A stretch of 64,000 nucleotides of DNA from a virus. Lineage: Duplodnaviria; Caudoviricetes. How positions within the stretch are numbered: position 1 is the stretch's first letter; each line of letters begins with the position of its first letter. This document shows positions 1 to 64,000 of this stretch, in pieces. The position numbers and the translations under genes were made by a program. The notes beneath the pieces were generated by a model. It did no database searches. It had not been told where the DNA came from and saw nothing but the letters and a program-made list of their open reading frames with translations. Where the stretch lies: the IMG/VR virus record IMGVR_UViG_3300025362_000477; one strand, written 5' to 3'.

Positions 1-636
1 CTTTGTCTTATCAATAGAAACATCATTCATAATAGATATGATATCTTTTGTCAGTTCATCTAATTCTTCTGATATAATCCCAGTTCCAATATATTCATTA
101 TTTTCATCTAACTGGAATTTATCTCTAGTTCCCTCTACTCCATAATAAGCAATAACCAATCTAGCAAACGGGAATTTCTTTCCGAATAGACTAATCTGAT
201 AATTAAATTTCCTACGAGTGGTAACTTTTTTCTCCACCATAATTGATTGGATATTAGTCCTCACCTTTATGATATTCTTTCTTTTTATCACTGGTTTATC
301 AAATAATTGATATATAGCAACTTTATAATTACCACCGATATAAAAATGATTATTCAAAAGCCAAGGGATATCATAAGATAAATTAATATCTTCTGAACCA
401 TCCTCATTAGTATAGACCATATCAATATCTAAAATCTTACTCTTAGTTTTCTTTATCTCAGATAAATCTTTTTCTTCTTTATTTTTAATACTAACAGACT
501 TAACTCTTAGTCCAAACGGCTCTCCGCAAGATAGCATCTGAGTGACAGTTTCTACTATTTTATCTTCATCCCATTCATGATCACGGAAATTGAAAACATT
601 TACATCTCTTAACCGGTAACTCGGTACGTCTAACAT
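1..636 (-). CDS. rpoB: RNA polymerase beta subunit, N-terminal part (runs off the left edge of the window)
   Basis: Manual translation from ATG at 636 (AAGGAG-like RBS upstream) is open to position 1. YDIPWLLNNHFYIGGNYKVAIYQL resembles the RpoB motif EIPLMTxxGTFxINGxERVIVSQL. Lies just downstream of the beta' gene. Confidence 0.72.
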   Translation of the reverse strand, partial: MLDVPSYRLRDVNVFNFRDHEWDEDKIVETVTQMLSCGEPFGLRVKSVSIKNKEEKDLSEIKKTKSKILDIDMVYTNEDGSEDINLSYDIPWLLNNHFYIGGNYKVAIYQLFDKPVIKRKNIIKVRTNIQSIMVEKKVTTRRKFNYQISLFGKKFPFARLVIAYYGVEGTRDKFQLDENNEYIGTGIISEELDELTKDIISIMNDVSIDKTK

Positions 637-652
637 ACTATTAATCTCTCCT

Positions 653-1363
653 TTAATTACGACTTTCATCTAAAATTGAAATAAAATCTTTAAATCGTTG
701 AATTTCCATTCTAGGATTTGATAAAAATGAACTTTCTGGGATATAATAAATCATACACGACAATCTAGAGGAAATCAATAATTCTCTATCTTTATCATAA
801 TCGCTCAAAGTCCCATCAATATTAAAATGATGAGATTCTAAAATTTCCACATCTAAATTATATTTTGGAATGTATGCATCCATAAACTTACCTATTTTCA
901 ATGCTAACTCATAATCATTTTTCAAAAACTCCAAATTCACAGCCTGTTCTAACCGTTCAATTATTTGATTTTCATTTCTCCCATTCCGAGGATATGCTGG
1001 TCCTCCATTAAATACCGTGTCAGATATATATTTGATGGTAGAAATACTCATTTTCTTTTTAGTTTCATCGGATACATGATGACCCATGAGGGCTTTAGAA
1101 ATTTTCCTTCTAGTTTCTAATGATCGTTTTTGACCTCTCATTTTCTTCAATGTTTCTTCGGAATGTTTAGATCCAATTCGAGATTTAGACATTTTCAATT
1201 TAGTTTCATCTGAAAGTTTTCGACCTTGTCTATTATTAGAAATTTTAATCTTATGATCCTGTGAAAGATGTTTTCCAATCCATGGTCGATTATGACCATT
1301 GATATATCTATTTCCAACTTTCACCTTTTGACCACAACCACAAGCACATAGTTTATTTTTCAT
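653..1363 (-). CDS. Free-standing homing endonuclease-like protein (CACGCG Zn motif, NUMOD3-like repeats, C-terminal PD-(D/E)XK-like domain)
   Basis: KLCACGCG...NGHN N-terminus, repeated K-x-S-x-ET-K-x-K-M/I-S units, C-terminal DAYIPKYNLDVEILESHH. Confidence 0.75.
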   Translation of the reverse strand: MKNKLCACGCGQKVKVGNRYINGHNRPWIGKHLSQDHKIKISNNRQGRKLSDETKLKMSKSRIGSKHSEETLKKMRGQKRSLETRRKISKALMGHHVSDETKKKMSISTIKYISDTVFNGGPAYPRNGRNENQIIERLEQAVNLEFLKNDYELALKIGKFMDAYIPKYNLDVEILESHHFNIDGTLSDYDKDRELLISSRLSCMIYYIPESSFLSNPRMEIQRFKDFISILDESRN

Positions 1364-1517
1364 AATACTCCTTCAGATTCAATGGTACATCCTTACCATA
1401 TTTCTTCAATAGGAGTATAACAGATTCACAAAATAAATCTTTAATACTAGTTTTATTTTCAGCAGCTAATATTTTTAATAAAACATGAATATCTTCGTCT
1501 ACTAATAATGATTTCAT
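1353..1517 (-). CDS. Small putative ribbon-helix-helix DNA-binding protein (54 aa)
   Basis: Manual translation MKSLLVDEDIHVLLKILAAENKTSIKDLFCESVILLL...; strand-helix-helix pattern; overlaps the start of the endonuclease gene. Confidence 0.35.
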   Translation of the reverse strand: MKSLLVDEDIHVLLKILAAENKTSIKDLFCESVILLLKKYGKDVPLNLKEYYEK

Positions 1518-1571
1518 AATGATTCCTTTAAGATATAATTTTATATTTATTCATATTTTTTAAAGAATCAT

Positions 1572-1601
1572 AGTGGGAGTTGTAAAATTACAACTCCCAC
1601 T
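1572..1601 (-). terminator. Perfect inverted repeat directly after the beta' stop codon; likely terminator or processing hairpin
   Basis: agtgggagttgtaa-aa-ttacaactcccact. Confidence 0.5.
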
Positions 1602-1609
1602 CAATACAA

Positions 1610-4489
1610 TTATATACTATTCGTTAACATCTTCTCTAATATCCCATCTGTTGTAATTGCATCCCCAATTATACCATTTACGATATATGCATGGGGTTTA
1701 CTAAACGCCAAAGCAAGAAGGAATGATTCTTTAGAAGGTACATTTTCAATTGATATAATTTGATGATCTTCTTTATGTCGTTCGGGCATCAACCTCCATC
1801 GACTATCACCGCATCTCATCATTTGTGATATAACACATTCAAAATGAACTAACAACAATGTCTTATGTTGAACATATATAGTAAACAAACGTTTTAACAA
1901 TTCTAACGCGTCAATCTTCATTGTTCCATGAAGAAGTTTATTTACAACAGTTAAATCACTTATGATATCCTTCTGATTTTCATCTTCTTGTTCTCTTGAC
2001 ATTACCGCAATTCCACCAGTGTGAAATGTTCGAAGTGTTAATTGAGTTGCAACTTCGCCAAGTGCTTGAGCTGCAATTACACCTATATATTTTGAATGAC
2101 AAGATTTGCTACTTTCTCCATAACATTTCTTGCATATTCGTGAAGATTTACAATATATTGGAGATCTCAATTTTAATGTTTTTCCACATAAATCCAAATA
2201 ATTACTATCAGTTATTAACGTCAAGTCACCATTCTCATCATAATGCCATCTCCCAACTAAACTACGAGCTAATTTAATTGCATCCAATTCATTCTTTTCA
2301 TTTAATAGAATATTCTTTTGAATTTTTTTCTCATTTTCATCCTCAATATGAGATACCATTGATTCAATTTCTTCATCACTAATGTTTCTTGGAATCTTCA
2401 AAGTCAAATAATCCGTAGTACCACAATCATCCAACTCTTCCTCTAATTCAAGATTGGCACTACAATATACTAATTTTCGTGTCAAGTATCCAGATACAGC
2501 TGTATTTAATGCCACATCCAACAAAGCTTTCCGTGATCCATAACAAGAGATAAAATATTCATCCCTCGTTAAACCAGATACTAAATTATGTTTAATTGGT
2601 GTTGGAACAACTTCACCCTTAGAATTTGACATATATCCACGACAGAATATTAACTGATTAGCTTGATCCCATGAACCTCGAGATCCCGATTTAATAAAAT
2701 CAGAATATGGAAATATTTCCTGTACATGTTTCTTATAGGGACTATCGTTTAACTCATGAAATTTATCTACTATACTTTTATCGGGATCATCAACAATTGC
2801 TGATACAACATCATAAGAACCTTCATCATCCAAATCTTTCAATGAAAAGGTAACCCCTCGTAATGTAGTCTCCCGCAATCCAAGTTTCTTAATTTTATCA
2901 ACAACTAATTTCACTACTTCTGGGTCATATCTATGAACAACCTCATTCAGAAGAATATTGATTTCTTTCTTATCAATTATTTTATTGATAAATGGGAAAT
3001 CATCTGGAAACACTTCATTGAATGTAATTCTACTTTTTGTAGTCTGTTTATCAACTTCAATCCCATCAGGTCCTATTTTTATATTACTCCCATCATAATC
3101 ACACACTGTAGATGCATCATCTTTAGTCATTAAATATAAACCAAGCAATATATCCTGATTGATACCAAGAATCATCTTCCCAGTTGAGGGAGAAATCAAA
3201 TTCTTTAAAATAAATATTTTATCATAATTTGATTGTAACGTTTTATCATACAATGAAATATATGCTGCCATCTGATCTCCATCAAAATCAGCATTGTATG
3301 GTTCACATATACATGGATGAATTTTAATAACATCATCAGTATTAATTTTTATTTTAAAAGATAACAATCCCATTCTGTGAAGAGTGGGTTGACGATTTAA
3401 AATAATCAATTGATCTTTCGTAATTTCTTGAACAATCTCCATCAACGAATAATCTTTCATTGCTATACAGGTATTAACATAATCAATAGTCGGGTCATAT
3501 CGCACAAATCGATGTTCCCCAACATGCTTTATTTCAAGTAATCTATTAACAACCTTTAATTTATATAACTCCAATGCCATAGTATATGGGATAGAAGCTT
3601 GGTCTAATTCTAATTCTGGACCAGGACATATCACAGCGCGTGCGGAAAAATCAATTCTTTTACCAAGTATTGATCCTCGAATCAATCCAGACTTTTTAGA
3701 AAATTTTGAAAAGACATAATCATAAAAATTAAATACATATCTCTGCAAATTCTTAAAATTAATCATTTGAATTTCAGAATTCTCATATGTTGAAACATCG
3801 TTTTCTAACATTAAAGCAAAATTCAAAATAGTCATATAGAATTCATTCATTTTATCCCGCATCTGGGCATCTTTAGTTTTTGATACTGGTCGAAACTCAG
3901 GCGGACATATAATAACATTCTTCATGAAGAATTTATGAAGATTTTCATTCACAAACTTCCATGTTGGATTGGTATCCATAAGTCTTTCAGATTCAAATTT
4001 AATCAAATCATATATACCATTAGATCCTGTATATAATATTACACCTTCAGGCAATTCAACTGCTTCATCTTCAATAGTTGGAACATTCACTTTAATATAT
4101 CGTTTCGATTTAACATTAAAATAAAACCCCATTACAGAATCATCATTAATCATTGCATCAACAACTTTACTAATAGTTACTTTACCAGCTCGAGTTATAA
4201 GATATGTCATAATTGGATTGATAACTGGAAAGGGTAACACGATTTTCCCAAACTTTTTTCTACGAAGACTCGAATTTCCAATCTCGACACCGCAAATACT
4301 ACAAGTTTCACCAATCTTTGATCGTCCCCAATATATACCACACCCACAAGTACATGTTCTTACTGGGCCAAAAATTTTTTCTGAAAATAACCCATTGGGG
4401 TGAAACCCTTTTTTAGAATATATCTTATTCGTGGTAACGGCAGGTAGATCAACACAGAAAGCATCCACGTCAAAAAAATCTATTTTCAT
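1610..4489 (-). CDS. rpoC: Multisubunit RNA polymerase beta' subunit, compact and unsplit (959 aa)
   Basis: GLFSEKIFGP, Zn finger CTCGC...CSIC, ILGKRIDFSARAVI, LNRQPTLHR, catalytic YNADFDGDQM, bridge helix SGYLTRKLV, trigger loop GEVATQLTLRTFHTGG. Confidence 0.97.
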   Translation of the reverse strand: MKIDFFDVDAFCVDLPAVTTNKIYSKKGFHPNGLFSEKIFGPVRTCTCGCGIYWGRSKIGETCSICGVEIGNSSLRRKKFGKIVLPFPVINPIMTYLITRAGKVTISKVVDAMINDDSVMGFYFNVKSKRYIKVNVPTIEDEAVELPEGVILYTGSNGIYDLIKFESERLMDTNPTWKFVNENLHKFFMKNVIICPPEFRPVSKTKDAQMRDKMNEFYMTILNFALMLENDVSTYENSEIQMINFKNLQRYVFNFYDYVFSKFSKKSGLIRGSILGKRIDFSARAVICPGPELELDQASIPYTMALELYKLKVVNRLLEIKHVGEHRFVRYDPTIDYVNTCIAMKDYSLMEIVQEITKDQLIILNRQPTLHRMGLLSFKIKINTDDVIKIHPCICEPYNADFDGDQMAAYISLYDKTLQSNYDKIFILKNLISPSTGKMILGINQDILLGLYLMTKDDASTVCDYDGSNIKIGPDGIEVDKQTTKSRITFNEVFPDDFPFINKIIDKKEINILLNEVVHRYDPEVVKLVVDKIKKLGLRETTLRGVTFSLKDLDDEGSYDVVSAIVDDPDKSIVDKFHELNDSPYKKHVQEIFPYSDFIKSGSRGSWDQANQLIFCRGYMSNSKGEVVPTPIKHNLVSGLTRDEYFISCYGSRKALLDVALNTAVSGYLTRKLVYCSANLELEEELDDCGTTDYLTLKIPRNISDEEIESMVSHIEDENEKKIQKNILLNEKNELDAIKLARSLVGRWHYDENGDLTLITDSNYLDLCGKTLKLRSPIYCKSSRICKKCYGESSKSCHSKYIGVIAAQALGEVATQLTLRTFHTGGIAVMSREQEDENQKDIISDLTVVNKLLHGTMKIDALELLKRLFTIYVQHKTLLLVHFECVISQMMRCGDSRWRLMPERHKEDHQIISIENVPSKESFLLALAFSKPHAYIVNGIIGDAITTDGILEKMLTNSI

Positions 4490-4492
4490 TCA

Positions 4493-5008
4493 TTAACCTC
4501 TATTAATTTTAATTGTATCGGAAAATATCTCGAGCAGTAATTCTTTCATTTTATCCTTAGATAATTCTATTCGTTCATTTATAGAATTATCAATAGCAGG
4601 TATAACTTCATTCTTTAATTCTATTCTTAATTGATCTTCCACTATTTCTTGAATTTTATCTACTAAATTAGTAGATAGCCATTCATCCAGAGCTTTTATA
4701 TTCTGTTTTTGAACGCTATCAAGGATAACAGCTGCTATTCGACGAGTATCATCACTTTCAGTAATTGCTTCATTCTTCTCTGGATCATATTCAATTGTCA
4801 GACCATATAACTTAGTACGACATGGTAGATATTCAGTATCTACTTTCCCTTCTGTTTTCGCAGATTCATTCCTTAGACATGTTGCAATTTTTGATAGTTT
4901 CTTATCTCCGAATACTCTTTTATAATTTTCTTTTATAACTGATAATGGATATAATGCACCGACCATCATCAAACTACATATTTGATCTATTAATTTAATT
5001 TCACTCAT
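4493..5008 (-). CDS. Hypothetical protein
   Basis: 171-aa ORF tightly packed upstream of rpoC. Confidence 0.7.
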   Translation of the reverse strand: MSEIKLIDQICSLMMVGALYPLSVIKENYKRVFGDKKLSKIATCLRNESAKTEGKVDTEYLPCRTKLYGLTIEYDPEKNEAITESDDTRRIAAVILDSVQKQNIKALDEWLSTNLVDKIQEIVEDQLRIELKNEVIPAIDNSINERIELSKDKMKELLLEIFSDTIKINRG

Positions 5009-5612
5009 CGATAATCTCCATTAGAGGTTGTAATTCATCACGATTTAAATATGATTGAGAAATATTGAATTGTGATAACATCACTTCTAAAAGTAATATA
5101 TTTTCATAATTCAATGGTAAATCTAAAAAGCGAGAATCTAAACAGAATTGGTTACTAACATTATTTAAATTTGGATGGCAACCTTCACAATATACTTCTT
5201 GAATATTCAAGTTTTTCAAAATCCTATATTTTGAAATTCCATATCCTAAATCTTTAATTTTTTTTTGTCGAATATCATTTAAAATAGAAACTCTATTATT
5301 ATTTTGAATCATCGAGCATGATATTAATTTATCACATACTAAAAAATCATCTTCAATATAATAATGATCCTTATCTAAAATTTCTCTTAAACCTTCATTA
5401 AATGATGTAGTTGATTCCAATTTCTTTAATTCATAAGAACATTCTATCCTCCATAATTCTGCCATTAACCATCTAGGATTTTCATGATATATTCCATCAT
5501 ATAAAATTGCATCTTCTATATTTGATATAATATCAGGAACTTCTTTATTCAAATCAATAGAATCAAGTGATACTTTAAATTTTTTACATATTCTTATAAT
5601 ATCCAATTTCAT
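5001..5612 (-). CDS. Putative prokaryotic E2/UBC-like protein
   Basis: GCHPNLNNVSNQFCLD (HPN...C) followed by LEVMLSQFNISQSY, paralleling the same motif in 13354..15222; next to a ThiF gene. Confidence 0.45.
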   Translation of the reverse strand: MKLDIIRICKKFKVSLDSIDLNKEVPDIISNIEDAILYDGIYHENPRWLMAELWRIECSYELKKLESTTSFNEGLREILDKDHYYIEDDFLVCDKLISCSMIQNNNRVSILNDIRQKKIKDLGYGISKYRILKNLNIQEVYCEGCHPNLNNVSNQFCLDSRFLDLPLNYENILLLEVMLSQFNISQSYLNRDELQPLMEIIDE

Positions 5613-5863
5613 GCAGCACCTGTCACTGGATGGATCTCCATTTTTATATCTTTTAATGATGGATCATACGTTACAGCAACTCTAGAATGAGGAAACTCTT
5701 TTGCCATTTTCAAAATTGTATCTTTTAATTTATCCATATCTACAAAATCAATCTCCTTTTGAATATTTAATATAGGAATTTCTGCTATAATATGCTTCTC
5801 CTTAAAAACCTCCAAATCTCTTTCTAATAATTCATAATTCAAAATGCTTTTTTGACTTGTCAT
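5609..5863 (-). CDS. Small protein ending in -TGAA; candidate ubiquitin-like protein
   Basis: 84 aa, sits between a ThiF-like and an E2-like gene with overlapping stop and start codons; C-terminus MEIHPVTGAA. Confidence 0.35.
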   Translation of the reverse strand: MTSQKSILNYELLERDLEVFKEKHIIAEIPILNIQKEIDFVDMDKLKDTILKMAKEFPHSRVAVTYDPSLKDIKMEIHPVTGAA

Positions 5864-6404
5864 ATAAATTTTCCCTTTTCAATATATGTATGTTATTTGT
5901 TTTCAAATTATAAAATCTAAAATCTTTATATAGATATTGATCATTCTTTAGATATTCCAAAACTTTAAATGCCGCAGATTCAATATAATATGGATTCTTT
6001 GATATAATATAACGATGATAATCTAATGCATCTTGTTTCGACATACTATCGATGTATAACATATAACCATCTAACGATATTCTAATATCAGCATTTATAT
6101 CGGGACTTTTACAATCACGACAATCAATAACAAAACCATTTCCTTCTATTGGACGTTCAATCTTTTCCATGAATACTTCTACTTCCATTGAAGGATTTTC
6201 ATATTTACATTGAAATCTCACTATTTTTATTTTTGGGATGCTACCCTCTTCTTTAAGAAAAGGATATGATGGATTTTCTGTGAACCGACTAACTACATCA
6301 AAATCATATATTTTTAATTGACTAATCAATTTTGATTTTGCTAATGATATAGCTAGTACTGATCCAACAGTTCCACAACCCACAATTAAAGGTTGATCTA
6401 TCAT
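5832..6404 (-). CDS. ThiF/MoeB/E1-like adenylation protein (short, divergent)
   Basis: LIVGCGTVGSVLAISLA Gly-rich loop, YDFDVV, VIDCRD. Confidence 0.75.
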   Translation of the reverse strand: MIDQPLIVGCGTVGSVLAISLAKSKLISQLKIYDFDVVSRFTENPSYPFLKEEGSIPKIKIVRFQCKYENPSMEVEVFMEKIERPIEGNGFVIDCRDCKSPDINADIRISLDGYMLYIDSMSKQDALDYHRYIISKNPYYIESAAFKVLEYLKNDQYLYKDFRFYNLKTNNIHILKRENLYDKSKKHFEL

Positions 6405-6406
6405 AA

Positions 6407-6784
6407 TTATTGAATTTTAGATGGTCTAAATAAAAATCTATGAACTTTACAATTTTGATCTAAAGTATAATTCTTGTCATTGATTAACAAATAATCACGC
6501 ATCAATAAAAATTGATCTCTCATTTCTTCTATTTTTTCATTATTCAACTCTTTGGTCTTTGCATCTAATAATATTTCCAAACATAAATGCTCTCCTTTAG
6601 GTGCGATTTTAAATAACTTCCTAACTGATAAATCACTATGCGCGGGAATAACCTTTCGAAATCTAAGTCCAGATTCCTTTAATATCTTCGCTACTTCATA
6701 TCCCTTCCTTGCTGCTTGTCGAGAGTCTTCATCTGCATTCATATCGAATTTTAAATTTTTCCTTGATTTTACTACTTCATCCAT
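6407..6784 (-). CDS. Hypothetical protein
   Basis: 125-aa ORF within the operon. Confidence 0.65.
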   Translation of the reverse strand: MDEVVKSRKNLKFDMNADEDSRQAARKGYEVAKILKESGLRFRKVIPAHSDLSVRKLFKIAPKGEHLCLEILLDAKTKELNNEKIEEMRDQFLLMRDYLLINDKNYTLDQNCKVHRFLFRPSKIQ

Positions 6785-7281
6785 TATCTTCCTCCTGCTA
6801 GTAATTGTAAATAATCTCTATGAACGAAATCGGCAACGGACATAGCTAAATACCTATAATCCTCTTTCAATTCATTCATTTCTTTATTCATTATATAATT
6901 ATTATCTATATAACATACTTTAGTGATTTTCCTATCAGTGTAACCAATATTGAAAGATCCTTCTAAGATAGATTTTATAAGACCTGCTTTAAAAGCAGCT
7001 TCTTGCTTCACATTTTTAAAGTACCAAAACCATGTTGGACTTGTAATAATTTTCTCTGGATTTAGATGGTGATACCCACAAACAGCCTTAATTAACATTC
7101 TGTCAATTCTAGGTCGTGATGTCAATATACACCATCTAATATCAAACTGCCCAGGATCACAGTGCAGTTGCTTGAAGGATATTTGGAAATTTTTAACAAA
7201 CCCTAACCAATCATCACTCCCAGCAACCGTACCATCAAAATCAAACAGATATAATAAACTAGCTGTTTTCAGAATCATCAT
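6784..7281 (-). CDS. HAD-superfamily phosphatase
   Basis: LFDFDGTV (motif I), ILTSRP (motif II), YIDNN (motif IV-like). Confidence 0.75.
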   Translation of the reverse strand: MMILKTASLLYLFDFDGTVAGSDDWLGFVKNFQISFKQLHCDPGQFDIRWCILTSRPRIDRMLIKAVCGYHHLNPEKIITSPTWFWYFKNVKQEAAFKAGLIKSILEGSFNIGYTDRKITKVCYIDNNYIMNKEMNELKEDYRYLAMSVADFVHRDYLQLLAGGR

Positions 7282-7498
7282 TTTCCTTCTTAATAAGGAT
7301 TTTATGTTTCACCGATAATGTATTATCAGCATATCCAATCGTAGTTTTTCCATCCTTTTGTTCAATTTCCACACCCATAGAATCAATACCTTTTGTTAAG
7401 GTTCCACTACATTCAGGAGTGCCTAGAGTTAACTTAATTTCTGTATCTCTACAAAAACTAGCAACTGTTTTAGCTCCACGTTTTATATATTTTTTCAT
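7259..7498 (-). CDS. Small beta-rich hypothetical protein (possibly Sm/LSm-like)
   Basis: IKLTL...SGTLTKGIDSMGVEIE strand pattern; weak resemblance only. Confidence 0.4.
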   Translation of the reverse strand: MKKYIKRGAKTVASFCRDTEIKLTLGTPECSGTLTKGIDSMGVEIEQKDGKTTIGYADNTLSVKHKILIKKENDDSENS

Positions 7499-10107
7499 AT
7501 TTTAAATATCCTATCAGGTTCCATATCTTCAGCTGTATTGTGAGTGATAAGTGTGACATTTTTATCTCTAGATATTAATTTTGATAGTTGACAAAATATC
7601 TGTCTATTATCTGCATCTAAAGAATCCAATACTTCATCATAAAATAGATTATGTATTCTCTTATTATATAATCTCTCTGTTAATGATCTTAATGCTTCCA
7701 TACATGCCAAATCAACCATTCTCTTTTCACCACCGGAAAGCATCTTGTGACTATCTGTTCCTTTAATATTATGTAAAACTTTAACTTTAAACTTATCTCG
7801 AATATCCCCACTCTTAGTCTCACTGAGAGTATCAAATGAAACCGTGAATATACCAGGTGCAATTTTCTCTAAAGCTTCTGCCACTGATTCATTCATATGA
7901 GGAATTGCCATATCTATCAACATACTCTTAATTCCAGTATCTGAAAATGACTTTTTCCAAAATAATAAGATTTCTAGTTCCCTTTCGATCAAACCCCTTT
8001 TCGCTATTTCATCTATATGTTTTTGTTCAATAAGTAGTTTCTCAGATTTCTCCACTTCAATTCGAGTATCATCAATATCTTCTTCATTTTCAATGTTGAT
8101 TATATTCGTTTTGACATTATCTAATTCGTACCCCTTACCATTTTTTGAATCAACTAAGATATCATATTGAATTTTTGCATCTGATTCGATCTTAATTTGA
8201 GATTCAACTACACTGAATCTAGCAGAATCGACTTCAGATTTAGATTTTGAAGAATTAGTAATATCAGTCTGAAGTTGTATATACTTTTTATTATGTTCGG
8301 ATTGTTTATTTTGTCTTTCTAAATCAAACCTATTAGCTATTTCAGTTTCATCTATATCACATTTAGATTGAATGTCAGCTGATCTAGTATCAATATCAAG
8401 CTGCCTAGTTCTATAAACTTCAGTCTCGTTATCCATATTAGATTTGAGTTCATTAATCTTAACTTCACTGATCCTTCTATATTCAACAATCTCGTTATTA
8501 AGTAATTCGAGTTTTCTCTGAAATTCTTCAGCTCTCTTATTTTTCTTAATTTTGACATCATTAATTTTATCATCATAATCAGATCGGGCTTTATCCTTCA
8601 CCTCAGTACATTCTTTAAATTCAGCTTTCAGAACAACCATCTTATCTTCAATAGACTTAAATTGAACATTAAGGTCTATTATGATAGCTTTACCTTTAGA
8701 TATATCTTTCTTAATGATCTCAATATCTTCATCACTTGTAAATGGTCTCAAACATTTACTACATGTTGGAGATTCACCTAATAAAGATTCTTCATCTTTT
8801 GTCACTGATAACTGTTTTTCATCAATGTTAGTTTTTATAGATGCAGCATCACTTTTTAATTCAGATGCATTATCTCTTAGATCCTGAGCATTCTTCTCAA
8901 TGATGCCAAGTCTAGTCTCTTTCTCATGCTCAAGTGTAGATGTTGAAAATTCAACTTCTAATTGATTGATAGAGAAATTAACTTGTTGTATCTCTTTCTG
9001 TTTCTCTCTTTCAAAGTCAGAACAATCTTTGGTTATTGGAGTAGTATCATATTTTTTTGATATCTCCGAAATCTTCAAATAATTATCAGCCTTGTCATTT
9101 CTGAGCTTTTCTAATTTAACTTCACATGAATCTTTGACTACCTGTATCTCTTCTCGGCATCTATTAATAAAGTCATTATTTATTACTACTATCTCAGCCG
9201 ACTTTTTATTATCTGATTTATCCAAATCATCAAATAATGTTTTAGAGACCTGATCTAATTTTTGCCGCAATATAATAATTTCAGTTTTCAATTGATCTAA
9301 TTTGTTGGAATCAAATCCCATTTCATTAATCTGAATGGCAATCAATTGTATTTCATTTTCTAATCGTGTTTTAGTTAGTTTATGACTATCTAAACTATCT
9401 TGTTTCTTCTTCTCAGCTAATTCTTTATCAGATATTAATCGTTCAATACTTTGAGATTTCCATTCAATTTCTTGCTTAATTTTATCAATAGAAATAGTCA
9501 CATCTTGAATATCTTTCTTCAATACACCTTCTACTTCAAAAGCATTCTTATAATAAGTATTGTACACCTTAGTCTGTAATACTGAATCAAAAATCTCTTT
9601 CTGTTGAGTATTAGTCAGGGAGGTGAAGAAGTTCTTAACTTGTTGGCTAAAGTTAATCACGTTATGATAAATGTCTTTTGGATAAAGAATCTTTTCAATT
9701 AATTTATATGTGTCAGCTTTTGTTTTCCCGGTTATCGGAATATCATTCTTGAATAAGAAGAATTGATTATGAAATTTCTTATGTTCATAATACAGTTCAG
9801 TTCTATATTCATCAGTGGTATTGGTATCTGAATCAACTACTCGGAAATAAGTTTTAATCTCTAAATCTTTTCCCGTCTTTCGATTTACCATATCTGCAAT
9901 TGTAATTTTATCACCAGGAGGAGCACCATCATCCCCATATAACCCCATCGAAACGGCTTTTGGGATAGTAGATTTTCCTGCTCCATTCTTACCTTGGATC
10001 ACAGTAAAACTATCTATCGGGAAGTCCATTTCCATTTCATAATGGCAACGACAATTCTTCATCGTGATATTGTATATATAAATATCTTGCATTTTATATC
10101 CTCTCAA
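7495..10107 (-). CDS. sbcC: Rad50/SbcC-like ABC ATPase (T4 gp46-like)
   Basis: Walker A GKNGAGKST, long coiled coil with CSKC zinc hook, signature LSGGEKR, Walker B LFYDEVLDSLD. Confidence 0.95.
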   Translation of the reverse strand: MRGYKMQDIYIYNITMKNCRCHYEMEMDFPIDSFTVIQGKNGAGKSTIPKAVSMGLYGDDGAPPGDKITIADMVNRKTGKDLEIKTYFRVVDSDTNTTDEYRTELYYEHKKFHNQFFLFKNDIPITGKTKADTYKLIEKILYPKDIYHNVINFSQQVKNFFTSLTNTQQKEIFDSVLQTKVYNTYYKNAFEVEGVLKKDIQDVTISIDKIKQEIEWKSQSIERLISDKELAEKKKQDSLDSHKLTKTRLENEIQLIAIQINEMGFDSNKLDQLKTEIIILRQKLDQVSKTLFDDLDKSDNKKSAEIVVINNDFINRCREEIQVVKDSCEVKLEKLRNDKADNYLKISEISKKYDTTPITKDCSDFEREKQKEIQQVNFSINQLEVEFSTSTLEHEKETRLGIIEKNAQDLRDNASELKSDAASIKTNIDEKQLSVTKDEESLLGESPTCSKCLRPFTSDEDIEIIKKDISKGKAIIIDLNVQFKSIEDKMVVLKAEFKECTEVKDKARSDYDDKINDVKIKKNKRAEEFQRKLELLNNEIVEYRRISEVKINELKSNMDNETEVYRTRQLDIDTRSADIQSKCDIDETEIANRFDLERQNKQSEHNKKYIQLQTDITNSSKSKSEVDSARFSVVESQIKIESDAKIQYDILVDSKNGKGYELDNVKTNIINIENEEDIDDTRIEVEKSEKLLIEQKHIDEIAKRGLIERELEILLFWKKSFSDTGIKSMLIDMAIPHMNESVAEALEKIAPGIFTVSFDTLSETKSGDIRDKFKVKVLHNIKGTDSHKMLSGGEKRMVDLACMEALRSLTERLYNKRIHNLFYDEVLDSLDADNRQIFCQLSKLISRDKNVTLITHNTAEDMEPDRIFKI

Positions 10108-10508
10108 TCAACTAGTTTACACTCAAATTCATACCCATCATCATCAACATAAGTAATCTTCAATTTTTCAACAACACCTATATTTTTACCATGACCATCA
10201 ATAATATCATTAGGAATCAATCGAATAACATCATCTCTTAAAGTCAGTCCATTTGTAGGTTCCCAATATCTTCGAGCAACAACCTCATCTATAAAATCTC
10301 CCAGATTTGTCGAACCACATGTCAACTCTTCTATATTAGATATAAAGTTAAGGAATCCTTCAGGATAGTATTCATCTCCATCACGCTGGATAGAAGCTTT
10401 CCATTCGAAATAATATTCTCTATAACCATGATACCCAGAAAGTATTATAAAATAAGAATCTCGGGATCTTTCAATAACCCTTTCTCTTGTGATGCTAATC
10501 TTTTTCAT
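10104..10508 (-). CDS. Hypothetical protein between the sbcD-like and sbcC-like genes
   Basis: 134-aa ORF with 4-nt overlaps on both sides. Confidence 0.65.
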   Translation of the reverse strand: MKKISITRERVIERSRDSYFIILSGYHGYREYYFEWKASIQRDGDEYYPEGFLNFISNIEELTCGSTNLGDFIDEVVARRYWEPTNGLTLRDDVIRLIPNDIIDGHGKNIGVVEKLKITYVDDDGYEFECKLVD

Positions 10509-11539
10509 TCAGTAACCCCCTTAGTAAGAATATCATATTTAGCCAGAAAGTCTAAATACTCAACACGATTTTCTTCTGGAATTTCTTTGATTTCCATATA
10601 CTTCTTTAATTGCTCCTCTCGAGTCTGAGTGATTTCAATACCTCGATTGGTAATATCAATCTCAACTGTCTCAACAACAAGTACCCCATCAGAAACTTCA
10701 TCTTTCAATTTCACACCAGACTTATTCTTGATCCGAACTAGATGTCCCTTATTTCTGGCAATTTCAGCCTTCTGTAGAATATCAGCTTTCTGTTCTATGG
10801 TTTCAATAGTATATTCTTTAAATTCTCGGAATCCAGTAATTGGAATCTGCTCAACCTCTAAAGTTTCAGTATCATAGATAAGAAACATCTTATGTTCATT
10901 TTTATCTCCCCAATCTCGATGATATATACTTCCAGCATAATAAATTCTCACATTATCATTTTTTAAATATTGAGGTGAATGATAATGCCCCAGAAGAGCA
11001 AGTTTGAATTTTTTCGATATATCATTCATTGTTATTTTATCAACACCACTCAATCCGGAAGCTAAATGAGCTTCATTCAATCCTAGATGAGAAATCAATA
11101 TATCAGTCGGTTCACAATCAATAATCTCATCCATAAAATTTTTAGTATGTGGGATATAAGTAATATTCCCAATAACCAATGGGCGATATGGAATACATTG
11201 CACATTTGGATATGCATCAAAAACAGAAATCGCGCTCTTCTGATTTTCTCCAACTGATGAATTATCATGATTTCCCGATATTATAGTAAAATTGATATCT
11301 GCATGTCTAATTAAAAATTCAGAAAATTGATTTTGTGCTACTGTATAAATAATAGACTTATCATTAATCAAATCACCCAAAATATCAATATCAATTATAT
11401 GTCTTTTCCGACATTCGCTAATTATAAATTCAAGGGTTTTCATGATCAGCCCCAACCGAATAGGTAAATTCAAATCATCTAACAAATCCGATTCAAATCC
11501 ACTAAGGTGGATATCACCCACTGCAGCTCTCTTTTTCAT
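10505..11539 (-). CDS. sbcD: Mre11/SbcD-like nuclease (T4 gp47-like)
   Basis: GDIH, LGDL, GNHD, ISHLG and GHYH metallophosphoesterase motifs; adjacent to the Rad50-like gene. Confidence 0.93.
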   Translation of the reverse strand: MKKRAAVGDIHLSGFESDLLDDLNLPIRLGLIMKTLEFIISECRKRHIIDIDILGDLINDKSIIYTVAQNQFSEFLIRHADINFTIISGNHDNSSVGENQKSAISVFDAYPNVQCIPYRPLVIGNITYIPHTKNFMDEIIDCEPTDILISHLGLNEAHLASGLSGVDKITMNDISKKFKLALLGHYHSPQYLKNDNVRIYYAGSIYHRDWGDKNEHKMFLIYDTETLEVEQIPITGFREFKEYTIETIEQKADILQKAEIARNKGHLVRIKNKSGVKLKDEVSDGVLVVETVEIDITNRGIEITQTREEQLKKYMEIKEIPEENRVEYLDFLAKYDILTKGVTE

Positions 11540-11598
11540 TAAGTTATTCCTTTTTGTGACGAATGAAATAAATATAATTAGAATTAAATCCTATCCCA

Positions 11599-11635
11599 CC
11601 ATACACCAAAACCTAATATTAGATCTGGTGTATGG
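11599..11635. terminator. Intergenic inverted repeat between the JAB gene and sbcD
   Basis: ccatacacca...tggtgtatgg, 10-bp arms. Confidence 0.4.
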
Positions 11636-11648
11636 ATTACGGATAAAT

Positions 11649-12599
11649 TTATTCCTCTTCTACTTCTATTTCTTTTTGTTTTCTCGATTCAAGTTTTTCA
11701 ACAACTTCTTCTTGGTCACATGATTCTAATTCACCTATATCAAAAATCTCCTCTACATCATCATCTGTAAGAATCATATTACATGAATCACATGCATAGG
11801 GGAATGTATCAATAATATTAGCTCCACCACAATGACGGCAAAGGAATATTCTATCTTCATCATCTTCTCGATCAAACCCAAAAGAATCTTGGGTGACATC
11901 TCGATCTTCAAAAGTTAGAATCCCATCTTCATCTCTGTCTCCTTCTGTGAGAAGTTTACCAAGACGATAATCTTTAGCTGTTGAAGAACTTCCACCCATA
12001 CTCTTTTTCTTAATCTTCATTAAGATAGTATCTGCATCTTCAATATTAAATACCGGATATTGAACATTGATAGTGAGAGGTAATTGAATTCTGATATCAC
12101 CGCAAGTAACGTTAATAATACCTAATATGATATTATTCCCTTCATACAAAATAGAAAATTCAAAATTTCTATTTATATGCATTGCATCAACACCACTGAA
12201 TTGTCTACATCCAGTTGGATGTCGATGTACTACTCCATTATAATCATCACCTGGAGGATCTTCCTCAAAATCAATTGCTCCTCCAGATACTTTCTGTTGA
12301 GGGATAAAATGTGAATCCGGATCTACATTTAATACTCCTCCCTCAAATTTCCCCTTTAGAAAAACACCAAACTCCAATCCACTCATTCCTTGTAATGCCA
12401 TATGTCGTTCAATGCTTCTCATAAAGATAACAATTCTCTGTGGCACATTACATACAATAGGAAGAGTAATTGGAACTAATGAATCTAAAGTCCAATGATC
12501 ACTCCCAGTAGTTGAAGAACTTTGAAGTGATTCTTCAGACACATCTTTCAGTTCAACATCTCCATCATCATCTACGTCAAAACCTAATTCTTTTATCAT
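11649..12599 (-). CDS. JAB/JAMM (MPN+) metallo-isopeptidase with a C-terminal zinc ribbon
   Basis: LEFGVFL (catalytic Glu), GVVHRHPTGCRQFSGVD (HxH-x7-S-x2-D), C-terminal CRHC...CDSC. Confidence 0.82.
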   Translation of the reverse strand: MIKELGFDVDDDGDVELKDVSEESLQSSSTTGSDHWTLDSLVPITLPIVCNVPQRIVIFMRSIERHMALQGMSGLEFGVFLKGKFEGGVLNVDPDSHFIPQQKVSGGAIDFEEDPPGDDYNGVVHRHPTGCRQFSGVDAMHINRNFEFSILYEGNNIILGIINVTCGDIRIQLPLTINVQYPVFNIEDADTILMKIKKKSMGGSSSTAKDYRLGKLLTEGDRDEDGILTFEDRDVTQDSFGFDREDDEDRIFLCRHCGGANIIDTFPYACDSCNMILTDDDVEEIFDIGELESCDQEEVVEKLESRKQKEIEVEEE

Positions 12600-13357
12600 T
12601 CGGATGCATTCCCTTCTAAATATTCTCGGTACAATGTAGCCACTATATCTCGAGTGTCTACTGTGAATGTTTTATTAATTCGACCTCTTAGATCGAAAGA
12701 TTCAATATTAGATATGTTATCCATACCAGGACGATTAAAATCCTCATCTAAGTCCTTCATAGCAACTGCATCAGTAACAACAATAGATGCAATCATTTGA
12801 GATGGTGCTATGAAAGAAGGAGTAAATGTGTAATTATTCGCTTCCCCCCACACAGCAGTATGTCTCGGATTCCCATCAATAGTCACTGATAAGCCATCAT
12901 AACCTACTTTATAATATTTACAATTAAACTGGTATAAATCTTCGTATACATCATCTCGACAATCTATGATTAACAGTTCATCTATTATCTCACCAATAGC
13001 ATGTCTATCAAAATTAATATCATTTTCTATACGAGATTTCATCATAGCTATTTGATTAGTACAAGTCTTATCTTTATATGTTATAACATCTACATTAGCC
13101 CTTCGTTCAAGAATCAGATATTTCAAAGCATCAACCTTTGGAAATCCAACATCACATAATCTGAATGGAGTCCTGTTAAGATTACTACTTTCTACTGAAT
13201 CTGGATCTATTAAATGAATTGTCTTAACTGTCCCACTCAATGCGAGATCTAAAGCAACCCAACTACCAATACCACCAACTCCAGCAATAACAGCATGTTG
13301 ATATGAATGAGTTCTAATATCTTCTTGCCGATTTTGAATTTCTGAATTTAAATTCAT
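12596..13357 (-). CDS. ThiF/E1-like activating enzyme
   Basis: VIAGVGGIGSWVA, IDPDSVESSNLNRTPF, PKVDAL, IIDCRDD. Confidence 0.92.
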   Translation of the reverse strand: MNLNSEIQNRQEDIRTHSYQHAVIAGVGGIGSWVALDLALSGTVKTIHLIDPDSVESSNLNRTPFRLCDVGFPKVDALKYLILERRANVDVITYKDKTCTNQIAMMKSRIENDINFDRHAIGEIIDELLIIDCRDDVYEDLYQFNCKYYKVGYDGLSVTIDGNPRHTAVWGEANNYTFTPSFIAPSQMIASIVVTDAVAMKDLDEDFNRPGMDNISNIESFDLRGRINKTFTVDTRDIVATLYREYLEGNASE

Positions 13358-15222
13358 TGTGTACCTCCAACTAAGTTAGTATCCCCTAACGAAAATGTCA
13401 TAGGAGCATATACTGGTGGTGGCGGAGGTGGAGTAAACACTAACTGCCGCTGTTCACCATTTTCATTAATTGTACTCAGATCATTAATTGATACTGATTC
13501 ATCCAATTCATATACAGAATCACCAAGAATAGCATCATCTTCCATATCATTAACCATATCATCAACAATATCATTCATTGAATAATTATCTCCTCTTAAT
13601 GGTTCCGTATTATTATGTGATGGGGATGTTTGAATCTCAGCTATGCTATCTCCATTATTATCATTTATTGTCACTATTCCCATTAGTTCGTTAACTTCTT
13701 CATCACTAATCTCTTCATCTTCATCATCATCTTCATCATCTCCAAGTTCTCTAATACTAGATGCATCACGGACTCGTTCAGCAATAGTTCGATCGTCAGT
13801 AGAAAATAATGACTCTTGGATTTCCGAAACGTCAAGTAAATGATCTCTTTTTTCGTTATGATAAGATGAATCATAATTGATCATGTCAAGCAACTCTTCT
13901 ACTCTAACTAATGATTCACCAAAATCAATATCAGCCTTTGTGAAATCAACAGATAGATTTCCCATACATACATCACTACCACTAACATTAGGATGGTCAC
14001 CCGTTGCTCTCATTTCCCCCTCTTGATTGATATATAATTTAGTTACGAGATAAGTTCTTTCTAATTCAGGAATTAGATATCTCTGATTCTTCCATACTAA
14101 ACTATCTGGTCTTATCTCAACTTCTTTACTCCACCACATTGAACTATCATCCCTACCATCGGCAAAACTAGGATCGCATGGCTCCCATCCAAACATTTCA
14201 AATTTTAAACCTATACGCATCCCTTTTGCGAATCCTCGTTTGAAAACATTTTTTTCTCGTTTACGTCTACTCGATATGAACGTAGATAAGATTCTGGAAT
14301 ATGAGTACTGATCATCAATACCAAATACAGTACCCTTAAATGCTGATTTTATTGATTCATCAATATATGAATCTACTCTAGCTTTAAATTCATCTAAGTC
14401 AGCATTCTCAGATGCATATCTATAAAATTGTCGATTATAACTATTATTATTAATCATTCGATTCATAGCTGATTGTTTTAATCGACCCCCTAGATCATTC
14501 TGGACTTCTCGTATATTCATATTAATAAATTGATCTAAAAATTTATGAAAACACATCAACAAATTTCTGAAACATTTTTTTACATCTTGATCATTATTCT
14601 GATTTAATATTTTTATTACTGCCTGCATCCTAAACATTAAAATTCCATTTGTTGTTGATACACCCAATAGGTAATTCTTATCGGAATAATAATAAAATTC
14701 ATTTATGCTATCTAAAATATTTGTCCGGTTTGATATACTCTCTTCTATCAATTTACGAACATCATTAAAATTTAACATATAGCCTTTAGCAGTTATCTTT
14801 CTTAAAACATTAATTCCATATTTTTTAGAAGCTATTCCATCAGTCCAATTTTTATTATATGAATTTGTCCAAAAATTTTCACTAGTATATTGACTATCTC
14901 GACTGCTATATAAACTATTATTAGATAAATTTCGAGGTGTGAAATCTGTAAATCGGATTGAAGAATAATGCCGTTCTTCATTGTTATCAACTAATGCTGA
15001 ATTAGTACCATTTCCTGAATCTGAAAATATTAATTTAGCTATCGGATTTATGGCTCCGTTACTGCTCATCTTATCAAAAGATATATTTGATTTCAAATCT
15101 TCAATTACTGGGTTTTCATCAAATATTTCTTTTAGTAATCTAATTAATCTATTCTGTGATTCAAATGATAATTTAGGGATTAATGAACATTGTGTAATAC
15201 GAAATCTATTTCTGTTAGACAT
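13354..15222 (-). CDS. Large protein with a putative E2/UBC-like domain and an acidic tail
   Basis: GDHPNVSGSDVCMG (HPN-x-C), LLDMINYDSSY; overlaps the ThiF start; D/E-rich and Pro-rich C-terminus. Confidence 0.55.
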   Translation of the reverse strand: MSNRNRFRITQCSLIPKLSFESQNRLIRLLKEIFDENPVIEDLKSNISFDKMSSNGAINPIAKLIFSDSGNGTNSALVDNNEERHYSSIRFTDFTPRNLSNNSLYSSRDSQYTSENFWTNSYNKNWTDGIASKKYGINVLRKITAKGYMLNFNDVRKLIEESISNRTNILDSINEFYYYSDKNYLLGVSTTNGILMFRMQAVIKILNQNNDQDVKKCFRNLLMCFHKFLDQFINMNIREVQNDLGGRLKQSAMNRMINNNSYNRQFYRYASENADLDEFKARVDSYIDESIKSAFKGTVFGIDDQYSYSRILSTFISSRRKREKNVFKRGFAKGMRIGLKFEMFGWEPCDPSFADGRDDSSMWWSKEVEIRPDSLVWKNQRYLIPELERTYLVTKLYINQEGEMRATGDHPNVSGSDVCMGNLSVDFTKADIDFGESLVRVEELLDMINYDSSYHNEKRDHLLDVSEIQESLFSTDDRTIAERVRDASSIRELGDDEDDDEDEEISDEEVNELMGIVTINDNNGDSIAEIQTSPSHNNTEPLRGDNYSMNDIVDDMVNDMEDDAILGDSVYELDESVSINDLSTINENGEQRQLVFTPPPPPPVYAPMTFSLGDTNLVGGTQ

Positions 15223-15247
15223 TACAACTCCAATTTAGTTTTAGGAA

Positions 15248-15280
15248 AATAGGGTGATAACGATATGCTATCACCCTATT
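15248..15280. terminator. Inverted repeat between the Ubl candidate and the E2-like gene
   Basis: aatagggtgata...tatcaccctatt, 12-bp arms. Confidence 0.45.
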
Positions 15281-15284
15281 GTAA

Positions 15285-15893
15285 TTAGGCAGCTTTGTTA
15301 TGCTTACGAATACTCAGAAACATCAGATGACCATCTTTAATCTCGACGTCTTTATCATTCGTTACTTTCTTATTCATTTTGATGTCATTCACTGTGAATG
15401 TTGTCATCTTATTATCAACTGCATATTTACGAATACATTTGATTACATCCTGTGATGTTTTAACCACATATTTCGGAGAGCCATTAATAACCATTAACTG
15501 CTCATCATTCTCAATGCGGATCTTACGACCATCAGGAGTTGTTACTTTCTTCATTGCCTTTTTCTTATGGCGAATATTAGAAACCCGATATCCAGCCATC
15601 TCTTTTTTAGATGCCTCTGGAAGTTCTCCCTTAGGTTTCTCGCCCTCGACAATAGTTGTCTTTGATTTATCATCTGCTTTCTTAACAGCTGTTTTGGCTT
15701 CACCCTTTGAATATAATGGGAATCTGCCAGATGAATTAACAATAACACTACCCGCTTTAACTGCTTCAGTTAGATCACTCATGATCTGTGCAGCTTTAGT
15801 ATATCCAATTGATTTAGCAAGTGCTGTTGCGCTCATACCATCTTTCTTTACGCCAGCTATGATCTTTTCCAACAATGTTTTCTTTGATGCCAT
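15285..15893 (-). CDS. N-terminal winged-helix domain plus candidate C-terminal ubiquitin-like (beta-grasp) domain ending in -NKAA
   Basis: MSATALAKSIG...GSVIVNSSGRFPLYS (wHTH pattern); C-terminal 70 aa show a strand-strand-helix-strand...strand pattern ending LSIRKHNKAA. Start taken at MASKK. Confidence 0.5.
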   Translation of the reverse strand: MASKKTLLEKIIAGVKKDGMSATALAKSIGYTKAAQIMSDLTEAVKAGSVIVNSSGRFPLYSKGEAKTAVKKADDKSKTTIVEGEKPKGELPEASKKEMAGYRVSNIRHKKKAMKKVTTPDGRKIRIENDEQLMVINGSPKYVVKTSQDVIKCIRKYAVDNKMTTFTVNDIKMNKKVTNDKDVEIKDGHLMFLSIRKHNKAA

Positions 15894-15894
15894 T

Positions 15895-16755
15895 TTAATG
15901 TTCCTCAACTTGTTTGTTTAATTTAAGTGGGATTATTTCTCCCGCTTCAGTTCCTAGTATATATGAATTACTATCGACTTTTGAAGTTGTGCTAGATGAT
16001 TGTTCATCTTCAACTTCTTTATCATTTATATAATCTGAAATTCTTTGATATTTAGCATCTCTATACTGACCAAATAATACTAAGGCAGTTTCATCATGCA
16101 ATAAATCATCAAATTCATCATCATCTATAATATCATATTCGTCGTCGTCATCTAACTCAAAATTTGAAATATCTAAATCATCCGTACTCGACTCAAATAT
16201 CTTATCTAACCCTTTATCTATTTTATCATCTATAGCTCTTGATCTTGTTAGGAGTGTATCTGAACACCCTTCTGCAAAAGATCTCCATTGTTTAAATTTT
16301 CCACCTGATTCTTTCTGATGTTTGGACGATAATTTAGTAATTGATTTTCTTAGGAAATTAAATAATTCAGATGCAGTTAATACATCTAAAGGATCCCCTA
16401 TAAAAATAATCTTCAATTCCGAATAAACATTTCCTTCTCTAGGTGTTCTCTTTATCAATGTCTTTGTTTGTGTTATTCTATTCACTGCCTTGATGAGATC
16501 CATCATCCACAGAGGAACAACATTTGCCTTAAATGATACACTTTCATATTCTTTAACTTCTAATAGATCAGAACTTCCTTCATTACCAGAATCCAATGCC
16601 AATACTTGACTCATTGATAGATGATGCTTTCTTAAAAGTTTCTGAGCCAATGCCATTGCATTAGCAGTTTCACCTATTGCCGCATTCGAACTTTCGTCAG
16701 CAACAGATAATAACTTCTGAATTTTCTGCAACACCGTATTATTTACATCGGTCAT
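15895..16755 (-). CDS. DUF2786-domain protein
   Basis: LQKIQKLLSVA...ETANAMALAQKLLRKHHLS N-terminus. Confidence 0.78.
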   Translation of the reverse strand: MTDVNNTVLQKIQKLLSVADESSNAAIGETANAMALAQKLLRKHHLSMSQVLALDSGNEGSSDLLEVKEYESVSFKANVVPLWMMDLIKAVNRITQTKTLIKRTPREGNVYSELKIIFIGDPLDVLTASELFNFLRKSITKLSSKHQKESGGKFKQWRSFAEGCSDTLLTRSRAIDDKIDKGLDKIFESSTDDLDISNFELDDDDEYDIIDDDEFDDLLHDETALVLFGQYRDAKYQRISDYINDKEVEDEQSSSTTSKVDSNSYILGTEAGEIIPLKLNKQVEEH

Positions 16756-16970
16756 ATTTCGGCCTTATATAATAATGAATCCCGAACACTTGAACTTTGC
16801 ATTAAATGCTTCTGGAACTTTCGTCCTTCATCAAATGCAGCTTGAAACTTTATCTGTAATAAATTATATACTTCTGATTCTTCTTTATTTAAATTAACGC
16901 TATCTTCAACTGCTTTTATTATAGTTTCAGTATCATCAGATACGTCATAGACAATTTGGAGTTTTGCCAT
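16752..16970 (-). CDS. Hypothetical protein
   Basis: 72-aa ORF overlapping the next gene's start. Confidence 0.6.
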   Translation of the reverse strand: MAKLQIVYDVSDDTETIIKAVEDSVNLNKEESEVYNLLQIKFQAAFDEGRKFQKHLMQSSSVRDSLLYKAEI

Positions 16971-16992
16971 ATAATCTCCTGTATAAAACTAT

Positions 16993-17730
16993 TTAACTTA
17001 TAACCATTCCATATATAAATTGTTGTGTAACTTTATTCCATGGTATGATGGCAAACCCATGAATCCCCCAACCACTTCCCCAACTATTCTGAATATAAAC
17101 TCCAATTGAATCATATCCACAAACCAATACAGCATGACCGCCGAGTTGTGCTGGAAATTCTATATCACCAATTCTTCCTTTTTTATCAACTCGATTCCAT
17201 TCATCAGTAATCATAAATCCAGCAACAAATGTTGTATGGGTATGAATGCAGAACTTAATAGAATCAATACTCTTCTTAACAAACTGTAAATTCCCCTTTA
17301 TCAACTTTAGATTTATAGCAGCTGTTCCAGTATACTCCAAACTAGTACCTGGGTTATCATTCCCTTCTATTTTCTTTGCTTCTTTATATATTGCATCACC
17401 ATCCAATTGTTCTGGATAATGTTTTTCTTTCCAATTCTTCACCTCAATCATCCCAGCAGTCGAGAATCCAGCACAATGAGGTGTTGATAATTGATTACTT
17501 GTTTTTATACACATATCTCTAAAATCTAATTTTATTGGTGCTATAAAATTAGATGGACTAGTAAAACTATTTTTCGCTGTTGCTAATGGACGATTTAATA
17601 TTAATCCCCCACCCGAAAAATTAGATGATTTAATCGGTATGAATTTTTTAATTATGAATCCGAACACTGCAATCTCCTGTAAATATTTTGTTTGTTTTCC
17701 ACCATGGATTATAATCTTCAAAATTATCAT
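16993..17730 (-). CDS. Papain-like C1 cysteine peptidase (start uncertain)
   Basis: NQLSTPHCAGFS (Q..C), GGHAVLVCGYD, IQNSWGSGWG. Confidence 0.88.
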   Translation of the reverse strand: MIILKIIIHGGKQTKYLQEIAVFGFIIKKFIPIKSSNFSGGGLILNRPLATAKNSFTSPSNFIAPIKLDFRDMCIKTSNQLSTPHCAGFSTAGMIEVKNWKEKHYPEQLDGDAIYKEAKKIEGNDNPGTSLEYTGTAAINLKLIKGNLQFVKKSIDSIKFCIHTHTTFVAGFMITDEWNRVDKKGRIGDIEFPAQLGGHAVLVCGYDSIGVYIQNSWGSGWGIHGFAIIPWNKVTQQFIYGMVIS

Positions 17731-17824
17731 CGTTCAATTGAGGATTAATATTATCTAATGGTGGTGTTGGTGTAAATTGACATGATGAACATACCAATAA
17801 TAAACTTAATATAATTATTTTCAT
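17648..17824 (-). CDS. Small lipoprotein-like ORF (58 aa)
   Basis: Manual translation MKIIILSLLLVCSSCQFTPTPP...; AGGAG RBS; hydrophobic leader followed by Cys. Confidence 0.35.
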   Translation of the reverse strand: MKIIILSLLLVCSSCQFTPTPPLDNINPQLNDDNFEDYNPWWKTNKIFTGDCSVRIHN

Positions 17825-17927
17825 ATAGATCTCCTTTTAATTTTTTCCGATGAAAAAAGATTAAATGTAAATATAATCGTTTTGGAATTCCTCAAGTTCT
17901 CATCTATAGAATAGGGAACTAAATAAT

Positions 17928-18641
17928 ATGAAAGCTATACATAATTTTTTAAACGAGTCGTTTCCAAATAATCCTTTTGATGTAATCATCAAAAATAAAT
18001 ACTATCCCCAAGGTTTGCGAGAGATTGATGTTTATGATTATTATATCCATAATAAAGATAACATCTTGAAATGGATCGGAAATCGTCAAGTCGCATTTAG
18101 AATCAGAGTCAATGAATCAAGTTCAGTCATAAGACGTAAAATTAATGGGAAACCAATTTATCTTACTAAATCTAATTTTGAACAAATCATACATGGTCGA
18201 GTTAATTCAATATATGTTGAACAACCAAAAATGACAAATTACTTTGTAATTGATATTGATCTGGGATCTAATCTAACAATGAAACATGCTATTGAAACTT
18301 CAAAAATTCTAATGTCAGAGTTCCATGGAAAATATGAATTGATCATGTCTAGTGATAAAGGTTTACATTATATTGGCCAAGTAAATAAAACTCAAAATAT
18401 AAACATTCTCCGATTAAAGATCCAACTTCTCTTAGAAGATAAAGTTGAATCTTTAAACGGAGAATCTAAAATAATATATACAGTCAATCGAAAAAATCGA
18501 AAGGTAAATACAATAAATTTTGATTTATCACCAATGTATGATAGATCTTTACATATAGCAAAGTATTCATTGACCAAGGAATTTTTAATTTCTGATGATC
18601 CTAAAAATGGACTTAAAAGGGTGAAAAGGAACAAGTCTTAG
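17928..18641 (+). CDS. Archaeo-eukaryotic primase/LigD polymerase-domain-like protein
   Basis: FVIDIDLG (DxD) and SSDKGLHYIG (SxxKGxH) AEP motifs; the only convincing long plus-strand gene in the window. Confidence 0.62.
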   Translation: MKAIHNFLNESFPNNPFDVIIKNKYYPQGLREIDVYDYYIHNKDNILKWIGNRQVAFRIRVNESSSVIRRKINGKPIYLTKSNFEQIIHGRVNSIYVEQPKMTNYFVIDIDLGSNLTMKHAIETSKILMSEFHGKYELIMSSDKGLHYIGQVNKTQNINILRLKIQLLLEDKVESLNGESKIIYTVNRKNRKVNTINFDLSPMYDRSLHIAKYSLTKEFLISDDPKNGLKRVKRNKS

Positions 18642-18685
18642 TATTTAGCCTTATCCACATTCCACCCTCTTTAAAGAACCATAAA

Positions 18686-19291
18686 CTATTCTTTTTCTAT
18701 CTCTACAGTAACCTCTTCCATAACTACATGGTGCCAAGGACAATATTTTTTACCATCAGCTCCAGCTACATAATAATTGAATAACCATGGTTTATCTCTT
18801 GGTCTATCATTACATTTAGGGCATTTATAATTAATACCTGGTTCTGCCTTGATATGACCTTTCTTGATTAATGGTTCATCGCCTCTCAAACTATGAAAGT
18901 CACCATCACTCATTCGTCCAATACATGAATCATCGTCACCATAATCTTCACCTCCACCCTGATGGATAACATATGTATATTTTGGCCAACATGAATCCCA
19001 ATCATGATTCCATGATGTTGAAATTAATATGTCATCACCATCAATACAGATATAAGTATCATAGTTACATGATGGGAATACAACTCCAGCTTCGCCAGAT
19101 TGTACATCTGCTAAATTACATAATATTTTTAATCTATCATTTTTCTTCTGTGCCTCATCTGTCATCTTACCAGTTTCGTCATCAGACATAACCAGTTTAT
19201 GCATAGCTAATGCTACTGCTTCAATAGAGCTCCCTCTGATAATGAAGCTACTAGATGAGCTATTACTCACAAAACCTCTCCTATCTTTCAT
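18686..19291 (-). CDS. SNSSS-leader family protein 5 (C-terminal CxxC...CxxH zinc-binding region)
   Basis: Starts MKDRRGFVSNSSSSSFII. Confidence 0.8.
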   Translation of the reverse strand: MKDRRGFVSNSSSSSFIIRGSSIEAVALAMHKLVMSDDETGKMTDEAQKKNDRLKILCNLADVQSGEAGVVFPSCNYDTYICIDGDDILISTSWNHDWDSCWPKYTYVIHQGGGEDYGDDDSCIGRMSDGDFHSLRGDEPLIKKGHIKAEPGINYKCPKCNDRPRDKPWLFNYYVAGADGKKYCPWHHVVMEEVTVEIEKE

Positions 19292-19300
19292 TTTTCCTCC

Positions 19301-19978
19301 TTAATGATGGCTAATTTGTATATGTTCTAATCGATTAAATATACCACCATGTTCTAATAGAGTTTGACAATCATCACTATATTCAACTATGCCATACCAC
19401 CAATCTTTATGCTCGTCGATAAATTCCTGAGCTTTAATCTCTGCAACTTTGTCAACTTCGATCTGAATGATATCCATCATAGGCCATGTTTCAGCGTATT
19501 CAGCCTGCTCTAATATTTTCAATTCCTTTTGTATATCAGGGTCATCAATATCCCACCTGCGAGATATCCCTTTTGATTTTAAGAATTTTCCGATTTTCTT
19601 TTTGTGTTTTATTTCACTTTCAGCTTTGGCTTTAATAGCATCAATCATACCTTCACTGATGCTAAGAAAATCAATATCATTATTGGTATTATGATCACAT
19701 ATAAATTGCTTTTCTAATTTATATGCAGTCCAACCAATCTCAGTTGATAATAGTTTTGCTAATCTTTTTTTGGTAGTTTTGCAAACCCCTTTAAAGTCGC
19801 GATATACAGTATCTGAAATTTCATCATGAGACATTGATTTTTGATAACATTCTAATATTCCATCTTTACCATTAAACAATCTCTTTTTCATTTCTTTTAC
19901 TGATTGAGGCTTTTTTGGGAAAACTACTATAAATGAGCTACTTGAACTATTACTTACAAATCCTTCTCTATGTTTCAT
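19301..19978 (-). CDS. SNSSS-leader family protein 4
   Basis: Starts MKHREGFVSNSSSSSFIV. Confidence 0.8.
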   Translation of the reverse strand: MKHREGFVSNSSSSSFIVVFPKKPQSVKEMKKRLFNGKDGILECYQKSMSHDEISDTVYRDFKGVCKTTKKRLAKLLSTEIGWTAYKLEKQFICDHNTNNDIDFLSISEGMIDAIKAKAESEIKHKKKIGKFLKSKGISRRWDIDDPDIQKELKILEQAEYAETWPMMDIIQIEVDKVAEIKAQEFIDEHKDWWYGIVEYSDDCQTLLEHGGIFNRLEHIQISHH

Positions 19979-19980
19979 TA

Positions 19981-20298
19981 TTAATGATCCATTTTAAAAC
20001 TGATTAATTTTTCATCATTACTCACTTGTAATGCGGTTAATAGATACGCCATAGATTCTGGAATATCACGGATATCATTATACATTGATGTCCACATCTG
20101 AGTAAGATATACTCCTGGTGCTCCATCCTTGGAGGTTTTAGATATAAGTTTATTTATCATACTTTGGGTTTCGCCATCGCCCCAAGAATCAAACATCTTG
20201 GTTAAAGTACTTTTAAGATCATTATTTTCATCCCCATACCAATAACATATAAAACTAGCACTACTTGAATTACTTACGAAACCATTTCTCTGTTTCAT
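19981..20298 (-). CDS. SNSSS-leader family protein 3
   Basis: True start at 20298 (ATGA overlap with the upstream stop, GGAGAG RBS): MKQRNGFVSNSSSASFIC. Confidence 0.8.
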   Translation of the reverse strand: MKQRNGFVSNSSSASFICYWYGDENNDLKSTLTKMFDSWGDGETQSMINKLISKTSKDGAPGVYLTQMWTSMYNDIRDIPESMAYLLTALQVSNDEKLISFKMDH

Positions 20299-20651
20299 CT
20301 CAGACTCTCCTTGAATTCCCATTCCCAGTTCTTTGATTTTCCACCAGATCGTAGTATATAATCATATACCATACCGATAAAATCACCATCCTCATCTCCG
20401 AAAGAAATAGTTTTTTTACTATTCTTTGGAAATGTATAGTAGCATCCACGACCACCATTATTGATTCGTTCCTCTGCCGAAATCAATATCTGACCAAGAG
20501 TATAATCAGCATTATACTCTTGATTAAAATCTTTAACTAATTGTGGATTTTCTATTACAAAATCCGCAATAGTTAAAGGTCCATCAGATGTATTTTTGAT
20601 GACGAAGCTACTTGAACTTGAATTACTTACAAATCCATGTCTACTTTTCAT
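20295..20651 (-). CDS. SNSSS-leader family protein 2
   Basis: Starts MKSRHGFVSNSSSSSFVI. Confidence 0.8.
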   Translation of the reverse strand: MKSRHGFVSNSSSSSFVIKNTSDGPLTIADFVIENPQLVKDFNQEYNADYTLGQILISAEERINNGGRGCYYTFPKNSKKTISFGDEDGDFIGMVYDYILRSGGKSKNWEWEFKESLR

Positions 20652-21083
20652 TTAACATCCTTCTTCTCGAATAATAATCAATCTGTTTTCTTTCTGCATG
20701 GAATCGATTACGTTAACTAACATATCATTATAGTTATCAACATAACATTTTACAAAAATCCAATTAGGATGATTATCCGAAACTTTTGTAATATCGTCTA
20801 TAAGTTTCTGTTTTTCATCAATTATAACTTTTGCTCTTTCTGTATTCCCTGAATCAATTGCCCATCTAGTATCATAAGTCTCATCAAGTTTTCGTATAAC
20901 TTCCGGAATACCTTCACAGTCTAATTCAGTATTATTAAATGTCCTTTCACACCGTTCAATGAATTCGAGTAAGTCAGGATCTTTTCTCCCACACGCAGGA
21001 CAAGCATCGGACTCATTAGATTCAAAAGCAATAATAAAACTACTTGAGCTTGAATTACTTACTAATGATTTTCGTATTTTCAT
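20652..21083 (-). CDS. SNSSS-leader family protein 1 (internal CPAC)
   Basis: Starts MKIRKSLVSNSSSSSFII. Confidence 0.8.
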   Translation of the reverse strand: MKIRKSLVSNSSSSSFIIAFESNESDACPACGRKDPDLLEFIERCERTFNNTELDCEGIPEVIRKLDETYDTRWAIDSGNTERAKVIIDEKQKLIDDITKVSDNHPNWIFVKCYVDNYNDMLVNVIDSMQKENRLIIIREEGC

Positions 21084-21199
21084 CTATATCATACCCTTTA
21101 TTATTTCGTTTACATGTACTCTTATATCATATGAAGAATTAATCATTAGTACCAAGAGTCAAATAATATTTTTTTGATTTTTTGCTAACATTCTATATC

Positions 21200-22411
21200 C
21201 TATTCATTAATTACGGGAAATGTCGGACATTTTCTACACCCGTCAATCATCCCAGAAATCAATTCATTTCGAAAATTAGAAACAGTATCTGAATACCATA
21301 ATTCTTTAAGAAAATCATCAATAGCTAATACATCAACACATTCTTTATTAGGTTCACCTTCTGTAAAAGAACAATGCCAATATTCACCATAAACATTAAT
21401 ATAGGATGAGAAAATATCCGATTCACAAGATTCACTTGCTTCTATAAACTTTTTTGATACCTCTTTTGGGAGATCCATTCCTTTAACTGCTGCTTCAAAC
21501 TTTGGAGCACTACAACTATCAAAACCAAAATTAAATCCTTTATCCAAACAATATTTAACTAATTCAGCATATTGTGTTTTAGTAAGAGAATGAAAATGAC
21601 CGGCAGCTCTACCTTTCGGTTTCACTCCTAAAAATACAATTGCATGCATATCTTTTAGACGTTCATCATTCATCCGATCTTCAAGAACTTCATATACAAA
21701 TTTAAGAGTTTCTTGACTAACCATCAAATGAATATTTACTTGATCCATACCAAGAGAAGTAAACTTCTTAATAGCATTATAACATACATTTTTATCAGAT
21801 TCATACGCCGACACGGCTAGGGCCCCAGAAATTTTCGCAACCTTCTCAGCAATAGCATCAGTAAGATCAGCACCAGACAATGTGAAATTAGGAACAATCC
21901 CAATTTCACGGCAATATTCCATCATAGGAATGAAATCAGGATTCGTTTGAATCCCAGTAATACCAAATGCCACCTGAGTCAAAGTCCTTGGTATTTTATT
22001 AATAATTGTCTTAAAAGTTTCAAGAGTCATATTAGTTGCTGGGGCATTCGTATTATTTTTATAACAAAATTTACAATTTTCTCCTTTAATTTTAGGACAT
22101 CCATTAATTGAGATTTCAATATCAAGAATTTCTGGACCAATAGGTGAATACAATGGATCATCATCAATTGTCTTACCCCAACGTTGAAAATATCCAGTCT
22201 CTTTGATAAATATGTAATTGTAATCATATCCAATTACTAATTTAGCTCGACTTGAATCAACCATGATATACCATTGATCATTAATTAAAAATCGACGTCG
22301 ATCTACGAAAGCACCATTTTCTTTTTCATCTTTAGTAATTTGAGCCAATAAATTCAACTGCGGCTCATAGCTAATATTTTCTAACATTCTCTTCAAATCA
22401 AAGTGTGGCAT
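21200..22411 (-). CDS. Radical SAM enzyme with a C-terminal SPASM/twitch-like Cys region
   Basis: GCPKIKGENCKFCY (Cx7CxxC), QVAFG, NFTLSG, C-terminal SCES...HCSF...CRKCP. Confidence 0.9.
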   Translation of the reverse strand: MPHFDLKRMLENISYEPQLNLLAQITKDEKENGAFVDRRRFLINDQWYIMVDSSRAKLVIGYDYNYIFIKETGYFQRWGKTIDDDPLYSPIGPEILDIEISINGCPKIKGENCKFCYKNNTNAPATNMTLETFKTIINKIPRTLTQVAFGITGIQTNPDFIPMMEYCREIGIVPNFTLSGADLTDAIAEKVAKISGALAVSAYESDKNVCYNAIKKFTSLGMDQVNIHLMVSQETLKFVYEVLEDRMNDERLKDMHAIVFLGVKPKGRAAGHFHSLTKTQYAELVKYCLDKGFNFGFDSCSAPKFEAAVKGMDLPKEVSKKFIEASESCESDIFSSYINVYGEYWHCSFTEGEPNKECVDVLAIDDFLKELWYSDTVSNFRNELISGMIDGCRKCPTFPVINE

Positions 22412-22526
22412 AAATTTCTCCTAAAAGAAAAAAGATTTTTATTAAGTGAGAGGCGTGAAAAAACCCAAACCGCATCATCTAGTAGAATAATACGATTTGG
22501 GTTTTTATAAACTAAACAATCAATTC

Positions 22527-23600
22527 TTATTTAGCAATTGTAATTGGGATGATCGGCATTGCTCCACCGCCACCACCAGACTGAACCATAGGAACGTCAC
22601 CATTCCATTTTCCAATCTTCATTTTTTCAACTTCCAGCTCCAGCAATTTAAGATACCCCTCACCACCAGCAGAAATGGCTTTTGCTTTTGAGGTTATCTC
22701 ATATGCTTCGGCATCAGCTTTTAGTTGGCGTTTGGCAGCGTCATTAGCCTCGATACTCAGATCCAGTTGATTCTGTTTGATCTGTGCAAGGGCGGCAGCT
22801 TCAGTTTTCGCTTCCAATGTCTGACTAATAAAGACTTCATCGATAGCTTTCTGAATATCCGGATTATCATAAACCAATCCACCAATCAAACCGAGTGTAG
22901 GATCAATAGTAATTCCCAACAGTTTAAACTGTGGAATAATCGATGCCCGTATCGCTTCACTGATTTCCGGTTTATGATGCCTCAAATCCTGAACATCCCA
23001 CTCAGAACACTTAGTAGCGTATATTGCCTGACATGCATTAAAGATCTGATTATCAACTATCTCAGATAATCCCATAGAAGAAGATGCCGCAGTAGGGAAC
23101 CAATATAGATATGTTGCCGTATCTTCTTCAGTAACATATGATGTGATGGCAAAGCCAGAACTCACACCAACTGAATCCTTTGATTCGGCTTCCAAATCCT
23201 GAGCGATCGTTGATGTTCCAGAATCAGCAGAAGCAGTCCAACGCCTTGCTACCGGAGTACGACTAACTTTAATAAGTCGAGCATTCGGAATATAGATTCC
23301 AGAATTATATAACCGACCTGTCTTAAGCCATGTAACCGGGATAGTCACTCGTTTGGTTGCCACCTTTAATTTGTCCAGATGTTCAACGCTATCAAACTTA
23401 ACCTGTTTGGACGTATCACCTTCCAACGGGACCAAGAACGCGGTCTCGTTATTGTTTACCTCTTCAACTATAGGTTTCGGAAATGGCCTCCAGCATCCTG
23501 TGGTCATAAGCATGGTCATAAATAATATAATTAGAATTGAGAATTTTGAATAATTATTCATATTTTTTGTGTAGCCTTTGTTTTTAAAAAGAGATGACAA
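22527..23600 (-). CDS. SPFH/band-7-like lipoprotein
   Basis: Hydrophobic leader ending TTGC, FKLLGITID...GLVYDNPDIQKAID, coiled-coil tail, KWNGDVP. Confidence 0.72.
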   Translation of the reverse strand: MSSLFKNKGYTKNMNNYSKFSILIILFMTMLMTTGCWRPFPKPIVEEVNNNETAFLVPLEGDTSKQVKFDSVEHLDKLKVATKRVTIPVTWLKTGRLYNSGIYIPNARLIKVSRTPVARRWTASADSGTSTIAQDLEAESKDSVGVSSGFAITSYVTEEDTATYLYWFPTAASSSMGLSEIVDNQIFNACQAIYATKCSEWDVQDLRHHKPEISEAIRASIIPQFKLLGITIDPTLGLIGGLVYDNPDIQKAIDEVFISQTLEAKTEAAALAQIKQNQLDLSIEANDAAKRQLKADAEAYEITSKAKAISAGGEGYLKLLELEVEKMKIGKWNGDVPMVQSGGGGGAMPIIPITIAK

Positions 23601-23924
23601 TTAATCTTCTTTTGGGTTTTTGTTTTGGTTTGTGGTTTTTTCTTCTTCTGTAAAAAATTTAAATGCTCGCACACCTTCACACGCGAAAATGATAAAGCAT
23701 AAAAATAAAGATGTTGGCCAAATATAATCCCTGACACTCGTCAAGAAACTATTTGTGCTATGCATGGCTACCATCTCAATGTCACCGCCATTCATTTGAG
23801 CTAGAGTAGTGTCATTTTGTAATGGCACTGTCCATTTGTCCCCCACGTGACTCATAGCAGAGGCCGCTATAACTATTATAATAATAATAAATAGCTTGGC
23901 CCAACTTGGTCTGAATTTCTTCAT
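23601..23924 (-). CDS. Two-TM membrane protein
   Basis: Two hydrophobic stretches; abuts the SPFH gene. Confidence 0.65.
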   Translation of the reverse strand: MKKFRPSWAKLFIIIIIVIAASAMSHVGDKWTVPLQNDTTLAQMNGGDIEMVAMHSTNSFLTSVRDYIWPTSLFLCFIIFACEGVRAFKFFTEEEKTTNQNKNPKED

Positions 23925-24008
23925 CGTTTCATTTTACTCCTTTCGTAGTTTTAAGCAAAATTTCCTATTCACAATTTAATATATTTAATAAATATAATCC
24001 ATTCAAAC

Positions 24009-24716
24009 TTAAATTATTTGTTGAATGTCATCGTATAATAGGTGATATTTGCCCTGTGTTTTGTCATCATGAAAATGGCCAAAATACCATTCCTTGAATT
24101 TAAGATTTAATGCGATATGGTTCAAGTATTTAGCAACAGGACATGAGTTGATATTTTTATAATTTTTCATACCAAATCCAAATACAGGAATCACATCTTC
24201 TGGCATTGTGTGAGATATCACATAATCAACTTCCCATTTACATTTATCTAAATTTTCAATACCATAATCAAATTGAGCATAACTAGGGATTTCTTCTTCC
24301 CACCAACTAATTCCAGTTATTCGATATGCCCTATCCCAACTAGTTGCACCACCCATAACAAAGAATTTCTTGCCATGGATAGTGTAAACCTCACCGCGAC
24401 GTAAATGATAAATATTATCGTAAACCTTCCCAACTAACCCACCAAACATATGTTCAGTTGGAAGATTGTTTAAACGAGTATGACATTCATGATTTCCATC
24501 CACAAATAAAGTTGTCCATGGTTTCTTTTTACCATACCATTGTTTTAAATGTTTTTCATGAGAATCTTCAACATTAGACCATAATATACCCATATCACCG
24601 GCTACAATCAAATAATCATCACGGTCCAATTTTTTACCTTCGGGCCATTGCTTAGATGATAATTTTCTAATATCATGATCCCCATGTACATCCCCTGTCA
24701 CAAATACCTTATTCAT
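24009..24716 (-). CDS. Calcineurin-like metallophosphoesterase
   Basis: GDVHG, AGDMG, DGNHE, ISHT, GHFH. Confidence 0.9.
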   Translation of the reverse strand: MNKVFVTGDVHGDHDIRKLSSKQWPEGKKLDRDDYLIVAGDMGILWSNVEDSHEKHLKQWYGKKKPWTTLFVDGNHECHTRLNNLPTEHMFGGLVGKVYDNIYHLRRGEVYTIHGKKFFVMGGATSWDRAYRITGISWWEEEIPSYAQFDYGIENLDKCKWEVDYVISHTMPEDVIPVFGFGMKNYKNINSCPVAKYLNHIALNLKFKEWYFGHFHDDKTQGKYHLLYDDIQQII

Positions 24717-24732
24717 ATATCCACCACCTTTA

Positions 24733-25536
24733 TTAAAATGATTTACTTTCTAATAAACACCATCCATGATTTTTAAATTTCAATGGTATCGGGTGTCCAA
24801 TATATTTTGTTAATAAATCCATCCTAAGATCATGATCTATACAAAATTTCATTTTATTCTCTATAACGTCAAAAATAATCCCATATGGATCAGATAAGAT
24901 CCATCTTTTCCTATTTGGGTTTTTTAATCCATTAAAATCTGAATGATTATTTTTAATTCTTTCTCTAGTTTCTCTAGTTCTATGCTTCCCATATAATGGA
25001 TGATTTTCCCCTTTTAAAAGACCATACTTTTTAATAGTATGTGCTGCTTTTTTTGCTTTGTCCAATCTTTGTTCTTTTGTCATATTCGAGGAAGATCCGG
25101 GATTATTTTGACCACTACTCAATATTCTCTGACGATCCCGTCGCTCATCTGTCCATTTCCAACCGGATACACCATCACCGCCATCAGTCAAATTCACCAA
25201 TGGTCCTGTTTTTAAATCACACCGACCGATCATTCTAATAAATAATTTTTCAAGTTTAAAAGATTCAACTTCTGTTAAATTATCATATATGATGATATTA
25301 ATAATATTTAATTTATTTTTTTTGATTTTATTTATTTTTCTAACTTTATGTAAATTCGGATCTGATCGTAAATACCAATCCCTCATATGATCCTTAAATC
25401 TCCATCCTTGACCCTTCCCGATATAAAATGGCTCAAAATTAAAATTAATATCATCAACTATATCAACTACAGGCTTAGTTGGATCACATAACGCATAAAT
25501 GTAAAATCTTTCATGCGAAATTTTTGATCTACTCAT
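24733..25536 (-). CDS. GIY-YIG (LEM-3-like) homing endonuclease with NUMOD3-like repeats
   Basis: FYIYALCDP...FYIGKG...RFKDH, LEKLFI...IGR.DLKTGPLVNLTDGGDG. Confidence 0.82.
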   Translation of the reverse strand: MSRSKISHERFYIYALCDPTKPVVDIVDDINFNFEPFYIGKGQGWRFKDHMRDWYLRSDPNLHKVRKINKIKKNKLNIINIIIYDNLTEVESFKLEKLFIRMIGRCDLKTGPLVNLTDGGDGVSGWKWTDERRDRQRILSSGQNNPGSSSNMTKEQRLDKAKKAAHTIKKYGLLKGENHPLYGKHRTRETRERIKNNHSDFNGLKNPNRKRWILSDPYGIIFDVIENKMKFCIDHDLRMDLLTKYIGHPIPLKFKNHGWCLLESKSF

Positions 25537-25560
25537 TTTATTATCTTTTTAAATTAACAA

Positions 25561-26295
25561 TCAATCACCACGTATAACTGGCGAACTTATCTTAAATTTA
25601 GATACTTCCAATCCCATTTCTACTTCATCAACTATACTTTTAATTTTAAAAATCCTTGAAATTTTAGGTGGTCTAAATAAATAACATAACCTTACAGATG
25701 CAAATGTCCAAATATTTGTGTCTCTTCCACACTGAGGACAACATCTATAAAATTCCTTCGAATCAACACACTTATCTTGTTTATCATCCCACAGGTGTCT
25801 CTTAAAAAATATATCACACGGACAAGCATATCTTACATGCCAATCCCCATGTCGAATTTTATAACCCTGTGATATATATTCAAGATGTTCAATGATAACC
25901 TTAATAGCAAGTAATGACCAATTTTTCAACCATCCAGTTTTCTGTAATCTACTTTTATTAATGAAGTGATATATAACAGCATTTTCATCATTGATAGAAC
26001 GAGTATACGCTAAAATTATATCAGAACGCTCTTGATACTTTTCTGGTTCAGTTGAATGTTTATACAATGACTTCATCATAGCATCATAAGTATCTCTAAG
26101 AATCCCAGAATCATTAAAGATCCTTTGTTGAAGGTTATCGTTCTCAAAGTTGAGTAGAAATTCCTCATAATCAATATTCTGGAGATGCAATAATTCATCG
26201 AATGTAAAAGAATCAATCACATCATAATAGTAATCATTAATATCATTCTTAATCGTTTTTTCGTCTTTCTGTTCTTCGGTTTTTAATTCGCTCAT
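25561..26295 (-). CDS. Hypothetical protein (Cys motifs)
   Basis: 244-aa ORF with CPC and CCPQC motifs. Confidence 0.65.
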   Translation of the reverse strand: MSELKTEEQKDEKTIKNDINDYYYDVIDSFTFDELLHLQNIDYEEFLLNFENDNLQQRIFNDSGILRDTYDAMMKSLYKHSTEPEKYQERSDIILAYTRSINDENAVIYHFINKSRLQKTGWLKNWSLLAIKVIIEHLEYISQGYKIRHGDWHVRYACPCDIFFKRHLWDDKQDKCVDSKEFYRCCPQCGRDTNIWTFASVRLCYLFRPPKISRIFKIKSIVDEVEMGLEVSKFKISSPVIRGD

Positions 26296-27079
26296 TTGAG
26301 TCTAATACCTCTTGTAAAAGTTTTGATTCATATCCATGGTTCCGAGCAAATTCATTAAGGGCCGAAACATCTTTGGGTAAACACTTACCCGAGAATGGAT
26401 AATCATTTTCTTTGAATACTGAAGTATGCATCGGATTCAATCTCGGATCCAATAACCATAACTCTCTCACAGTATTCCAATCAATTCCTATAGTTTCACA
26501 TATTTCATTAATTTCATAGCAAAAAGCTATCTTCATAGCATAAAAACTATTCTCCATATATTTAGTAAGCTCTGCCTCTTCAAATGTACACTGGACATAT
26601 TTCTTTACAGGTCCAGCTACTGGCATGAAAATATCAACCATTTTTGAAGTATCTTCCGAATCTCCACCAAATATGAAGAATGGAGTTTCAACTACATCCG
26701 AATGAAAGCTATAAGGAGTCCAATAAGTACTCTCACCACAATATTCAGGAGAAAATACAATTCTTTTATTATTCATTTCTGATAATTGTCGAGTAGTACC
26801 AATCTCTATTGTTGATTTTAATAAAACTAAATCAGTTTCTAACCAATTAAATACATCATAAATATATGATAAGTCACATTTCCCATCATCACTTCTCGGA
26901 GTTGGAACACACACTACACCTAAATCACAACTATTAGTTTCTTCTTTATCGACTAATGCAATATCAGGAAATTCATCAGTCCCAATAAATGGGTCATGAA
27001 CAACAACCTCATAATGATGTTTGAAAAACTCATACATCGCCTTGCCTACATATCCATACCCAATAATTGCAATTTTCAT
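26249..27079 (-). CDS. UDP-glucose/GDP-mannose dehydrogenase family protein lacking the C-terminal domain
   Basis: MKIAIIGYGYVG, VCVPTP, KSTI, FSPEY, AELTKYMENSF, FSGKCLPKD. Confidence 0.9.
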   Translation of the reverse strand: MKIAIIGYGYVGKAMYEFFKHHYEVVVHDPFIGTDEFPDIALVDKEETNSCDLGVVCVPTPRSDDGKCDLSYIYDVFNWLETDLVLLKSTIEIGTTRQLSEMNNKRIVFSPEYCGESTYWTPYSFHSDVVETPFFIFGGDSEDTSKMVDIFMPVAGPVKKYVQCTFEEAELTKYMENSFYAMKIAFCYEINEICETIGIDWNTVRELWLLDPRLNPMHTSVFKENDYPFSGKCLPKDVSALNEFARNHGYESKLLQEVLDSNERIKNRRTERRKND

Positions 27080-27150
27080 ATCTATTCCTCTAATTTTAAT
27101 TAATAAAAATCCCATATAGTTTTTGTTCTATAGGGGATCAGAGGAATTCT

Positions 27151-28653
27151 CTACATTATCATTGTATTTTCTCGGCATTGAGTAAATGTCATATCTCTCA
27201 TTATATCACCATTATAAAATACATCTTCCAATATATCATCACCAGGTGTATCAAATGGGACAGTCATAAACTTATTACCAGACATATTATTTCGAATCAA
27301 CTTGAAACGACCACGTTTAGATGCTTTACTAATATCCAAAGGTTTCTTCCATACATCCTTCCATGTATCTTCTCCGATTTGACGGGCACTACATTTAAAC
27401 GCAAATCGCTGATCATCTCGATTAACTTTCTGTAACAGTCCACCACCACAACCGAATCCAGTATTCTGAGCTGCATATTCATTCATGGTAATTGTATTGT
27501 GGATTCCTCGCATACCATTATAATCAATACCATCACCCCATATTGATCCAACCTTTGGATTCAATACAAGATAATTCTTTGAGTTTCGACTAGTGCCAAA
27601 TACAGATTCAAGCATCTGATTAACTTCTAATGATACACTATCAGGATCTCCACTATCAGGACGAAAAACTAACTTTCCATCTCTAGCTAAAATTTCATCT
27701 TTAAGTTCACGAGCATACTGAAGAATGAATCTCTGATAATTATAACTATCAATCACACATGCTACAACACCAGTTGGATTTTCTCGAACCAAATTATGAA
27801 AAATATCCTTTTCACCTGATTCTCCATTCGCAGTCATGATACTATGTTCAGTAGCAATGATTGAATATCCAAGTCCGTCATATGAAGGCATGTTGTAATA
27901 TTTTCTGATATGCTTAAGAGCCGATACAGTATCAGTACCTAAGAAATTCAGAAGATGCCCAGAACCCTGATGAACGGATGATTCATAACTTGAAACACCC
28001 CTAGCGCCAAAATCATGTAACATATATGGTAATACAGCATCTATCATATTATCATCACAAGTTTTATCAAGGTAATGACGAATCATTTTCTTAATCTCGT
28101 AACTCAATGTTGCTGTAGTTGATGATGCCCATACTCGAGTTAATAATGTTTCAACATAATTAGTAAGAGAAGCACATATCGGACCACCATTATTCTTAAC
28201 AGTCATTAAGACATTTGACTTCTCAACTGGAAGACCTTCAGGGACAGCCCGAATAGTTAAAGGAAGCTTTCCACCCCACTCTTTAAGAATATGTTGCCAC
28301 ATTTCTTTATTGAATGTAGTGTGATTTCCAAAATGAGAAAAGAATAACTCATCAGCATCATCAATCAATTCTTGAGTAACAACTATACCAGTCAAGTATT
28401 TCTTAACGATATACTGCAGACCATAGAATATAGTGTTATTATATTTCGCTCCATTTCTAGATTCAAAATATGAATAAATTGATATCGTATCTCTTGGATA
28501 TAAAGGCCAATGCCCTACCTTGTAACTATCAACATCAGTAATAATACTATATGTATCCATCCCTCGATCAGTTACTATTTTATTGATTTCATCCAGTGAA
28601 AAATAATCACGCTTTCCATATAAATTAAACAATTCTTGTTTACAATCTATCAT
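27151..28653 (-). CDS. nadV: Nicotinamide phosphoribosyltransferase
   Basis: DSYKVGHW, LHDFGARG, ATEHS, VIDSY, RPDSGDP, GDGI, GGGLLQKVNRD. Confidence 0.95.
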   Translation of the reverse strand: MIDCKQELFNLYGKRDYFSLDEINKIVTDRGMDTYSIITDVDSYKVGHWPLYPRDTISIYSYFESRNGAKYNNTIFYGLQYIVKKYLTGIVVTQELIDDADELFFSHFGNHTTFNKEMWQHILKEWGGKLPLTIRAVPEGLPVEKSNVLMTVKNNGGPICASLTNYVETLLTRVWASSTTATLSYEIKKMIRHYLDKTCDDNMIDAVLPYMLHDFGARGVSSYESSVHQGSGHLLNFLGTDTVSALKHIRKYYNMPSYDGLGYSIIATEHSIMTANGESGEKDIFHNLVRENPTGVVACVIDSYNYQRFILQYARELKDEILARDGKLVFRPDSGDPDSVSLEVNQMLESVFGTSRNSKNYLVLNPKVGSIWGDGIDYNGMRGIHNTITMNEYAAQNTGFGCGGGLLQKVNRDDQRFAFKCSARQIGEDTWKDVWKKPLDISKASKRGRFKLIRNNMSGNKFMTVPFDTPGDDILEDVFYNGDIMRDMTFTQCRENTMIM

Positions 28654-29590
28654 TGATATTTCCTTTCTTTAATTCAATAGCAGTCCACCCTTTGGACTTA
28701 CCTCTTGTAACTTTTCGATTTTCTAATCCTGCATTTACTAACCCATTAAATGAACCCAAATTATTATCTCTACAAAAATTACCCAATCCAGCCATTACAA
28801 TAAATTCCGTATTATTTGGATCCAAAACTTTCCATTTTTTAGATTTTCCATTTTTGGAACCTTTATTACACCCATTTTTTAATAACGATTCTGAAATTTT
28901 TTTCTTTTCAACTTCAGATAACTTATGTCCAAACCTAGGATTTCTATCACCAGTTAAACTATTTCTAATTTTCTGTTTAGTTTCATTACTACAAATTCTA
29001 TTTTTATATTTTTTATTAAATTCTTCCACTGTCCATGATCTTATAGTATTCTTTAATTTTTTTGATTGTCTATCTCTTTGTTCTTTAGGAACAGTTTTTC
29101 CAGTCATCCAATTCTTGGATCCTTTATGAGAATCTGATTGTCGTTTTAAATATTCAGGCGATCTCACCCAATCAGATGCTGGATGATTTTTTCCTTTTAA
29201 TCCAAACATTGCATTTTTAGCACCACGATTATCAGGAGCAGTATCACCACCAGATGTCATATTTGTTAATGGGCCTGTTTTCAAATCAGACCTACCTATT
29301 TTTAATATAAGATCAATTTCTAGGTTTTTAGCATCATCTTTAAAGACATTTGTTACAATCTTAAATATAATTGGAGATTTCCCATTTTTCCAGATTTTTT
29401 GAATAGTATTTATTTTATGTTTATTTCCTTTAATAGTTGGGTATTTCCTAGCTTCATTTAGGTGGTCTAGATGTCTCTTGTTTTGACCATAACCAACATA
29501 AAATGGTTCATACTCATATTCTAAATCATAATATTTAAACGGACCCTTCTTCAGTGGATTTAAATAAATGTACGTAAAAAATTTCTTCAT
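28640..29590 (-). CDS. Second GIY-YIG (LEM-3-like) homing endonuclease, between the two NAD salvage genes
   Basis: FTYIYLNP...FYVGYG...RHLDHL, IGRSDLKTGPLTNMTSGGD, NUMOD3-like repeats. Confidence 0.82.
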   Translation of the reverse strand: MKKFFTYIYLNPLKKGPFKYYDLEYEYEPFYVGYGQNKRHLDHLNEARKYPTIKGNKHKINTIQKIWKNGKSPIIFKIVTNVFKDDAKNLEIDLILKIGRSDLKTGPLTNMTSGGDTAPDNRGAKNAMFGLKGKNHPASDWVRSPEYLKRQSDSHKGSKNWMTGKTVPKEQRDRQSKKLKNTIRSWTVEEFNKKYKNRICSNETKQKIRNSLTGDRNPRFGHKLSEVEKKKISESLLKNGCNKGSKNGKSKKWKVLDPNNTEFIVMAGLGNFCRDNNLGSFNGLVNAGLENRKVTRGKSKGWTAIELKKGNINDRL

Positions 29591-29642
29591 TTTATCTACC
29601 TCACTTTTAATTTATTCTAACGAAGTAGATAAAAGAATTAAC

Positions 29643-30587
29643 TTATATTTTACATTTTTTATTTTTTAAATGATGAATTAAATCATCCATCAAAACATGA
29701 TGTTCATCCACAAGATCTTTATGTGATATATTATCATAATCATCATCACAAAAATCACTAATTGAAAACCATCGGACTTCACATATATCATCACCGGGTT
29801 CCACTGGTCCATGCATATATGTACAAGTGAAAAATGTAGTCAATAGTTTGTCAATTTCTCCTTCATATCTCCAATCATCAACTCTATGACTACTAACATA
29901 TGTAATATCACCTATCGATATGCCACCAGCTTCTTCACGAACTTCGCGGGCTACAGTATGTTCCAAACACTTATCAGTTGGATCAACAAATCCACCAATG
30001 AATCGATATTTCTTTTCATGCGGTTTTCTTCCAAGAAGCAACTTCTTCCTATCATCCTTCAGAATAGCCGCATCAATAGTTGGCCATACTTTGGGGTATT
30101 GATTTGAAGCAGCCCATATCACACCTTCTCTGAATTGTGGTGAACATCTCACCTTTCTTGAGGCAGACCTTCTGAGTTCAGTTCCAGATATAGTCCGATC
30201 AGGAATCAATTCTACAGTTTCATGTTTCCCATCATAATGACTGATGAATGAATCACGGCTACCATACAATACAGCTGTCTGGTTTGGACTTACTATATCA
30301 TTAATCGAAGAATCAAGTATCTTAGACCATGCACTATCATCAACCATATCTTTAATATATAGAACAATTGCTTCTGGATATTCATCCAATATCATTTGTT
30401 TGCGTGCTTCAAAATCCAGTGGGTTCTTAAATGTAACCCGTGTTGGACTCAAACCCAAGAATATGATAACTTTATCATGTTCTTTCATGACTGTATCAAT
30501 CAAGTCAGTATGTGCTTCATGCAGATATGGTACTTGAAACCTAGCCACTATAACTCCTACGTCTCCCGTCGTCTTTGTTCTTTCCAT
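29643..30587 (-). CDS. nadM: Bifunctional NMN adenylyltransferase / Nudix (ADP-ribose pyrophosphatase), NadM-Nudix type
   Basis: ARFQVPYLHEAH, KNPLDFEAR, ISGTELR, IGGFVD...EHTVAREVREEAG Nudix box. Confidence 0.93.
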   Translation of the reverse strand: MERTKTTGDVGVIVARFQVPYLHEAHTDLIDTVMKEHDKVIIFLGLSPTRVTFKNPLDFEARKQMILDEYPEAIVLYIKDMVDDSAWSKILDSSINDIVSPNQTAVLYGSRDSFISHYDGKHETVELIPDRTISGTELRRSASRKVRCSPQFREGVIWAASNQYPKVWPTIDAAILKDDRKKLLLGRKPHEKKYRFIGGFVDPTDKCLEHTVAREVREEAGGISIGDITYVSSHRVDDWRYEGEIDKLLTTFFTCTYMHGPVEPGDDICEVRWFSISDFCDDDYDNISHKDLVDEHHVLMDDLIHHLKNKKCKI

Positions 30588-30798
30588 GTTACCCTCCTTA
30601 GTATCTATGGAATTATATTGATCTTGTACTTAACAATTAACAGTACTCTTATTTATTTAAAACAGAAAAATACTCCACACTTATTACAAACACCACCAGC
30701 ACCCACACATCCCGTAAAATCATGTTCGCATTCTTCATTATCCAAACATTCATTGGATAGTTTCAATCCATCATCCATTCTAACTTCCTCTATTTAAC

Positions 30799-31344
30799 TT
30801 AACCCCAAGGCCAAGGAACTTTTCCCATGAGAGCCAATATAAAATATATTATCGATGCAACTGTAATAAATATCATCATTGGAATAACCATGATAGCAAT
30901 AGCATTTGCAGCTTTTCCATATAATTTAAATCTACCAAATTGAACTACGTTCCCTTCTAATAAAGTTTTGAAATTTTCACTAGCTTTGAATGATGTTTCA
31001 GATACTGACTTGGCAGTATTTGCGATCTCTAAAGTATTAGAAGATATCTTTTTTATATCTTCAATTTCTTTTCTCAGGGTGCTACATTCTACCACTAATG
31101 TATCAGCAATAGTAACAAGACTATTTTGCCTATTTCCGTTACCATATAATGTTTTGGAATAATCTTGTATTGAATGATCCAAATTCTGAAGTAGTGCAGT
31201 CAGTTCAATACCGGCAGCTCGAGTAATAGATACTGACTCAATTAATTTAGAAACATCAGATTCATTTCGATCAACACGAGCTTTCATCATTGCCACTTGA
31301 GCATCTAATTCCATAACATTATCCCTCAAACTGTTCATTTGCAT
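30799..31344 (-). CDS. Coiled-coil protein with a C-terminal TM helix
   Basis: Heptad-rich N-terminus, hydrophobic C-terminus. Confidence 0.6.
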   Translation of the reverse strand: MQMNSLRDNVMELDAQVAMMKARVDRNESDVSKLIESVSITRAAGIELTALLQNLDHSIQDYSKTLYGNGNRQNSLVTIADTLVVECSTLRKEIEDIKKISSNTLEIANTAKSVSETSFKASENFKTLLEGNVVQFGRFKLYGKAANAIAIMVIPMMIFITVASIIYFILALMGKVPWPWG

Positions 31345-31822
31345 CCGGATAATCAGGATCAGCCGGAATAGTCACACATAATAATACACCAGTTTCTATA
31401 CATTCAACAGAATGCGGTTCTCCTGGTGGAATTACTAATAAATCTTTATGATGAATTTCATAATTTTCTAATTCTCCATTTTTATTTTTCATTCTTACAA
31501 TCGCACAACCAGCAAGGCCATAAACAATCTCATAACAACCCGCTGCATGATTATTATGAAAATGACTAGATATAACAGAACCCCTATCAATATATGCTAA
31601 ACATGCTCCCAGATATCGATTTTTAAAAAAGCCCTCTAAACAAATATTACTACCCTCAAGTGACCTCAATACAGTAGCCTCAGTCTCAGTATCTCGTAAT
31701 TTTTTCAATCTAACAGGAATCAAATTTGACGCTAACCGTAATTTATGAAGAACAGAATCATAATCTAGATCATCTTTTTGTAAATGATTCTTACTAGGAA
31801 TATAAATTTTGTTAGTCGCCAT
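31319..31822 (-). CDS. Cupin-fold protein
   Basis: SHFH...YEIVYGLAG and IPPGEPHSV cupin motifs. Confidence 0.7.
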   Translation of the reverse strand: MATNKIYIPSKNHLQKDDLDYDSVLHKLRLASNLIPVRLKKLRDTETEATVLRSLEGSNICLEGFFKNRYLGACLAYIDRGSVISSHFHNNHAAGCYEIVYGLAGCAIVRMKNKNGELENYEIHHKDLLVIPPGEPHSVECIETGVLLCVTIPADPDYPDANEQFEG

Positions 31823-31922
31823 TTCTCTTTCACCTCTCGAATAAATTAAAGGATAATATTTTATAATTTATTCGGAAAAGAATTAATATAATGGGGTTCT
31901 TTTGATGGATTAAAAATTCCTA

Positions 31923-32177
31923 TTAAACTGTAAGTGAATATTCACTATTCATAGTTTTAAATTTAATTTCCTTATTAGTGGCTGAAATAATCTCAATTAC
32001 TGGAGTAGTCAACCAAAAATCTCTAGTAGAATAAGTTCCAGCTGTCATTGACCCTACTAAAAATTTTGCACCAACCCTAGGCAACGGACCCAGAACTTCA
32101 CAAGTATATGGATCAATCGATTCTGTTCTGGAACCCGAAAACCCTTCATTATCTCTTATTCGTCTTAGTGTTGCCAT
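31923..32177 (-). CDS. Hypothetical phage protein
   Basis: 84 aa; WLTTPVIEI...FKTMNSEY. Confidence 0.6.
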   Translation of the reverse strand: MATLRRIRDNEGFSGSRTESIDPYTCEVLGPLPRVGAKFLVGSMTAGTYSTRDFWLTTPVIEIISATNKEIKFKTMNSEYSLTV

Positions 32178-32194
32178 AATATTATCCTTTGAAT

Positions 32195-32271
32195 TGGTAG
32201 GCGGAGGTGGAATCGAACCACCGACCTCAACCGTATCAGAGTCGCAATCTAACCAACTGATCTACCCGCCT
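32195..32271 (-). tRNA. tRNA-Ile(GAU)
   Basis: Cloverleaf AGGCGGG...CT GAT AC...TTCGATT...ACCA. Confidence 0.9.
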
Positions 32272-32283
32272 TTAATATTTATT

Positions 32284-32691
32284 CTAAGAATCTTCGATTC
32301 CTTTAACTCCTATCATCATCCAATGATCCAAATCTCCAGACTCTAAAACATTAATTCCCAACCATGCATTATTAGGATTAGGATCATGACATACGATACC
32401 ATCTAAATCTATGACAACAGAATGGGTTACAGAATCATATGTTTTACTTGGTACAGTTGCAATAACGTATCCATCAACACTTATTGATTTGGATAACACA
32501 TGCCCATTTGGTCGATCTTTACACTTAGGCCAACCGCATCCATAATATTCATATCCATTATCCCTTAAATAATCCCACAACTTTTGGAAATGATCAGGTC
32601 CAAGAGTTATAAAATTAGGGACTATATCAATATTCAATTCTAATATACTTGATATACATGCTCGAGTACAATCACCATTATCTTTATCCAC
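32284..32691 (-). CDS. Hypothetical protein (Cys...His-Asp, peptidase-like pattern)
   Basis: GDCTRACISSIL...THSVVIDLDGIVCHDPNP. Confidence 0.55.
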   Translation of the reverse strand: MDKDNGDCTRACISSILELNIDIVPNFITLGPDHFQKLWDYLRDNGYEYYGCGWPKCKDRPNGHVLSKSISVDGYVIATVPSKTYDSVTHSVVIDLDGIVCHDPNPNNAWLGINVLESGDLDHWMMIGVKGIEDS

Positions 32692-33175
32692 TATAATCTG
32701 ATCTATTTTTAAGATAATCTGTCTCCATTTTTGATATTCTTATTAATTTGAACTGATAGCATGCTATGTAAAATCCATAACTATGAAGTCTTAAAATTTT
32801 GTATGATGCATTTAATTTCCAACTGTCCCACCATCTAAGGGGTAATAACCATATTTTAAACCGTGGATATCTAATGTTTAACATGATAGCACTGTTGTTC
32901 TTCCATCTCCTTAGAGAATCCTCAAACCCCTCCAAACTACCATCAGAGAAATGAAAATCAACATCATGAACAGCTGAAAGTTCTATAAAATGTCTAAATA
33001 TCCAAGTCAGAGTATATCGTAAAATTTCCGGAAATGAATCAGGACCAAAGTAATTGAATATTTTTATAAATTCAACATCCGATAATTTATCAAATTCTAA
33101 TGACCTTTCAAGATCCCATTCAATAACATTTTTCTTAGCTTGTAATTTCGATGCAAATTCTAATTTTTTATCCAT
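32684..33175 (-). CDS. Hypothetical protein
   Basis: Start moved to MDKK because the longer ORF overlaps tRNA-Val. Confidence 0.6.
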   Translation of the reverse strand: MDKKLEFASKLQAKKNVIEWDLERSLEFDKLSDVEFIKIFNYFGPDSFPEILRYTLTWIFRHFIELSAVHDVDFHFSDGSLEGFEDSLRRWKNNSAIMLNIRYPRFKIWLLPLRWWDSWKLNASYKILRLHSYGFYIACYQFKLIRISKMETDYLKNRSDYSG

Positions 33176-33191
33176 GATATTTTTACCTCTA

Positions 33192-33268
33192 TGGTAGTCG
33201 GAGTGAGATTCGGACTCACGACAACATGTATGTAAAACAGGAACTCTAACCAACTGAGCTACCCGACT
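33192..33268 (-). tRNA. tRNA-Val(UAC), slightly non-canonical
   Basis: Loop TT TAC AT, T-loop TCCGAAT, one anticodon-stem mismatch, encoded CCA. Confidence 0.8.
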
Positions 33269-33270
33269 AT

Positions 33271-33720
33271 TTATTGCATAAAAACAATATAATTAAATTT
33301 TTTCATTTGATTTAAATATAAATTGTAAATTTGTTCTTTTTTCTTCTCTGAGAGAAATGATGCACCATCAACTATAATCATATTAAATAGATTCTCATCA
33401 TTATTGATCAAAATTTTACTAAATGCAAAAAATGTAGAAAATCTCGGATATATGCATGGATGAAAAATTGGATCACTCTTAAATCTAATTAATTGATCAT
33501 TATTCTGACATATAACAAGAGCGTTAAATTTATTCTCATTTAATAAAATTTTGATAGCTCGAGTATGACCAACTTGTCTCGAACAACCAATTTTAATAGT
33601 ACAAAATTCTTTTAAATATGCCTTGGGTGAAATTGCATATAATCTAGAGGGACATACCTTTTGAGAATCTGTAGATTCATCTAATAAGAGATTTAAACAT
33701 TCATATATTCTATTACTCAT
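33271..33720 (-). CDS. Hypothetical protein (degenerate P-loop-like)
   Basis: GCSRQVGHTRA...IIVDGAS. Confidence 0.5.
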   Translation of the reverse strand: MSNRIYECLNLLLDESTDSQKVCPSRLYAISPKAYLKEFCTIKIGCSRQVGHTRAIKILLNENKFNALVICQNNDQLIRFKSDPIFHPCIYPRFSTFFAFSKILINNDENLFNMIIVDGASFLSEKKKEQIYNLYLNQMKKFNYIVFMQ

Positions 33721-33762
33721 AGGAACAACTCCTTTTTATACTGACTAATATAATTATATTAT

Positions 33763-34281
33763 TTACATTGAAACGCTATTCTTTCCACCAAAGGTAGATT
33801 CCAATCTACCACCATGTTCTCTAGATAATTGTTCCGCTAACATTCTTGATCTAGCTTCACTCCCATCCAGAATAGCCATGTTTCGTTCTTCAAAATCTTC
33901 CGTTGGTTCAGTTGGTTCAGAACCAACGACCATAGATGCACCACTATTTTGACCTACTGCCATTTCTTCTCGAACAATCTCTGGCAAAACCCCTCTCATT
34001 TTAGCCAATGTTGCTATAACTTGTGCTTGATACCTGGCATCATTCGGAGTGTTCTTATCCATTTCATTAACTGTCCGTGGACTTGATGGGGTTGATGGTC
34101 GAATGACAGTCTCATGTACATATTGTTTTTTCTTCCCAAACTCAACTGGGTCACAATCAAAAAATACCTGTTTACCACTATCAAAAATAACACATCCAAA
34201 TGTTCTAGCTTTGTTATATTTTACAGATTCAACAATATCACCACATTCAGGTATATGTTTCTTTGAAACTATTTTAGCCAT
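33763..34281 (-). CDS. Hypothetical protein
   Basis: 172-aa ORF with RBS. Confidence 0.65.
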   Translation of the reverse strand: MAKIVSKKHIPECGDIVESVKYNKARTFGCVIFDSGKQVFFDCDPVEFGKKKQYVHETVIRPSTPSSPRTVNEMDKNTPNDARYQAQVIATLAKMRGVLPEIVREEMAVGQNSGASMVVGSEPTEPTEDFEERNMAILDGSEARSRMLAEQLSREHGGRLESTFGGKNSVSM

Positions 34282-34490
34282 GATTAAATCCTTTTAATTT
34301 ATTCTAGAATGGAATGAATCCTGACACATCCTTACCTGTTGGGCTACTAACATCATATCCAGAACCAAATAAAGCCTTATCAATAACATCCCATGCGTCT
34401 TGTTCAGTTTCATATTGAACTGGTTTATTACCATACCAACTACCATGTGTATTTACAATATAATTAACTTCTTTCATAGTTATCCTTCAA

Positions 34491-34567
34491 TGGCGGACCG
34501 AGGTGGACTTGAACCACCAACACGGAAATTTTCAGTCTCCTGCTCTGCCGATTGGAGCTACCGATCC
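34491..34567 (-). tRNA. tRNA-Phe(GAA)
   Basis: GGAGA CT GAA AA TTTCC arm, TTCAAGT loop, CCA. Confidence 0.92.
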
Positions 34568-34731
34568 TTTCAAATTAAACTTTTTTGATCTTTACTGTCT
34601 TAATCTTCCATCCAGTGTAAGGCTTTCTATTACATGCAAACAAATCTATCATAATCATCAATATACAATACATCACGATCTTTATAATTATCAATCTTAT
34701 CCACTGGGCTGGGTTGCGGGCAAAGCCCGTA

Positions 34732-35736
34732 TTAGAATGAATAGCCGAGCCCGAGGATGTAACGGTAATCGCTTTTGTCAAGACCAGCTGCAGGCTTGGA
34801 GTTGTGTTCCATTTCGGCTTTTGCCTCCATGATCCAGCTGCCGACAAGTTTTGTCTGTAAACCGGCATCGGCATAGACGAGGAAGATGTCGCTGCGTTCG
34901 GTGCTGGGCAGGAATGTGACGTTATGGAATGCTTTGACATTCTCCCAGAGCTGCTTGTCCAGGTGATAGGCCAGGCGGATAGCCATATAGTCGCGAGTTT
35001 CAGAGGGATCTGAGTACTCTGCATGTACATATGAGAGGCCTGCCTCTGTGTTGAAGTTAAGATCGTCACTTTCGACCCATTGATAACCAACACCGGCACC
35101 CAGAGTGACGCGCATATCCAGGTTGTTAATACGGTCCTTCTCATAAAGAATGTTTCCGTAGAGGTAGAACTGGTCACTTAAAAAGTAGTCATATTTGCCA
35201 TTGATGAACCACTTGTCTTCGGTTGTGTCGTCCGTACCGGTGGATTGATCGCGTTTCTTGTCAAAGCGGTAGCCAGCTCCAAGGGAGATGCGGTCGTCTT
35301 TACGGCGCAGCTGGGCATTAGCATTAATGCTGGCGGTATCGCTATGTGTATTGCCGCGGGCGAAGTTGGCTCCTGCGACCAGGCTTCCTGTCCATTTCGG
35401 TGCTTCGGGGTTTACTTCGGCAATGTCGGTTAGTGGCAGGGCTGTATTAGATGCTGCCAGGGTTATGGTTCCTGCTTTGGCAGCAACTGTTTTAGTTTCA
35501 ACACGTGTGCCATCAGGCTTTTCAATAGTAATGGATTCATCTGTGGAGAATGTCTGGATGTCATCCATCTTTAACGAGAGTTTGCCTGCGACCTTTGATT
35601 CAAAGGCCATCTTTCCGCCGGAGACTTTCTTAACGGTTCCGGTCAGCTTGTCGCCGGATTTAAAGAGGATTACATCTCCGAACACCGAAAAGGCACTCAG
35701 TAAACCAACAGCTATCCATCCGTAATGTTTGTTCAT
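34732..35736 (-). CDS. DUF481/YdiY-like outer-membrane beta-barrel protein, high GC
   Basis: Signal peptide, N-terminal beta domain (GDKLTG), amphipathic strands, C-terminal LGLGYSF (terminal Phe); GC far above the flanks. Confidence 0.85.
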   Translation of the reverse strand: MNKHYGWIAVGLLSAFSVFGDVILFKSGDKLTGTVKKVSGGKMAFESKVAGKLSLKMDDIQTFSTDESITIEKPDGTRVETKTVAAKAGTITLAASNTALPLTDIAEVNPEAPKWTGSLVAGANFARGNTHSDTASINANAQLRRKDDRISLGAGYRFDKKRDQSTGTDDTTEDKWFINGKYDYFLSDQFYLYGNILYEKDRINNLDMRVTLGAGVGYQWVESDDLNFNTEAGLSYVHAEYSDPSETRDYMAIRLAYHLDKQLWENVKAFHNVTFLPSTERSDIFLVYADAGLQTKLVGSWIMEAKAEMEHNSKPAAGLDKSDYRYILGLGYSF

Positions 35737-35757
35737 GTTATTTCCCTTTAATTGTGT

Positions 35758-36054
35758 TTATTCCGTTGAAATCGTTGAAGTTACCACTTGGGACCGCCGG
35801 GCTGATGCATGCTGCCACCGTTTATCAGCAGGGATCCCTATGCGTTTATGTATAACCTTTAATTCAGGATAATTTTCAAGACCTATCTCATACATTTTAA
35901 CTCGTTCAAAATAATCTAATATATCACCCGTTTCTTTTCCATTCTTGTCAATAATTTTAAAATTATATGGGTCATCATCAACTGCTCTAATAAAGAATCC
36001 TACTGGTATACCACGAAATTCCTTTAGCACTTCAAGTTTGTATTCTGTTCTCAT
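35758..36054 (-). CDS. Hypothetical protein (3' end runs into GC-rich DNA)
   Basis: 98-aa ORF. Confidence 0.55.
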   Translation of the reverse strand: MRTEYKLEVLKEFRGIPVGFFIRAVDDDPYNFKIIDKNGKETGDILDYFERVKMYEIGLENYPELKVIHKRIGIPADKRWQHASARRSQVVTSTISTE

Positions 36055-36072
36055 TATTGTCCTTTCAATAAA

Positions 36073-36483
36073 TTACCAATATTCTTTATGATCACATCGA
36101 GTACATTTGAAATATGCACCATGCTGGTCAGAATCAACAATTTCCATATCATGACCATTCAATTTGCAATATTCTATTTTTGCTTCTATACGATGCTGTG
36201 TATGATCTATCTTAGCTTGATTGATTTTCTCTACCATACTATATGGGAGATGCATTGTTACTTGCATGGTATCATCGAATGAACCCTTACAAACATCAAC
36301 TTGAATATCCTTAATAGATACTCTAGTAACATGATCCCCAATAGATTTAGCTAAATTCTCCATTTGTTCTTTAGTTATATCATCAGAAAAATAACTATTC
36401 AAACTATCCTTTATATGAGAGCTGATTCTATCAATTATACCTTCTGGAGTTTCAGATTTCAAACTAGCTACATATTTACTCAT
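36073..36483 (-). CDS. Hypothetical protein with a C-terminal zinc finger
   Basis: CKLNGH...CTRC. Confidence 0.6.
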   Translation of the reverse strand: MSKYVASLKSETPEGIIDRISSHIKDSLNSYFSDDITKEQMENLAKSIGDHVTRVSIKDIQVDVCKGSFDDTMQVTMHLPYSMVEKINQAKIDHTQHRIEAKIEYCKLNGHDMEIVDSDQHGAYFKCTRCDHKEYW

Positions 36484-36498
36484 TAATTATCTCCAATA

Positions 36499-36573
36499 TG
36501 GGGCGGTATACGGGAATCGGACCCGCGCACGAGGAACCACAGTCCTCTGTTCTACCATTGAACTAATACCGCC
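36499..36573 (-). tRNA. tRNA-His(GUG) with encoded G-1
   Basis: GAGGA CT GTG GT TCCTC arm; T-loop TCCGATT; CCA. Confidence 0.88.
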
Positions 36574-36607
36574 ATCTTTATTTATTCCTTTAATGTGAAT
36601 CCATTTC

Positions 36608-36823
36608 TCATGAACAATCTCTAGATTCCGCGATATACTGGATTATCTCAATCTCAAGATTTATCTCTCCGATGAATGCTTCATTTTTTTGAATTTCCAA
36701 ATTCATTTCATTTCGTTTAAGTTCAAGTGCTGATCTCTGAGTCATAAGTGATCTGGAAGCTTTATCCAAATTATCAGAATTAGTTAGTTCGTATTTCTTT
36801 TTCATCGTATCTATAATAGACAT
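36608..36823 (-). CDS. Small coiled-coil hypothetical protein
   Basis: 71-aa ORF. Confidence 0.55.
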   Translation of the reverse strand: MSIIDTMKKKYELTNSDNLDKASRSLMTQRSALELKRNEMNLEIQKNEAFIGEINLEIEIIQYIAESRDCS

Positions 36824-36853
36824 ATTAATTTCCTTTTGTTTTGTGTTCAGTGT

Positions 36854-37210
36854 TTATTTTGGAATTTCAGTTTTAAATTTGTGTGTGTTAACTTCTAGTA
36901 GTATATCTAGAAGTTCGAGTGTTTGTAAATCTACTGATGCCTGCCATATATCACCTACTTTAAAATAACGATGTAGATAATATCTAGTCTTAAATTCATA
37001 CTTATGATACCCAGTCTTACTTAAAATTGAATAGAAACAATCATCACAGTCAGGGATATCACATATCAGATCTAGACCAAACTCCCAATGCATTCTAAAT
37101 TCAAGAAGTGGAGTTCTTATTCTTTCAAGTTTTAATGCTTCCCTATTAGACTGATTAATTAATACTTCTTTAATCTCTTCTGATTTTAGTTGTTTTACTT
37201 CCATTGCCAC
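36854..37210 (-). CDS. Hypothetical protein
   Basis: 118-aa ORF, CxxxxCxxC. Confidence 0.55.
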   Translation of the reverse strand: MAMEVKQLKSEEIKEVLINQSNREALKLERIRTPLLEFRMHWEFGLDLICDIPDCDDCFYSILSKTGYHKYEFKTRYYLHRYFKVGDIWQASVDLQTLELLDILLEVNTHKFKTEIPK

Positions 37211-37619
37211 TGGTGGCTATGTCTTCATTCCTATCGGTCCCATCAGTATTCTCCTCAATCTCGTTAAGTATTGTTTCATCTATAAATCCATTTTCAAGTG
37301 CTGAGATATAACAATCATCATCAACAATATCATCTTCTTCATCAAAAATTCCTGGATATTTCTTTTTAGCTTCTGAATACCATTCGTCCTGAGACTTATT
37401 ACATGCAGAATGTTTTTCATTCATCACAGTATACAAAGCTGAGATCTTTAATTGTAATTCTTCAACCTTAACACTTTTCTGTGATACACTAAGTTTATGT
37501 TCATCTAAAAATGCCTGAGTTTCAATCTGTTGTCTTTGGAATTCCTTCTCTACATCACATAATTGCTCATATGTTAAATCTTTATATTGTTCTCGTGCTC
37601 GATCTAATACTTTAGACAT
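37170..37619 (-). CDS. Acidic hypothetical protein
   Basis: 149-aa ORF with GGAG RBS. Confidence 0.6.
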   Translation of the reverse strand: MSKVLDRAREQYKDLTYEQLCDVEKEFQRQQIETQAFLDEHKLSVSQKSVKVEELQLKISALYTVMNEKHSACNKSQDEWYSEAKKKYPGIFDEEDDIVDDDCYISALENGFIDETILNEIEENTDGTDRNEDIATSGNGSKTTKIRRD

Positions 37620-37640
37620 ATAATTCTCCGATCATAAATA

Positions 37641-37714
37641 TACTCCCGCCGGGATTCGAACCCGGAACACAAGGTTTTAGGGACCTCTGCTCTAGCCAGT
37701 TGAGCTACGAGAGC
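37641..37714 (-). tRNA. tRNA with CUA anticodon (putative amber suppressor); CCA not encoded
   Basis: GCTCTCG/CGGGAGT acceptor, GCTC/GAGC D-stem, GAGGT-CC CTA AA-ACCTT anticodon arm, CCGGG-TTCGAAT-CCCGG T-arm. Confidence 0.78.
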
Positions 37715-37722
37715 GTTTGAAA

Positions 37723-37938
37723 TCATAGTAATTGTAAATTTGAAAATATCTTTTTGTCAGTTACAGTTGCAATTGCAGTTAATTGATTTCCAATATCAGG
37801 TTCTTTAAATCCAACCCAATCCATGTTTCTTCTAGTCAATTTATCTCCCCAGTTAACCAGACATTCCTCAGAATCAACACTTAAATAAATTAGAGTGCCT
37901 TTCCAATCACCATGCAAGCCATGCATAATATTCATCAA
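37723..37938 (-). CDS. Peptidyl-tRNA hydrolase II (PTH2)-like C-terminal fragment
   Basis: TLIYLSV...FKEPDIGNQLTAIA...LQLL resembles PTH2-like phage proteins; the N-terminal half is absent (in-frame TGA upstream). Confidence 0.45.
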   Translation of the reverse strand: MMNIMHGLHGDWKGTLIYLSVDSEECLVNWGDKLTRRNMDWVGFKEPDIGNQLTAIATVTDKKIFSNLQLL

Positions 37939-38340
37939 TCATACTATCTCCTCATATGGTATAACTACTGAAAGTGTAGCACAATCTCGATCTTTTCTAT
38001 CTTGCATCTCATTATATTTAGATATGATTGGATTAATAGTATCCAATATTCGATTATGGTCTATCAATATATCTTCATGATTGGATATTAAATGACTATT
38101 AACTGCAACATGAATCATATCAGTTTCAACATCTCGTCTCACCTGATCCAAAAAATCAAAATTCCGATATGATACTTTGGGATTCCGATCTTTAATCTCA
38201 AGATAATTCTTAACATATAATGCTGGATCAAAATCATCAGCAGCAAACTCAGCTATAACTGTATCAGGTTTGAATTTTCTAAACCGAATAACTAACGGTT
38301 TCCATACCCATTCTTTCAAGAATACTACTATATCTATCAT
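37939..38340 (-). CDS. Hypothetical protein
   Basis: 133-aa ORF. Confidence 0.55.
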   Translation of the reverse strand: MIDIVVFLKEWVWKPLVIRFRKFKPDTVIAEFAADDFDPALYVKNYLEIKDRNPKVSYRNFDFLDQVRRDVETDMIHVAVNSHLISNHEDILIDHNRILDTINPIISKYNEMQDRKDRDCATLSVVIPYEEIV

Positions 38341-38572
38341 ACTTCCCTCCGTAATTGTTTTGTTTCAATTTCAACTTTGAAATTACTATTAATCATACTA
38401 GCAAGATGAAGCCATTTTCATGTGCAGATATCATACCTTCATATGGTTCATCTACTAACTTAACTTCTATTCCTGTATAATATAACATATTAGCAATAAT
38501 ATTAGCTAATGTTGTTTTGCCACTCCCCACTTCACCGGTGATCAATATCTTAACTTTTCTTTTTTCACTCAC
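38338..38572 (-). pseudogene. Frameshifted small P-loop protein remnant
   Basis: ILITGEVGSGKTTLA in a 41-codon frame, with plausible continuation only in other frames. Confidence 0.35.
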
Positions 38573-39020
38573 TATACTTCTCCCGAATAAATTTGGCTAT
38601 AGAACTGACTTCTTTACCATCAACAGCAATTCCATTCTTTCTAAAATAAGCCATTGCAGCACCAATAAATTGACCATCTGATTTTGCATCTAAGTGCCGT
38701 AAAATCAAAATCTCAAGCTCATTCTTCACTTCTTCAATACTAAGATTACTAGGAATCCATTCATCATATATTGATATTTCCTTTAACATAATTTCAGTGG
38801 GTTCTCTACCACTCTCTCGTAATATGGAAATATTCTCAGCCACTCCAGCTTTAAATTTTTTAAAAACACTAATAACATTCTCATCAGTGAATTCATTCTT
38901 CTGTCGAAATTTCTTGAGTTCAATTTCACCATAAACAGTTTTTAATATGTTCATTTTCTCAGGATCAGTCTTTTGATATGACCCTATCTGTCCTACTAGA
39001 CATTTAAGTAAATCTGACAT
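38565..39020 (-). CDS. yqeY: GatB/YqeY-domain protein
   Basis: LKTVYGEIE...TDENVISVFKK...EISIYDEWIPSNLSIEEV...GAAM...VDGKEV. Confidence 0.82.
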   Translation of the reverse strand: MSDLLKCLVGQIGSYQKTDPEKMNILKTVYGEIELKKFRQKNEFTDENVISVFKKFKAGVAENISILRESGREPTEIMLKEISIYDEWIPSNLSIEEVKNELEILILRHLDAKSDGQFIGAAMAYFRKNGIAVDGKEVSSIAKFIREKYSE

Positions 39021-39255
39021 AAATCTCCTTTAAGATTATTTCTTTTTTGGTAAAATAATTGGTTTCAATCCCAGTCTAAACTCCTTGCTCTTTCAGCATG
39101 ATGATCACAAGCATACCAATCCGGTTGTTTCTTACTTCCATATAATGGCCCATGAGTATGTGTTGCATGTGCAGCACATCCAAACCAAGAACATAAAATA
39201 ATTCCTTTCTTCTTTCTCATTCTTTTATTCATATAGAACTCCAATCTTTAAAAAA

Positions 39256-39339
39256 TGGTGGTAGAGGGAGGAATCGAACCTCCAAGGCCGAAGCGACAAA
39301 TTTACAGTTTGTGGAGCCCACCACCTGCTCAACTCTACC
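39256..39339 (-). tRNA. tRNA-Tyr(GUA)
   Basis: ACAAA CT GTA AA TTTGT arm, long variable arm, CCA. Confidence 0.92.
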
Positions 39340-39359
39340 TTTTACTTTATTTATTCTTT

Positions 39360-39710
39360 TTATGTTTTAGTTAATCTTTTTACTTCATTTACCATATCAC
39401 CCATTATAGCTTTCAACCCTTCAGTATCTATATCATTATATGTATGTTTAAAATATGTTGAATTTCCACCCGATGGATATATAGTTACATGAATTAAATC
39501 CTCGCTATTAGTTATCTCAATTCGGAAAGATTTATCATTTATAAGGACATGAGATTCTAACATATACTTAAAAGCATGAAATGATAATTTATAATCACCC
39601 ATATCAAAATTCATTGCTGATTTGGATACATTCAATGTATCTTTAAATAAATCATAAAGCATAATATATTGATGCTTGAATTTGGTCATAGCCATTCTAT
39701 TACCGCTCAT
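39360..39710 (-). CDS. Hypothetical protein
   Basis: 116-aa ORF. Confidence 0.55.
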   Translation of the reverse strand: MSGNRMAMTKFKHQYIMLYDLFKDTLNVSKSAMNFDMGDYKLSFHAFKYMLESHVLINDKSFRIEITNSEDLIHVTIYPSGGNSTYFKHTYNDIDTEGLKAIMGDMVNEVKRLTKT

Positions 39711-39919
39711 ATTATTTGTCCTGTTTTTTGAATATCAGAAAGTTTAATTGCTAATGCTCCAGTTGAATTACTCACATCCATGAATATAAGTTTCAAAGTT
39801 TTCATCGAGGTTAGATTTGGAAATACAGAACAATCATCAGGTATGTTTTCAAAATCAATCCTGGCATTCTTAGACATTACCTCTAAATCTCTGATATGAG
39901 TTTTTATATCTACAGCCAT
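39707..39919 (-). CDS. Hypothetical protein
   Basis: 70-aa ORF with GGAG RBS. Confidence 0.5.
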   Translation of the reverse strand: MAVDIKTHIRDLEVMSKNARIDFENIPDDCSVFPNLTSMKTLKLIFMDVSNSTGALAIKLSDIQKTGQII

Positions 39920-40203
39920 TATAATACTCCAATCAATTTTACTTCGTTATCCATCATTATGATTTCACTGATGGCATAAATAGAGAAATACCAAATGTTC
40001 GTTTAGCATATGATATCAAGTGATTCATTCTATAATCACGACGACCTGTTTTAAACCATTCCCTATGTTTTTTCTGTAATTCATTTTTTGTTTTACCTTT
40101 GATTCTCATTTTTAATCTCCTTTTGAAATAAACGCTCCGTGATTAAAACTGGTACACGGAACAAGAAACCCTATCATATGCCATAAGGCAATGAGTAATA
40201 AAA

Positions 40204-40280
40204 TGGCACGCCAAGAGGGATTCGAACCCCCGACCGACGGATTAGAGATCCGCTGCTCTATCCAACTGAGCTACTGGCGT
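40204..40280 (-). tRNA. tRNA-Arg(UCU) with C33
   Basis: GCGGA TC TCT AA TCCGT arm, TTCGAAT, GCCA. Confidence 0.85.
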
Positions 40281-40326
40281 ATTTTAATTTATTATGAATT
40301 GTTATAAAACTATCCAACTGAGCTAT

Positions 40327-40590
40327 TTAACAAGTGTACCAATCAGCAATATAATCGGGATTTGAATCTAGAAAATCTCTAAGAGCTAAAACAGCCTCTT
40401 TATACCAATGATTTACACATACAAATTCTCGATCTTCTGAACCGTTGTACAATACCAGACAATGATCATCTTCATTTATTACTGATTGACCACCGTATTG
40501 ATCTTGTAATACGATTAGAGGTGAACCATAACGATCAACATCCCAATTCTTTGGTGTCTCGTCTACTACTTTATACATATCATTTCCCAT
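40327..40590 (-). CDS. Hypothetical protein
   Basis: 87-aa ORF. Confidence 0.55.
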   Translation of the reverse strand: MGNDMYKVVDETPKNWDVDRYGSPLIVLQDQYGGQSVINEDDHCLVLYNGSEDREFVCVNHWYKEAVLALRDFLDSNPDYIADWYTC

Positions 40591-40661
40591 TTAAAAAGTG
40601 AAACTTAGACTCGTTCGCTCGCCACTACTAAAGTCTAAGTATCTATCAGGTGGACCTGATA

Positions 40662-41456
40662 TTAATTATCATCTGGAACATCATGTACGATCGGTGCACA
40701 TGGATTCAAGCTAGTGGATGCACTGACACCCACACATTTATGATTTTTGATCTTTTCTATACCTTCCGCCATAACGTCGCTCATAGTTGATGTATCATCT
40801 ACTGGAACATCAGCATCTGCATCCAATATACCATCAGCCATAGCTTGCTCGATTACAGAAGGTTTCTGTGATTTACAAGTACAGCATCCACAACTACATT
40901 TCTTTTCTTCATAATTATCATCAACAATCTCAGCATCATCATATAACTCAAAAGTAAACTTAGTATTTTCAAGTCGTAGAGGTTTTGATTCAATTAGATT
41001 GTATGCAAAGATAATGTTCAGAATAGTTGGAACATTTGCAAAAGGCAGTATTGCAATGTAAGAAATATCCACGTCACATGGATTTGGCTCAGATTCTTTT
41101 GATTCCGCCATCAATTTTTCAAAATCTCTAATCCGGCGAAGACAATTAACTTTACCTTCAGCCTTACAGAATGAATCTTTAGGACTACAGAAAGAGAATG
41201 CGGCAACCAAATAATTCCCATTTCTAATTCGTTTCGTTACTGCTGTCACATAATAGCCCCGTGGAGCCTTGTAATAAGAGAATCTAAGATCATCCATATC
41301 ATGGTGTGATAGAAGTTCTTTAAGTTCAGTTTTTCTGATCTCAGAAGGTTTTGGCTTTTTCTCATATTGAGTGCCATTAATATTTTTATCATTTTCCATT
41401 TGTATTTTCCTTTTATAATTGTTCATTTTCTGATGATAAACTTTCTTTCCATTCAT
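40662..41456 (-). CDS. Hypothetical phage protein
   Basis: AFSFCSPKDSFCKAEG motif; true start probably internal (MENDK). Confidence 0.6.
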   Translation of the reverse strand: MNGKKVYHQKMNNYKRKIQMENDKNINGTQYEKKPKPSEIRKTELKELLSHHDMDDLRFSYYKAPRGYYVTAVTKRIRNGNYLVAAFSFCSPKDSFCKAEGKVNCLRRIRDFEKLMAESKESEPNPCDVDISYIAILPFANVPTILNIIFAYNLIESKPLRLENTKFTFELYDDAEIVDDNYEEKKCSCGCCTCKSQKPSVIEQAMADGILDADADVPVDDTSTMSDVMAEGIEKIKNHKCVGVSASTSLNPCAPIVHDVPDDN

Positions 41457-41661
41457 CAGCCATGTGATCAGATATCCATTTTAACATGGCTTCTATCACA
41501 CCTGAATTATCAGCTAGGAAATTAGTTAATGCAGTACCACACACATCACCATCATAACCCATGTCTTCACATAGCTGACTTAGATTTGATACTCCAGTTT
41601 CACATTCCCAACAATGGAATCCTTTATCATTCATATATTGTTCTAATATTTCGAGACTCAT
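41413..41661 (-). CDS. Hypothetical protein
   Basis: 82-aa ORF with AGGAG RBS. Confidence 0.6.
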   Translation of the reverse strand: MSLEILEQYMNDKGFHCWECETGVSNLSQLCEDMGYDGDVCGTALTNFLADNSGVIEAMLKWISDHMADEWKESLSSENEQL

Positions 41662-41674
41662 TAATCTCCTTTAA

Positions 41675-41757
41675 TGGAGCTAAGGATGGGATTCGAACCC
41701 ATGACGTAGAATTTCAGTTTTGCAGACTGACCCGTTCAACCACTCCGGCACCTTAGC
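41675..41757 (-). tRNA. tRNA-Cys(GCA) with an extended variable region
   Basis: TCAGT CT GCA AA ACTGA arm, 11-nt variable region, TCCA. Confidence 0.88.
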
Positions 41758-41819
41758 GTAATGTTTCAATCGGATATCTAAATGTATACATCGAACATAG
41801 ATCAAAATCTATAACAAAA

Positions 41820-42200
41820 TCATCCATCTTTAACCTCCCCACACCAATCATAATGAAATGTAACTTCTATAACTGCATTAGTATCTTTACATTCATCTAA
41901 CGGATATTTTAACTTACAAGGCCATAAATTTTTGAATACGTATGTTTTCCCATCAACTTTATGTTTAACATAAGAATCTTCGCGTGGTTTATTACCATCT
42001 CTTATAGCATCCATCCATTTAATCAAAAGATCATATATTGGTTTATTCTCTTCCATAACAGTATGAATACTGGTATCCATAGTTGGATTATGAGTAGGCA
42101 TACCATGCAATCTACTATTATCAAATAATGGATCCATTAAACAATCAGGTAGATCAAATTTAATCTCCCATTGTTTGTTCTTAAATTCATAGTTAGACAT
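41820..42200 (-). CDS. Short tail-tube (T4 gp19-like) paralogue
   Basis: YDLLIKWM...FKNLWP...IEVTFHYDW resembles the gp19 pattern KFVDWQ...KGLWP...EVTLALDYW. Confidence 0.45.
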   Translation of the reverse strand: MSNYEFKNKQWEIKFDLPDCLMDPLFDNSRLHGMPTHNPTMDTSIHTVMEENKPIYDLLIKWMDAIRDGNKPREDSYVKHKVDGKTYVFKNLWPCKLKYPLDECKDTNAVIEVTFHYDWCGEVKDG

Positions 42201-42201
42201 A

Positions 42202-42528
42202 TCAAGCCCTCATATCTACGATGACATGAGAATTAAAACAACTACTGCAATGAAATATTTTTATAACAGCTATATTATCACTATTCAAATCACCACCAGA
42301 GAAGTCATATTGTCTAGTTTCATCCATCAAAGTAAAATCCTCAACATTACATGATTCACCCTCATGTAAAATACCAGTCACCACAAAAACCTTGCGATTA
42401 AATCTATTAAGGATATCCAAAGTATATGGATAATCACCACATTCATTATGAGGTTCTCCTCTGGATACTCTTATAGCAAAGATATTAGAAGCATCCAATT
42501 TACCCAATCTCTTCGGATAATCAATCAT
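42202..42528 (-). CDS. Hypothetical protein
   Basis: 108-aa ORF. Confidence 0.55.
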   Translation of the reverse strand: MIDYPKRLGKLDASNIFAIRVSRGEPHNECGDYPYTLDILNRFNRKVFVVTGILHEGESCNVEDFTLMDETRQYDFSGGDLNSDNIAVIKIFHCSSCFNSHVIVDMRA

Positions 42529-42588
42529 CGTTCTCCTTTTTTATGGCTGGAGTTTGAAAAACCCCAACTATCTCTAATTTCCTTAAAA

Positions 42589-42664
42589 TGGTGGAGCTGG
42601 AGGGGATCAAACCCTCGACCTGATGCTTGCAAAGCACCTGCTCTCTCAGCTGAGCTACAACCCC
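42589..42664 (-). tRNA. tRNA-Ala(UGC)
   Basis: G3:U70 acceptor, TT TGC AA loop, T-loop TTTGATC. Confidence 0.88.
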
Positions 42665-42696
42665 ATTTTTATTTTAATCTTTTGTTCTAATTAAAT

Positions 42697-42772
42697 TGGT
42701 AGGTGAAGAGGGAGTCGAACCCCCAACATTTACATTCGTAGTGTAACGCTCTATCCATTGAGCTACTCACCC
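42697..42772 (-). tRNA. tRNA-Arg(ACG)
   Basis: TTACA CT ACG AA TGTAA arm, TTCGACT, ACCA. Confidence 0.9.
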
Positions 42773-42918
42773 TTGATTTTCTAAAGCTTCAGCATATATT
42801 GCTAAATCTTCTGCTATATCAGAAACTACATTTGATGCATCTGGAGGATCCATATCTCTAATCTCATAATTAATCATTCTCATGACTCTATCTTTTAAAT
42901 CCATAATCAATCCTTTAT

Positions 42919-42983
42919 TGGCGGAGTCAAACCCCAACCGATAATTTTGGAGACTACTGATCTAACAATTTCGTTAATTTTCC
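42919..42983 (-). pseudogene. Degenerate tRNA-Trp(CCA) remnant
   Basis: GTAGT CT CCA AA ATTAT arm and TTTGACT loop followed directly by CCGCCA; the 3' acceptor strand is largely deleted. Confidence 0.5.
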
Positions 42984-43130
42984 ATTAATGGATCGTCTAA
43001 CGGATCTTTGTACAGCAGATTATCGTAGTGATTTCTTGCCACTAATACCTGTTCGTTTTCGACCATTAGATGAAAAACACATAGATCTAATCTTTTTATA
43101 TTCATTCATATAATCAACCTCCAAAAACCT

Positions 43131-43218
43131 TGGAAGAGAGGGTGGGATTCGAACCCACGGGAACTTTCGAACCACATCGATAGCAATGATGCGCTTTAAG
43201 CCACTCAGCCACCTCTCC
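43131..43218 (-). tRNA. tRNA-Ser(GCU)
   Basis: GGAGAGG acceptor, TT GCT AT loop, long variable arm. Confidence 0.9.
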
Positions 43219-43391
43219 ATAAAATTATTCTTCTATATCACATCCACAACTACCAGCACAGTCAGGACATGTCTCTAAACCACAACAAGGACAAACATAT
43301 ACCCAATTATCAGTGATATTCATATAATGACATTTTGGACATTCACGTTCCATATTTTTATTTATTCCTTTTTCTTAAAATAAGATCTTAG

Positions 43392-43670
43392 TTATGATTT
43401 AAAAAATTCATGAATCTTTGATCTGATCACATCTTCTTTTTTACTCTTACTCATTTTTTTAATGTCACATTCATACTTAGAAGCAACACTCCTATTAACA
43501 ACCTTCAGACTCCACTCAAGAGTAACAGGTAATCCATGAGCTCGAACTGATTTAGAACCTTTACCAGAATTATGTTTTTTAACTCTAGCATCTAAGTCGG
43601 TAGTGATACCGGTATATAGGGCATTGTTTTGACATCTAACCATATATACAAACCATGATTTATCACCCAT
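43392..43670 (-). CDS. Small GIY-YIG nuclease (UPF0213 YhbQ/YazA-like)
   Basis: WFVYMVRCQNNALYTGITTDLDARVKKHNSGKGSK. Confidence 0.88.
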   Translation of the reverse strand: MGDKSWFVYMVRCQNNALYTGITTDLDARVKKHNSGKGSKSVRAHGLPVTLEWSLKVVNRSVASKYECDIKKMSKSKKEDVIRSKIHEFFKS

Positions 43671-43723
43671 TCATCTTCTCCACTGCTATATACTTAGTAT
43701 CACCACTACCATGCTCTTTAACT

Positions 43724-44398
43724 TTAATCATTACTGTTTTCATCAGACTCTTCCCATTCGTTGTGTTCTGATTCAGTTTCAGGTTCTGAAATATTGAATT
43801 GTAATATAGCTTCTTCTTTCGATGATGCTATACCACTATTAAATTCCTCTCCTTGGACATATGATCTATGATCATCTACTATAACCAATCCATCACTGAT
43901 TGAATGATCTACTTTGAAACTATCAAGATCACTATAATGTTCTAAAATATCCTCTATCCATTCTCTCTTATCTTCGAAAGTACCGATCAAGTAAGTTGCT
44001 ACGAATATATCATCCATCCAGCCATCCAACTCTACCTTTCGACGATGTATTGCATTCATATCAAATCGATCCATCACTCTGACTTTGGAATACCAACACG
44101 CATCTATTTCAAATACATAGCATTCATAGTGTTGATTCCCAGATACTGATTGAGGTTCTTGTTGACATAAAATTGCTGTTGCAGATGCAATCAACCAACC
44201 TTTAGTGAAATCAGATGCTTTCTCACCATCACCAACTATAATCTCATGGGTTAGGAAATTAGCGACCTCTGTAACATTATTGAAATTTTTAGATATTATT
44301 AAATTCTCCAGATACCTACAATACTGTTTTCCATCATAAGTTATGGTAGCATCATCATCAGTATCCATACTAAGCGATAATCGTAATTTTTTACTCAT
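43724..44398 (-). CDS. Hypothetical protein
   Basis: 224-aa ORF. Confidence 0.6.
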   Translation of the reverse strand: MSKKLRLSLSMDTDDDATITYDGKQYCRYLENLIISKNFNNVTEVANFLTHEIIVGDGEKASDFTKGWLIASATAILCQQEPQSVSGNQHYECYVFEIDACWYSKVRVMDRFDMNAIHRRKVELDGWMDDIFVATYLIGTFEDKREWIEDILEHYSDLDSFKVDHSISDGLVIVDDHRSYVQGEEFNSGIASSKEEAILQFNISEPETESEHNEWEESDENSND

Positions 44399-44795
44399 TC
44401 AATAATAATCCCTCCACTATCTGAACCCAGTTATCATCAAGTTTATGAGCATCCCAATCTTCGCATTCATCAAGACTTCTAAGGAAGTTCCGAACTTGCA
44501 TACCTTCTTCCAAATGTACACAATGAGGAATCCCATCATCCATATATACAGCATCTAAACGACCATGTTCTTTTTTCATATGCTTAAAGAAATCTCTTCC
44601 AGAATCACCCAAGAATTTCTTTAAGGAATCTTTGGCTTTGTCTGATATAAGACTTGATTTCATTATCAACTGTTTCATAAACCCTTTACCATATTGACCA
44701 TCAGAATAACCTTTCATTCTAATATCAATCCAGTTTTGGATTCCATCTTCTAAAAATTTTACACGATTTTTCAATTCTTGTAATTCTGACATCAT
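44391..44795 (-). CDS. Hypothetical phage protein
   Basis: PHCVHLEEGMQVRNFLR motif. Confidence 0.6.
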   Translation of the reverse strand: MMSELQELKNRVKFLEDGIQNWIDIRMKGYSDGQYGKGFMKQLIMKSSLISDKAKDSLKKFLGDSGRDFFKHMKKEHGRLDAVYMDDGIPHCVHLEEGMQVRNFLRSLDECEDWDAHKLDDNWVQIVEGLLLNE

Positions 44796-44964
44796 CTACA
44801 CTCCAATTCATACAATAGTTCATCTGCTGATATAAATTTATCAATCTTAGCTTTATCACAAAATTCTCTATATATGTTACATAACCATCGATCATGTTTA
44901 TAAGATACATGACTAACATGTGCCTGTATAAATCTCTTCAACCAATGAATCTTATATAGTCTAT

Positions 44965-45207
44965 TCATAAAGTCTTACGATACGGGAATTTTACCACATC
45001 ATCATTTGGGAATGTAACTGACACTGATGTAATATTAAATGTTTTGATAAATCCCAATTTTTCCAATGATCTCATACAATCAAGATATGCTTGGCATGAT
45101 TGGTGATGTGACCATTGATTACCATTAGCTTTAAGTCGTTCAATATGCCATAGTTGCATTATAGTTTTGCAATGAGCTACTAATCTATTTCTATCATTAT
45201 TATTCAT
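44965..45207 (-). CDS. Hypothetical protein
   Basis: 80-aa ORF with GGAGG RBS. Confidence 0.55.
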   Translation of the reverse strand: MNNNDRNRLVAHCKTIMQLWHIERLKANGNQWSHHQSCQAYLDCMRSLEKLGFIKTFNITSVSVTFPNDDVVKFPYRKTL

Positions 45208-45221
45208 TATAACCTCCTTTA

Positions 45222-45570
45222 AAAATGACCAGTTTAACCTCTAACTGAAAAGGGCCTCTTATCGTGTTTAAGCTTAACGTCTAGAATTCCACCTGGCAAA
45301 TTTTCTTCTTGATCTAGTCAATATCAATTACTATACATTTTGTGGCTAGCCGTGTCATAGCCCTTTGGACTCAAAACATATAATCTTCATATATCATTTA
45401 CCCACGAGTCACCAAGTGGGCTCAACTTAACTTAATAAGTCATTTGGTTCGTATTAAGATATGAATTAACCCTATCATACGCTATAGGTTCATCCAGGTT
45501 ACATATTGTTGGTGGGAGCGGGTTAGAATTACCATCCTATCCAAGTTATCCTTTGCATTGGAACCCCCGT
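45222..45570 (-). ncRNA. Candidate structured non-coding RNA downstream of tRNA-Gly
   Basis: About 350 nt without an ORF, several hairpins, and a roughly 60-nt tRNA-like unit ending CCCACCA. Confidence 0.3.
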
Positions 45571-45574
45571 AAAA

Positions 45575-45650
45575 TGGAGCAAGAGACGTGACTTGAACAC
45601 GCAACAATCTGATTGGAAATCAAATGCTCTTCCAATTGAGTTACACTTGC
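45575..45650 (-). tRNA. tRNA-Gly(UCC)
   Basis: TTTGA TT TCC AA TCAGA arm, TTCAAGT, TCCA. Confidence 0.88.
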
Positions 45651-45757
45651 TATTATATAATCACATTCTCGGATAACATAAAGCTTTCACATCAGAATAC
45701 TCTGAAGTACTTACCTAAAACGAGACTTATATGGTTATCTTTATTTATTCTTTTCTA

Positions 45758-45964
45758 TTATGAAAAGGATCTAACCAAATTTCTCTCATTATGATAATAT
45801 CTTCTAACTGGTCTAGCCATTACATAATGCTGAGCTATATGAATAAAATCAGTAAAAGACCTTTGTTCATCTGGATGCAATACTTATAATAAACTAAATT
45901 TATTATAAGCATCAGCTAAACAATCCATTACTTCTTGCTCTTTATCATTAAGTAGATTAATCAT
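45758..45964 (-). pseudogene. 68-codon ORF interrupted by one in-frame TAA (45884-45886)
   Basis: MINLLNDKEQEVMDCLADAYNKFSLL*VLHPDEQRSFTDFIHIAQHYVMARPVRR...; RBS upstream. Confidence 0.45.
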
Positions 45965-46427
45965 TTTTATCTCCCAACTTTTCCTCCCAGTTACCACATT
46001 TATAACGGATAGTTACCTCTGATCGTTCACCAGCATCACGATAAGGACATTCATAAGTCTTACCTTCATCTGTTTCATCGAAAATTAAGAATTTACAATT
46101 TTCACAAGTATCAACTTCACCACGATCAAACAATATCCCCATAATGATATCATCATAAAAATCAATCCAATATCTTTCTTCACGAATAGCTCGAAGCTGA
46201 TCCGAATCACAATCAATCAATTTTATCTGCGTCAATGGATGTTTATTTCCATTTAGGCCACAAGTACCCCATGTTGCAACTTTCTTCTTCACATCAAATG
46301 ATACATCTGATTGTTCACAAAATGTTTCAAACAATTTTATACTACAACCAAACAATACATGTAATTCATCAGCATTCTTAGATACCAATTCTTCTTCACT
46401 CATATTAACCCATACTGGTACTTTCAT
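45957..46427 (-). CDS. Hypothetical protein with a C-terminal Cys cluster
   Basis: TWGTCGLNG...IKLIDCDSDQL, CENC...C...C. Confidence 0.6.
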   Translation of the reverse strand: MKVPVWVNMSEEELVSKNADELHVLFGCSIKLFETFCEQSDVSFDVKKKVATWGTCGLNGNKHPLTQIKLIDCDSDQLRAIREERYWIDFYDDIIMGILFDRGEVDTCENCKFLIFDETDEGKTYECPYRDAGERSEVTIRYKCGNWEEKLGDKND

Positions 46428-46948
46428 AGTAAACCCCTTATGTACTTTGGTTGAACTTCATCTGTTAACCATACACCATTATCTGACTGATAGAATTGTT
46501 TTCCATCTAAATACATTGTCATAGAATCAATCTCCAATACCGCACATTTACCATGTCTAGATCCAACAATTCTTGCTGTGGATATAAGATATGATAAATG
46601 AACATGATTCCTCTTCTGCTTCTGGATCCCTTTATGATAGATAGAAGTTAAGAATCTTGTTGCTGTCCCATGATATAAAAGAGCAGGAGGCATGAGTGGC
46701 ATCAATTTTAAATCAACATCAATTGAATGGCCTTGATTAGCTCTGATTTTAGTCTTAGAGACATTAAAGGCAAATCGTTGTTTATTGTTATTTAATACAA
46801 CTCTTTCTATCTGTTCAAACGTCAAATCAGTGTTCTTGATTAATTTCTGAACACTACCCCATCCTTCCTTATCTAAATCGATGCTAGCTTTAGATGGATC
46901 ATGTCTCAAAACTAAACTTAAGAATTTTGAAGCTTTTATATCGTCCAT
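46424..46948 (-). CDS. kptA: RNA 2'-phosphotransferase (KptA/Tpt1)
   Basis: LSLVLRHDP, IRANQGHS, LYHGT, RNHVHLS, NGVWLT. Confidence 0.95.
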   Translation of the reverse strand: MDDIKASKFLSLVLRHDPSKASIDLDKEGWGSVQKLIKNTDLTFEQIERVVLNNNKQRFAFNVSKTKIRANQGHSIDVDLKLMPLMPPALLYHGTATRFLTSIYHKGIQKQKRNHVHLSYLISTARIVGSRHGKCAVLEIDSMTMYLDGKQFYQSDNGVWLTDEVQPKYIRGLL

Positions 46949-47068
46949 GTTATTCCCTTTCAATTCTTGCTAAAAATTGATTATACTTAGATATAACCCA
47001 TTTCTGAGATTTCTCACTCAGTTCAGATTTACCTTGCATAATTAAACCAACTTCTGTTTTAATATCAC

Positions 47069-47302
47069 TCATCGTAAAATAACCTCGTGTAATATTTTAT
47101 GGTGAGTTTTACAAATTGTGATAAACACCATAGAAGTATTTGATACATAATCTATAGAAACATCTTTAACTCGACCTTTAACATTCGCACCTTCAAATGT
47201 CTTATAGAGTATCATAGAACCTTTGGGAGGAATGATTAAAGATTTACCTTTTTTTTCTCCAGTGTGATCAAGTGTACCTTCTATTGCAAATTCCAAAATC
47301 AT
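47069..47302 (-). CDS. Hypothetical protein
   Basis: 77-aa ORF. Confidence 0.5.
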   Translation of the reverse strand: MILEFAIEGTLDHTGEKKGKSLIIPPKGSMILYKTFEGANVKGRVKDVSIDYVSNTSMVFITICKTHHKILHEVILR

Positions 47303-47311
47303 TTTAGATCC

Positions 47312-47629
47312 TTATTCTAGCCCATGTATTAAAATATCTACAGCCTCTAATTTTTCATTTAATAGATGAATCATTTCTTTGAGTTTCTGATTCTCTAGTT
47401 TTAAATGATCTATTTCACTAAGACTCATATTTGAATCAAAATTATATATCGCATCTACACATTCCGCATGCCCATCAGCAAGTTCTATCCCATCTTCACT
47501 CAATATTATACCATTACCCCATTCAATAGTAATCGGGATATCACGTCGAGACCCATAAATACCAATAGCTGTAGTTAATATCTTCATAGCATCTGATATA
47601 TTAATATGTTCAACTTTATTCTTGTTCAT
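47312..47629 (-). CDS. Hypothetical protein
   Basis: 105-aa ORF with AGGAG RBS. Confidence 0.55.
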   Translation of the reverse strand: MNKNKVEHINISDAMKILTTAIGIYGSRRDIPITIEWGNGIILSEDGIELADGHAECVDAIYNFDSNMSLSEIDHLKLENQKLKEMIHLLNEKLEAVDILIHGLE

Positions 47630-47908
47630 ATAAAACTCCTTTTGTTTACGTTAAAGTCTTTAAAGAATGGTTGTTGATTATAATTACCAACAACTCTCTT
47701 TAAAAATTTTAAATTCATCCTTTTATACCATCAACGTTAGGTATATTTCTTTTTTTCTTCATCTCGGTAATACTTCGCTTCTGATCGGCTAAGACCAGTA
47801 ATAAATGGATCGCCATCACGAAAAACTGCCCATGAATAACAATCATCACCTTGATATTTCTTGGCTATAATTTTTGGTTTAGCCATAATCAATAAACTCC
47901 TTTTAAAA

Positions 47909-47999
47909 TGGCGGAAGTAGAGAGGGTCAAACTCCCAAGGCCTTTCAGCTCAACTATTTTCAAGACAGTCCCCGTCGTCAGCTATCGGGTTGTACTTCC
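47909..47999 (-). tRNA. tRNA-Ser(UGA), non-canonical D-arm
   Basis: GGAAGTA/TACTTCC acceptor, ACTGT CT TGA AA ATAGT arm, long variable arm, G73, T-loop TTTGACC. Confidence 0.8.
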
Positions 48000-48094
48000 G
48001 TATAATTTAATATAATCTATGAAACTTGATGATCGTCTAAGAATACATGAAAATGTACTCAAAAATCTGTTCAGTTAATGTTTTATAACCCATT

Positions 48095-48307
48095 TCATAG
48101 TCCTTTTAATTCTCCAAGGACATTTAAATGACTTAATAGAACACCGCCAGATATTCCTTCTATTAAAACCACCGGTTCACCATGCCCTAATTCCCAAGAC
48201 TCAGATCTAGTTTTGGTGAATATTGGTAAATCCTTAGATGATAAAATTGGATGATATGAAACTCTGGTTCCTTTTGGATATTTCTCATTCCATTCTTTTG
48301 ATGTCAT
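48095..48307 (-). CDS. Hypothetical phage protein
   Basis: WNEKYPKGTRV...TKTRSESWELGHGEPVV. Confidence 0.6.
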   Translation of the reverse strand: MTSKEWNEKYPKGTRVSYHPILSSKDLPIFTKTRSESWELGHGEPVVLIEGISGGVLLSHLNVLGELKGL

Positions 48308-48323
48308 TTGACTCCTCTAATAA

Positions 48324-48689
48324 TGGTGGAAGCGGGGAGAATTGAACTCCCGTCCCAATCAGTATTCATCATACCTTCGTTCACGTGTGTAGTCTCTATT
48401 TTCTTTTGCTGAAACATAGCCGCACTGAGAATCTCTTCAAGAGGGTTGTTATACCACACTCAGTTCCCTCGTTATTGTCTTTTACCCAGACAACCAGGGG
48501 ATCTACCTTAGTAATCGACACTAATAACATCTACCAAGATTATCTCGATGCGTTCATGGGCTTCAATTAAGCTGCCATTGCGAATTCAGTGTTACCACTT
48601 ATTCTTAGAAGGCTTTTTACGAGGCCAACCTTACCATACCTCGACACGCAGAAATGATTCCAATTGAAAGGTCGAATCCAGACGCTCCC
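48324..48689 (-). ncRNA. ssrA: tmRNA; tag peptide (A)GNTEFAMAA
   Basis: 5' GGGAGCGTCTGGATTCGAC, G3:U70 acceptor, 3' GGGAGTTCAATTCTCCCCGCTTCCACCA, tag ORF at 48596-48567. Confidence 0.95.
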
Positions 48690-48712
48690 ATTATCATTAC
48701 TTTTATATTGTT

Positions 48713-49018
48713 CTAATAACTTTTCATTTCTTGCCCCATACTCTTAAATGCATTCTCTGTGATATCATAATCAATAAGACTAGAAAATGCTAAAGATAAT
48801 AACCAATCTCGTTTTTTAGTTATAATCTCTTCAGCTAAAGAAGCCATTGGAGTTAAATCATTAATTTTAGATTGTAATTCATATACCTCTTTCGGTGTCC
48901 AATCTACATCACATCCACATTCAATACTTGCATGAGCTCCACATTGGCAACCCATCCCTTCAGTATAATTTTCCAAATCATCAGGAATAATATATTTTTT
49001 ATTTTCCATAGTTTCCAA
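48713..49018 (-). CDS. Hypothetical protein
   Basis: GCQCGAHASIECGC motif. Confidence 0.55.
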   Translation of the reverse strand: METMENKKYIIPDDLENYTEGMGCQCGAHASIECGCDVDWTPKEVYELQSKINDLTPMASLAEEIITKKRDWLLSLAFSSLIDYDITENAFKSMGQEMKSY

Positions 49019-49493
49019 TCAATTGTTTCTCAGATTCGATTGCCCAATCTGTGATATCCTTCTGAAATGAAGTAGTCGCACTATCAACATGTTCCTCTAT
49101 GAGATCAGCAGCATCTTCTGGGCAGTAACTTGGAACTCTCACCTTTATGGCTGTCCGACCAGGTGATAGTGTTCTATTGAATCCCGATTGAACTTTCATA
49201 TTAGCCAGTTCATGGACTATTGATTTAACTGTTGATCCATTCACAGGTATGATATTCTCTACCTCAGATTCAACTATTCGATCTTCAATGTTGCAACCAC
49301 TATCACTACAATCTTCTGGGATCATTGATTGGATTATGTTTGTTAATTTCAATATGTTAGAAAGGACTTCATTTGGTGTCCCATCAACAATACCACCATC
49401 AGGTGTTTCAATGATAATATGATTCTTATCTTTATCATATCTAACTTTAATCTTTCTATTATTACATATACGCAATACTCTATAATTAGCCAT
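48999..49493 (-). CDS. Hypothetical protein
   Basis: 164-aa ORF. Confidence 0.55.
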   Translation of the reverse strand: MANYRVLRICNNRKIKVRYDKDKNHIIIETPDGGIVDGTPNEVLSNILKLTNIIQSMIPEDCSDSGCNIEDRIVESEVENIIPVNGSTVKSIVHELANMKVQSGFNRTLSPGRTAIKVRVPSYCPEDAADLIEEHVDSATTSFQKDITDWAIESEKQLIGNYGK

Positions 49494-49823
49494 TTGCTTT
49501 TCCTTTGTTTAAATTATCACACATTCTATGAGCCTCTGAATATGATCCGGCATCTTCAAAATTCCAGAACACTAGAAGAAACCTCTTCTGTATAATCCAT
49601 ATGTCGTTTATACGGTCACAAACTTTAACTCTATATTTATCCATATATTTTCCTTAACCAGCATCAAAGGTTTTCAGTAATATTAAATCCGGGTGAACTT
49701 TATAATCAGTTGCAAATCCTAAATACTCTTCAACTTCATCAGTAGTTAGATCACCTGCTTCAAATATTTGACATCCGGAAAGATTCGAAAATGTAGTACC
49801 ATCATTCAATACCATTATCTTAC

Positions 49824-50276
49824 TCATAATACAGAACCCTCTGATAAAGGTATCATAGTTTCTATCATCTTAATCATATTCTCAAAGTTATCATCAACCA
49901 ATATACAATGACATGATTTCGGGAAGTATTTGAAATATTGTTCACAGTCATCAAAATGAATGTCGAGACCCTGTCTCATTGCATATTTCCCTTTTGAACT
50001 ATCCCATACCTCATCCGGCAAATACCAATAACCATTCTTTCTAGTCATCTCAGTCCCAGCATTATAATGGAAATCAACGATTGAATAGAAGTGATTGAAT
50101 TTAACACCATGTTGAGTAACTAGTTCTTCAGCCTCTTTCTGAGTCTGTCCAGTTAGAATATAAACATGATGCCCAGCATCCAATAATGCTTTCGATAATC
50201 GAGTAAAGAATCCTGAATGACGCGTAATAACTCCATGATAATCCAATCCAACTCTCAATACTTTTTTATTTTCCAT
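49824..50276 (-). CDS. HAD-like acid phosphatase/nucleotidase
   Basis: VGLDYHGVI, YILTG, K...DIHFDD. Confidence 0.7.
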   Translation of the reverse strand: MENKKVLRVGLDYHGVITRHSGFFTRLSKALLDAGHHVYILTGQTQKEAEELVTQHGVKFNHFYSIVDFHYNAGTEMTRKNGYWYLPDEVWDSSKGKYAMRQGLDIHFDDCEQYFKYFPKSCHCILVDDNFENMIKMIETMIPLSEGSVL

Positions 50277-50344
50277 AAGATAACTCCTCCATTTCTAAAA
50301 CTTTCTTCCAAGTCACAAGATCATGTAAACCCAATAACATAATG

Positions 50345-51409
50345 CTATTCGAATCGATCATACCAAAAACTCCACCTATCTGTAGGTGTACTATAAAATT
50401 GAATATTATTATTTCTTGTAGTGGTATATGAAGAAGTTGGTTCCCACATATTTTTCTTTTTTCTTTTAGCTATTTGTAATGATATGCCTTTACGAAGATT
50501 CGTTATTCTATAATGTTGTATTTGACCAGTCCTAAATGCAGTATTTGTCAAATAATTCATTACAATTCTTAATTTATCATTCGTAGTTCTATCCATATCA
50601 CCTAAATAACCGAACAATCGATCACAGCACCATTCCGGTCGACTCTTCCATTGTTTTAGAAGATTCTTCCTGACAAGTTGCCATTCATCATTATTCACCA
50701 AATCTTTCATTGCTTTTCTATCAACCATTGTCCACTTATCACTTTTAGTCTCTCGAATCAGATCTTCATCACTCTGAACGTAATCTTTCGGAACTTCTAA
50801 ATGATAATTTCCATCTGCTTGTCTATGATAAACATGTTCAGTATATCGAAACCCTGGATATTCAGAATCAGTATATGAACCAAAATAACTAGAATTAAAT
50901 CTACGATGTTCATGTATACACTCAGAAGTTTTCCATACTAAAGTATAACTTGCTTGTTGATCTTCTGATAATAACTGACCATCTAATGGACCACCAACAA
51001 ATCTAGGTTCTCTTGTTGTTGGAACTGCATATCGACGGAACATTTCATCTTCCATACCCCCAATAATAGTATTAGACATCTGATGGGCATGTAATCTTGC
51101 CCTCTGCAAATATTCATATTCACGTCTAGCTTCTTCTGAATCCGGCATACCTTCCATATCCATATAATATCGATTATTGTATTCAATAGTACATTCTCTA
51201 TTTTTTTGAACGGTCATATTATAATTATCTTCTCTTCTATTATTATATTCTATATTTGGTCCGGTCGTCAATACAGTATCATACATTGGTGATGATGTTC
51301 TGCTATCTGACAATATAGATAATTCATATAACATAGCTTTCATATGATCATCACAATCAGATGAATTAGTCGAAGATCGTAGATAATCCCCATAGTCTAT
51401 CATACTCAT
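50345..51409 (-). CDS. Hypothetical protein, probably multidomain
   Basis: 354-aa ORF with AGGAG RBS. Confidence 0.6.
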   Translation of the reverse strand: MSMIDYGDYLRSSTNSSDCDDHMKAMLYELSILSDSRTSSPMYDTVLTTGPNIEYNNRREDNYNMTVQKNRECTIEYNNRYYMDMEGMPDSEEARREYEYLQRARLHAHQMSNTIIGGMEDEMFRRYAVPTTREPRFVGGPLDGQLLSEDQQASYTLVWKTSECIHEHRRFNSSYFGSYTDSEYPGFRYTEHVYHRQADGNYHLEVPKDYVQSDEDLIRETKSDKWTMVDRKAMKDLVNNDEWQLVRKNLLKQWKSRPEWCCDRLFGYLGDMDRTTNDKLRIVMNYLTNTAFRTGQIQHYRITNLRKGISLQIAKRKKKNMWEPTSSYTTTRNNNIQFYSTPTDRWSFWYDRFE

Positions 51410-51430
51410 TAAAAACTCCTTTAATTTATA

Positions 51431-51516
51431 TGGCTCTAGTGACAGGATTCGAACCTGTAGTGCATTGCTGCGTCGGATTAACAGTCCGGTAGGGTTACCA
51501 ATTTTCTTACACTAGA
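51431..51516 (-). tRNA. tRNA-Asn(GUU) with an unusual long variable arm
   Basis: TCTAGTG/CACTAGA acceptor, CT GTT AA loop, 14-nt variable arm with a GCA-GCAA-TGC hairpin, G73. Confidence 0.78.
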
Positions 51517-51644
51517 TTATCAAAAGAATATAATCAATCCCTTCATACGCGCCACATTCTCTTCTCCGAATGAAAAAATACGCATGCCTCGATCACATCG
51601 GTTTTAATCTACACCACTTATGATTGATTATACAATAACATATT

Positions 51645-51977
51645 TTAGTCCCACAACCATTGATCTGAATTTTTAAATATTGGGATATTATCATAGTCTT
51701 CGTGAACCATGCATTTTTGAACTTTCGCACGTTCCAAGTGACGATTATCCTGCTTAAACCATTTTGGTGGTTTGTTGCGAGGTTTTCTATCTCGACCTTT
51801 ATTATGATAATGAGCCTTCAGTATCCATCCACAACATGGAATACACCAATTACCTCGAACTCTGGGTTTAAATTTCGCCCATTCATCTTTATAATATTCA
51901 TTAAATTCTTCATCCGCCCAAAATTTATCCTTGGCGTGATAATACCAATCTTCTATATTTCTATATGTTCTACTCAT
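51645..51977 (-). CDS. Basic hypothetical protein
   Basis: MSRTYR...KPPKWFK. Confidence 0.6.
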   Translation of the reverse strand: MSRTYRNIEDWYYHAKDKFWADEEFNEYYKDEWAKFKPRVRGNWCIPCCGWILKAHYHNKGRDRKPRNKPPKWFKQDNRHLERAKVQKCMVHEDYDNIPIFKNSDQWLWD

Positions 51978-52085
51978 ATTATGTCTCCTATTAGGTTAAG
52001 CCTAACTAGAAAACTTTCAACGACCATCTGTATACATTCATGTTATTTCTCCTACGGTTTGTATTTTATTCTATTTATTTTAAAA

Positions 52086-52307
52086 CTAATCTACTACTAC
52101 AAATAACTTAACAATCGGCTTATCTTCAATCTCATCTATACAAAGATCATCAACTTCACCAACATCATATAATATCCGTTTCAATCCGGAAATATCTTTA
52201 TGATCTAAAGTAATGGTTGATGATGCATTACCGTTCATGACACTTATACTTAACTGTTTAGTCTTCCAATCATGTTGTCTACTATACCGAAAATCGCATA
52301 ATGACAT
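52086..52307 (-). CDS. Hypothetical protein
   Basis: 73-aa ORF. Confidence 0.5.
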   Translation of the reverse strand: MSLCDFRYSRQHDWKTKQLSISVMNGNASSTITLDHKDISGLKRILYDVGEVDDLCIDEIEDKPIVKLFVVVD

Positions 52308-52310
52308 AAT

Positions 52311-53369
52311 CTATCCTTTATAATAATCGTATTTAGTTGAAAGGTACTTCTTATAATTTAATGGACTAATTAATTTCAAACCCCTTAGATCCGAGCTAGA
52401 GATATGTTGATAAGTTAACCCACTTTGGAAATAAGCTATATTACATTCACCCATCTCCTCCATAAAACGTCTCAGGTTAGCTTCATATCGAAGGTCATAA
52501 CCATCACGCAGACCCCGAACCAAAGTAACATCAGCATACTCATTAACCTCTTTTAGATAGTCAGTTGTCAACCCCTCATGGAATACTATTTCATGAAATG
52601 GGAGTGAGCGTCTCAATTCATCGTCCCATTGAGTATCTTCTGCTTTATCTGGATTCTTAGCAGCCAATATTATAACTTTATCAAATATCCTCTCAGCTTG
52701 TTCAAGGATATTCAAATGACCAATATGGAATGGTTTAAATGAACCAGCATAAACACCAATCTTTGGACGATATGTTTTCAATGCTTCTCTATACTGAATC
52801 AAGTTATCAACGCCTGCATTAGACGGGGTATTTTTAATAGCTTCAGTTATGAAATCAACTCGTGCCTGAACGAATGATGGATATGATACATACTGATATT
52901 CCTTCATTATTTTCATACCATTACTAATTAAAGCATGAGTAGGAAGACGAAACATGATATCAAAATCAAACCCTCTGAATATCATAGACATATCAGAAGA
53001 AGGATCTTTTAATGGGAAGTTATATTCTGTATCCATAATCGCATCATATATCCTGATACATTCTTCACATTCCCGCTTCGATTCATCAACATGTTTTATG
53101 AAATATTTTGCTGATTCCTCTTCATTAATTGTAGAATGAGGATCATATATCACATCATGGAATATAGCAACTAGATCCAACTCATCCCTCATCACTTTAT
53201 CTTTAATCACATCAATTGATTTAATAAGAGATTTTAGATGAGTTATATCATGGTAATATCTATGATGCTCATACCATTTACGTAAACAATCATCTATGAT
53301 ACCCATTGGGATATTCAGTTCTTGTCTAACTTCATTATCTTTAAATCTTTGAAATAATATAATACTCAT
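52311..53369 (-). CDS. coaD: HD-like phosphohydrolase fused to phosphopantetheine adenylyltransferase
   Basis: RYYHDITH, AIFHDVIYDP; GVYAGSFKPFHIGH, VRGLRD, HISSSDLR. Confidence 0.85.
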   Translation of the reverse strand: MSIILFQRFKDNEVRQELNIPMGIIDDCLRKWYEHHRYYHDITHLKSLIKSIDVIKDKVMRDELDLVAIFHDVIYDPHSTINEEESAKYFIKHVDESKRECEECIRIYDAIMDTEYNFPLKDPSSDMSMIFRGFDFDIMFRLPTHALISNGMKIMKEYQYVSYPSFVQARVDFITEAIKNTPSNAGVDNLIQYREALKTYRPKIGVYAGSFKPFHIGHLNILEQAERIFDKVIILAAKNPDKAEDTQWDDELRRSLPFHEIVFHEGLTTDYLKEVNEYADVTLVRGLRDGYDLRYEANLRRFMEEMGECNIAYFQSGLTYQHISSSDLRGLKLISPLNYKKYLSTKYDYYKG

Positions 53370-53371
53370 AT

Positions 53372-53554
53372 TTATCTCCTATAGTTTTCAGATGAGAATT
53401 GTGATGTATCTGTTACGACCTCTGTACTTGATGTGAATTGCTTCCACATATTCTCGATTAATTGGGGACCTTTAAAAATAAAGAATGCCGCAATAACCAT
53501 AATTATAATTAATCGTCTGCGTTTCTGTCTTCGAGCATTCCTGAGATCAAACAT
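53372..53554 (-). CDS. Small membrane protein
   Basis: Basic N-terminus followed by one TM segment. Confidence 0.5.
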   Translation of the reverse strand: MFDLRNARRQKRRRLIIIMVIAAFFIFKGPQLIENMWKQFTSSTEVVTDTSQFSSENYRR

Positions 53555-54125
53555 TTTTAATCCTTTCTGCCATTACAAACCGAATCATTTTTATAACTAC
53601 TAATGCATCAGCCATTGCAGTATGAGCAACTTGACCAGTTATTCCGCAGCGTCTCATACACTCTTTTGAGTCAGGCAAGTCTGGATCATCTGGTCTCATG
53701 AGCATTGAAGCTGGATCAATGAAACGATGACCTAGATCAATCCCATAATCACCAAGATCAGTATACCTTAGGAATTGAAGGTCAAACGCCCCAAAATTCT
53801 TACCAGCACATTGAAGTGCCTTCTTGCTTGTTGAGTAACCATTATCTTCTAAAAAGAGATTGAAATCCTCTCCAAACTCACCATCTTCACAATATACATA
53901 ACCTAGAGTCCTTTCATGGATCCTTCTGAAAATCTCACCATGTAGCGATAATGCATATGGTTCACCTTCATAAGTATTCTTTACATTGTAACAATGATAA
54001 CGTGGAAGGTTATTAACATGAACTTCCGGGTGTTCAGTATCATCAATGATTGCTGCGAATTCTAATAAGTCGCATCTTTGTACATCCAGTCCAGTTGTCT
54101 CTATATCTATTGATAAGTATTTCAT
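53547..54125 (-). CDS. DEDDh 3'-5' exonuclease
   Basis: SIDIETTG, GKNFGAFDLQF, HTAMADA. Confidence 0.88.
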   Translation of the reverse strand: MKYLSIDIETTGLDVQRCDLLEFAAIIDDTEHPEVHVNNLPRYHCYNVKNTYEGEPYALSLHGEIFRRIHERTLGYVYCEDGEFGEDFNLFLEDNGYSTSKKALQCAGKNFGAFDLQFLRYTDLGDYGIDLGHRFIDPASMLMRPDDPDLPDSKECMRRCGITGQVAHTAMADALVVIKMIRFVMAERIKNV

Positions 54126-54331
54126 GTTAATCTCCTATGATTCAGTTCTTTAAGTGGTTACATTTAATACATCTTTTTACGATGCATGGATGATTCTTAT
54201 ATCCAATATCAATTCTTTGTCTATGCCAATGGATTCCGATCTTACACCAAAATGATTTCTTTACTTGGCATTCTAATTGATCTGTTCCATCAGGGTTCTT
54301 ATATCCAGTTTTAGCCATAATTTAATTTCCT

Positions 54332-54625
54332 TTAATCAAAGAACATATTTTTAAGAAAGATGAAACCAATACTAACCGAAATTATTGATCCCCATGGAAA
54401 ACCATTTTCATCCTTATCTTTCTCTGGTTGATTATGATTGATTTTCAAATCATTATTAGATGATAACGCATTCAACCAATCAAGTTTATTCTTGATTTTA
54501 CATATAAAATCAGCATTCTCTTTGGTTACTGGAACAATCATAAGTGTTTCTATCAAAAACTTTTTATAATTCTTGATATACATATCACCCTTCATATTAG
54601 GAACACCATAAGTGATCGCTTCCAT
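54332..54625 (-). CDS. Hypothetical protein with a C-terminal TM segment
   Basis: 97-aa ORF. Confidence 0.5.
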   Translation of the reverse strand: MEAITYGVPNMKGDMYIKNYKKFLIETLMIVPVTKENADFICKIKNKLDWLNALSSNNDLKINHNQPEKDKDENGFPWGSIISVSIGFIFLKNMFFD

Positions 54626-54765
54626 TATTATCTGAGCTGCATCTTCATTAATAATATGAAACTGAGAGATTACTTATATCCCCCACTTCTGATGATGATA
54701 GAAAAGAAGAAATACTGAATATGCTCAATATCACTAATAATATACCTAACGGTATCATTATTTTT

Positions 54766-55023
54766 TTATGTTTCTTTAGGAACTGTTTCATTCTTATCCT
54801 CCTTAAATGCTGATAATGGTAATCTATATGCTTCTTTATTCCATTGTCTCGGGCATACCCAATTAGGTACCCATCTACATGCGTCCTGACTATACCATTC
54901 AACTTTTTGCCATAAGTCATATTGACACATAACTGCAGTTACTTCTTCTGACATATCTCTAAATTGCACCTTGTCTTCATTTAAAAATTCTAATATCAAG
55001 TCCGGTTTAAATTTGTCATTCAT
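54766..55023 (-). CDS. Hypothetical protein
   Basis: Start taken at MNDKF with a GGAG RBS. Confidence 0.5.
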   Translation of the reverse strand: MNDKFKPDLILEFLNEDKVQFRDMSEEVTAVMCQYDLWQKVEWYSQDACRWVPNWVCPRQWNKEAYRLPLSAFKEDKNETVPKET

Positions 55024-55083
55024 TATGAATCTCCTTTTGACGTGTAATAAGCACACCTATCAAAAGATAGATGTGCTTTAAAA

Positions 55084-55159
55084 TGGTGGGCCCGGACGGG
55101 ATCGAACCGCCGATACACAAATTATGAGTTTGTCGCCGTAACCACTTGGCCACGGGCCC
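55084..55159 (-). tRNA. tRNA(CAU): elongator Met or lysidine-modified Ile2
   Basis: GGGCCCG acceptor, ACAAA CT CAT AA TTTGT arm, ACCA. Confidence 0.88.
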
Positions 55160-55166
55160 ATTTTAA

Positions 55167-55637
55167 TTATATTCCGTTTTTATCTAAAATCTCTTTTATT
55201 TGTTTTAATGCTAATAAAGAAGAATCAACAATAGTAACACATTTAGATAAACTACCATAATGATGCTCTAAACAATCAAGTAAAAGTTCTTTAATCAAGG
55301 ATTCATCTGGTCTATTTTGTAGTTTAGATTCAACATACATTTTCTCAAGTGCAGTCTCTTTTTCCTCAAACCATGATCGAATATCTTTCTCAGTCCATTC
55401 TCCCCGACGTATAGATTTCAATTGCTCTCTGTTTTGAGTGATATCTAAATCACCATTAACAAGAATTTGCTCAACTTCATTAATCAATCGGACGATATGA
55501 TATGCGAATTTACAATCGAGTCCATGATCATGGATTGATTGTGTTCTCTTACTATGATCCAACATAGTTTTATATAATGAATGATATTCTAATAATTGTT
55601 CATCGCTAAGATGTGATAAGTTTAAAATTTGAGTCAT
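55167..55637 (-). CDS. C-terminal fragment of an RlaP/Nuc-transf-like nucleotidyltransferase
   Basis: HGLDCKFAYHIVRLINEVEQIL...LKSIRRGEW...PDESLIKELL; ATG inside the 3' end of the endonuclease gene. Confidence 0.8.
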   Translation of the reverse strand: MTQILNLSHLSDEQLLEYHSLYKTMLDHSKRTQSIHDHGLDCKFAYHIVRLINEVEQILVNGDLDITQNREQLKSIRRGEWTEKDIRSWFEEKETALEKMYVESKLQNRPDESLIKELLLDCLEHHYGSLSKCVTIVDSSLLALKQIKEILDKNGI

Positions 55638-56541
55638 AATTTTTTCCATTATTAAAAGATTTAAATATTTTATTAATAATATTAATTCGTTCCGGAATTT
55701 CAATTTCAGGATCACTAAGAATACCAAATAATAAATTATTTTGTACACAATATTTCTTATAAGCTGATAGTTTCATTTTAGAATCAATCAATTTACAAAT
55801 CCCTAACGGTTTGACTTCTAATATTGCTACGTAACCACTTTGAAATTCAACAAAGAAATCTATTCTAGTATACCGAACCATATTCTTAACATGATCATAA
55901 AAAGGGATGGTAAAAGGTTCCAGTTGAAATTTCACTACTAATGAATTTGAATCTAATAATTTAGCTACAATCTTTTCCCATGAACTCCTGCAATATATTT
56001 TTCCGGCCTTTATCGTTTCTATGAAACCACAATCATAATTTTTATGGACCGAATTATTTTTTAATTTATCAGTCCCGGCCATCGATTTACTTAATTTCTC
56101 AGCAAATTTCTTTCTCCAAGTTTTATCACGACCCATCCATAATTTAAAACATCTATCAGAATGAGCCTTTCTATTATCATCCGATGATAAAATAGATTGT
56201 CTAAATGGATTTCTATCTCCAGTAAAATCTGCATGATTTTTAGACATTTGTTTTTTTGTCTTATCAGAGTGTGATCTTCCCCAAAATGGATTATCTTCAC
56301 CAATAAATTTACCCTTCATTAATAGTTTTTGCCTATCCGTCCATTTGCATCCTTTTTTTCTACCAGCTTTGTTTTTACCCGATTTATATGAGAATCTCGG
56401 TGGAATTTCTAAATTATATCTTTTAGATAATTCTAGGATCTTTCGTTTTTTACAATCATATATAATAGAAATATTCTCAGCTGATAATCCTTCATCTATA
56501 TACTGTTTTAATTCATCGCTTGATAATATAAATGTACTCAT
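55606..56541 (-). mobile_element. Free-standing endonuclease (NUMOD3-like repeats plus a TnsA-N-like PD-(D/E)XK domain) splitting the nucleotidyltransferase
   Basis: YCRSSWEKIVAKLLD...LEPFTIPF...RYTRIDFFVEF...ILEVKP. Confidence 0.78.
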
Positions 56542-56590
56542 ACTTCATCCTTTTAATTTATTCCAATGAAGAAGCATAACCTTTGAATTA

Positions 56591-57202
56591 TTATAATTTT
56601 CTCTTCTTCAGTTCTTGTTCAATATCTAATAACTGAACATTGGATGATATGTTATGTAAAAATTCAAATTTTTTAACTGGTTCCACATGTGGGTGATATT
56701 TGGTTTTTATTTTATGCAAAGTAGAATAAGCATAACCTTTAAATTTATTCCAACATCCTTTGTGAAGAAATATCTTCCGACGTCCTCTCACCATATTACC
56801 AACTTCGGTTATATGAAGAATTGCTCTGAGTGGAGTGAATAAAGAATCAATCATATTTGGGTTATTTTCCATACATAATTGAAAGTACTTCACTATATTA
56901 TAAATTGCTACATCAATCTCTTGACCTTTACCACCTCTCAAAGTAGGATCTATAATATGGTGTTGCTGATATTGATCAAATCTTTTAATCTGACTTCCGA
57001 ATCCACCAATAACACCATCCAAGTGTGGAAAAATTACATCCTTTGGTGGGATACAGAATCCATAGATATCAAGATCAGCAGTATCACTTGATACTCCATA
57101 AGCAACACTACCCATCATCGTCTCATATTGAATATTAGTTGCTAAGAATTTAGGTGGAGTTATTAACTTCTGTTGAATGAGCCTTGATGTTATACATGCC
57201 AT
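56591..57202 (-). CDS. N-terminal fragment of an RlaP/Nuc-transf-like (Pol-beta fold) nucleotidyltransferase
   Basis: MGSVAYGVSSDTADLDIYG (GS..DxD), NNPNMIDSLF, KFKGYAYSTL. Confidence 0.88.
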   Translation of the reverse strand: MACITSRLIQQKLITPPKFLATNIQYETMMGSVAYGVSSDTADLDIYGFCIPPKDVIFPHLDGVIGGFGSQIKRFDQYQQHHIIDPTLRGGKGQEIDVAIYNIVKYFQLCMENNPNMIDSLFTPLRAILHITEVGNMVRGRRKIFLHKGCWNKFKGYAYSTLHKIKTKYHPHVEPVKKFEFLHNISSNVQLLDIEQELKKRKL

Positions 57203-57361
57203 TACAACACCTCCTCAACCTTTCCGAGAGCAAAATTTACTCCTGCTAGAAAGGCACCATCCCATATATTAGCATCAGTCCAATTAGGGAATAATCCATC
57301 ATCAAAATCACGACTTTCAACAGAAGTTGCCATAATCTCTTTTTCAGTTATATTTAATTTA

Positions 57362-57799
57362 TTATTGATCAGTACCATCTTCTACCCTCTTTATTTGATC
57401 CAGACAAGATCTCACAACATCATCTGAATATCCAGTTGTTAAATTTATATGTATTACTATTTGATCGAAAGATAATCCCTCATCCCTCAATGTATAAATT
57501 GTCCTATACACTTCTGAATCATATAACAATTTTTCCATGTTAGATGGTCTTTTACATATAGGACAGTTCACCCCAACTGTCCAAGATGCACTGCTTCCAT
57601 CTTTTAATTGTTTGTGAACTCTCCCAGCAAGCCATGAATGTCCATTTATACATGTTCTTATAGTTGGATAATTCCACTTCAATCCCTCATTCATATTCTC
57701 ATTCGCAAATATGTTTATAGCTTTAACAATATGATTATCAGTTTCTTTTTCTTCTTTTTTTTCCTTTATCTTTTCTAAAAGATAATTTATCAAACCCAT
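57362..57799 (-). CDS. Hypothetical protein with a zinc ribbon
   Basis: CINGH...CPIC. Confidence 0.6.
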   Translation of the reverse strand: MGLINYLLEKIKEKKEEKETDNHIVKAINIFANENMNEGLKWNYPTIRTCINGHSWLAGRVHKQLKDGSSASWTVGVNCPICKRPSNMEKLLYDSEVYRTIYTLRDEGLSFDQIVIHINLTTGYSDDVVRSCLDQIKRVEDGTDQ

Positions 57800-58469
57800 G
57801 AGTTTCCGCCTTTAGTACATCTGAGATTGGAATGTCTATTCGATCAGGTCTGACTAAATCATTAGTCAAAAACTGTTCGATAATTTGAAAGCATGTAAAA
57901 GTATCAAATATTTTGAAGAAACTTAATTCTTTTAAATTGGGATATGCTTCAATCATATCACAACAATATTCGGGATCCTTATGAATTCTGAAATATGCAA
58001 CATTATCATCTTGAAAAATATTTAGTATTTTAGAATCAGTTAGAATACTAGGATCATCTTTAGTGAACCATGAGTATCCAGACTTGCCATATTTCAACCA
58101 ATTCTTAATTGGTTCCCCTTCATTCCCAGAAGTAAATCTAAACCGAGAATCAACAACTTTATCAAATTGAATGTGTTTCTGAACATCTTCCCATTCATAT
58201 AAATATATATCAGGTATCATAGTATAACCCATACATGATTCTTGAGTAGTTGATATTTTGACACATGGATATAATTTCCCACAGAAACCAATTAATTCAC
58301 CAGTTACATATATTCTATTTCTCTTAGTTTCAAAATCCATTTTACGTAGAATCCTACAATCAATCTTACGAATTGCCTTTGTATGTCTTACAAATGTATA
58401 TGATTTATCATGACCAGTAGTTTTAGTAACTCCGTCATAATAATCGTGAAACTTACTGATAAGTCTCAT
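57738..58469 (-). CDS. Conserved-looking phage hypothetical protein
   Basis: Start at MRLISKFHDYYD; IGFCGKLYP; KAETHGFDKLSFRK. Confidence 0.7.
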   Translation of the reverse strand: MRLISKFHDYYDGVTKTTGHDKSYTFVRHTKAIRKIDCRILRKMDFETKRNRIYVTGELIGFCGKLYPCVKISTTQESCMGYTMIPDIYLYEWEDVQKHIQFDKVVDSRFRFTSGNEGEPIKNWLKYGKSGYSWFTKDDPSILTDSKILNIFQDDNVAYFRIHKDPEYCCDMIEAYPNLKELSFFKIFDTFTCFQIIEQFLTNDLVRPDRIDIPISDVLKAETHGFDKLSFRKDKGKKRRKRN

Positions 58470-58599
58470 CTTCAGCTCCTTTTTTAACTGCCCATTTCCA
58501 GGCAACCCAAAATATAATACCACACACCCATATGAACGGTAGAATATCATTAAACCAGTATTCTAATAATTTCATGGCAATCTCCTTAGATTGGTACTA

Positions 58600-58899
58600 T
58601 CATATATCGCATGAAATTATTGCCTTCTCAAAATCCAGATAATCTTCTATCATATGAACACCTTTTTTCTGATTATTTTTTGGTGGGTTTTTTCTAAAAG
58701 TTACTACTCCACGATCAGAAACTTCTCGTTTTGAAATATACATAATGGTATTTGTATTTAATACTACAATCGCAAAAACATCAACATGTTTATCATCATA
58801 TCGTTTTTCATAATTATTAGGTCCCCTATTATAAGCACAGAGACATACTATTCCATCTATCTCATTCGTAGTTTTAATTTATTCTAGAGTAATACACAT
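58600..58899 (-). pseudogene. Truncated PD-(D/E)XK endonuclease remnant (group I intron-associated type)
   Basis: ...*IKTT...YDDKHVDVFAIV...PPKNNQKKGVHMIEDY; TAA at codon 7; N-terminus absent next to tRNA-Lys. Confidence 0.5.
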
Positions 58900-58908
58900 T
58901 ATATGCAA

Positions 58909-58984
58909 TGGTACACCCAGAGGGACTCAAACCCTCAATTCCTGTCTTAAAAGGACAGTACTCTATCAATTAAGTTATGGGTGC
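58909..58984 (-). tRNA. tRNA-Lys(UUU)
   Basis: CTGTC CT TTT AA GACAG arm, T-loop TTTGAGT, ACCA. Confidence 0.85.
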
Positions 58985-58998
58985 TTCTTCAACGGGAC

Positions 58999-59187
58999 TT
59001 AGTGATGATGTTTATAATTACCAGTACTAACTTCTTCACATACTTTCCATATAGAATTATGTATTAAGTCTTCCTGTCTGGCAGATAAAACTATATTAAA
59101 TTCCTTAAGTCGTTTACCAACCAAATTATCTAGATCGCAGGTGATGTCTCTAACATCTTCCATATTGAAAACTGGATATTCTGACAT
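58999..59187 (-). CDS. Small hypothetical protein
   Basis: Start taken at MSEYP. Confidence 0.5.
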   Translation of the reverse strand: MSEYPVFNMEDVRDITCDLDNLVGKRLKEFNIVLSARQEDLIHNSIWKVCEEVSTGNYKHHH

Positions 59188-59210
59188 GACTCTTCTCCTA
59201 TTATAAAAGC

Positions 59211-59239
59211 ATGGGTGGTCAACTAAGTTGACCACCCAA
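59211..59239. terminator. Strong hairpin downstream of the tRNA-like gene
   Basis: tgggtggtcaac-taa-gttgaccaccca. Confidence 0.55.
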
Positions 59240-59279
59240 TAATGTTCTGTTCTACACATGGTAGCTGAACTTATGAAAA

Positions 59280-59366
59280 TGGAGCCGGAAGCAGGATTTG
59301 AACCTACGACTGTATGATTCCGCTATTAAGCTTGTCACATCCTCTGACCAACTGAGGTATTCCGGC
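59280..59366 (-). tRNA. tRNA-like RNA with a Thr-like body and an expanded 17-nt anticodon region (no canonical anticodon)
   Basis: GCCGGAA/TTCCGGC acceptor, CCTC/GAGG D-stem, TGTGA-[CAAGCTTAATAGCGGAA]-TCATA, TTCAAAT T-loop, TCCA. Confidence 0.75.
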
Positions 59367-59434
59367 AAAGACGAGGAACGTCACGAATGACGTTCCCTAA
59401 AACTCTATCCTACACATGGTAGTTGAGTAAAAAA

Positions 59435-59510
59435 TGGAGCTGATGGAGGAAATCGAATCCCCGACATCGAGATTACAAATCACGCGCTCTACCTACTGAG
59501 CTACACCAGC
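59435..59510 (-). tRNA. tRNA-Thr(UGU)
   Basis: CGTGA TT TGT AA TCTCG arm, TTCGATT, TCCA. Confidence 0.9.
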
Positions 59511-59574
59511 CTAATACATGATGATTACAATTTCTTATATTCACCATGGTTTTTTATTTATTCTAATTTATTTA

Positions 59575-60240
59575 TTAGATTTCAGACTTCTGAGCATCAC
59601 GATCGACGTCCATGAAATAACTTGAACACTGAGCCTGATCCTGTGACATACCTCGATAATAGGTCATATTATCAGAAACAGACTTAAATGCATTCTTGGT
59701 TCCTTTAACAGTGGCACCAAAACTAAGAGTATTGTTTGAACTAATACCCATACCCCGTGCTACAACCATAGCATCCTGATTAGCACCAAGGAATACAAAT
59801 TTCCAATTGAAATCCTTTTCTTGTACAGTAATCATTTTCTCAATCTGAGAATCCTGAGTAAATTCAGTTGATGAATTTTCTTCACCATCAGTAAGAATTA
59901 CAAAGATAACCTTTTCGGGTCGATCTTCTTCTTTCATGACTGCCAGTTTAGCACCAGTTTCATTGATTCCACGACCAACAGCATCTCGCAAAGGAGTACC
60001 GCCTCTAGGAACAAAGTTATCAGTTGATAGTTTCTCCACTTTATCCATAGACTCAAAGTCATTAAGAACTTTGTATGCCTCCACACTATCAAACTGAACA
60101 AGCGTCATAGTGCAATCACCATCAACCTTTTTCTGGTCATCAATAAAAGTATTAAATCCACCAATAGTATCCATTTTAATTGAATTCATTGAACCAGACC
60201 GATCAAGTATAAATGTAATATGTGTATAATCTTTTTTCAT
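59575..60240 (-). CDS. von Willebrand factor A domain protein
   Basis: ITFILDRSGSM (MIDAS), GGTPLRDAVG, ILTDGEENSS, FVFLGAN. Confidence 0.92.
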   Translation of the reverse strand: MKKDYTHITFILDRSGSMNSIKMDTIGGFNTFIDDQKKVDGDCTMTLVQFDSVEAYKVLNDFESMDKVEKLSTDNFVPRGGTPLRDAVGRGINETGAKLAVMKEEDRPEKVIFVILTDGEENSSTEFTQDSQIEKMITVQEKDFNWKFVFLGANQDAMVVARGMGISSNNTLSFGATVKGTKNAFKSVSDNMTYYRGMSQDQAQCSSYFMDVDRDAQKSEI

Positions 60241-60292
60241 ATATTTCCTTTTATAGTTTGAGTGGGCACAAAATGTACCCACTCATAATTAA

Positions 60293-60715
60293 TTAAGCAT
60301 TTTCAGTATCAGAAGCATCATCGACTGAAAGACCATCTTCATCCTCAAGAAGCAAAGCATCGAGTTCTTCCAATGACTTATCCTCGAGTGCATCATCAGA
60401 CTTCTTCTCCTTGATCTCAAGGATCTTCTGTTTGCGGAGTCTCTTAGCACCTGCCAACTTAACCTTCTGAGCTTCCTCAATCTTAACATCGAATACATGC
60501 TTCACAATAGCCAACTTCAACTCTAATGTCTTATCAACATTTGAATTAATAAGACTATCAACTTCAGTATCCTTCTTATTTTTGCTCAACTTAACATAAA
60601 TAGTATTAAGCTGTATTGGTCCAATATCATAAAGATCCTCAATTGCGATCTGACCATTGTAATTGAAGCGGAATTTATCGCGAAGTGCTTTTTCCAACTG
60701 TTTAGATGTAATCAT
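60293..60715 (-). CDS. Helical phage hypothetical protein
   Basis: ALRDKFRFNYNGQIAIEDLYD...LKLAIVKHVF. Confidence 0.7.
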   Translation of the reverse strand: MITSKQLEKALRDKFRFNYNGQIAIEDLYDIGPIQLNTIYVKLSKNKKDTEVDSLINSNVDKTLELKLAIVKHVFDVKIEEAQKVKLAGAKRLRKQKILEIKEKKSDDALEDKSLEELDALLLEDEDGLSVDDASDTENA

Positions 60716-60752
60716 TGTATCTTCCTTTGTTTGTTTAGTGAATTTTGATCAA

Positions 60753-62783
60753 TTAGATCATAACTTTTAACATGCGAGAAGTGTGACCTTCAACCTTCAT
60801 AAGAATATGATCTCGCTTAGTTGAACTGAATCCCAAACCTGATAATTGCATATCAGTAGGTTCGACTTTCATCTTATTTCCTAATGCAGCAAATACCCGT
60901 TTATGGTCCATCAATTCCTGCTGTAAGAACTCATTGAAAAACCCGTTAGGACATTCATCGTTCACACAATCTTGCAGCATAAACATAAAATGCTTATTAC
61001 CGGTAGCATTACCATCCCAGAAATTGGGTGATAACATACATACTGTTACTGGGTTCAAACTATTAATCTTTAAATTACATACTTCTGAATAATTAACAGT
61101 TCCACCATTATCATCCATCATCTCGAGTTTACCATCAGACTTCTTTATCTTAGCGACAGTGACAAATCCAGACCGAGTACCTTCAACGATATTATAATTG
61201 AATATGTTACCATCAAATTCTATCTCTGCTCTGAACCCACTATTACCACCACGATAAGAATATACATCAACCCCGAATTCATAAATACCATTAGGCATTT
61301 TATCAAGATCAGTATATATAATATTCTCAACTGCAATTCCGCGAGGATTCACAATATCAACATCCAACATACCACTTGATGGTTGTCTACAAGCCTTTAT
61401 AGGATAAGATATACGATTCTTTGGCTCAATTGAATGGGCATCAAAGTCGTTCTTATTGTCATCATTCTCATTCCATTGAATACTAAAACGGAGAACTCCA
61501 TTAGTGTTACCACCAGCAGCTTTAACTCGTTCCTTCATAGAATCAGTGATATTACCAGAATATGCCCATGAGAAGTTATTACCCCACTTGAACATTGGTT
61601 TACTATCAGCATGAGCTGGAGCAATTAAGGATACAATATTAGCACGATGACGATTCTCCAACAAGATTTCCATCTTAGTCAGTGAAGGCAATACATCAGC
61701 TATAAACTTATCAATTGATATTTCAGTAGCACGAGTAAACTGTTTTACATTAGTTGGGATACTACCTCCGAGTTCTTCAAAGATATCATCACCACTCATA
61801 CGTTTAGTAGAAGTCCTATCTGCGAATAGAACATTATTAACCGTAATATCATCAATTGTCGCAAACCGTCTACGAAGAGATCTTGTGAATCCCAACCGCT
61901 CAACCGTATCTTTTGCATCAGACAACATCTTCTGAGTGAATACCGGTTTTGGTCGTTTATAATTTGTGGGTGCAACCATTGATTCATATTTACTAATAGC
62001 AACATCAAGATCCATACCTTCGGTGATATTAGTAAGACATACTCCAATTGGATTATTTCTTATTTTACTTACTGCTCCTGAATCTCCAGATTTGAGCCAG
62101 CAGAAGTTATCCTGTGACGGACCAACTGCAATTTGAGCATATTGTTTCTGGAGTTTCTGGAAGCTTTCCAGTAAACCCTTCCATTCAACACCTTTATAGA
62201 TAGAGTCGCTATTGATCAAGTCTAATACCATATCAACTGAATCCAATGAGATAGTTTCGAGTGATCTTTTCAATACATCCTTGCAACTTCTATCTTTATC
62301 CATGAGAGTTTCACATGAAACAATACGATTTTTATTCTGATAAGCTACTGGGATCTTAGCATACATATGATTCCATCGACGAACGGATCCATCAGGTTTC
62401 TGACCCATGTTATGATCCACACCAGCACAAGTCAAATTAGTAATGAATCGATTGGTGACAACATGGGATTTAACGAAGTCTGAAAGGGCCTTGAACACAG
62501 GACCGTAAACATCATCGTCAAACATACAATCCCATACACTGATAAGAGTATTACTATTCTTGATGATAACAACATTTCCAATAGCTCGAACAAACTGCTT
62601 ACAATGCTGACAATCATGCTCTCGTCGTTCCTGATATATCTCATTAGTTCCGATTGGGAAACTGTCAAGATATATGTCCCACATAACATCTTTATCAAAT
62701 GTGACAGTAAAGAGTGTATCACATTTTTTAAACATTTCGTTTACATGTGATTCTAATATAGGTTTCATTTGATTAAACGTCAT
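60753..62783 (-). CDS. Large phage hypothetical protein (676 aa)
   Basis: HDCQHCKQF, APTNYKRP, GVLRFSIQWNE...DFDAH...LDVD...VENI. Confidence 0.8.
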   Translation of the reverse strand: MTFNQMKPILESHVNEMFKKCDTLFTVTFDKDVMWDIYLDSFPIGTNEIYQERREHDCQHCKQFVRAIGNVVIIKNSNTLISVWDCMFDDDVYGPVFKALSDFVKSHVVTNRFITNLTCAGVDHNMGQKPDGSVRRWNHMYAKIPVAYQNKNRIVSCETLMDKDRSCKDVLKRSLETISLDSVDMVLDLINSDSIYKGVEWKGLLESFQKLQKQYAQIAVGPSQDNFCWLKSGDSGAVSKIRNNPIGVCLTNITEGMDLDVAISKYESMVAPTNYKRPKPVFTQKMLSDAKDTVERLGFTRSLRRRFATIDDITVNNVLFADRTSTKRMSGDDIFEELGGSIPTNVKQFTRATEISIDKFIADVLPSLTKMEILLENRHRANIVSLIAPAHADSKPMFKWGNNFSWAYSGNITDSMKERVKAAGGNTNGVLRFSIQWNENDDNKNDFDAHSIEPKNRISYPIKACRQPSSGMLDVDIVNPRGIAVENIIYTDLDKMPNGIYEFGVDVYSYRGGNSGFRAEIEFDGNIFNYNIVEGTRSGFVTVAKIKKSDGKLEMMDDNGGTVNYSEVCNLKINSLNPVTVCMLSPNFWDGNATGNKHFMFMLQDCVNDECPNGFFNEFLQQELMDHKRVFAALGNKMKVEPTDMQLSGLGFSSTKRDHILMKVEGHTSRMLKVMI

Positions 62784-62819
62784 CTTTCTATTCCTTTAAT
62801 TAGATGATTTGTTTGTGTT

Positions 62820-63389
62820 CTATTTGCATTCTTCGAATATTTGAAATTTATACTTATCTGTATGATACATCTTATAGCATTTTAATTGATTAGCTACTCT
62901 TTCCCCTTTAGTCCATTTAAGAGCTTCTAATAAAGATCTATAATCATGTAATGCTTCTGATCGTTTAATATATTGCTTTCCATCATACAATTCTCCAAAC
63001 GAACATCCATTTTTATGTGATAGATGTGACAAAACTTTCTCAGCATGAAAAATCATATAAAATTTAGGATATAACATTTCAGGAACCATTTCCGGTTTAA
63101 TATAAACACGAAATGAATAATAAGACTTCATATAAGTCGGTGTTGAATCACATAGTTTAACTTCATCAATGAAATCAAATTGTGATTTCATTTTCTTTGC
63201 ATGTATCTCCATCGTTTTTCTAGATAAAACACGGGAGTGAGTGAACGGTAGTTTACGAGATTTCTCCAATACGCTATAAAATTTAATACTTACTCTTTTA
63301 TTACTTTCAGTATACATCCTACACCATATCAACCCTCGATCACTTAAAAATTCCTTTAATTGGTTTCTGTATTCAACAATTTTTTCCAT
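62820..63389 (-). CDS. Hypothetical protein
   Basis: 189-aa ORF. Confidence 0.55.
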   Translation of the reverse strand: MEKIVEYRNQLKEFLSDRGLIWCRMYTESNKRVSIKFYSVLEKSRKLPFTHSRVLSRKTMEIHAKKMKSQFDFIDEVKLCDSTPTYMKSYYSFRVYIKPEMVPEMLYPKFYMIFHAEKVLSHLSHKNGCSFGELYDGKQYIKRSEALHDYRSLLEALKWTKGERVANQLKCYKMYHTDKYKFQIFEECK

Positions 63390-63414
63390 CTTATTGTCCT
63401 ACATGAAATGATAG

Positions 63415-63491
63415 TGGCGCGACCTGCGGGATTCGAACCCGCGACGATTGCATCGACAGTGCAGCATTCTACCAGACTGAATTAAGATCGC
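63415..63491 (-). tRNA. tRNA-Asp(GUC)
   Basis: CT GTC GA loop, TTCGAAT, GCCA. Confidence 0.88.
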
Positions 63492-63799
63492 TTTTTTGAA
63501 TTTGCTTTTATTACTTTTTGATACATATTCCATACATTGAGTTTCTCATCATATACTTCAGCAAAAGTTTCTGCATACCCTTTATCAATCCATATTTTAA
63601 ACGACTCATCCCATGATAAATCTTCATGACGTTCATATCTCAATTTTTCAACACATTTCAATTGAATGATAGTTCTGTGAGAATTATTCGGTCCACATAA
63701 AAATTCGATCAATGTACAATATTTGTTATCTCTATGGCAATCACAATCAGAACATACATCATATAAAAATGCCTTAAACTCTTTTTTTGTCATATACAT
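63482..63799 (-). CDS. Hypothetical protein
   Basis: Start moved to MYMTKK because the longer ORF overlaps tRNA-Pro. Confidence 0.55.
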   Translation of the reverse strand: MYMTKKEFKAFLYDVCSDCDCHRDNKYCTLIEFLCGPNNSHRTIIQLKCVEKLRYERHEDLSWDESFKIWIDKGYAETFAEVYDEKLNVWNMYQKVIKANSKKRS

Positions 63800-63818
63800 A
63801 ATCCTTATTTGACTTAAA

Positions 63819-63895
63819 TGGTCGGTGAGGTGGGATTTGAACCCACGATTTTCTGCTCCCAAAGCAGATGGAATCCCAGACTTTCCTACACACCG
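63819..63895 (-). tRNA. tRNA-Pro(UGG)
   Basis: CGGTGTG acceptor, TCTGC TT TGG GA GCAGA arm, ACCA. Confidence 0.92.
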
Positions 63896-64000
63896 TTAAA
63901 ACGAATCCCGCTTTAAAATTAAAACGGGATCTAATGCCAACACCACACATGGTAGTGAGGACGTAAAAATGGAGGTTACCCAGACGGCAACCTCAGCTCC

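Follow-up and report, generated by a model that had tools for sequence, protein, structure and literature searches.

Gene content and organisation of the locus

The window analysed here, a stretch of 64,000 nucleotides, belongs to a large uncultured salt-lake phage that is likely to encode its own four-gene ubiquitin-style tagging kit. Genes for a tag (modifier) protein, an E2-like protein, an E1 enzyme and a JAB peptidase lie co-oriented on the minus strand, from position 15893 to 11649, together with the following features.

15895..16755, minus strand: flanking DUF2786/DUF7168 protein gene (Pfam, 3.7e-9 and 1.5e-7; phrog_421, 8e-25)
15285..15893, minus strand: tag gene, 202 aa, start codon ATG at 15893 (ORF list)
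15699-15893, minus strand: N-terminal winged helix of the tag, residues ~1-65 (MarR/ArsR and Z-alpha matches)
15288-15596, minus strand: C-terminal alpha/beta domain of the tag, residues ~100-202, ending NKAA-stop
15288..15299, minus strand: codons for the invariant tail Asn-Lys-Ala-Ala, where the E1 would adenylate and the JAB would cut
15248..15280, minus strand: 14-bp stem-loop in the tag/E2 spacer, with a short U-run behind it (folding energy and shuffles)
13354..15222, minus strand: E2-like protein gene, 622 aa (alignment of 17 homologues, AF2 model, family profile)
13813-14301, minus strand: UBC/E2 core, residues ~308-470 (family profile and AF2 model)
13966..13995, minus strand: HPNVSGSDVC, the E2 active-site motif, which includes Asn412 and the putative catalytic residue Cys419 (translation)
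12596..13357, minus strand: E1 gene, 253 aa, minimal ThiF/MoeB type with a single adenylation domain (Pfam ThiF, 7.4e-18)
11649..12599, minus strand: JAB/JAMM metallopeptidase gene, 316 aa (invariant JAMM residues, Prok-JAB matches)
12186-12374, minus strand: JAMM core, residues 76-138 (E76...H125-R-H127-x7-S135-x2-D138)
11781-11840, minus strand: C-terminal CxxC...CxxC zinc ribbon of the JAB, residues 254-273 (translation)
7495..11539, minus strand: flanking block of an Mre11-like phosphoesterase, a 134-aa ORF and a Rad50/SbcC-like ATPase
10505-11539, minus strand: Mre11-like phosphoesterase gene (Pfam Metallophos, 1.2e-6)
7495-10107, minus strand: Rad50/SbcC-like ATPase gene (Walker A, signature motif and CxxC hook in the translation)

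The tag gene starts 1 nt past the stop of the DUF2786 gene and is separated from the E2 gene by a spacer of 62 nt, and the E2/E1 and E1/JAB junctions, read directly, are ATGA stop/start overlaps. A preliminary description had reported four co-oriented genes, the last three overlapping, which these coordinates and junctions confirm, and every motif that it listed was recovered in the translations (NKAA-stop, HPNVSGSDVC, GVGGIG/SNLNR/DCRD and a complete JAMM). No separate E3 was identified in the cassette.

The cassette recurs in uncultured phages, usually adjoining Mre11-Rad50. The order tag-E2-E1-JAB was constant in all of the related loci examined, with the DUF2786/DUF7168 gene upstream in most relatives and Mre11/Rad50-type genes downstream in nearly all; AAA_23/SMC_N matches were found among the flanking genes of homologous loci. 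The viral location beside Mre11/Rad50, to which the preliminary description had drawn attention, holds as well. The motif set is far beyond a chance pattern: each motif of tag, E2, E1 and JAB shows little or no variation among homologues, even at ~30% identity.

The spacer hairpin has a predicted energy of -21.9 kcal/mol (z -4.9), and none of 200 shuffles was equally stable. Strong hairpins of different sequence occupy the same spacer in 8/9 related loci (-23 to -32 kcal/mol). Its probable role is that of a leaky terminator or a stabiliser, setting a high tag-to-enzyme expression ratio.

A proposed modifier with a conserved Ala-Ala terminus

The tag comprises two domains joined by a Lys-rich linker. 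Its winged helix matches MarR/ArsR and Z-alpha domains with VIA Z scores of 8-9, and its C-terminal domain had no match in Pfam, PDB sequences or the Atlas. In the most distant cassette, the tag position is held by a stand-alone 76-aa protein, which has ThiS, SAMP2 and Multi_ubiq among its language-model neighbours. A beta-grasp fold of the C-terminal domain is only indirectly supported, and is unproven because AF2 leaves residues 167-202 unmodelled (pLDDT < 50) and the ThiS-like lead comes only from the language-model match of the 76-aa relative.

The tail KHNKAA is present in 18/18 homologues and NKAA is retained in more distant relatives, to a total of 23/23 down to ~33% identity; in seven of these 23, a further 1-18 non-conserved residues follow. 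Final residues that never vary, followed by extensions that do, are the hallmark of a C-terminus that is activated and processed. The comparison thus strongly supports the earlier proposal that Ala-Ala would be the reactive end of the tag.

Of the 90 minus-strand ORFs in the window, just two have an Ala-Ala end, against 0.155 expected; each adjoins an E1 gene and an HPN-Cys gene. The other belongs to a second module of the same phage, which lacks a JAB.

5001..6404, minus strand: second module
5832-6404, minus strand: E1b, 190 aa (ThiF, 1.2e-7)
5609-5863, minus strand: 84-aa protein ending PVTGAA
5001-5612, minus strand: E2b, 203 aa, with HPN...C

E2b aligned with the main E2 family (hhalign probability 95.4%, E 1.9e-8). 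A related phage has kept the second module, with PVTDAA as the end of its small protein.

Conserved features of the E2, E1 and JAB enzymes

The E2-like protein begins with a conserved domain of ~300 aa that lacks a recognised fold, followed by the UBC core, an acidic low-complexity stretch and a conserved C-terminal SLGDxNL motif. Across 146 family sequences, the active-site motif is nearly invariant (H 140/142, P 142/142, N 139/142, C 141/141). A family profile of 124 sequences gave 175 matches in the PDB, of which the 60 listed were all eukaryotic UBC E2s (best E 2e-4), with alignments spanning HPN, the catalytic Cys, the crossover helix and the N.DS loop, and with HPN and Cys matching those of UBE2C. 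The AF2 model (pLDDT ~80 over residues 340-470) predicts a core of a helix, a four-strand meander and further helices. It matched UBE2E1 over residues 321-465 (VIA Z 4.9), and UBE2E1, the E2 of an E2-E3 complex (4ccg) and E2S gave Z 4.6-4.9 over 113-117 residues; taken singly these structure matches are weak, as are those from Foldseek (E > 0.6). Distant family members match Pfam UQ_con at 2e-4 to 8e-4. Profile and model together support the view that residues ~308-470 of the 622-aa protein form a true UBC/E2 domain, as the preliminary description had supposed from the motif.

Its assignment of the adjoining genes to the E1/ThiF and JAB families agrees with our searches. The E1 matches Pfam ThiF at 7e-18 and has invariant residues G26/G28/G31, D51, N61, K74 and D132. 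No NCBIfam model reached its cut-off, the best being ThiF/MoeB models that scored far below, and the best PADLOC matches were Cap2 E1-E2 models, over the ThiF part only (7e-13). The sole conserved cysteine is that within DCRD. Since the protein has neither a catalytic cysteine nor CxxC zinc motifs, its transfer step departs from that of canonical E1s, and the route proposed below is a guess.

In the JAB, E76, H125, H127, S135 and D138 are invariant in eight homologues, distant ones included. Seven of these eight matched Pfam Prok-JAB below threshold (best 3.9e-4), and the Pfam gathering score was never met; this pattern supports a divergent JAMM peptidase.

Proposed pathway and alternative explanations

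We consider it likely, from sequence and structural models, that the cassette is a phage-encoded four-component ubiquitin-like conjugation system. Given its intact ThiF site, the E1, probably a homodimer like MoeB/ThiF, would adenylate the Ala202 carboxylate of the tag with ATP-Mg. With DCRD holding the only cysteine conserved in the E1, the acyl-adenylate would probably be attacked directly by Cys419 of the E2, yielding a thioester. The HPN-Cys-crossover-helix-N.DS core suggests that the E2 would then pass the tag to a target nucleophile, probably a lysine amine, and the likely target selectors are parts of the E2 protein itself, namely its N-terminal 300-aa domain and its conserved C-terminal motif. 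The complete JAMM site suggests that the JAB would cut after Ala-Ala, removing or recycling conjugates in all members and trimming precursors in relatives with 1-18 extra residues. The preliminary description had called the JAB a deconjugase rather than a maturase; this stands for the present phage, whose tag has no propeptide, but in the family as a whole the JAB probably trims precursors too, because seven relatives extend past Ala-Ala. Owing to the hairpin past its gene, the modifier is probably made in excess of the enzymes. As the tag carries a winged helix, conjugation would covalently place a nucleic-acid-binding module on the target, and the fixed linkage to Mre11-Rad50 points to a function in DNA replication, recombination or DNA-end biology.

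It is unlikely that E1, E2 and JAB are real and act on some other protein (the 84-aa protein or one of the host), with the 202-aa winged-helix protein being a DNA-binding regulator or a target. The unproven beta-grasp fold of this protein would allow such an arrangement, as would the hairpin spacer that sets its gene apart from the coupled E2-E1-JAB trio. However, in every locus with a visible upstream gene, the E2 gene is preceded by an NKAA-ending gene or by the 76-aa stand-alone version of the C-terminal domain, the invariant last residues with variable extensions bear the mark of an activated C-terminus, and the second module has its own small Ala-Ala-ending protein.

Two further explanations are each very improbable. 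In one, the chemistry stops at adenylation or sulfur transfer (ThiF-ThiS, MoeB-MoaD or MccB-like), and the tail is thiocarboxylated or nucleotidylated for cofactor, nucleoside or peptide modification without protein conjugation. A minimal E1 without a Cys domain resembles the sulfur-carrier E1s, its best NCBIfam matches are ThiF/MoeB (though far below cut-offs), and the 76-aa relative has ThiS-like neighbours; yet the cassette never lacks a JAB or an E2 with its invariant catalytic Cys, the conserved neighbourhood holds no rhodanese, cysteine desulfurase or biosynthetic enzyme, and the tail is Ala-Ala, not Gly-Gly. In the other, Ala-Ala is a ClpXP-type (ssrA-like) degron on a winged-helix regulator, and E1, E2 and JAB are functionally unrelated or degenerate. 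The C-terminal Ala-Ala of ssrA tags is indeed the ClpX recognition element, but residue -3 of the tag is Lys and not the Leu of ssrA, the extensions in 7/23 relatives would hide a C-terminal degron unless trimmed, and strong purifying selection acts on every catalytic motif of E1, E2 and JAB. Degron and conjugation readings are not mutually exclusive.

Comparison with known systems

The anti-phage defence system Bil (BilABCD, 'bacterial ISG15-like'; operon class 6d of Iyer et al. 2006) is likewise made up of a Ubl, an E2, a JAB deubiquitinase and an E1, each a separate component. In BilA, one C-terminal residue is conserved without exception, and the JAB trims off the non-conserved residues beyond it, which number nine at most (PMC10557695); the phage tag family shares this conserved-end-plus-extension pattern. 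However, BilA ends in Gly, whereas the phage tag has a winged helix and an Ala-Ala end. BilD is an E1 of ~500 aa that combines an inactive and an active adenylation domain with a mobile Cys domain, in contrast to the single-domain phage E1 of 253 aa, in which no catalytic Cys is conserved. The classical His is missing from class 6d E2s (PMC1779556), but the phage E2 keeps the complete HPN, within a 622-aa protein; and Bil is encoded by the host, the present cassette by a phage.

In CBASS, a cargo protein is conjugated via its own C-terminus (Gly or Ala) and a JAB reverses this, making terminal Ala a proven E1 substrate (PMC10097602). The phage modifier resembles the type II Cap2/Cap3 systems in having a cargo domain and ending in Ala. 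Cap2, however, is a fused E1-E2 that sits with a CD-NTase and an effector; the phage E1 and E2 are separate genes, and neither a CD-NTase nor an effector was found near the cassette at this locus or related loci.

The HPN, catalytic Cys, crossover helix and N.DS/P loop of eukaryotic UBC E2s (UBE2C, UBE2A, UBE2N and UBE2D) align with the phage E2, which differs in having one residue less from HPN to Cys, in the setting of its core between the 300-aa N-terminal domain and an acidic tail, and in an identity of only ~13%. PRTRC (TIGR03734-03742) and Bub/6E are also mobile-element cassettes with a ThiF-type E1, an E2-like protein, a small modifier and a peptidase. The PRTRC ThiF model scored 17.8 bits against the phage E1 (cut-off 144.75), and no ParB is present. 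Bub is oxyester-based and uses a serine protease (PMC11601596), in contrast to the invariant Cys and JAMM peptidase of the phage cassette. Neither Bil, CBASS Cap2/Cap3, PRTRC nor Bub accommodates the cassette, which represents an undescribed family whose tag has a DNA-binding domain and an Ala-Ala end in place of Gly-Gly.

Gene order and genomic setting of the cassette

We identified four ORFs in the same orientation on the minus strand, spanning 15893..11649. The preliminary description had predicted a phage operon of Ubl, E2, E1 and JAB genes from sequence motifs, and all of the motifs that it quoted were found in the translated ORFs.

15285-15893, minus strand: modifier (202 aa)
13354-15222, minus strand: E2-like protein (622 aa)
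12596-13357, minus strand: E1 (253 aa)
11649-12599, minus strand: JAB

The ATG of the modifier, at 15893, lies 1 base past the stop of the upstream DUF2786/DUF7168 gene and is preceded by a ribosome-binding site, GAGGAA. The end of the modifier at 15285 is separated from the E2 start at 15222 by a 62-nt spacer containing a perfect 14-bp hairpin and a GGAG site, and ATGA overlaps join the genes at both the E2/E1 and the E1/JAB junctions.

The order modifier, E2, E1, JAB was identified in all loci examined: eight close loci, four distant ones, and the one related locus found by an IMG/VR search. The usual flanks are Mre11 and Rad50 genes downstream and the DUF2786/DUF7168 gene upstream. In 8/9 loci the spacer that separates the modifier gene from the E2 gene contains a strong hairpin, of unrelated sequence, which suggests a conserved device uncoupling expression of the modifier from that of the enzymes. 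We additionally identified homing endonucleases inserted at certain cassette junctions in relatives, and a miniature cassette on a hydrothermal sediment contig (L010), with a radical SAM gene nearby and no Mre11/Rad50.

Features of the cassette in related loci (handles beginning with L denote the loci or contigs compared with the window)
Window 15248-15280, and L003, L005, L007, L008, L009, L012, L014 and L016: spacer stem-loop, -22 to -32 kcal/mol, in many cases with a short U-run after it
L005 4919-5975, L003 9591-10614, L005 9804-10746 and L008 4477-5452: small RHH/RH3 genes paired with DUF7487/NUMOD3-type homing endonucleases, at the modifier-E2 and JAB-Mre11 junctions
L010 4735-7307: miniature cassette with a 76-aa modifier ending NEAKGF, a 364-aa E2 (UQ_con 2e-4), a 215-aa ThiF protein and a 191-aa JAB

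The stem-loop is conserved in structure and not in sequence. Since pairs of RHH/RH3 and endonuclease genes occupy its junctions, the cassette tolerates the insertion of mobile elements there.

The window belongs to a 141.5-kb IMG/VR virus record, with a completeness of 44% as estimated by CheckV, and an identical E2-like protein is carried by a 230-kb contig. GC content is around 32%, nearly all genes of the window lie on the minus strand, and they include RNA polymerase beta', Mre11/Rad50, NAD-salvage genes, homing endonucleases and a head-closure match. The size and completeness of the record, the 230-kb contig and this gene content together identify a large phage. Near-identical DNA is present in several salt-lake metagenomes from 2017-2019 and in none of the RNA runs. 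Two further regions of the window are of note.

27151-30587: nicotinamide phosphoribosyltransferase (phrog_448, 3e-135) and a cytidylyltransferase/NUDIX fusion (NAD salvage), with a homing endonuclease in between
18686-19291: protein with a serine-run leader (…SNSSSSSF…) at its start

A large viral family of E2-like proteins

The 622-aa E2-like protein had no match in Pfam, PHROGs, PADLOC or NCBIfam. An exhaustive search with a profile of residues 300-470 identified 136 clusters at 50% identity (E <= 1e-3), whose members are of 350-800 aa and carry the UBC-like domain in the C-terminal half. Across 146 family sequences the active-site motif is kept almost without exception (H in 140/142, P in 142/142, N in 139/142 and C in 141/141). 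We then compared an alignment of 124 sequences of the E2 domain, which is too diverse for a pattern search, as a profile with all PDB chain sequences. This yielded 175 matches; the 60 among the matches listed were without exception E2 enzymes of the UBC family, with UBE2C at the top (E 2e-4). The alignment spans the HPN, the catalytic Cys, the crossover helix and the N.DS/P loop, and the Cys of the viral family falls on the catalytic Cys. Thus, the proposal that the HPN-x5-C protein is a UBC/E2 is borne out by these profile matches and by the invariant Cys. Narrower profiles, of the full E2-like protein and of the E2 core from 15 close homologues, retrieved nothing relevant from PDB sequences, while distant members of the family matched Pfam UQ_con at 2e-4 to 8e-4, under the gathering score.

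The AF2 model of the protein has a mean pLDDT of 59.8, rising to around 80 over residues 340-470, where a long helix is followed by a beta-meander, the HPN-Cys loop and further helices. VIA aligned 113-117 residues with UBE2E1 (Z 4.9), 4ccg_A (a chain of an E2-E3 complex) and E2S at Z 4.6-4.9, a range below 8 in which matches can occur by chance, the E2 rows being roughly two times as long as the helical-hairpin rows that dominate the list. Many E2/UEV chains ranked top when the whole 622-aa model was searched against the PDB with Foldseek, all with non-significant values (E > 0.6). Taken together, the conservation of the motif, the PDB profile matches, UQ_con, the AF2 and VIA results and Foldseek make the E2 assignment sound.

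Besides the UBC core, the protein contains 300 N-terminal residues, for which the ESM Atlas gave no usable match, an acidic tail and a terminal SLGDxNL motif. The N-terminal part and the terminal motif are putative built-in target selectors, and the motif may be a docking peptide.

13354-13800, minus strand: last ~150 aa of the E2-like protein, where a long, acidic stretch of low complexity precedes a short conserved end motif, F/L-S/A-L-G-D-x-N/D-L

A minimal E1 and a JAMM peptidase

E1 matched Pfam ThiF at 7.4e-18, and the PADLOC Cap2 models matched it over the ThiF part only. It carries the Asn/Arg loop and the DxxD Mg site characteristic of ThiF/MoeB-type adenylation domains; the GxGxxG loop, D51, N61, K74 and D132 are invariant in five orthologues, in which the sole invariant Cys is the one within DCRD. 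No NCBIfam equivalog reached its cut-off for E1, and ThiF/MoeB equivalog scores were far below theirs. As judged from its sequence, E1 is a minimal, MoeB-like enzyme consisting of a single adenylation domain without a Cys domain. A complex prediction of E1 with residues 100-202 of the modifier scored 0.17, against a mark of 0.32, and counts neither for nor against the pairing.

The JAB contains the JAMM pattern E...HxH-x7-S-xx-D, and none of the residues E76, H125, H127, S135 and D138 varies among eight homologues, two of them distant. Pfam Prok-JAB was matched by 7/8 members, at best at 3.9e-4 and always under the gathering score, and a CxxC...CxxC zinc ribbon follows the JAMM core in the close clade. 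A JAB profile found no relevant match among PDB sequences; the sole signals of narrow modifier and JAB/E2 profiles against the PDB were the winged helix described below and a zinc-ribbon likeness to Spt4.

We additionally identified a papain-like peptidase gene, which could encode a second, Cys-type deconjugase or be unrelated to the cassette. A gene of similar size recurs upstream in related loci.

16993-17730, minus strand: gene of a cysteine peptidase of the papain-like type (Pfam Peptidase_C1 at 1e-4), located three genes upstream of the modifier

A predicted modifier with an invariant Ala-Ala end

The first gene of the cassette encodes a protein with no match in Pfam, PHROGs, PADLOC or NCBIfam. 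Its N-terminal 65 residues form a winged helix that matches MarR/ArsR and Z-alpha domains at Z 8-9. The C-terminal domain, which shows high conservation, found no match among PDB sequences and no usable match in the ESM Atlas; in the AF2 model, residues 103-160 are strands and a helix (pLDDT mostly 74-83) and residues 167-202 are left unmodelled.

KHNKAA is invariant in 18/18 homologues, and NKAA is also found in four relatives from loci with remotely similar E2 proteins and in the IMG/VR relative. In total, NKAA is present in 23/23 relatives; in 16 it forms the very end, and in the other seven 1-18 variable, non-conserved residues come after it, so that an invariant small-residue C-terminus is either exposed or covered by a variable propeptide. 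BilA is arranged in the same way: as many as nine variable residues come after a universally conserved terminal residue and are cut off by its JAB (PMC10557695). In CBASS, a terminal Ala is accepted as an E1/E2 substrate (PMC10097602). Ala-Ala ends occur in 2/90 minus-strand ORFs of the window, against 0.155 expected, and both adjoin an E1/E2 pair. In the miniature cassette, the most remote that we identified, the 76-aa protein at the modifier position can be aligned to the C-terminal domain but lacks one hairpin. A language model places it near clusters of ThiS, SAMP2 and Multi_ubiq (0.78-0.88), which is a lead only, and a homologue search with this stand-alone protein returned a single near-identical homologue. 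The domain data, the conservation of NKAA and its extensions, the Bil and CBASS precedents, the miniature protein and the Ala-Ala count together argue strongly for the 202-aa protein as the predicted modifier, with a beta-grasp fold as a candidate only.

A second module in the same phage

5001-6404, minus strand: second module, with a ThiF-like E1b (5832-6404), an 84-aa protein ending PVTGAA (5609-5863) and a 203-aa E2b with HPN...C (5001-5612)

The 203-aa protein is a homologue of the E2 family (hhalign probability 95.4%, E 1.9e-8), and E1b lacks the arginine of SNLNR. The window yielded no second JAB, and hhalign detected no similarity between the 84-aa protein and the domain of the first modifier. 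The module is kept in a related phage (L021, 1492-2937), where the small protein ends PVTDAA.

Predicted function of the cassette

The cassette is a real and conserved phage-encoded operon, with a predicted function in Ubl-type conjugation, and the assignments of E1, E2 and JAB are well supported. A fuller interpretation is tentative, and we hold it to be rather doubtful. Large phages would run their own Ubl pathway, in which a winged-helix (Z-alpha/MarR-like) module would be attached covalently through Ala-Ala to phage or host proteins, tethering or marking them at DNA in a functional link with the adjacent Mre11-Rad50, and the second module, having no JAB, would add a parallel and possibly irreversible mark. 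On the same interpretation, eukaryotic E2s could have some of their closest relatives outside eukaryotes in the viral family, because its E2 retains the HPN-Cys core that is mostly lost in bacterial E2-like proteins.

The family provides one more data point on how E2 enzymes of the eukaryotic type arose. Testable new chemistry and biology lie in the modifier with its cargo and its predicted reactive Ala-Ala end, in the minimal, cysteine-less E1, in the classical HPN E2 with its putative target selector and in the duplicated module, and the roles at stake possibly include counteracting host defence and organising phage DNA metabolism by tagging.

Comparison with known systems

The E2 family comprises at least 136 sequence clusters, essentially without annotation. 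Neither the cassette nor the E2 core has a relative among 50,697 GenBank phage records (megablast, tblastn), in which E1 matched only remote ThiF genes of crAss-like phages, and no relative of the cassette was found in GTDB species genomes. We found no description of such a system in the literature, including a survey of jumbo phages that makes no mention of one (PMC7824862); the phage tail clusters described by Iyer et al. (2006) carry Ubl and JAB only.

Of the traits of prokaryotic Ubl-conjugation cassettes at large (E1, E2, JAB and Ubl; class 6 of Iyer et al., 2006), the cassette shows the ThiF/MoeB-type adenylation domain, the UBC-type E2 with its conserved Cys, the JAMM pattern and the invariant small-residue C-terminus, while the beta-grasp fold of its modifier is a candidate. 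It would work like Bil and like Cap2/Cap3, but defining features of each that were tested are absent. The Bil E1 has two adenylation domains, one inactive and one active, and a mobile domain with the catalytic Cys (PMC10557695), whereas that of the cassette is a single domain of 253 aa; the Bil Ubl has a reactive C-terminal Gly, in contrast to the Ala-Ala of the cassette modifier in all relatives; and the E2 motifs differ. In CBASS type II, Cap2 is an E1-E2 fusion with a CD-NTase and an effector adjacent, whereas E1 and E2 of the cassette are separate genes, set among DUF2786, Mre11 and Rad50 genes and not beside a CD-NTase. In Bub (6E), Ser replaces the catalytic Cys and gives oxyester chemistry, and the protease is the serine enzyme BubE (PMC11601596); we rejected Bub on the invariant E2 Cys and the JAMM peptidase of the cassette. 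PRTRC was likewise rejected, as its TIGR03736 ThiF model reached 17.8 bits, where the cut-off is 144.75, and none of the four proteins matched a further PRTRC model. A sulfur carrier of the ThiS/MoaD type would be expected to end in Gly-Gly, without an E2 and beside thiamine, molybdopterin or sulfur genes; the cassette has Ala-Ala, an E2 and a JAB, and no sulfur-transfer genes nearby. To our knowledge, the characterised prokaryotic Ubl-conjugation systems (Bil, CBASS Cap2/Cap3 and probably Bub) all serve host defence against phages. Unlike these, the predicted pathway described here is complete on the side of the virus.

What the first reader, a model, noticed from the sequence alone, without database searches (positions are those of the whole stretch)
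34700..35845. High-GC, host-like outer-membrane beta-barrel gene dropped into the tRNA region
Seen in sequence: sampled 60-nt lines run 38-60% GC against about 30% in the flanks. The ORF has a signal peptide, barrel-type strands and a terminal Phe (BAM signal). GC-rich DNA begins inside the 3' end of the upstream ORF (about 35845-35760), and the gene ends about 165 nt from tRNA-Phe. Inference: recent capture from a Gram-negative host. It could alter uptake, serve as a decoy or replacement receptor, or mediate superinfection exclusion, and it should identify the host lineage.
Basis: partly seen in the sequence, partly recalled or inferred. Interest (0 to 1): 0.6.

Follow-up and report, generated by a model that had tools for sequence, protein, structure and literature searches.

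The report
Host outer-membrane gene freshly captured by phage
A giant uncultured phage carries a 1.1-kb piece of bacterial chromosome, 99.4% identical to a Kiritimatiellia-type genome and encoding an intact outer-membrane barrel protein; it is a very recent gene theft that names the phage's likely host, but nothing yet shows the phage benefits from it.

Summary
Window 34707-35833 (1,127 bp, 49.5% GC, GC3 0.54) is the only strong GC island in a 141.5-kb, 32.5% GC jumbo-phage record. It holds one intact minus-strand gene (34732-35736, 334 aa). The protein has a signal peptide, a roughly 95-aa periplasmic all-beta domain and a 12-strand DUF481 (YdiY-type) barrel ending in Phe.

The whole segment matches a cellular metagenome contig and MAG (GCA_964468035.1) with 7 mismatches and no gaps. 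In that MAG it lies in a chromosomal locus (sulfatase, DUF481, nucleotidyltransferase, radical SAM) conserved across relatives down to 63% identity. The closest named relatives are Kiritimatiellia.

The captured piece includes the last 17 codons of the sulfatase gene, the native intergenic region and a post-stop hairpin. Both ends are sharp and lack homology, so this is illegitimate recombination, bacterium to phage. Contigs from two other samples span each junction, and one is a second phage strain, so it is not an assembly chimera.

Function in the phage is unproven. The one clearly phage-derived change, P212L, hits a proline kept in 113 of 120 homologues. I read it as a very young moron-like acquisition, probably expressed by read-through. 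It is more likely a passenger (about 55%) than an adapted surface-remodelling gene (about 40%). This scan had already noted the same stretch in another window.

The parts
34707..35833 (-). Captured bacterial segment: 1,127 bp, 49.5% GC.
   Evidence: blastn and a base-by-base alignment to L002/L003 positions 929-2055 give 7 mismatches and 0 gaps. Identity stops abruptly at both ends.
34732..35736 (-). Intact gene for a 334-aa DUF481 (YdiY-type) outer-membrane protein, P0001. The stop codon is TAA.
   Evidence: Pfam PF04338, E 4.2e-50, 171 bits, residues 121-334. There are 419 homologues and the best is 99% identical.
35677..35736 (-). Signal peptide, residues 1-20.
   Evidence: The sequence has a basic N-terminus followed by a hydrophobic core. 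In the model it is a low-confidence helix at residues 5-13. Cleavage is inferred, not shown.
35395..35676 (-). N-terminal all-beta domain, residues 21-114: two small SH3/Sm-like beta-barrel subdomains. It is predicted to be periplasmic.
   Evidence: Domain model pLDDT is 92. Only generic small-barrel matches were found, Z up to 7.9 over residues 1-48 of the domain. No Pfam family matches.
34735..35394 (-). 12-strand beta-barrel, residues 115-334, ending in GLGYSF.
   Evidence: DSSP finds 12 strands between residues 115 and 333; whole-model mean pLDDT is 87. Foldseek finds OmpG, FapF, NanC, KdgM and autotransporter beta-domains, with E about 1e-6 to 1e-5.
35101..35103 (-). Codon 212, CTG (Leu) in the phage against CCG (Pro) in the donor and all outgroups. 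This is the one clearly phage-derived substitution.
   Evidence: Polarised with L007, L008 and L001. Pro occurs in 113 of 120 homologues and Leu in none. The allele is also present in the independent contig L010.
35781..35833 (-). Fragment of the donor's upstream sulfatase gene: the last 17 codons plus the stop. It has no function here.
   Evidence: It aligns to L002 929-981, the 3' end of an ORF that is 85% identical to the L001 sulfatase.
35737..35780 (-). Donor intergenic region, carrying the native ribosome-binding stretch (AAAGGGAAAT) ahead of the ATG.
   Evidence: Alignment. A sigma-70 consensus scan found no promoter-like site in it.
34717..34729 (-). Small donor hairpin (CGGGC-TTT-GCCCG) just after the stop codon. 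It has no T-run.
   Evidence: Sequence. A hairpin stands at the same place in L001. The terminator scan did not call it.
35758..36054 (-). Phage ORF of 98 aa. Its first 73 codons are phage DNA (GC3 0.19). Its last 25 codons are donor DNA read out of the sulfatase frame.
   Evidence: It has no homologue other than itself among 5.8 billion proteins.
34491..34567 (-). tRNA-Phe (GAA), 164 nt downstream of the captured gene and on the same strand.
   Evidence: ARAGORN and Rfam.

Best explanation
A jumbo phage (32.5% GC, with a tRNA array and split RNA-polymerase beta-like genes) very recently picked up 1,127 bp of its host's chromosome by illegitimate, non-homologous recombination while replicating in a Kiritimatiellia-type bacterium.

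The piece was cut without regard to gene borders. It carries the last 17 codons of a sulfatase gene, the intergenic region with its ribosome-binding site, the complete gene of a DUF481/YdiY-type outer-membrane protein, and a small post-stop hairpin. It landed in the tRNA region, a few codons before the end of a small phage ORF, and it is now inherited by at least two phage strains.

These steps are shown: the origin, the direction of transfer, how recent it is, the exact breakpoints, inheritance in the phage population, and the family and fold of the protein.

These steps are inferred. The gene lies on the same strand as every neighbouring phage gene and tRNA, so phage transcripts probably read through it. 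It is then translated from its own ribosome-binding site, exported by Sec, and inserted by BAM into the outer membrane of the infected cell as extra copies of a host-type 12-strand barrel.

My odds for what this does for the phage are as follows. About 55%: little or nothing yet, a young moron-like passenger that is tolerated. About 40%: an advantage through the cell surface, such as exclusion, a decoy, or continued supply of the channel. About 5%: something else.
For: Origin and direction:
- Window 34707-35833 equals L002/L003 929-2055, with 7 mismatches in 1,127 bp and no gaps.
- The next-closest cellular DNA is only about 79% identical.
- L003 belongs to an NCBI MAG. The locus sulfatase, DUF481, DUF6036 nucleotidyltransferase, B12/radical-SAM recurs in L001 (flanking proteins 85% and 88% identical), L017 and L018.
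- The donor contig is 49% GC throughout, against 32.5% for the phage.
- GC3 and RSCU match the donor, not the phage.

Host lineage:
- All named homologues from 68% down to 60% identity are Kiritimatiellia.
- The best GTDB species representative is a Kiritimatiellia MAG at 68%.

Real, not chimeric:
- L009 (sample ERZ27315402) spans the left junction.
- L010 (sample ERZ27315937) spans the right junction and is 100% identical to the window.
- L009 is a second strain, with one SNP in phage DNA and the donor's base at 35763.
- The exact protein and the junction-spanning ORF are on record from four sources, on 2-3 contigs up to 230 kb.
- No shared k-mer exists at either breakpoint.

Protein:
- Pfam DUF481, E 4e-50.
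- Confident model of an N-terminal domain plus 12 strands.
- Fold matches to monomeric outer-membrane channels.

Passenger reading:
- A useless sulfatase fragment was co-captured, and a phage ORF's tail was overwritten.
- Base composition has not drifted towards the phage's.
- The one derived substitution, P212L, falls in the family's most conserved motif.
- No DUF481 was found in 50,697 GenBank phages or in IMG/VR.
- There is no PHROG match and no PADLOC match.
Against: Support across the junctions therefore rests on short-read contigs from other samples.

No relative of the phage with an empty site was found. As a result, the insertion point, and whether phage DNA was lost there, are inferred.

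The donor MAG's own taxonomy was not available to me. 'Kiritimatiellia' rests on the nearest named homologues, at 68% identity or less.

Expression is untested. No promoter-like site lies in the captured upstream 97 bp.

Against the passenger reading: the ORF is intact and is kept in two strains across several samples. One DUF481 protein from an uncultured phage exists in BFVD, so such genes may be retained by phages more than once. With only 7 differences, selection cannot be measured either way.
Confidence: 0.8

Rival explanations
1. Adapted surface-remodelling gene. The phage makes a slightly altered copy (P212L) of a host surface barrel. This would block or divert other phages, or its own progeny, acting as superinfection exclusion or a decoy or replacement receptor.
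For: The ORF is intact and keeps its signal peptide, C-terminal Phe and native ribosome-binding site. It is inherited in two phage strains in different samples. In cells this protein diverges faster (74% identity) than its neighbours (85-88%), as exposed surface proteins often do. The derived P212L is a non-conservative change found in no homologue. Phage-borne outer-membrane barrels are common in BFVD, including one DUF481. Morons that act on receptors are well documented (PMC3594210).
Against: No DUF481 protein is a known phage receptor; an E. coli ydiY knockout changed nothing for the BASEL phages. A near-identical copy of a protein the host already makes changes amount, not kind. There is no match to known defence or exclusion families. 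A single substitution cannot be told apart from drift. No conservation in other phages was found.
Confidence: 0.25
2. Auxiliary host-maintenance gene. The phage keeps supplying an outer-membrane channel or envelope protein after shutting off host transcription. This would sustain uptake, efflux or envelope integrity through a long latent period in a slow-growing host.
For: The gene is host-identical, complete and co-oriented with phage genes. In three of five cellular loci examined it lies just downstream of a sulfatase. In Pseudoalteromonas, DUF481 mutations altered growth under nutrient limitation and sensitivity to fusidic acid (bioRxiv 10.1101/2024.12.11.627208), so the family affects envelope permeability.
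Against: Outer-membrane barrels are generally stable and need little resupply within one infection cycle; this is general knowledge, not tested here. The cellular function of the family is unknown. The sulfatase linkage is lost at 63% and 55% identity. P212L in the core motif argues against strict conservation of function. The gene is not recurrent in phages.
Confidence: 0.15
3. Assembly chimera. Bacterial reads were wrongly joined into the phage contig.
For: The island's composition is wholly bacterial and its identity to a co-occurring bacterium is very high. No reads could be inspected.
Against: It is an insertion with phage DNA on both sides, so it would need two false joins. There is no shared sequence at either breakpoint for a k-mer assembler to cross. 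Contigs from two other samples reproduce each junction base for base, one from a different phage strain. The phage copy differs from the MAG copy at 7 sites.
Confidence: 0.01
4. Reverse transfer. The gene is originally the phage's and was left in the bacterium.
For: None beyond the shared sequence itself.
Against: The gene has the bacterium's GC and codon usage, not the phage's. It sits in a locus that stays syntenic across bacteria down to 63% protein identity. The shared tract includes the 3' end of the bacterial sulfatase gene, in frame there and out of frame in the phage. Hundreds of cellular homologues exist, against essentially none in phages.
Confidence: 0.01

Closest known systems
DUF481 / YdiY family (Pfam PF04338; annotated 'putative salt-induced outer membrane protein'; E. 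coli YdiY)
   Same: There is a strong profile match over the barrel (E 4e-50). The predicted barrel has 12 strands, and the protein has a signal peptide and a C-terminal aromatic residue. The cellular function is unknown for the whole family.
   Different: This PVC-type subfamily carries an extra N-terminal all-beta domain of about 95 aa that has no Pfam family. The copy described here lies in a phage and carries Leu in place of the nearly invariant Pro212.
Phage morons that encode envelope proteins (lambda Lom, Cor of HK022/N15/phi80, HK97 gp15), as reviewed in PMC3594210
   Same: It is extra DNA of foreign base composition inserted between phage genes, and it encodes a protein aimed at the host envelope.
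   Different: Classical morons sit in temperate phages, carry their own promoter and terminator, and are expressed from the prophage. Here no integrase was found in the 44% of the genome held, no promoter was recognised, and the donor locus is still identifiable at 99.4% identity. There is no sequence relation to Lom or Cor.
DUF481 domain-containing protein of an uncultured Caudovirales phage (BFVD A0A6J5SX85, 248 aa)
   Same: It is the only other phage-associated DUF481 I found, and it is the best structural match among viral models (E 4.5e-11, TM 0.51/0.65).
   Different: Identity is only 14%. It is barrel-only in length (248 aa) and lacks the N-terminal domain. It represents an unrelated acquisition, and its context is unknown.
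Monomeric 12- to 14-strand outer-membrane channels NanC, KdgM and OmpG (PDB 2wjq, 4fqe, 2f1c)
   Same: They are the closest solved folds to the barrel: TM by target 0.53-0.68, aligned over 215-268 columns.
   Different: Sequence identity is 11-15% and a profile search finds no sequence match in the PDB. The resemblance is of barrel architecture only and does not show substrate or function.

Membership tests
DUF481 / YdiY (PF04338) | Profile match above Pfam's gathering score. | tested here: met
   171.1 bits against a cut-off of 21.1; E 4.2e-50; profile positions 3-210 of 210. Confirmed in the whole record.
DUF481 / YdiY (PF04338) | Outer-membrane beta-barrel architecture with an N-terminal signal peptide and a C-terminal aromatic residue. 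| tested here: met
   12 strands at residues 115-333 with mean pLDDT 87. Fold matches to outer-membrane barrels. Terminal ...GYSF and a hydrophobic leader are read from the sequence.
DUF481 / YdiY (PF04338) | Conserved core motif R-x-x-P-G-x-G-x-G-Y-Q-W. | tested here: inconclusive
   All positions are kept except Pro212, which is Leu in the phage. Pro occurs in 113 of 120 homologues and Leu in none. The consequence is unknown.
DUF481 / YdiY (PF04338) | Actual location in the outer membrane. | not testable with these tools
   This needs fractionation or proteomics of infected cells.
Phage moron | Base composition different from the surrounding phage genes. | tested here: met
   49.5% against 32.5% GC; GC3 0.54 against 0.23 +/- 0.04.
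Phage moron | Absent from the same position in related phages (an 'extra' insertion). | not testable with these tools
   No relative sharing the flanking ORFs or flanking DNA was retrievable. Records close to the window are withheld.
Phage moron | Own promoter and terminator. | tested here: inconclusive
   The consensus scan found no sigma-70-like site in 35737-35833 and no terminator after the gene. The post-stop hairpin has no T-run. The scan does not cover PVC-type or phage promoters.
Phage moron | Expressed from a prophage (temperate carrier). | tested here: inconclusive
   No tyrosine or serine recombinase was found in the 141.5 kb held, but that is only about 44% of the genome.
Auxiliary (host-derived) phage gene | Clear cellular origin. 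| tested here: met
   The donor locus is identified at 99.4% DNA identity.
Auxiliary (host-derived) phage gene | Recurrent retention across phages, which would imply selection. | tested here: not met
   No DUF481 was found by tblastn in 50,697 GenBank phage records or by pattern scan of IMG/VR. There is no PHROG match. One distant case exists in BFVD.
Known superinfection-exclusion or defence proteins | Sequence match to a catalogued family. | tested here: not met
   No PADLOC hit at E <= 0.01.

The most novel reading that the evidence does not exclude
The phage keeps, and has already begun to modify (P212L in the core motif), a copy of a host surface barrel that is its own receptor or a competitor's. 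It would use this copy during infection as an exclusion device or decoy. That would be the first function-linked role for a DUF481 protein, and the first such device known for phages of the PVC group.
Probability: 0.15. Interest if true: 0.7.

Novelty: new member of a known kind. Interest (0 to 1): 0.45.

Why it matters
Three things make it useful rather than surprising.

First, it is an unusually clean snapshot of a phage stealing a host gene. Donor locus, both breakpoints, the co-captured junk (a sulfatase tail) and the damage to a phage ORF are all still readable. This shows that such captures can occur by homology-free recombination and start out untidy.

Second, a phage can acquire host DNA only inside a cell it replicates in. 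The 99.4% match therefore ties an uncultured jumbo phage to a specific uncultured Kiritimatiellia-type species. A full-text search found no paper describing a jumbo phage of that group: one paper holds both terms and I did not open it.

Third, it offers a natural experiment on whether a freshly captured outer-membrane gene is kept, changed or lost.

Tried and rejected
- Empty-site relatives:
  - The search for related loci with three flanking ORFs found nothing usable.
  - The upstream ORF has no homologue but itself among 5.8 billion proteins.
  - Exact scans of JGI metagenome contigs and IMG/VR for the phage-side sequence next to each junction found nothing.
  - The scan's own index shows no look-alike stretch.
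  - Records near the window's own genome are withheld, so the 230-kb contig that carries the exact protein could not be read.
- GenBank phages: no DNA match to 33000-38000 and no tblastn match to the protein.
- IMG/VR scan with the family alignment: nothing.
- NCBIfam, PHROGs, PADLOC: nothing for the protein.
- PDB by sequence profile: nothing.
- N-terminal domain: folded alone, it gives only generic SH3/Sm-like small-barrel matches (Z up to 7.9), which say nothing about function.
- Neighbourhood analysis: it does not give the cellular gene a function. The sulfatase linkage is not kept at lower identity.
- Integron cassette origin: this was suggested by the attC island noted elsewhere in this phage. 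I rejected it because the segment is a contiguous slice of a syntenic chromosomal locus, including a gene fragment, with no repeat or hairpin at its ends.
- Prophage boundary: rejected, because phage DNA continues for tens of kb on both sides.
- My first RSCU figure for the donor used a wrong frame offset. It was corrected.
- dN/dS: there are too few changes to mean anything (3 synonymous changes; 2 altered codons).
Full report
**What is there**

The window is the reverse strand of positions 45546-109545 of a 141,546-bp IMG/VR virus record that CheckV rates about 44% complete. It is AT-rich (32.5% GC). Nearly all genes are on the minus strand. It carries 18 tRNA genes and a tmRNA, split RNA-polymerase beta-like proteins, SbcCD and a nicotinamide phosphoribosyltransferase. 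Its best-conserved protein is under 50% identical to anything in GenBank phages. So this is a jumbo phage with no close sequenced relative.

Against this background, 34700-35800 reads 45-55% GC in 200-nt windows. It is the only island above 45% in the whole record. It contains one long minus-strand ORF, 34732..35736, of 334 aa. Its GC3 is 0.54, against 0.23 +/- 0.04 for 16 phage ORFs. The other ORFs listed inside the island are overlapping out-of-frame ORFs of the kind GC-rich DNA produces.

**What the protein is**

Residues 121-334 match Pfam DUF481 (PF04338) at E 4e-50. This is the family of E. coli YdiY, usually annotated 'putative salt-induced outer membrane protein'.

An AlphaFold2 model built on 35 homologues (mean pLDDT 87) shows three parts:
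- a leader helix;
- an all-beta domain at residues 21-101;
- twelve long antiparallel strands from residue 115 to 333.

The closest solved folds are monomeric 12- to 14-strand outer-membrane channels and translocators: OmpG, FapF, NanC, KdgM and autotransporter beta-domains. No PDB entry matches by sequence.

Folded alone (pLDDT 92), the N-terminal part is two small SH3/Sm-like barrels with only generic matches and no Pfam family. By the usual topology of even-stranded barrels it should be periplasmic; this is inference. The leader, the terminal ...GYSF and the fold fit a Sec-exported, BAM-inserted outer-membrane protein.

The family's cellular role is unknown. The only experimental hints I found are these:
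- In Pseudoalteromonas, DUF481 mutations arose under nutrient limitation and impaired growth in fusidic acid (bioRxiv 10.1101/2024.12.11.627208).
- An E. coli ydiY knockout had no effect on any BASEL phage (10.1101/2021.03.08.434280).

**Where it came from**

Among 5.8 billion proteins there are 419 homologues. All named ones from 68% down to 60% identity are from Kiritimatiellia MAGs, followed by Lentisphaerae and a planctomycete.

One protein is 99% identical. It lies on an ENA contig (L002) and on a contig of NCBI MAG GCA_964468035.1 (L003). At the DNA level, window 34707-35833 equals L002 929-2055, with 7 mismatches in 1,127 bp and no gaps. Similarity ends abruptly on both sides. The next-closest cellular DNA is about 79% identical.

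The cellular contig is 49% GC throughout. Its gene order is sulfatase, DUF481, DUF6036 nucleotidyltransferase, then B12/radical-SAM. The same order recurs around the 74%-identical homologue, where the flanking proteins are 85% and 88% identical. It also recurs around the 68% and, in part, the 63% homologues.

So the gene is a long-standing chromosomal resident of that bacterial clade, and the transfer ran from bacterium to phage.

The best GTDB species representative is a Kiritimatiellia MAG at 68%. Of the 401 Kiritimatiellia representatives searched, 26 carry the subfamily, and none is closer. The donor species is therefore represented only by the unnamed MAG. Calling it Kiritimatiellia is an inference from its nearest named relatives. 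It fits earlier notes of this scan that call the phage a salt-lake phage (not checked by me), and it fits the hypersaline origin of Kiritimatiella (PMC5148204).

**How it was captured**

The shared tract ignores gene borders. It begins inside the codon for Ala, 17 codons before the end of the donor's sulfatase gene. It then runs through the 44-bp intergenic region and the whole DUF481 gene. It stops 25 bp after the stop codon, 9 bp beyond a small hairpin.

I see no direct repeat, no inverted repeat and no microhomology longer than about three bases at the ends. This points to illegitimate recombination rather than a cassette, a transposon or homologous exchange.

On the phage side, the insertion sits in the tail of a 98-aa ORF (35758..36054). 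Its first 73 codons are phage DNA (GC3 0.19). Its last 25 codons are sulfatase DNA read in another frame. If nothing was deleted, the original ORF ended three codons after the junction. This is inference, because no empty-site relative could be found.

**Is it real?**

I could not obtain reads, but the evidence at contig level is strong:
- A 621-bp contig from sample ERZ27315402 (L009) covers window 36089-35469, across the left junction.
- A 1,793-bp contig from sample ERZ27315937 (L010) covers 35533-33741, across the right junction, tRNA-Phe and the next phage ORFs, at 100% identity.
- L009 is a second strain. It differs by one base in phage DNA (35891), and at 35763 it keeps the donor's base where the window has changed.
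- The exact protein and the junction-spanning ORF are on record from JGI, Logan, ENA and MetaClust, on two to three contigs up to 230 kb.
- A k-mer assembler has no shared sequence on which to make either join.

The insertion is therefore real, and it is inherited in a phage population seen in several samples.

**How recent, and what has changed**

Divergence from the MAG copy is 0.6%, and base composition is not ameliorated at all. I polarised the seven differences with three outgroups:
- One (35197) arose on the MAG side.
- One (35102) arose on the phage side.
- One (35763) arose within the phage population.
- The remaining four are ambiguous.

The donor was therefore a close strain of the MAG's species rather than that exact genome.

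The phage-side change turns Pro212 into Leu in the motif R-x-x-P-G-x-G-x-G-Y-Q-W. Pro is present in 113 of 120 homologues and Leu in none. The allele is also in L010, so it is not a sequencing error. It may reflect relaxed constraint or a new property; one substitution cannot decide.

**What it does**

The steps that are shown stop at 'an intact host-type outer-membrane protein gene sits in a phage'.

Inferred steps: the gene is co-oriented with all its neighbours and lies between tRNA genes, so read-through transcription is likely. It keeps its own ribosome-binding stretch. No sigma-70-like promoter and no terminator was recognised in the captured DNA.

I weigh three readings.

1. A young, tolerated passenger (about 55%). 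It is favoured by:
   - the untidy capture;
   - the overwritten phage ORF;
   - the hit on a near-invariant residue;
   - the absence of DUF481 from GenBank phages and IMG/VR;
   - the absence of PHROG or PADLOC matches.
2. A surface-remodelling role such as exclusion or a decoy (about 25%). It is favoured by:
   - persistence in two strains;
   - the faster divergence of this protein than its neighbours in cells;
   - the many outer-membrane barrels in uncultured phages, including one DUF481.
3. Continued supply of a host channel during a long infection (about 15%).

None of these can be settled from sequence.

**Comparison with what is known**

In kind, this is a moron-like or auxiliary host-gene capture. 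Envelope-directed examples such as lambda Lom and the Cor proteins are long known (PMC3594210).

It differs from classical morons in three ways: it sits in what looks like a virulent jumbo phage (no integrase in the part held), it lacks a recognisable promoter and terminator, and it is caught so early that the donor locus is still identifiable.

I class it as a new member of a known kind. Its main value is the host link and the clean view of the capture event. The same stretch was already noted in this scan from an overlapping window (e1-5320402), with the same reading.

Noticed in passing
window 37641-37714 (-); also 34304-34306: There is a tRNA with a CUA anticodon, an amber-suppressor type that ARAGORN labels 'Pyl'. 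The ENA gene call on the independent contig L010 read the small ORF starting at 34477 with TAG=Q. That reads through the TAG at 34304-34306 for 10 more codons. The DUF481 gene itself ends in TAA and has no in-frame TAG.
   Followed up: no
L001 and L002 (cellular loci): Between the two bacteria, the DUF481 protein has diverged to 74% identity while its flanking sulfatase and radical-SAM proteins are 85% and 88% identical. This pattern is expected for an exposed surface protein under diversifying pressure.
   Followed up: partly
L001 11129-14056; L018 7822-10011; L002 2056-2160: The spot just downstream of the cellular DUF481 gene is variable. One genome has a 975-aa gene there, another has a transposase, and the donor contig has a run of heptamer-like tandem repeats (GTCAGTT-type). 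The phage's right breakpoint lies at the edge of this variable spot.
   Followed up: no
window 34575-34706 (-): Phage DNA immediately after the right junction stays open for 44 codons in one frame, and this frame includes a 32-codon hydrophobic ORF. By my rough estimate the chance of this in 33% GC DNA is about 3-4%. It could be a small phage gene or the remnant of one.
   Followed up: no
window 48324-48689 (-): A phage-encoded tmRNA with tag peptide GNTEFAMAA scores 118 bits on the Rfam model. It lies within the tRNA array.
   Followed up: no
window 1610-4489, 7495-11539, 27151-28653 (-): The window encodes RNA-polymerase beta-like proteins of the kind found in phiKZ-like jumbo phages, an SbcCD-like nuclease pair and a nicotinamide phosphoribosyltransferase.
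   Followed up: no
samples ERZ27315402, ERZ27315937, ERZ27316330, ERZ27317826: Phage-junction contigs, the donor contig and an 88% relative all come from ENA assemblies with neighbouring accession numbers and the same contig naming. This suggests one study in which the phage and the donor bacterium co-occur. The study was not identified.
   Followed up: no
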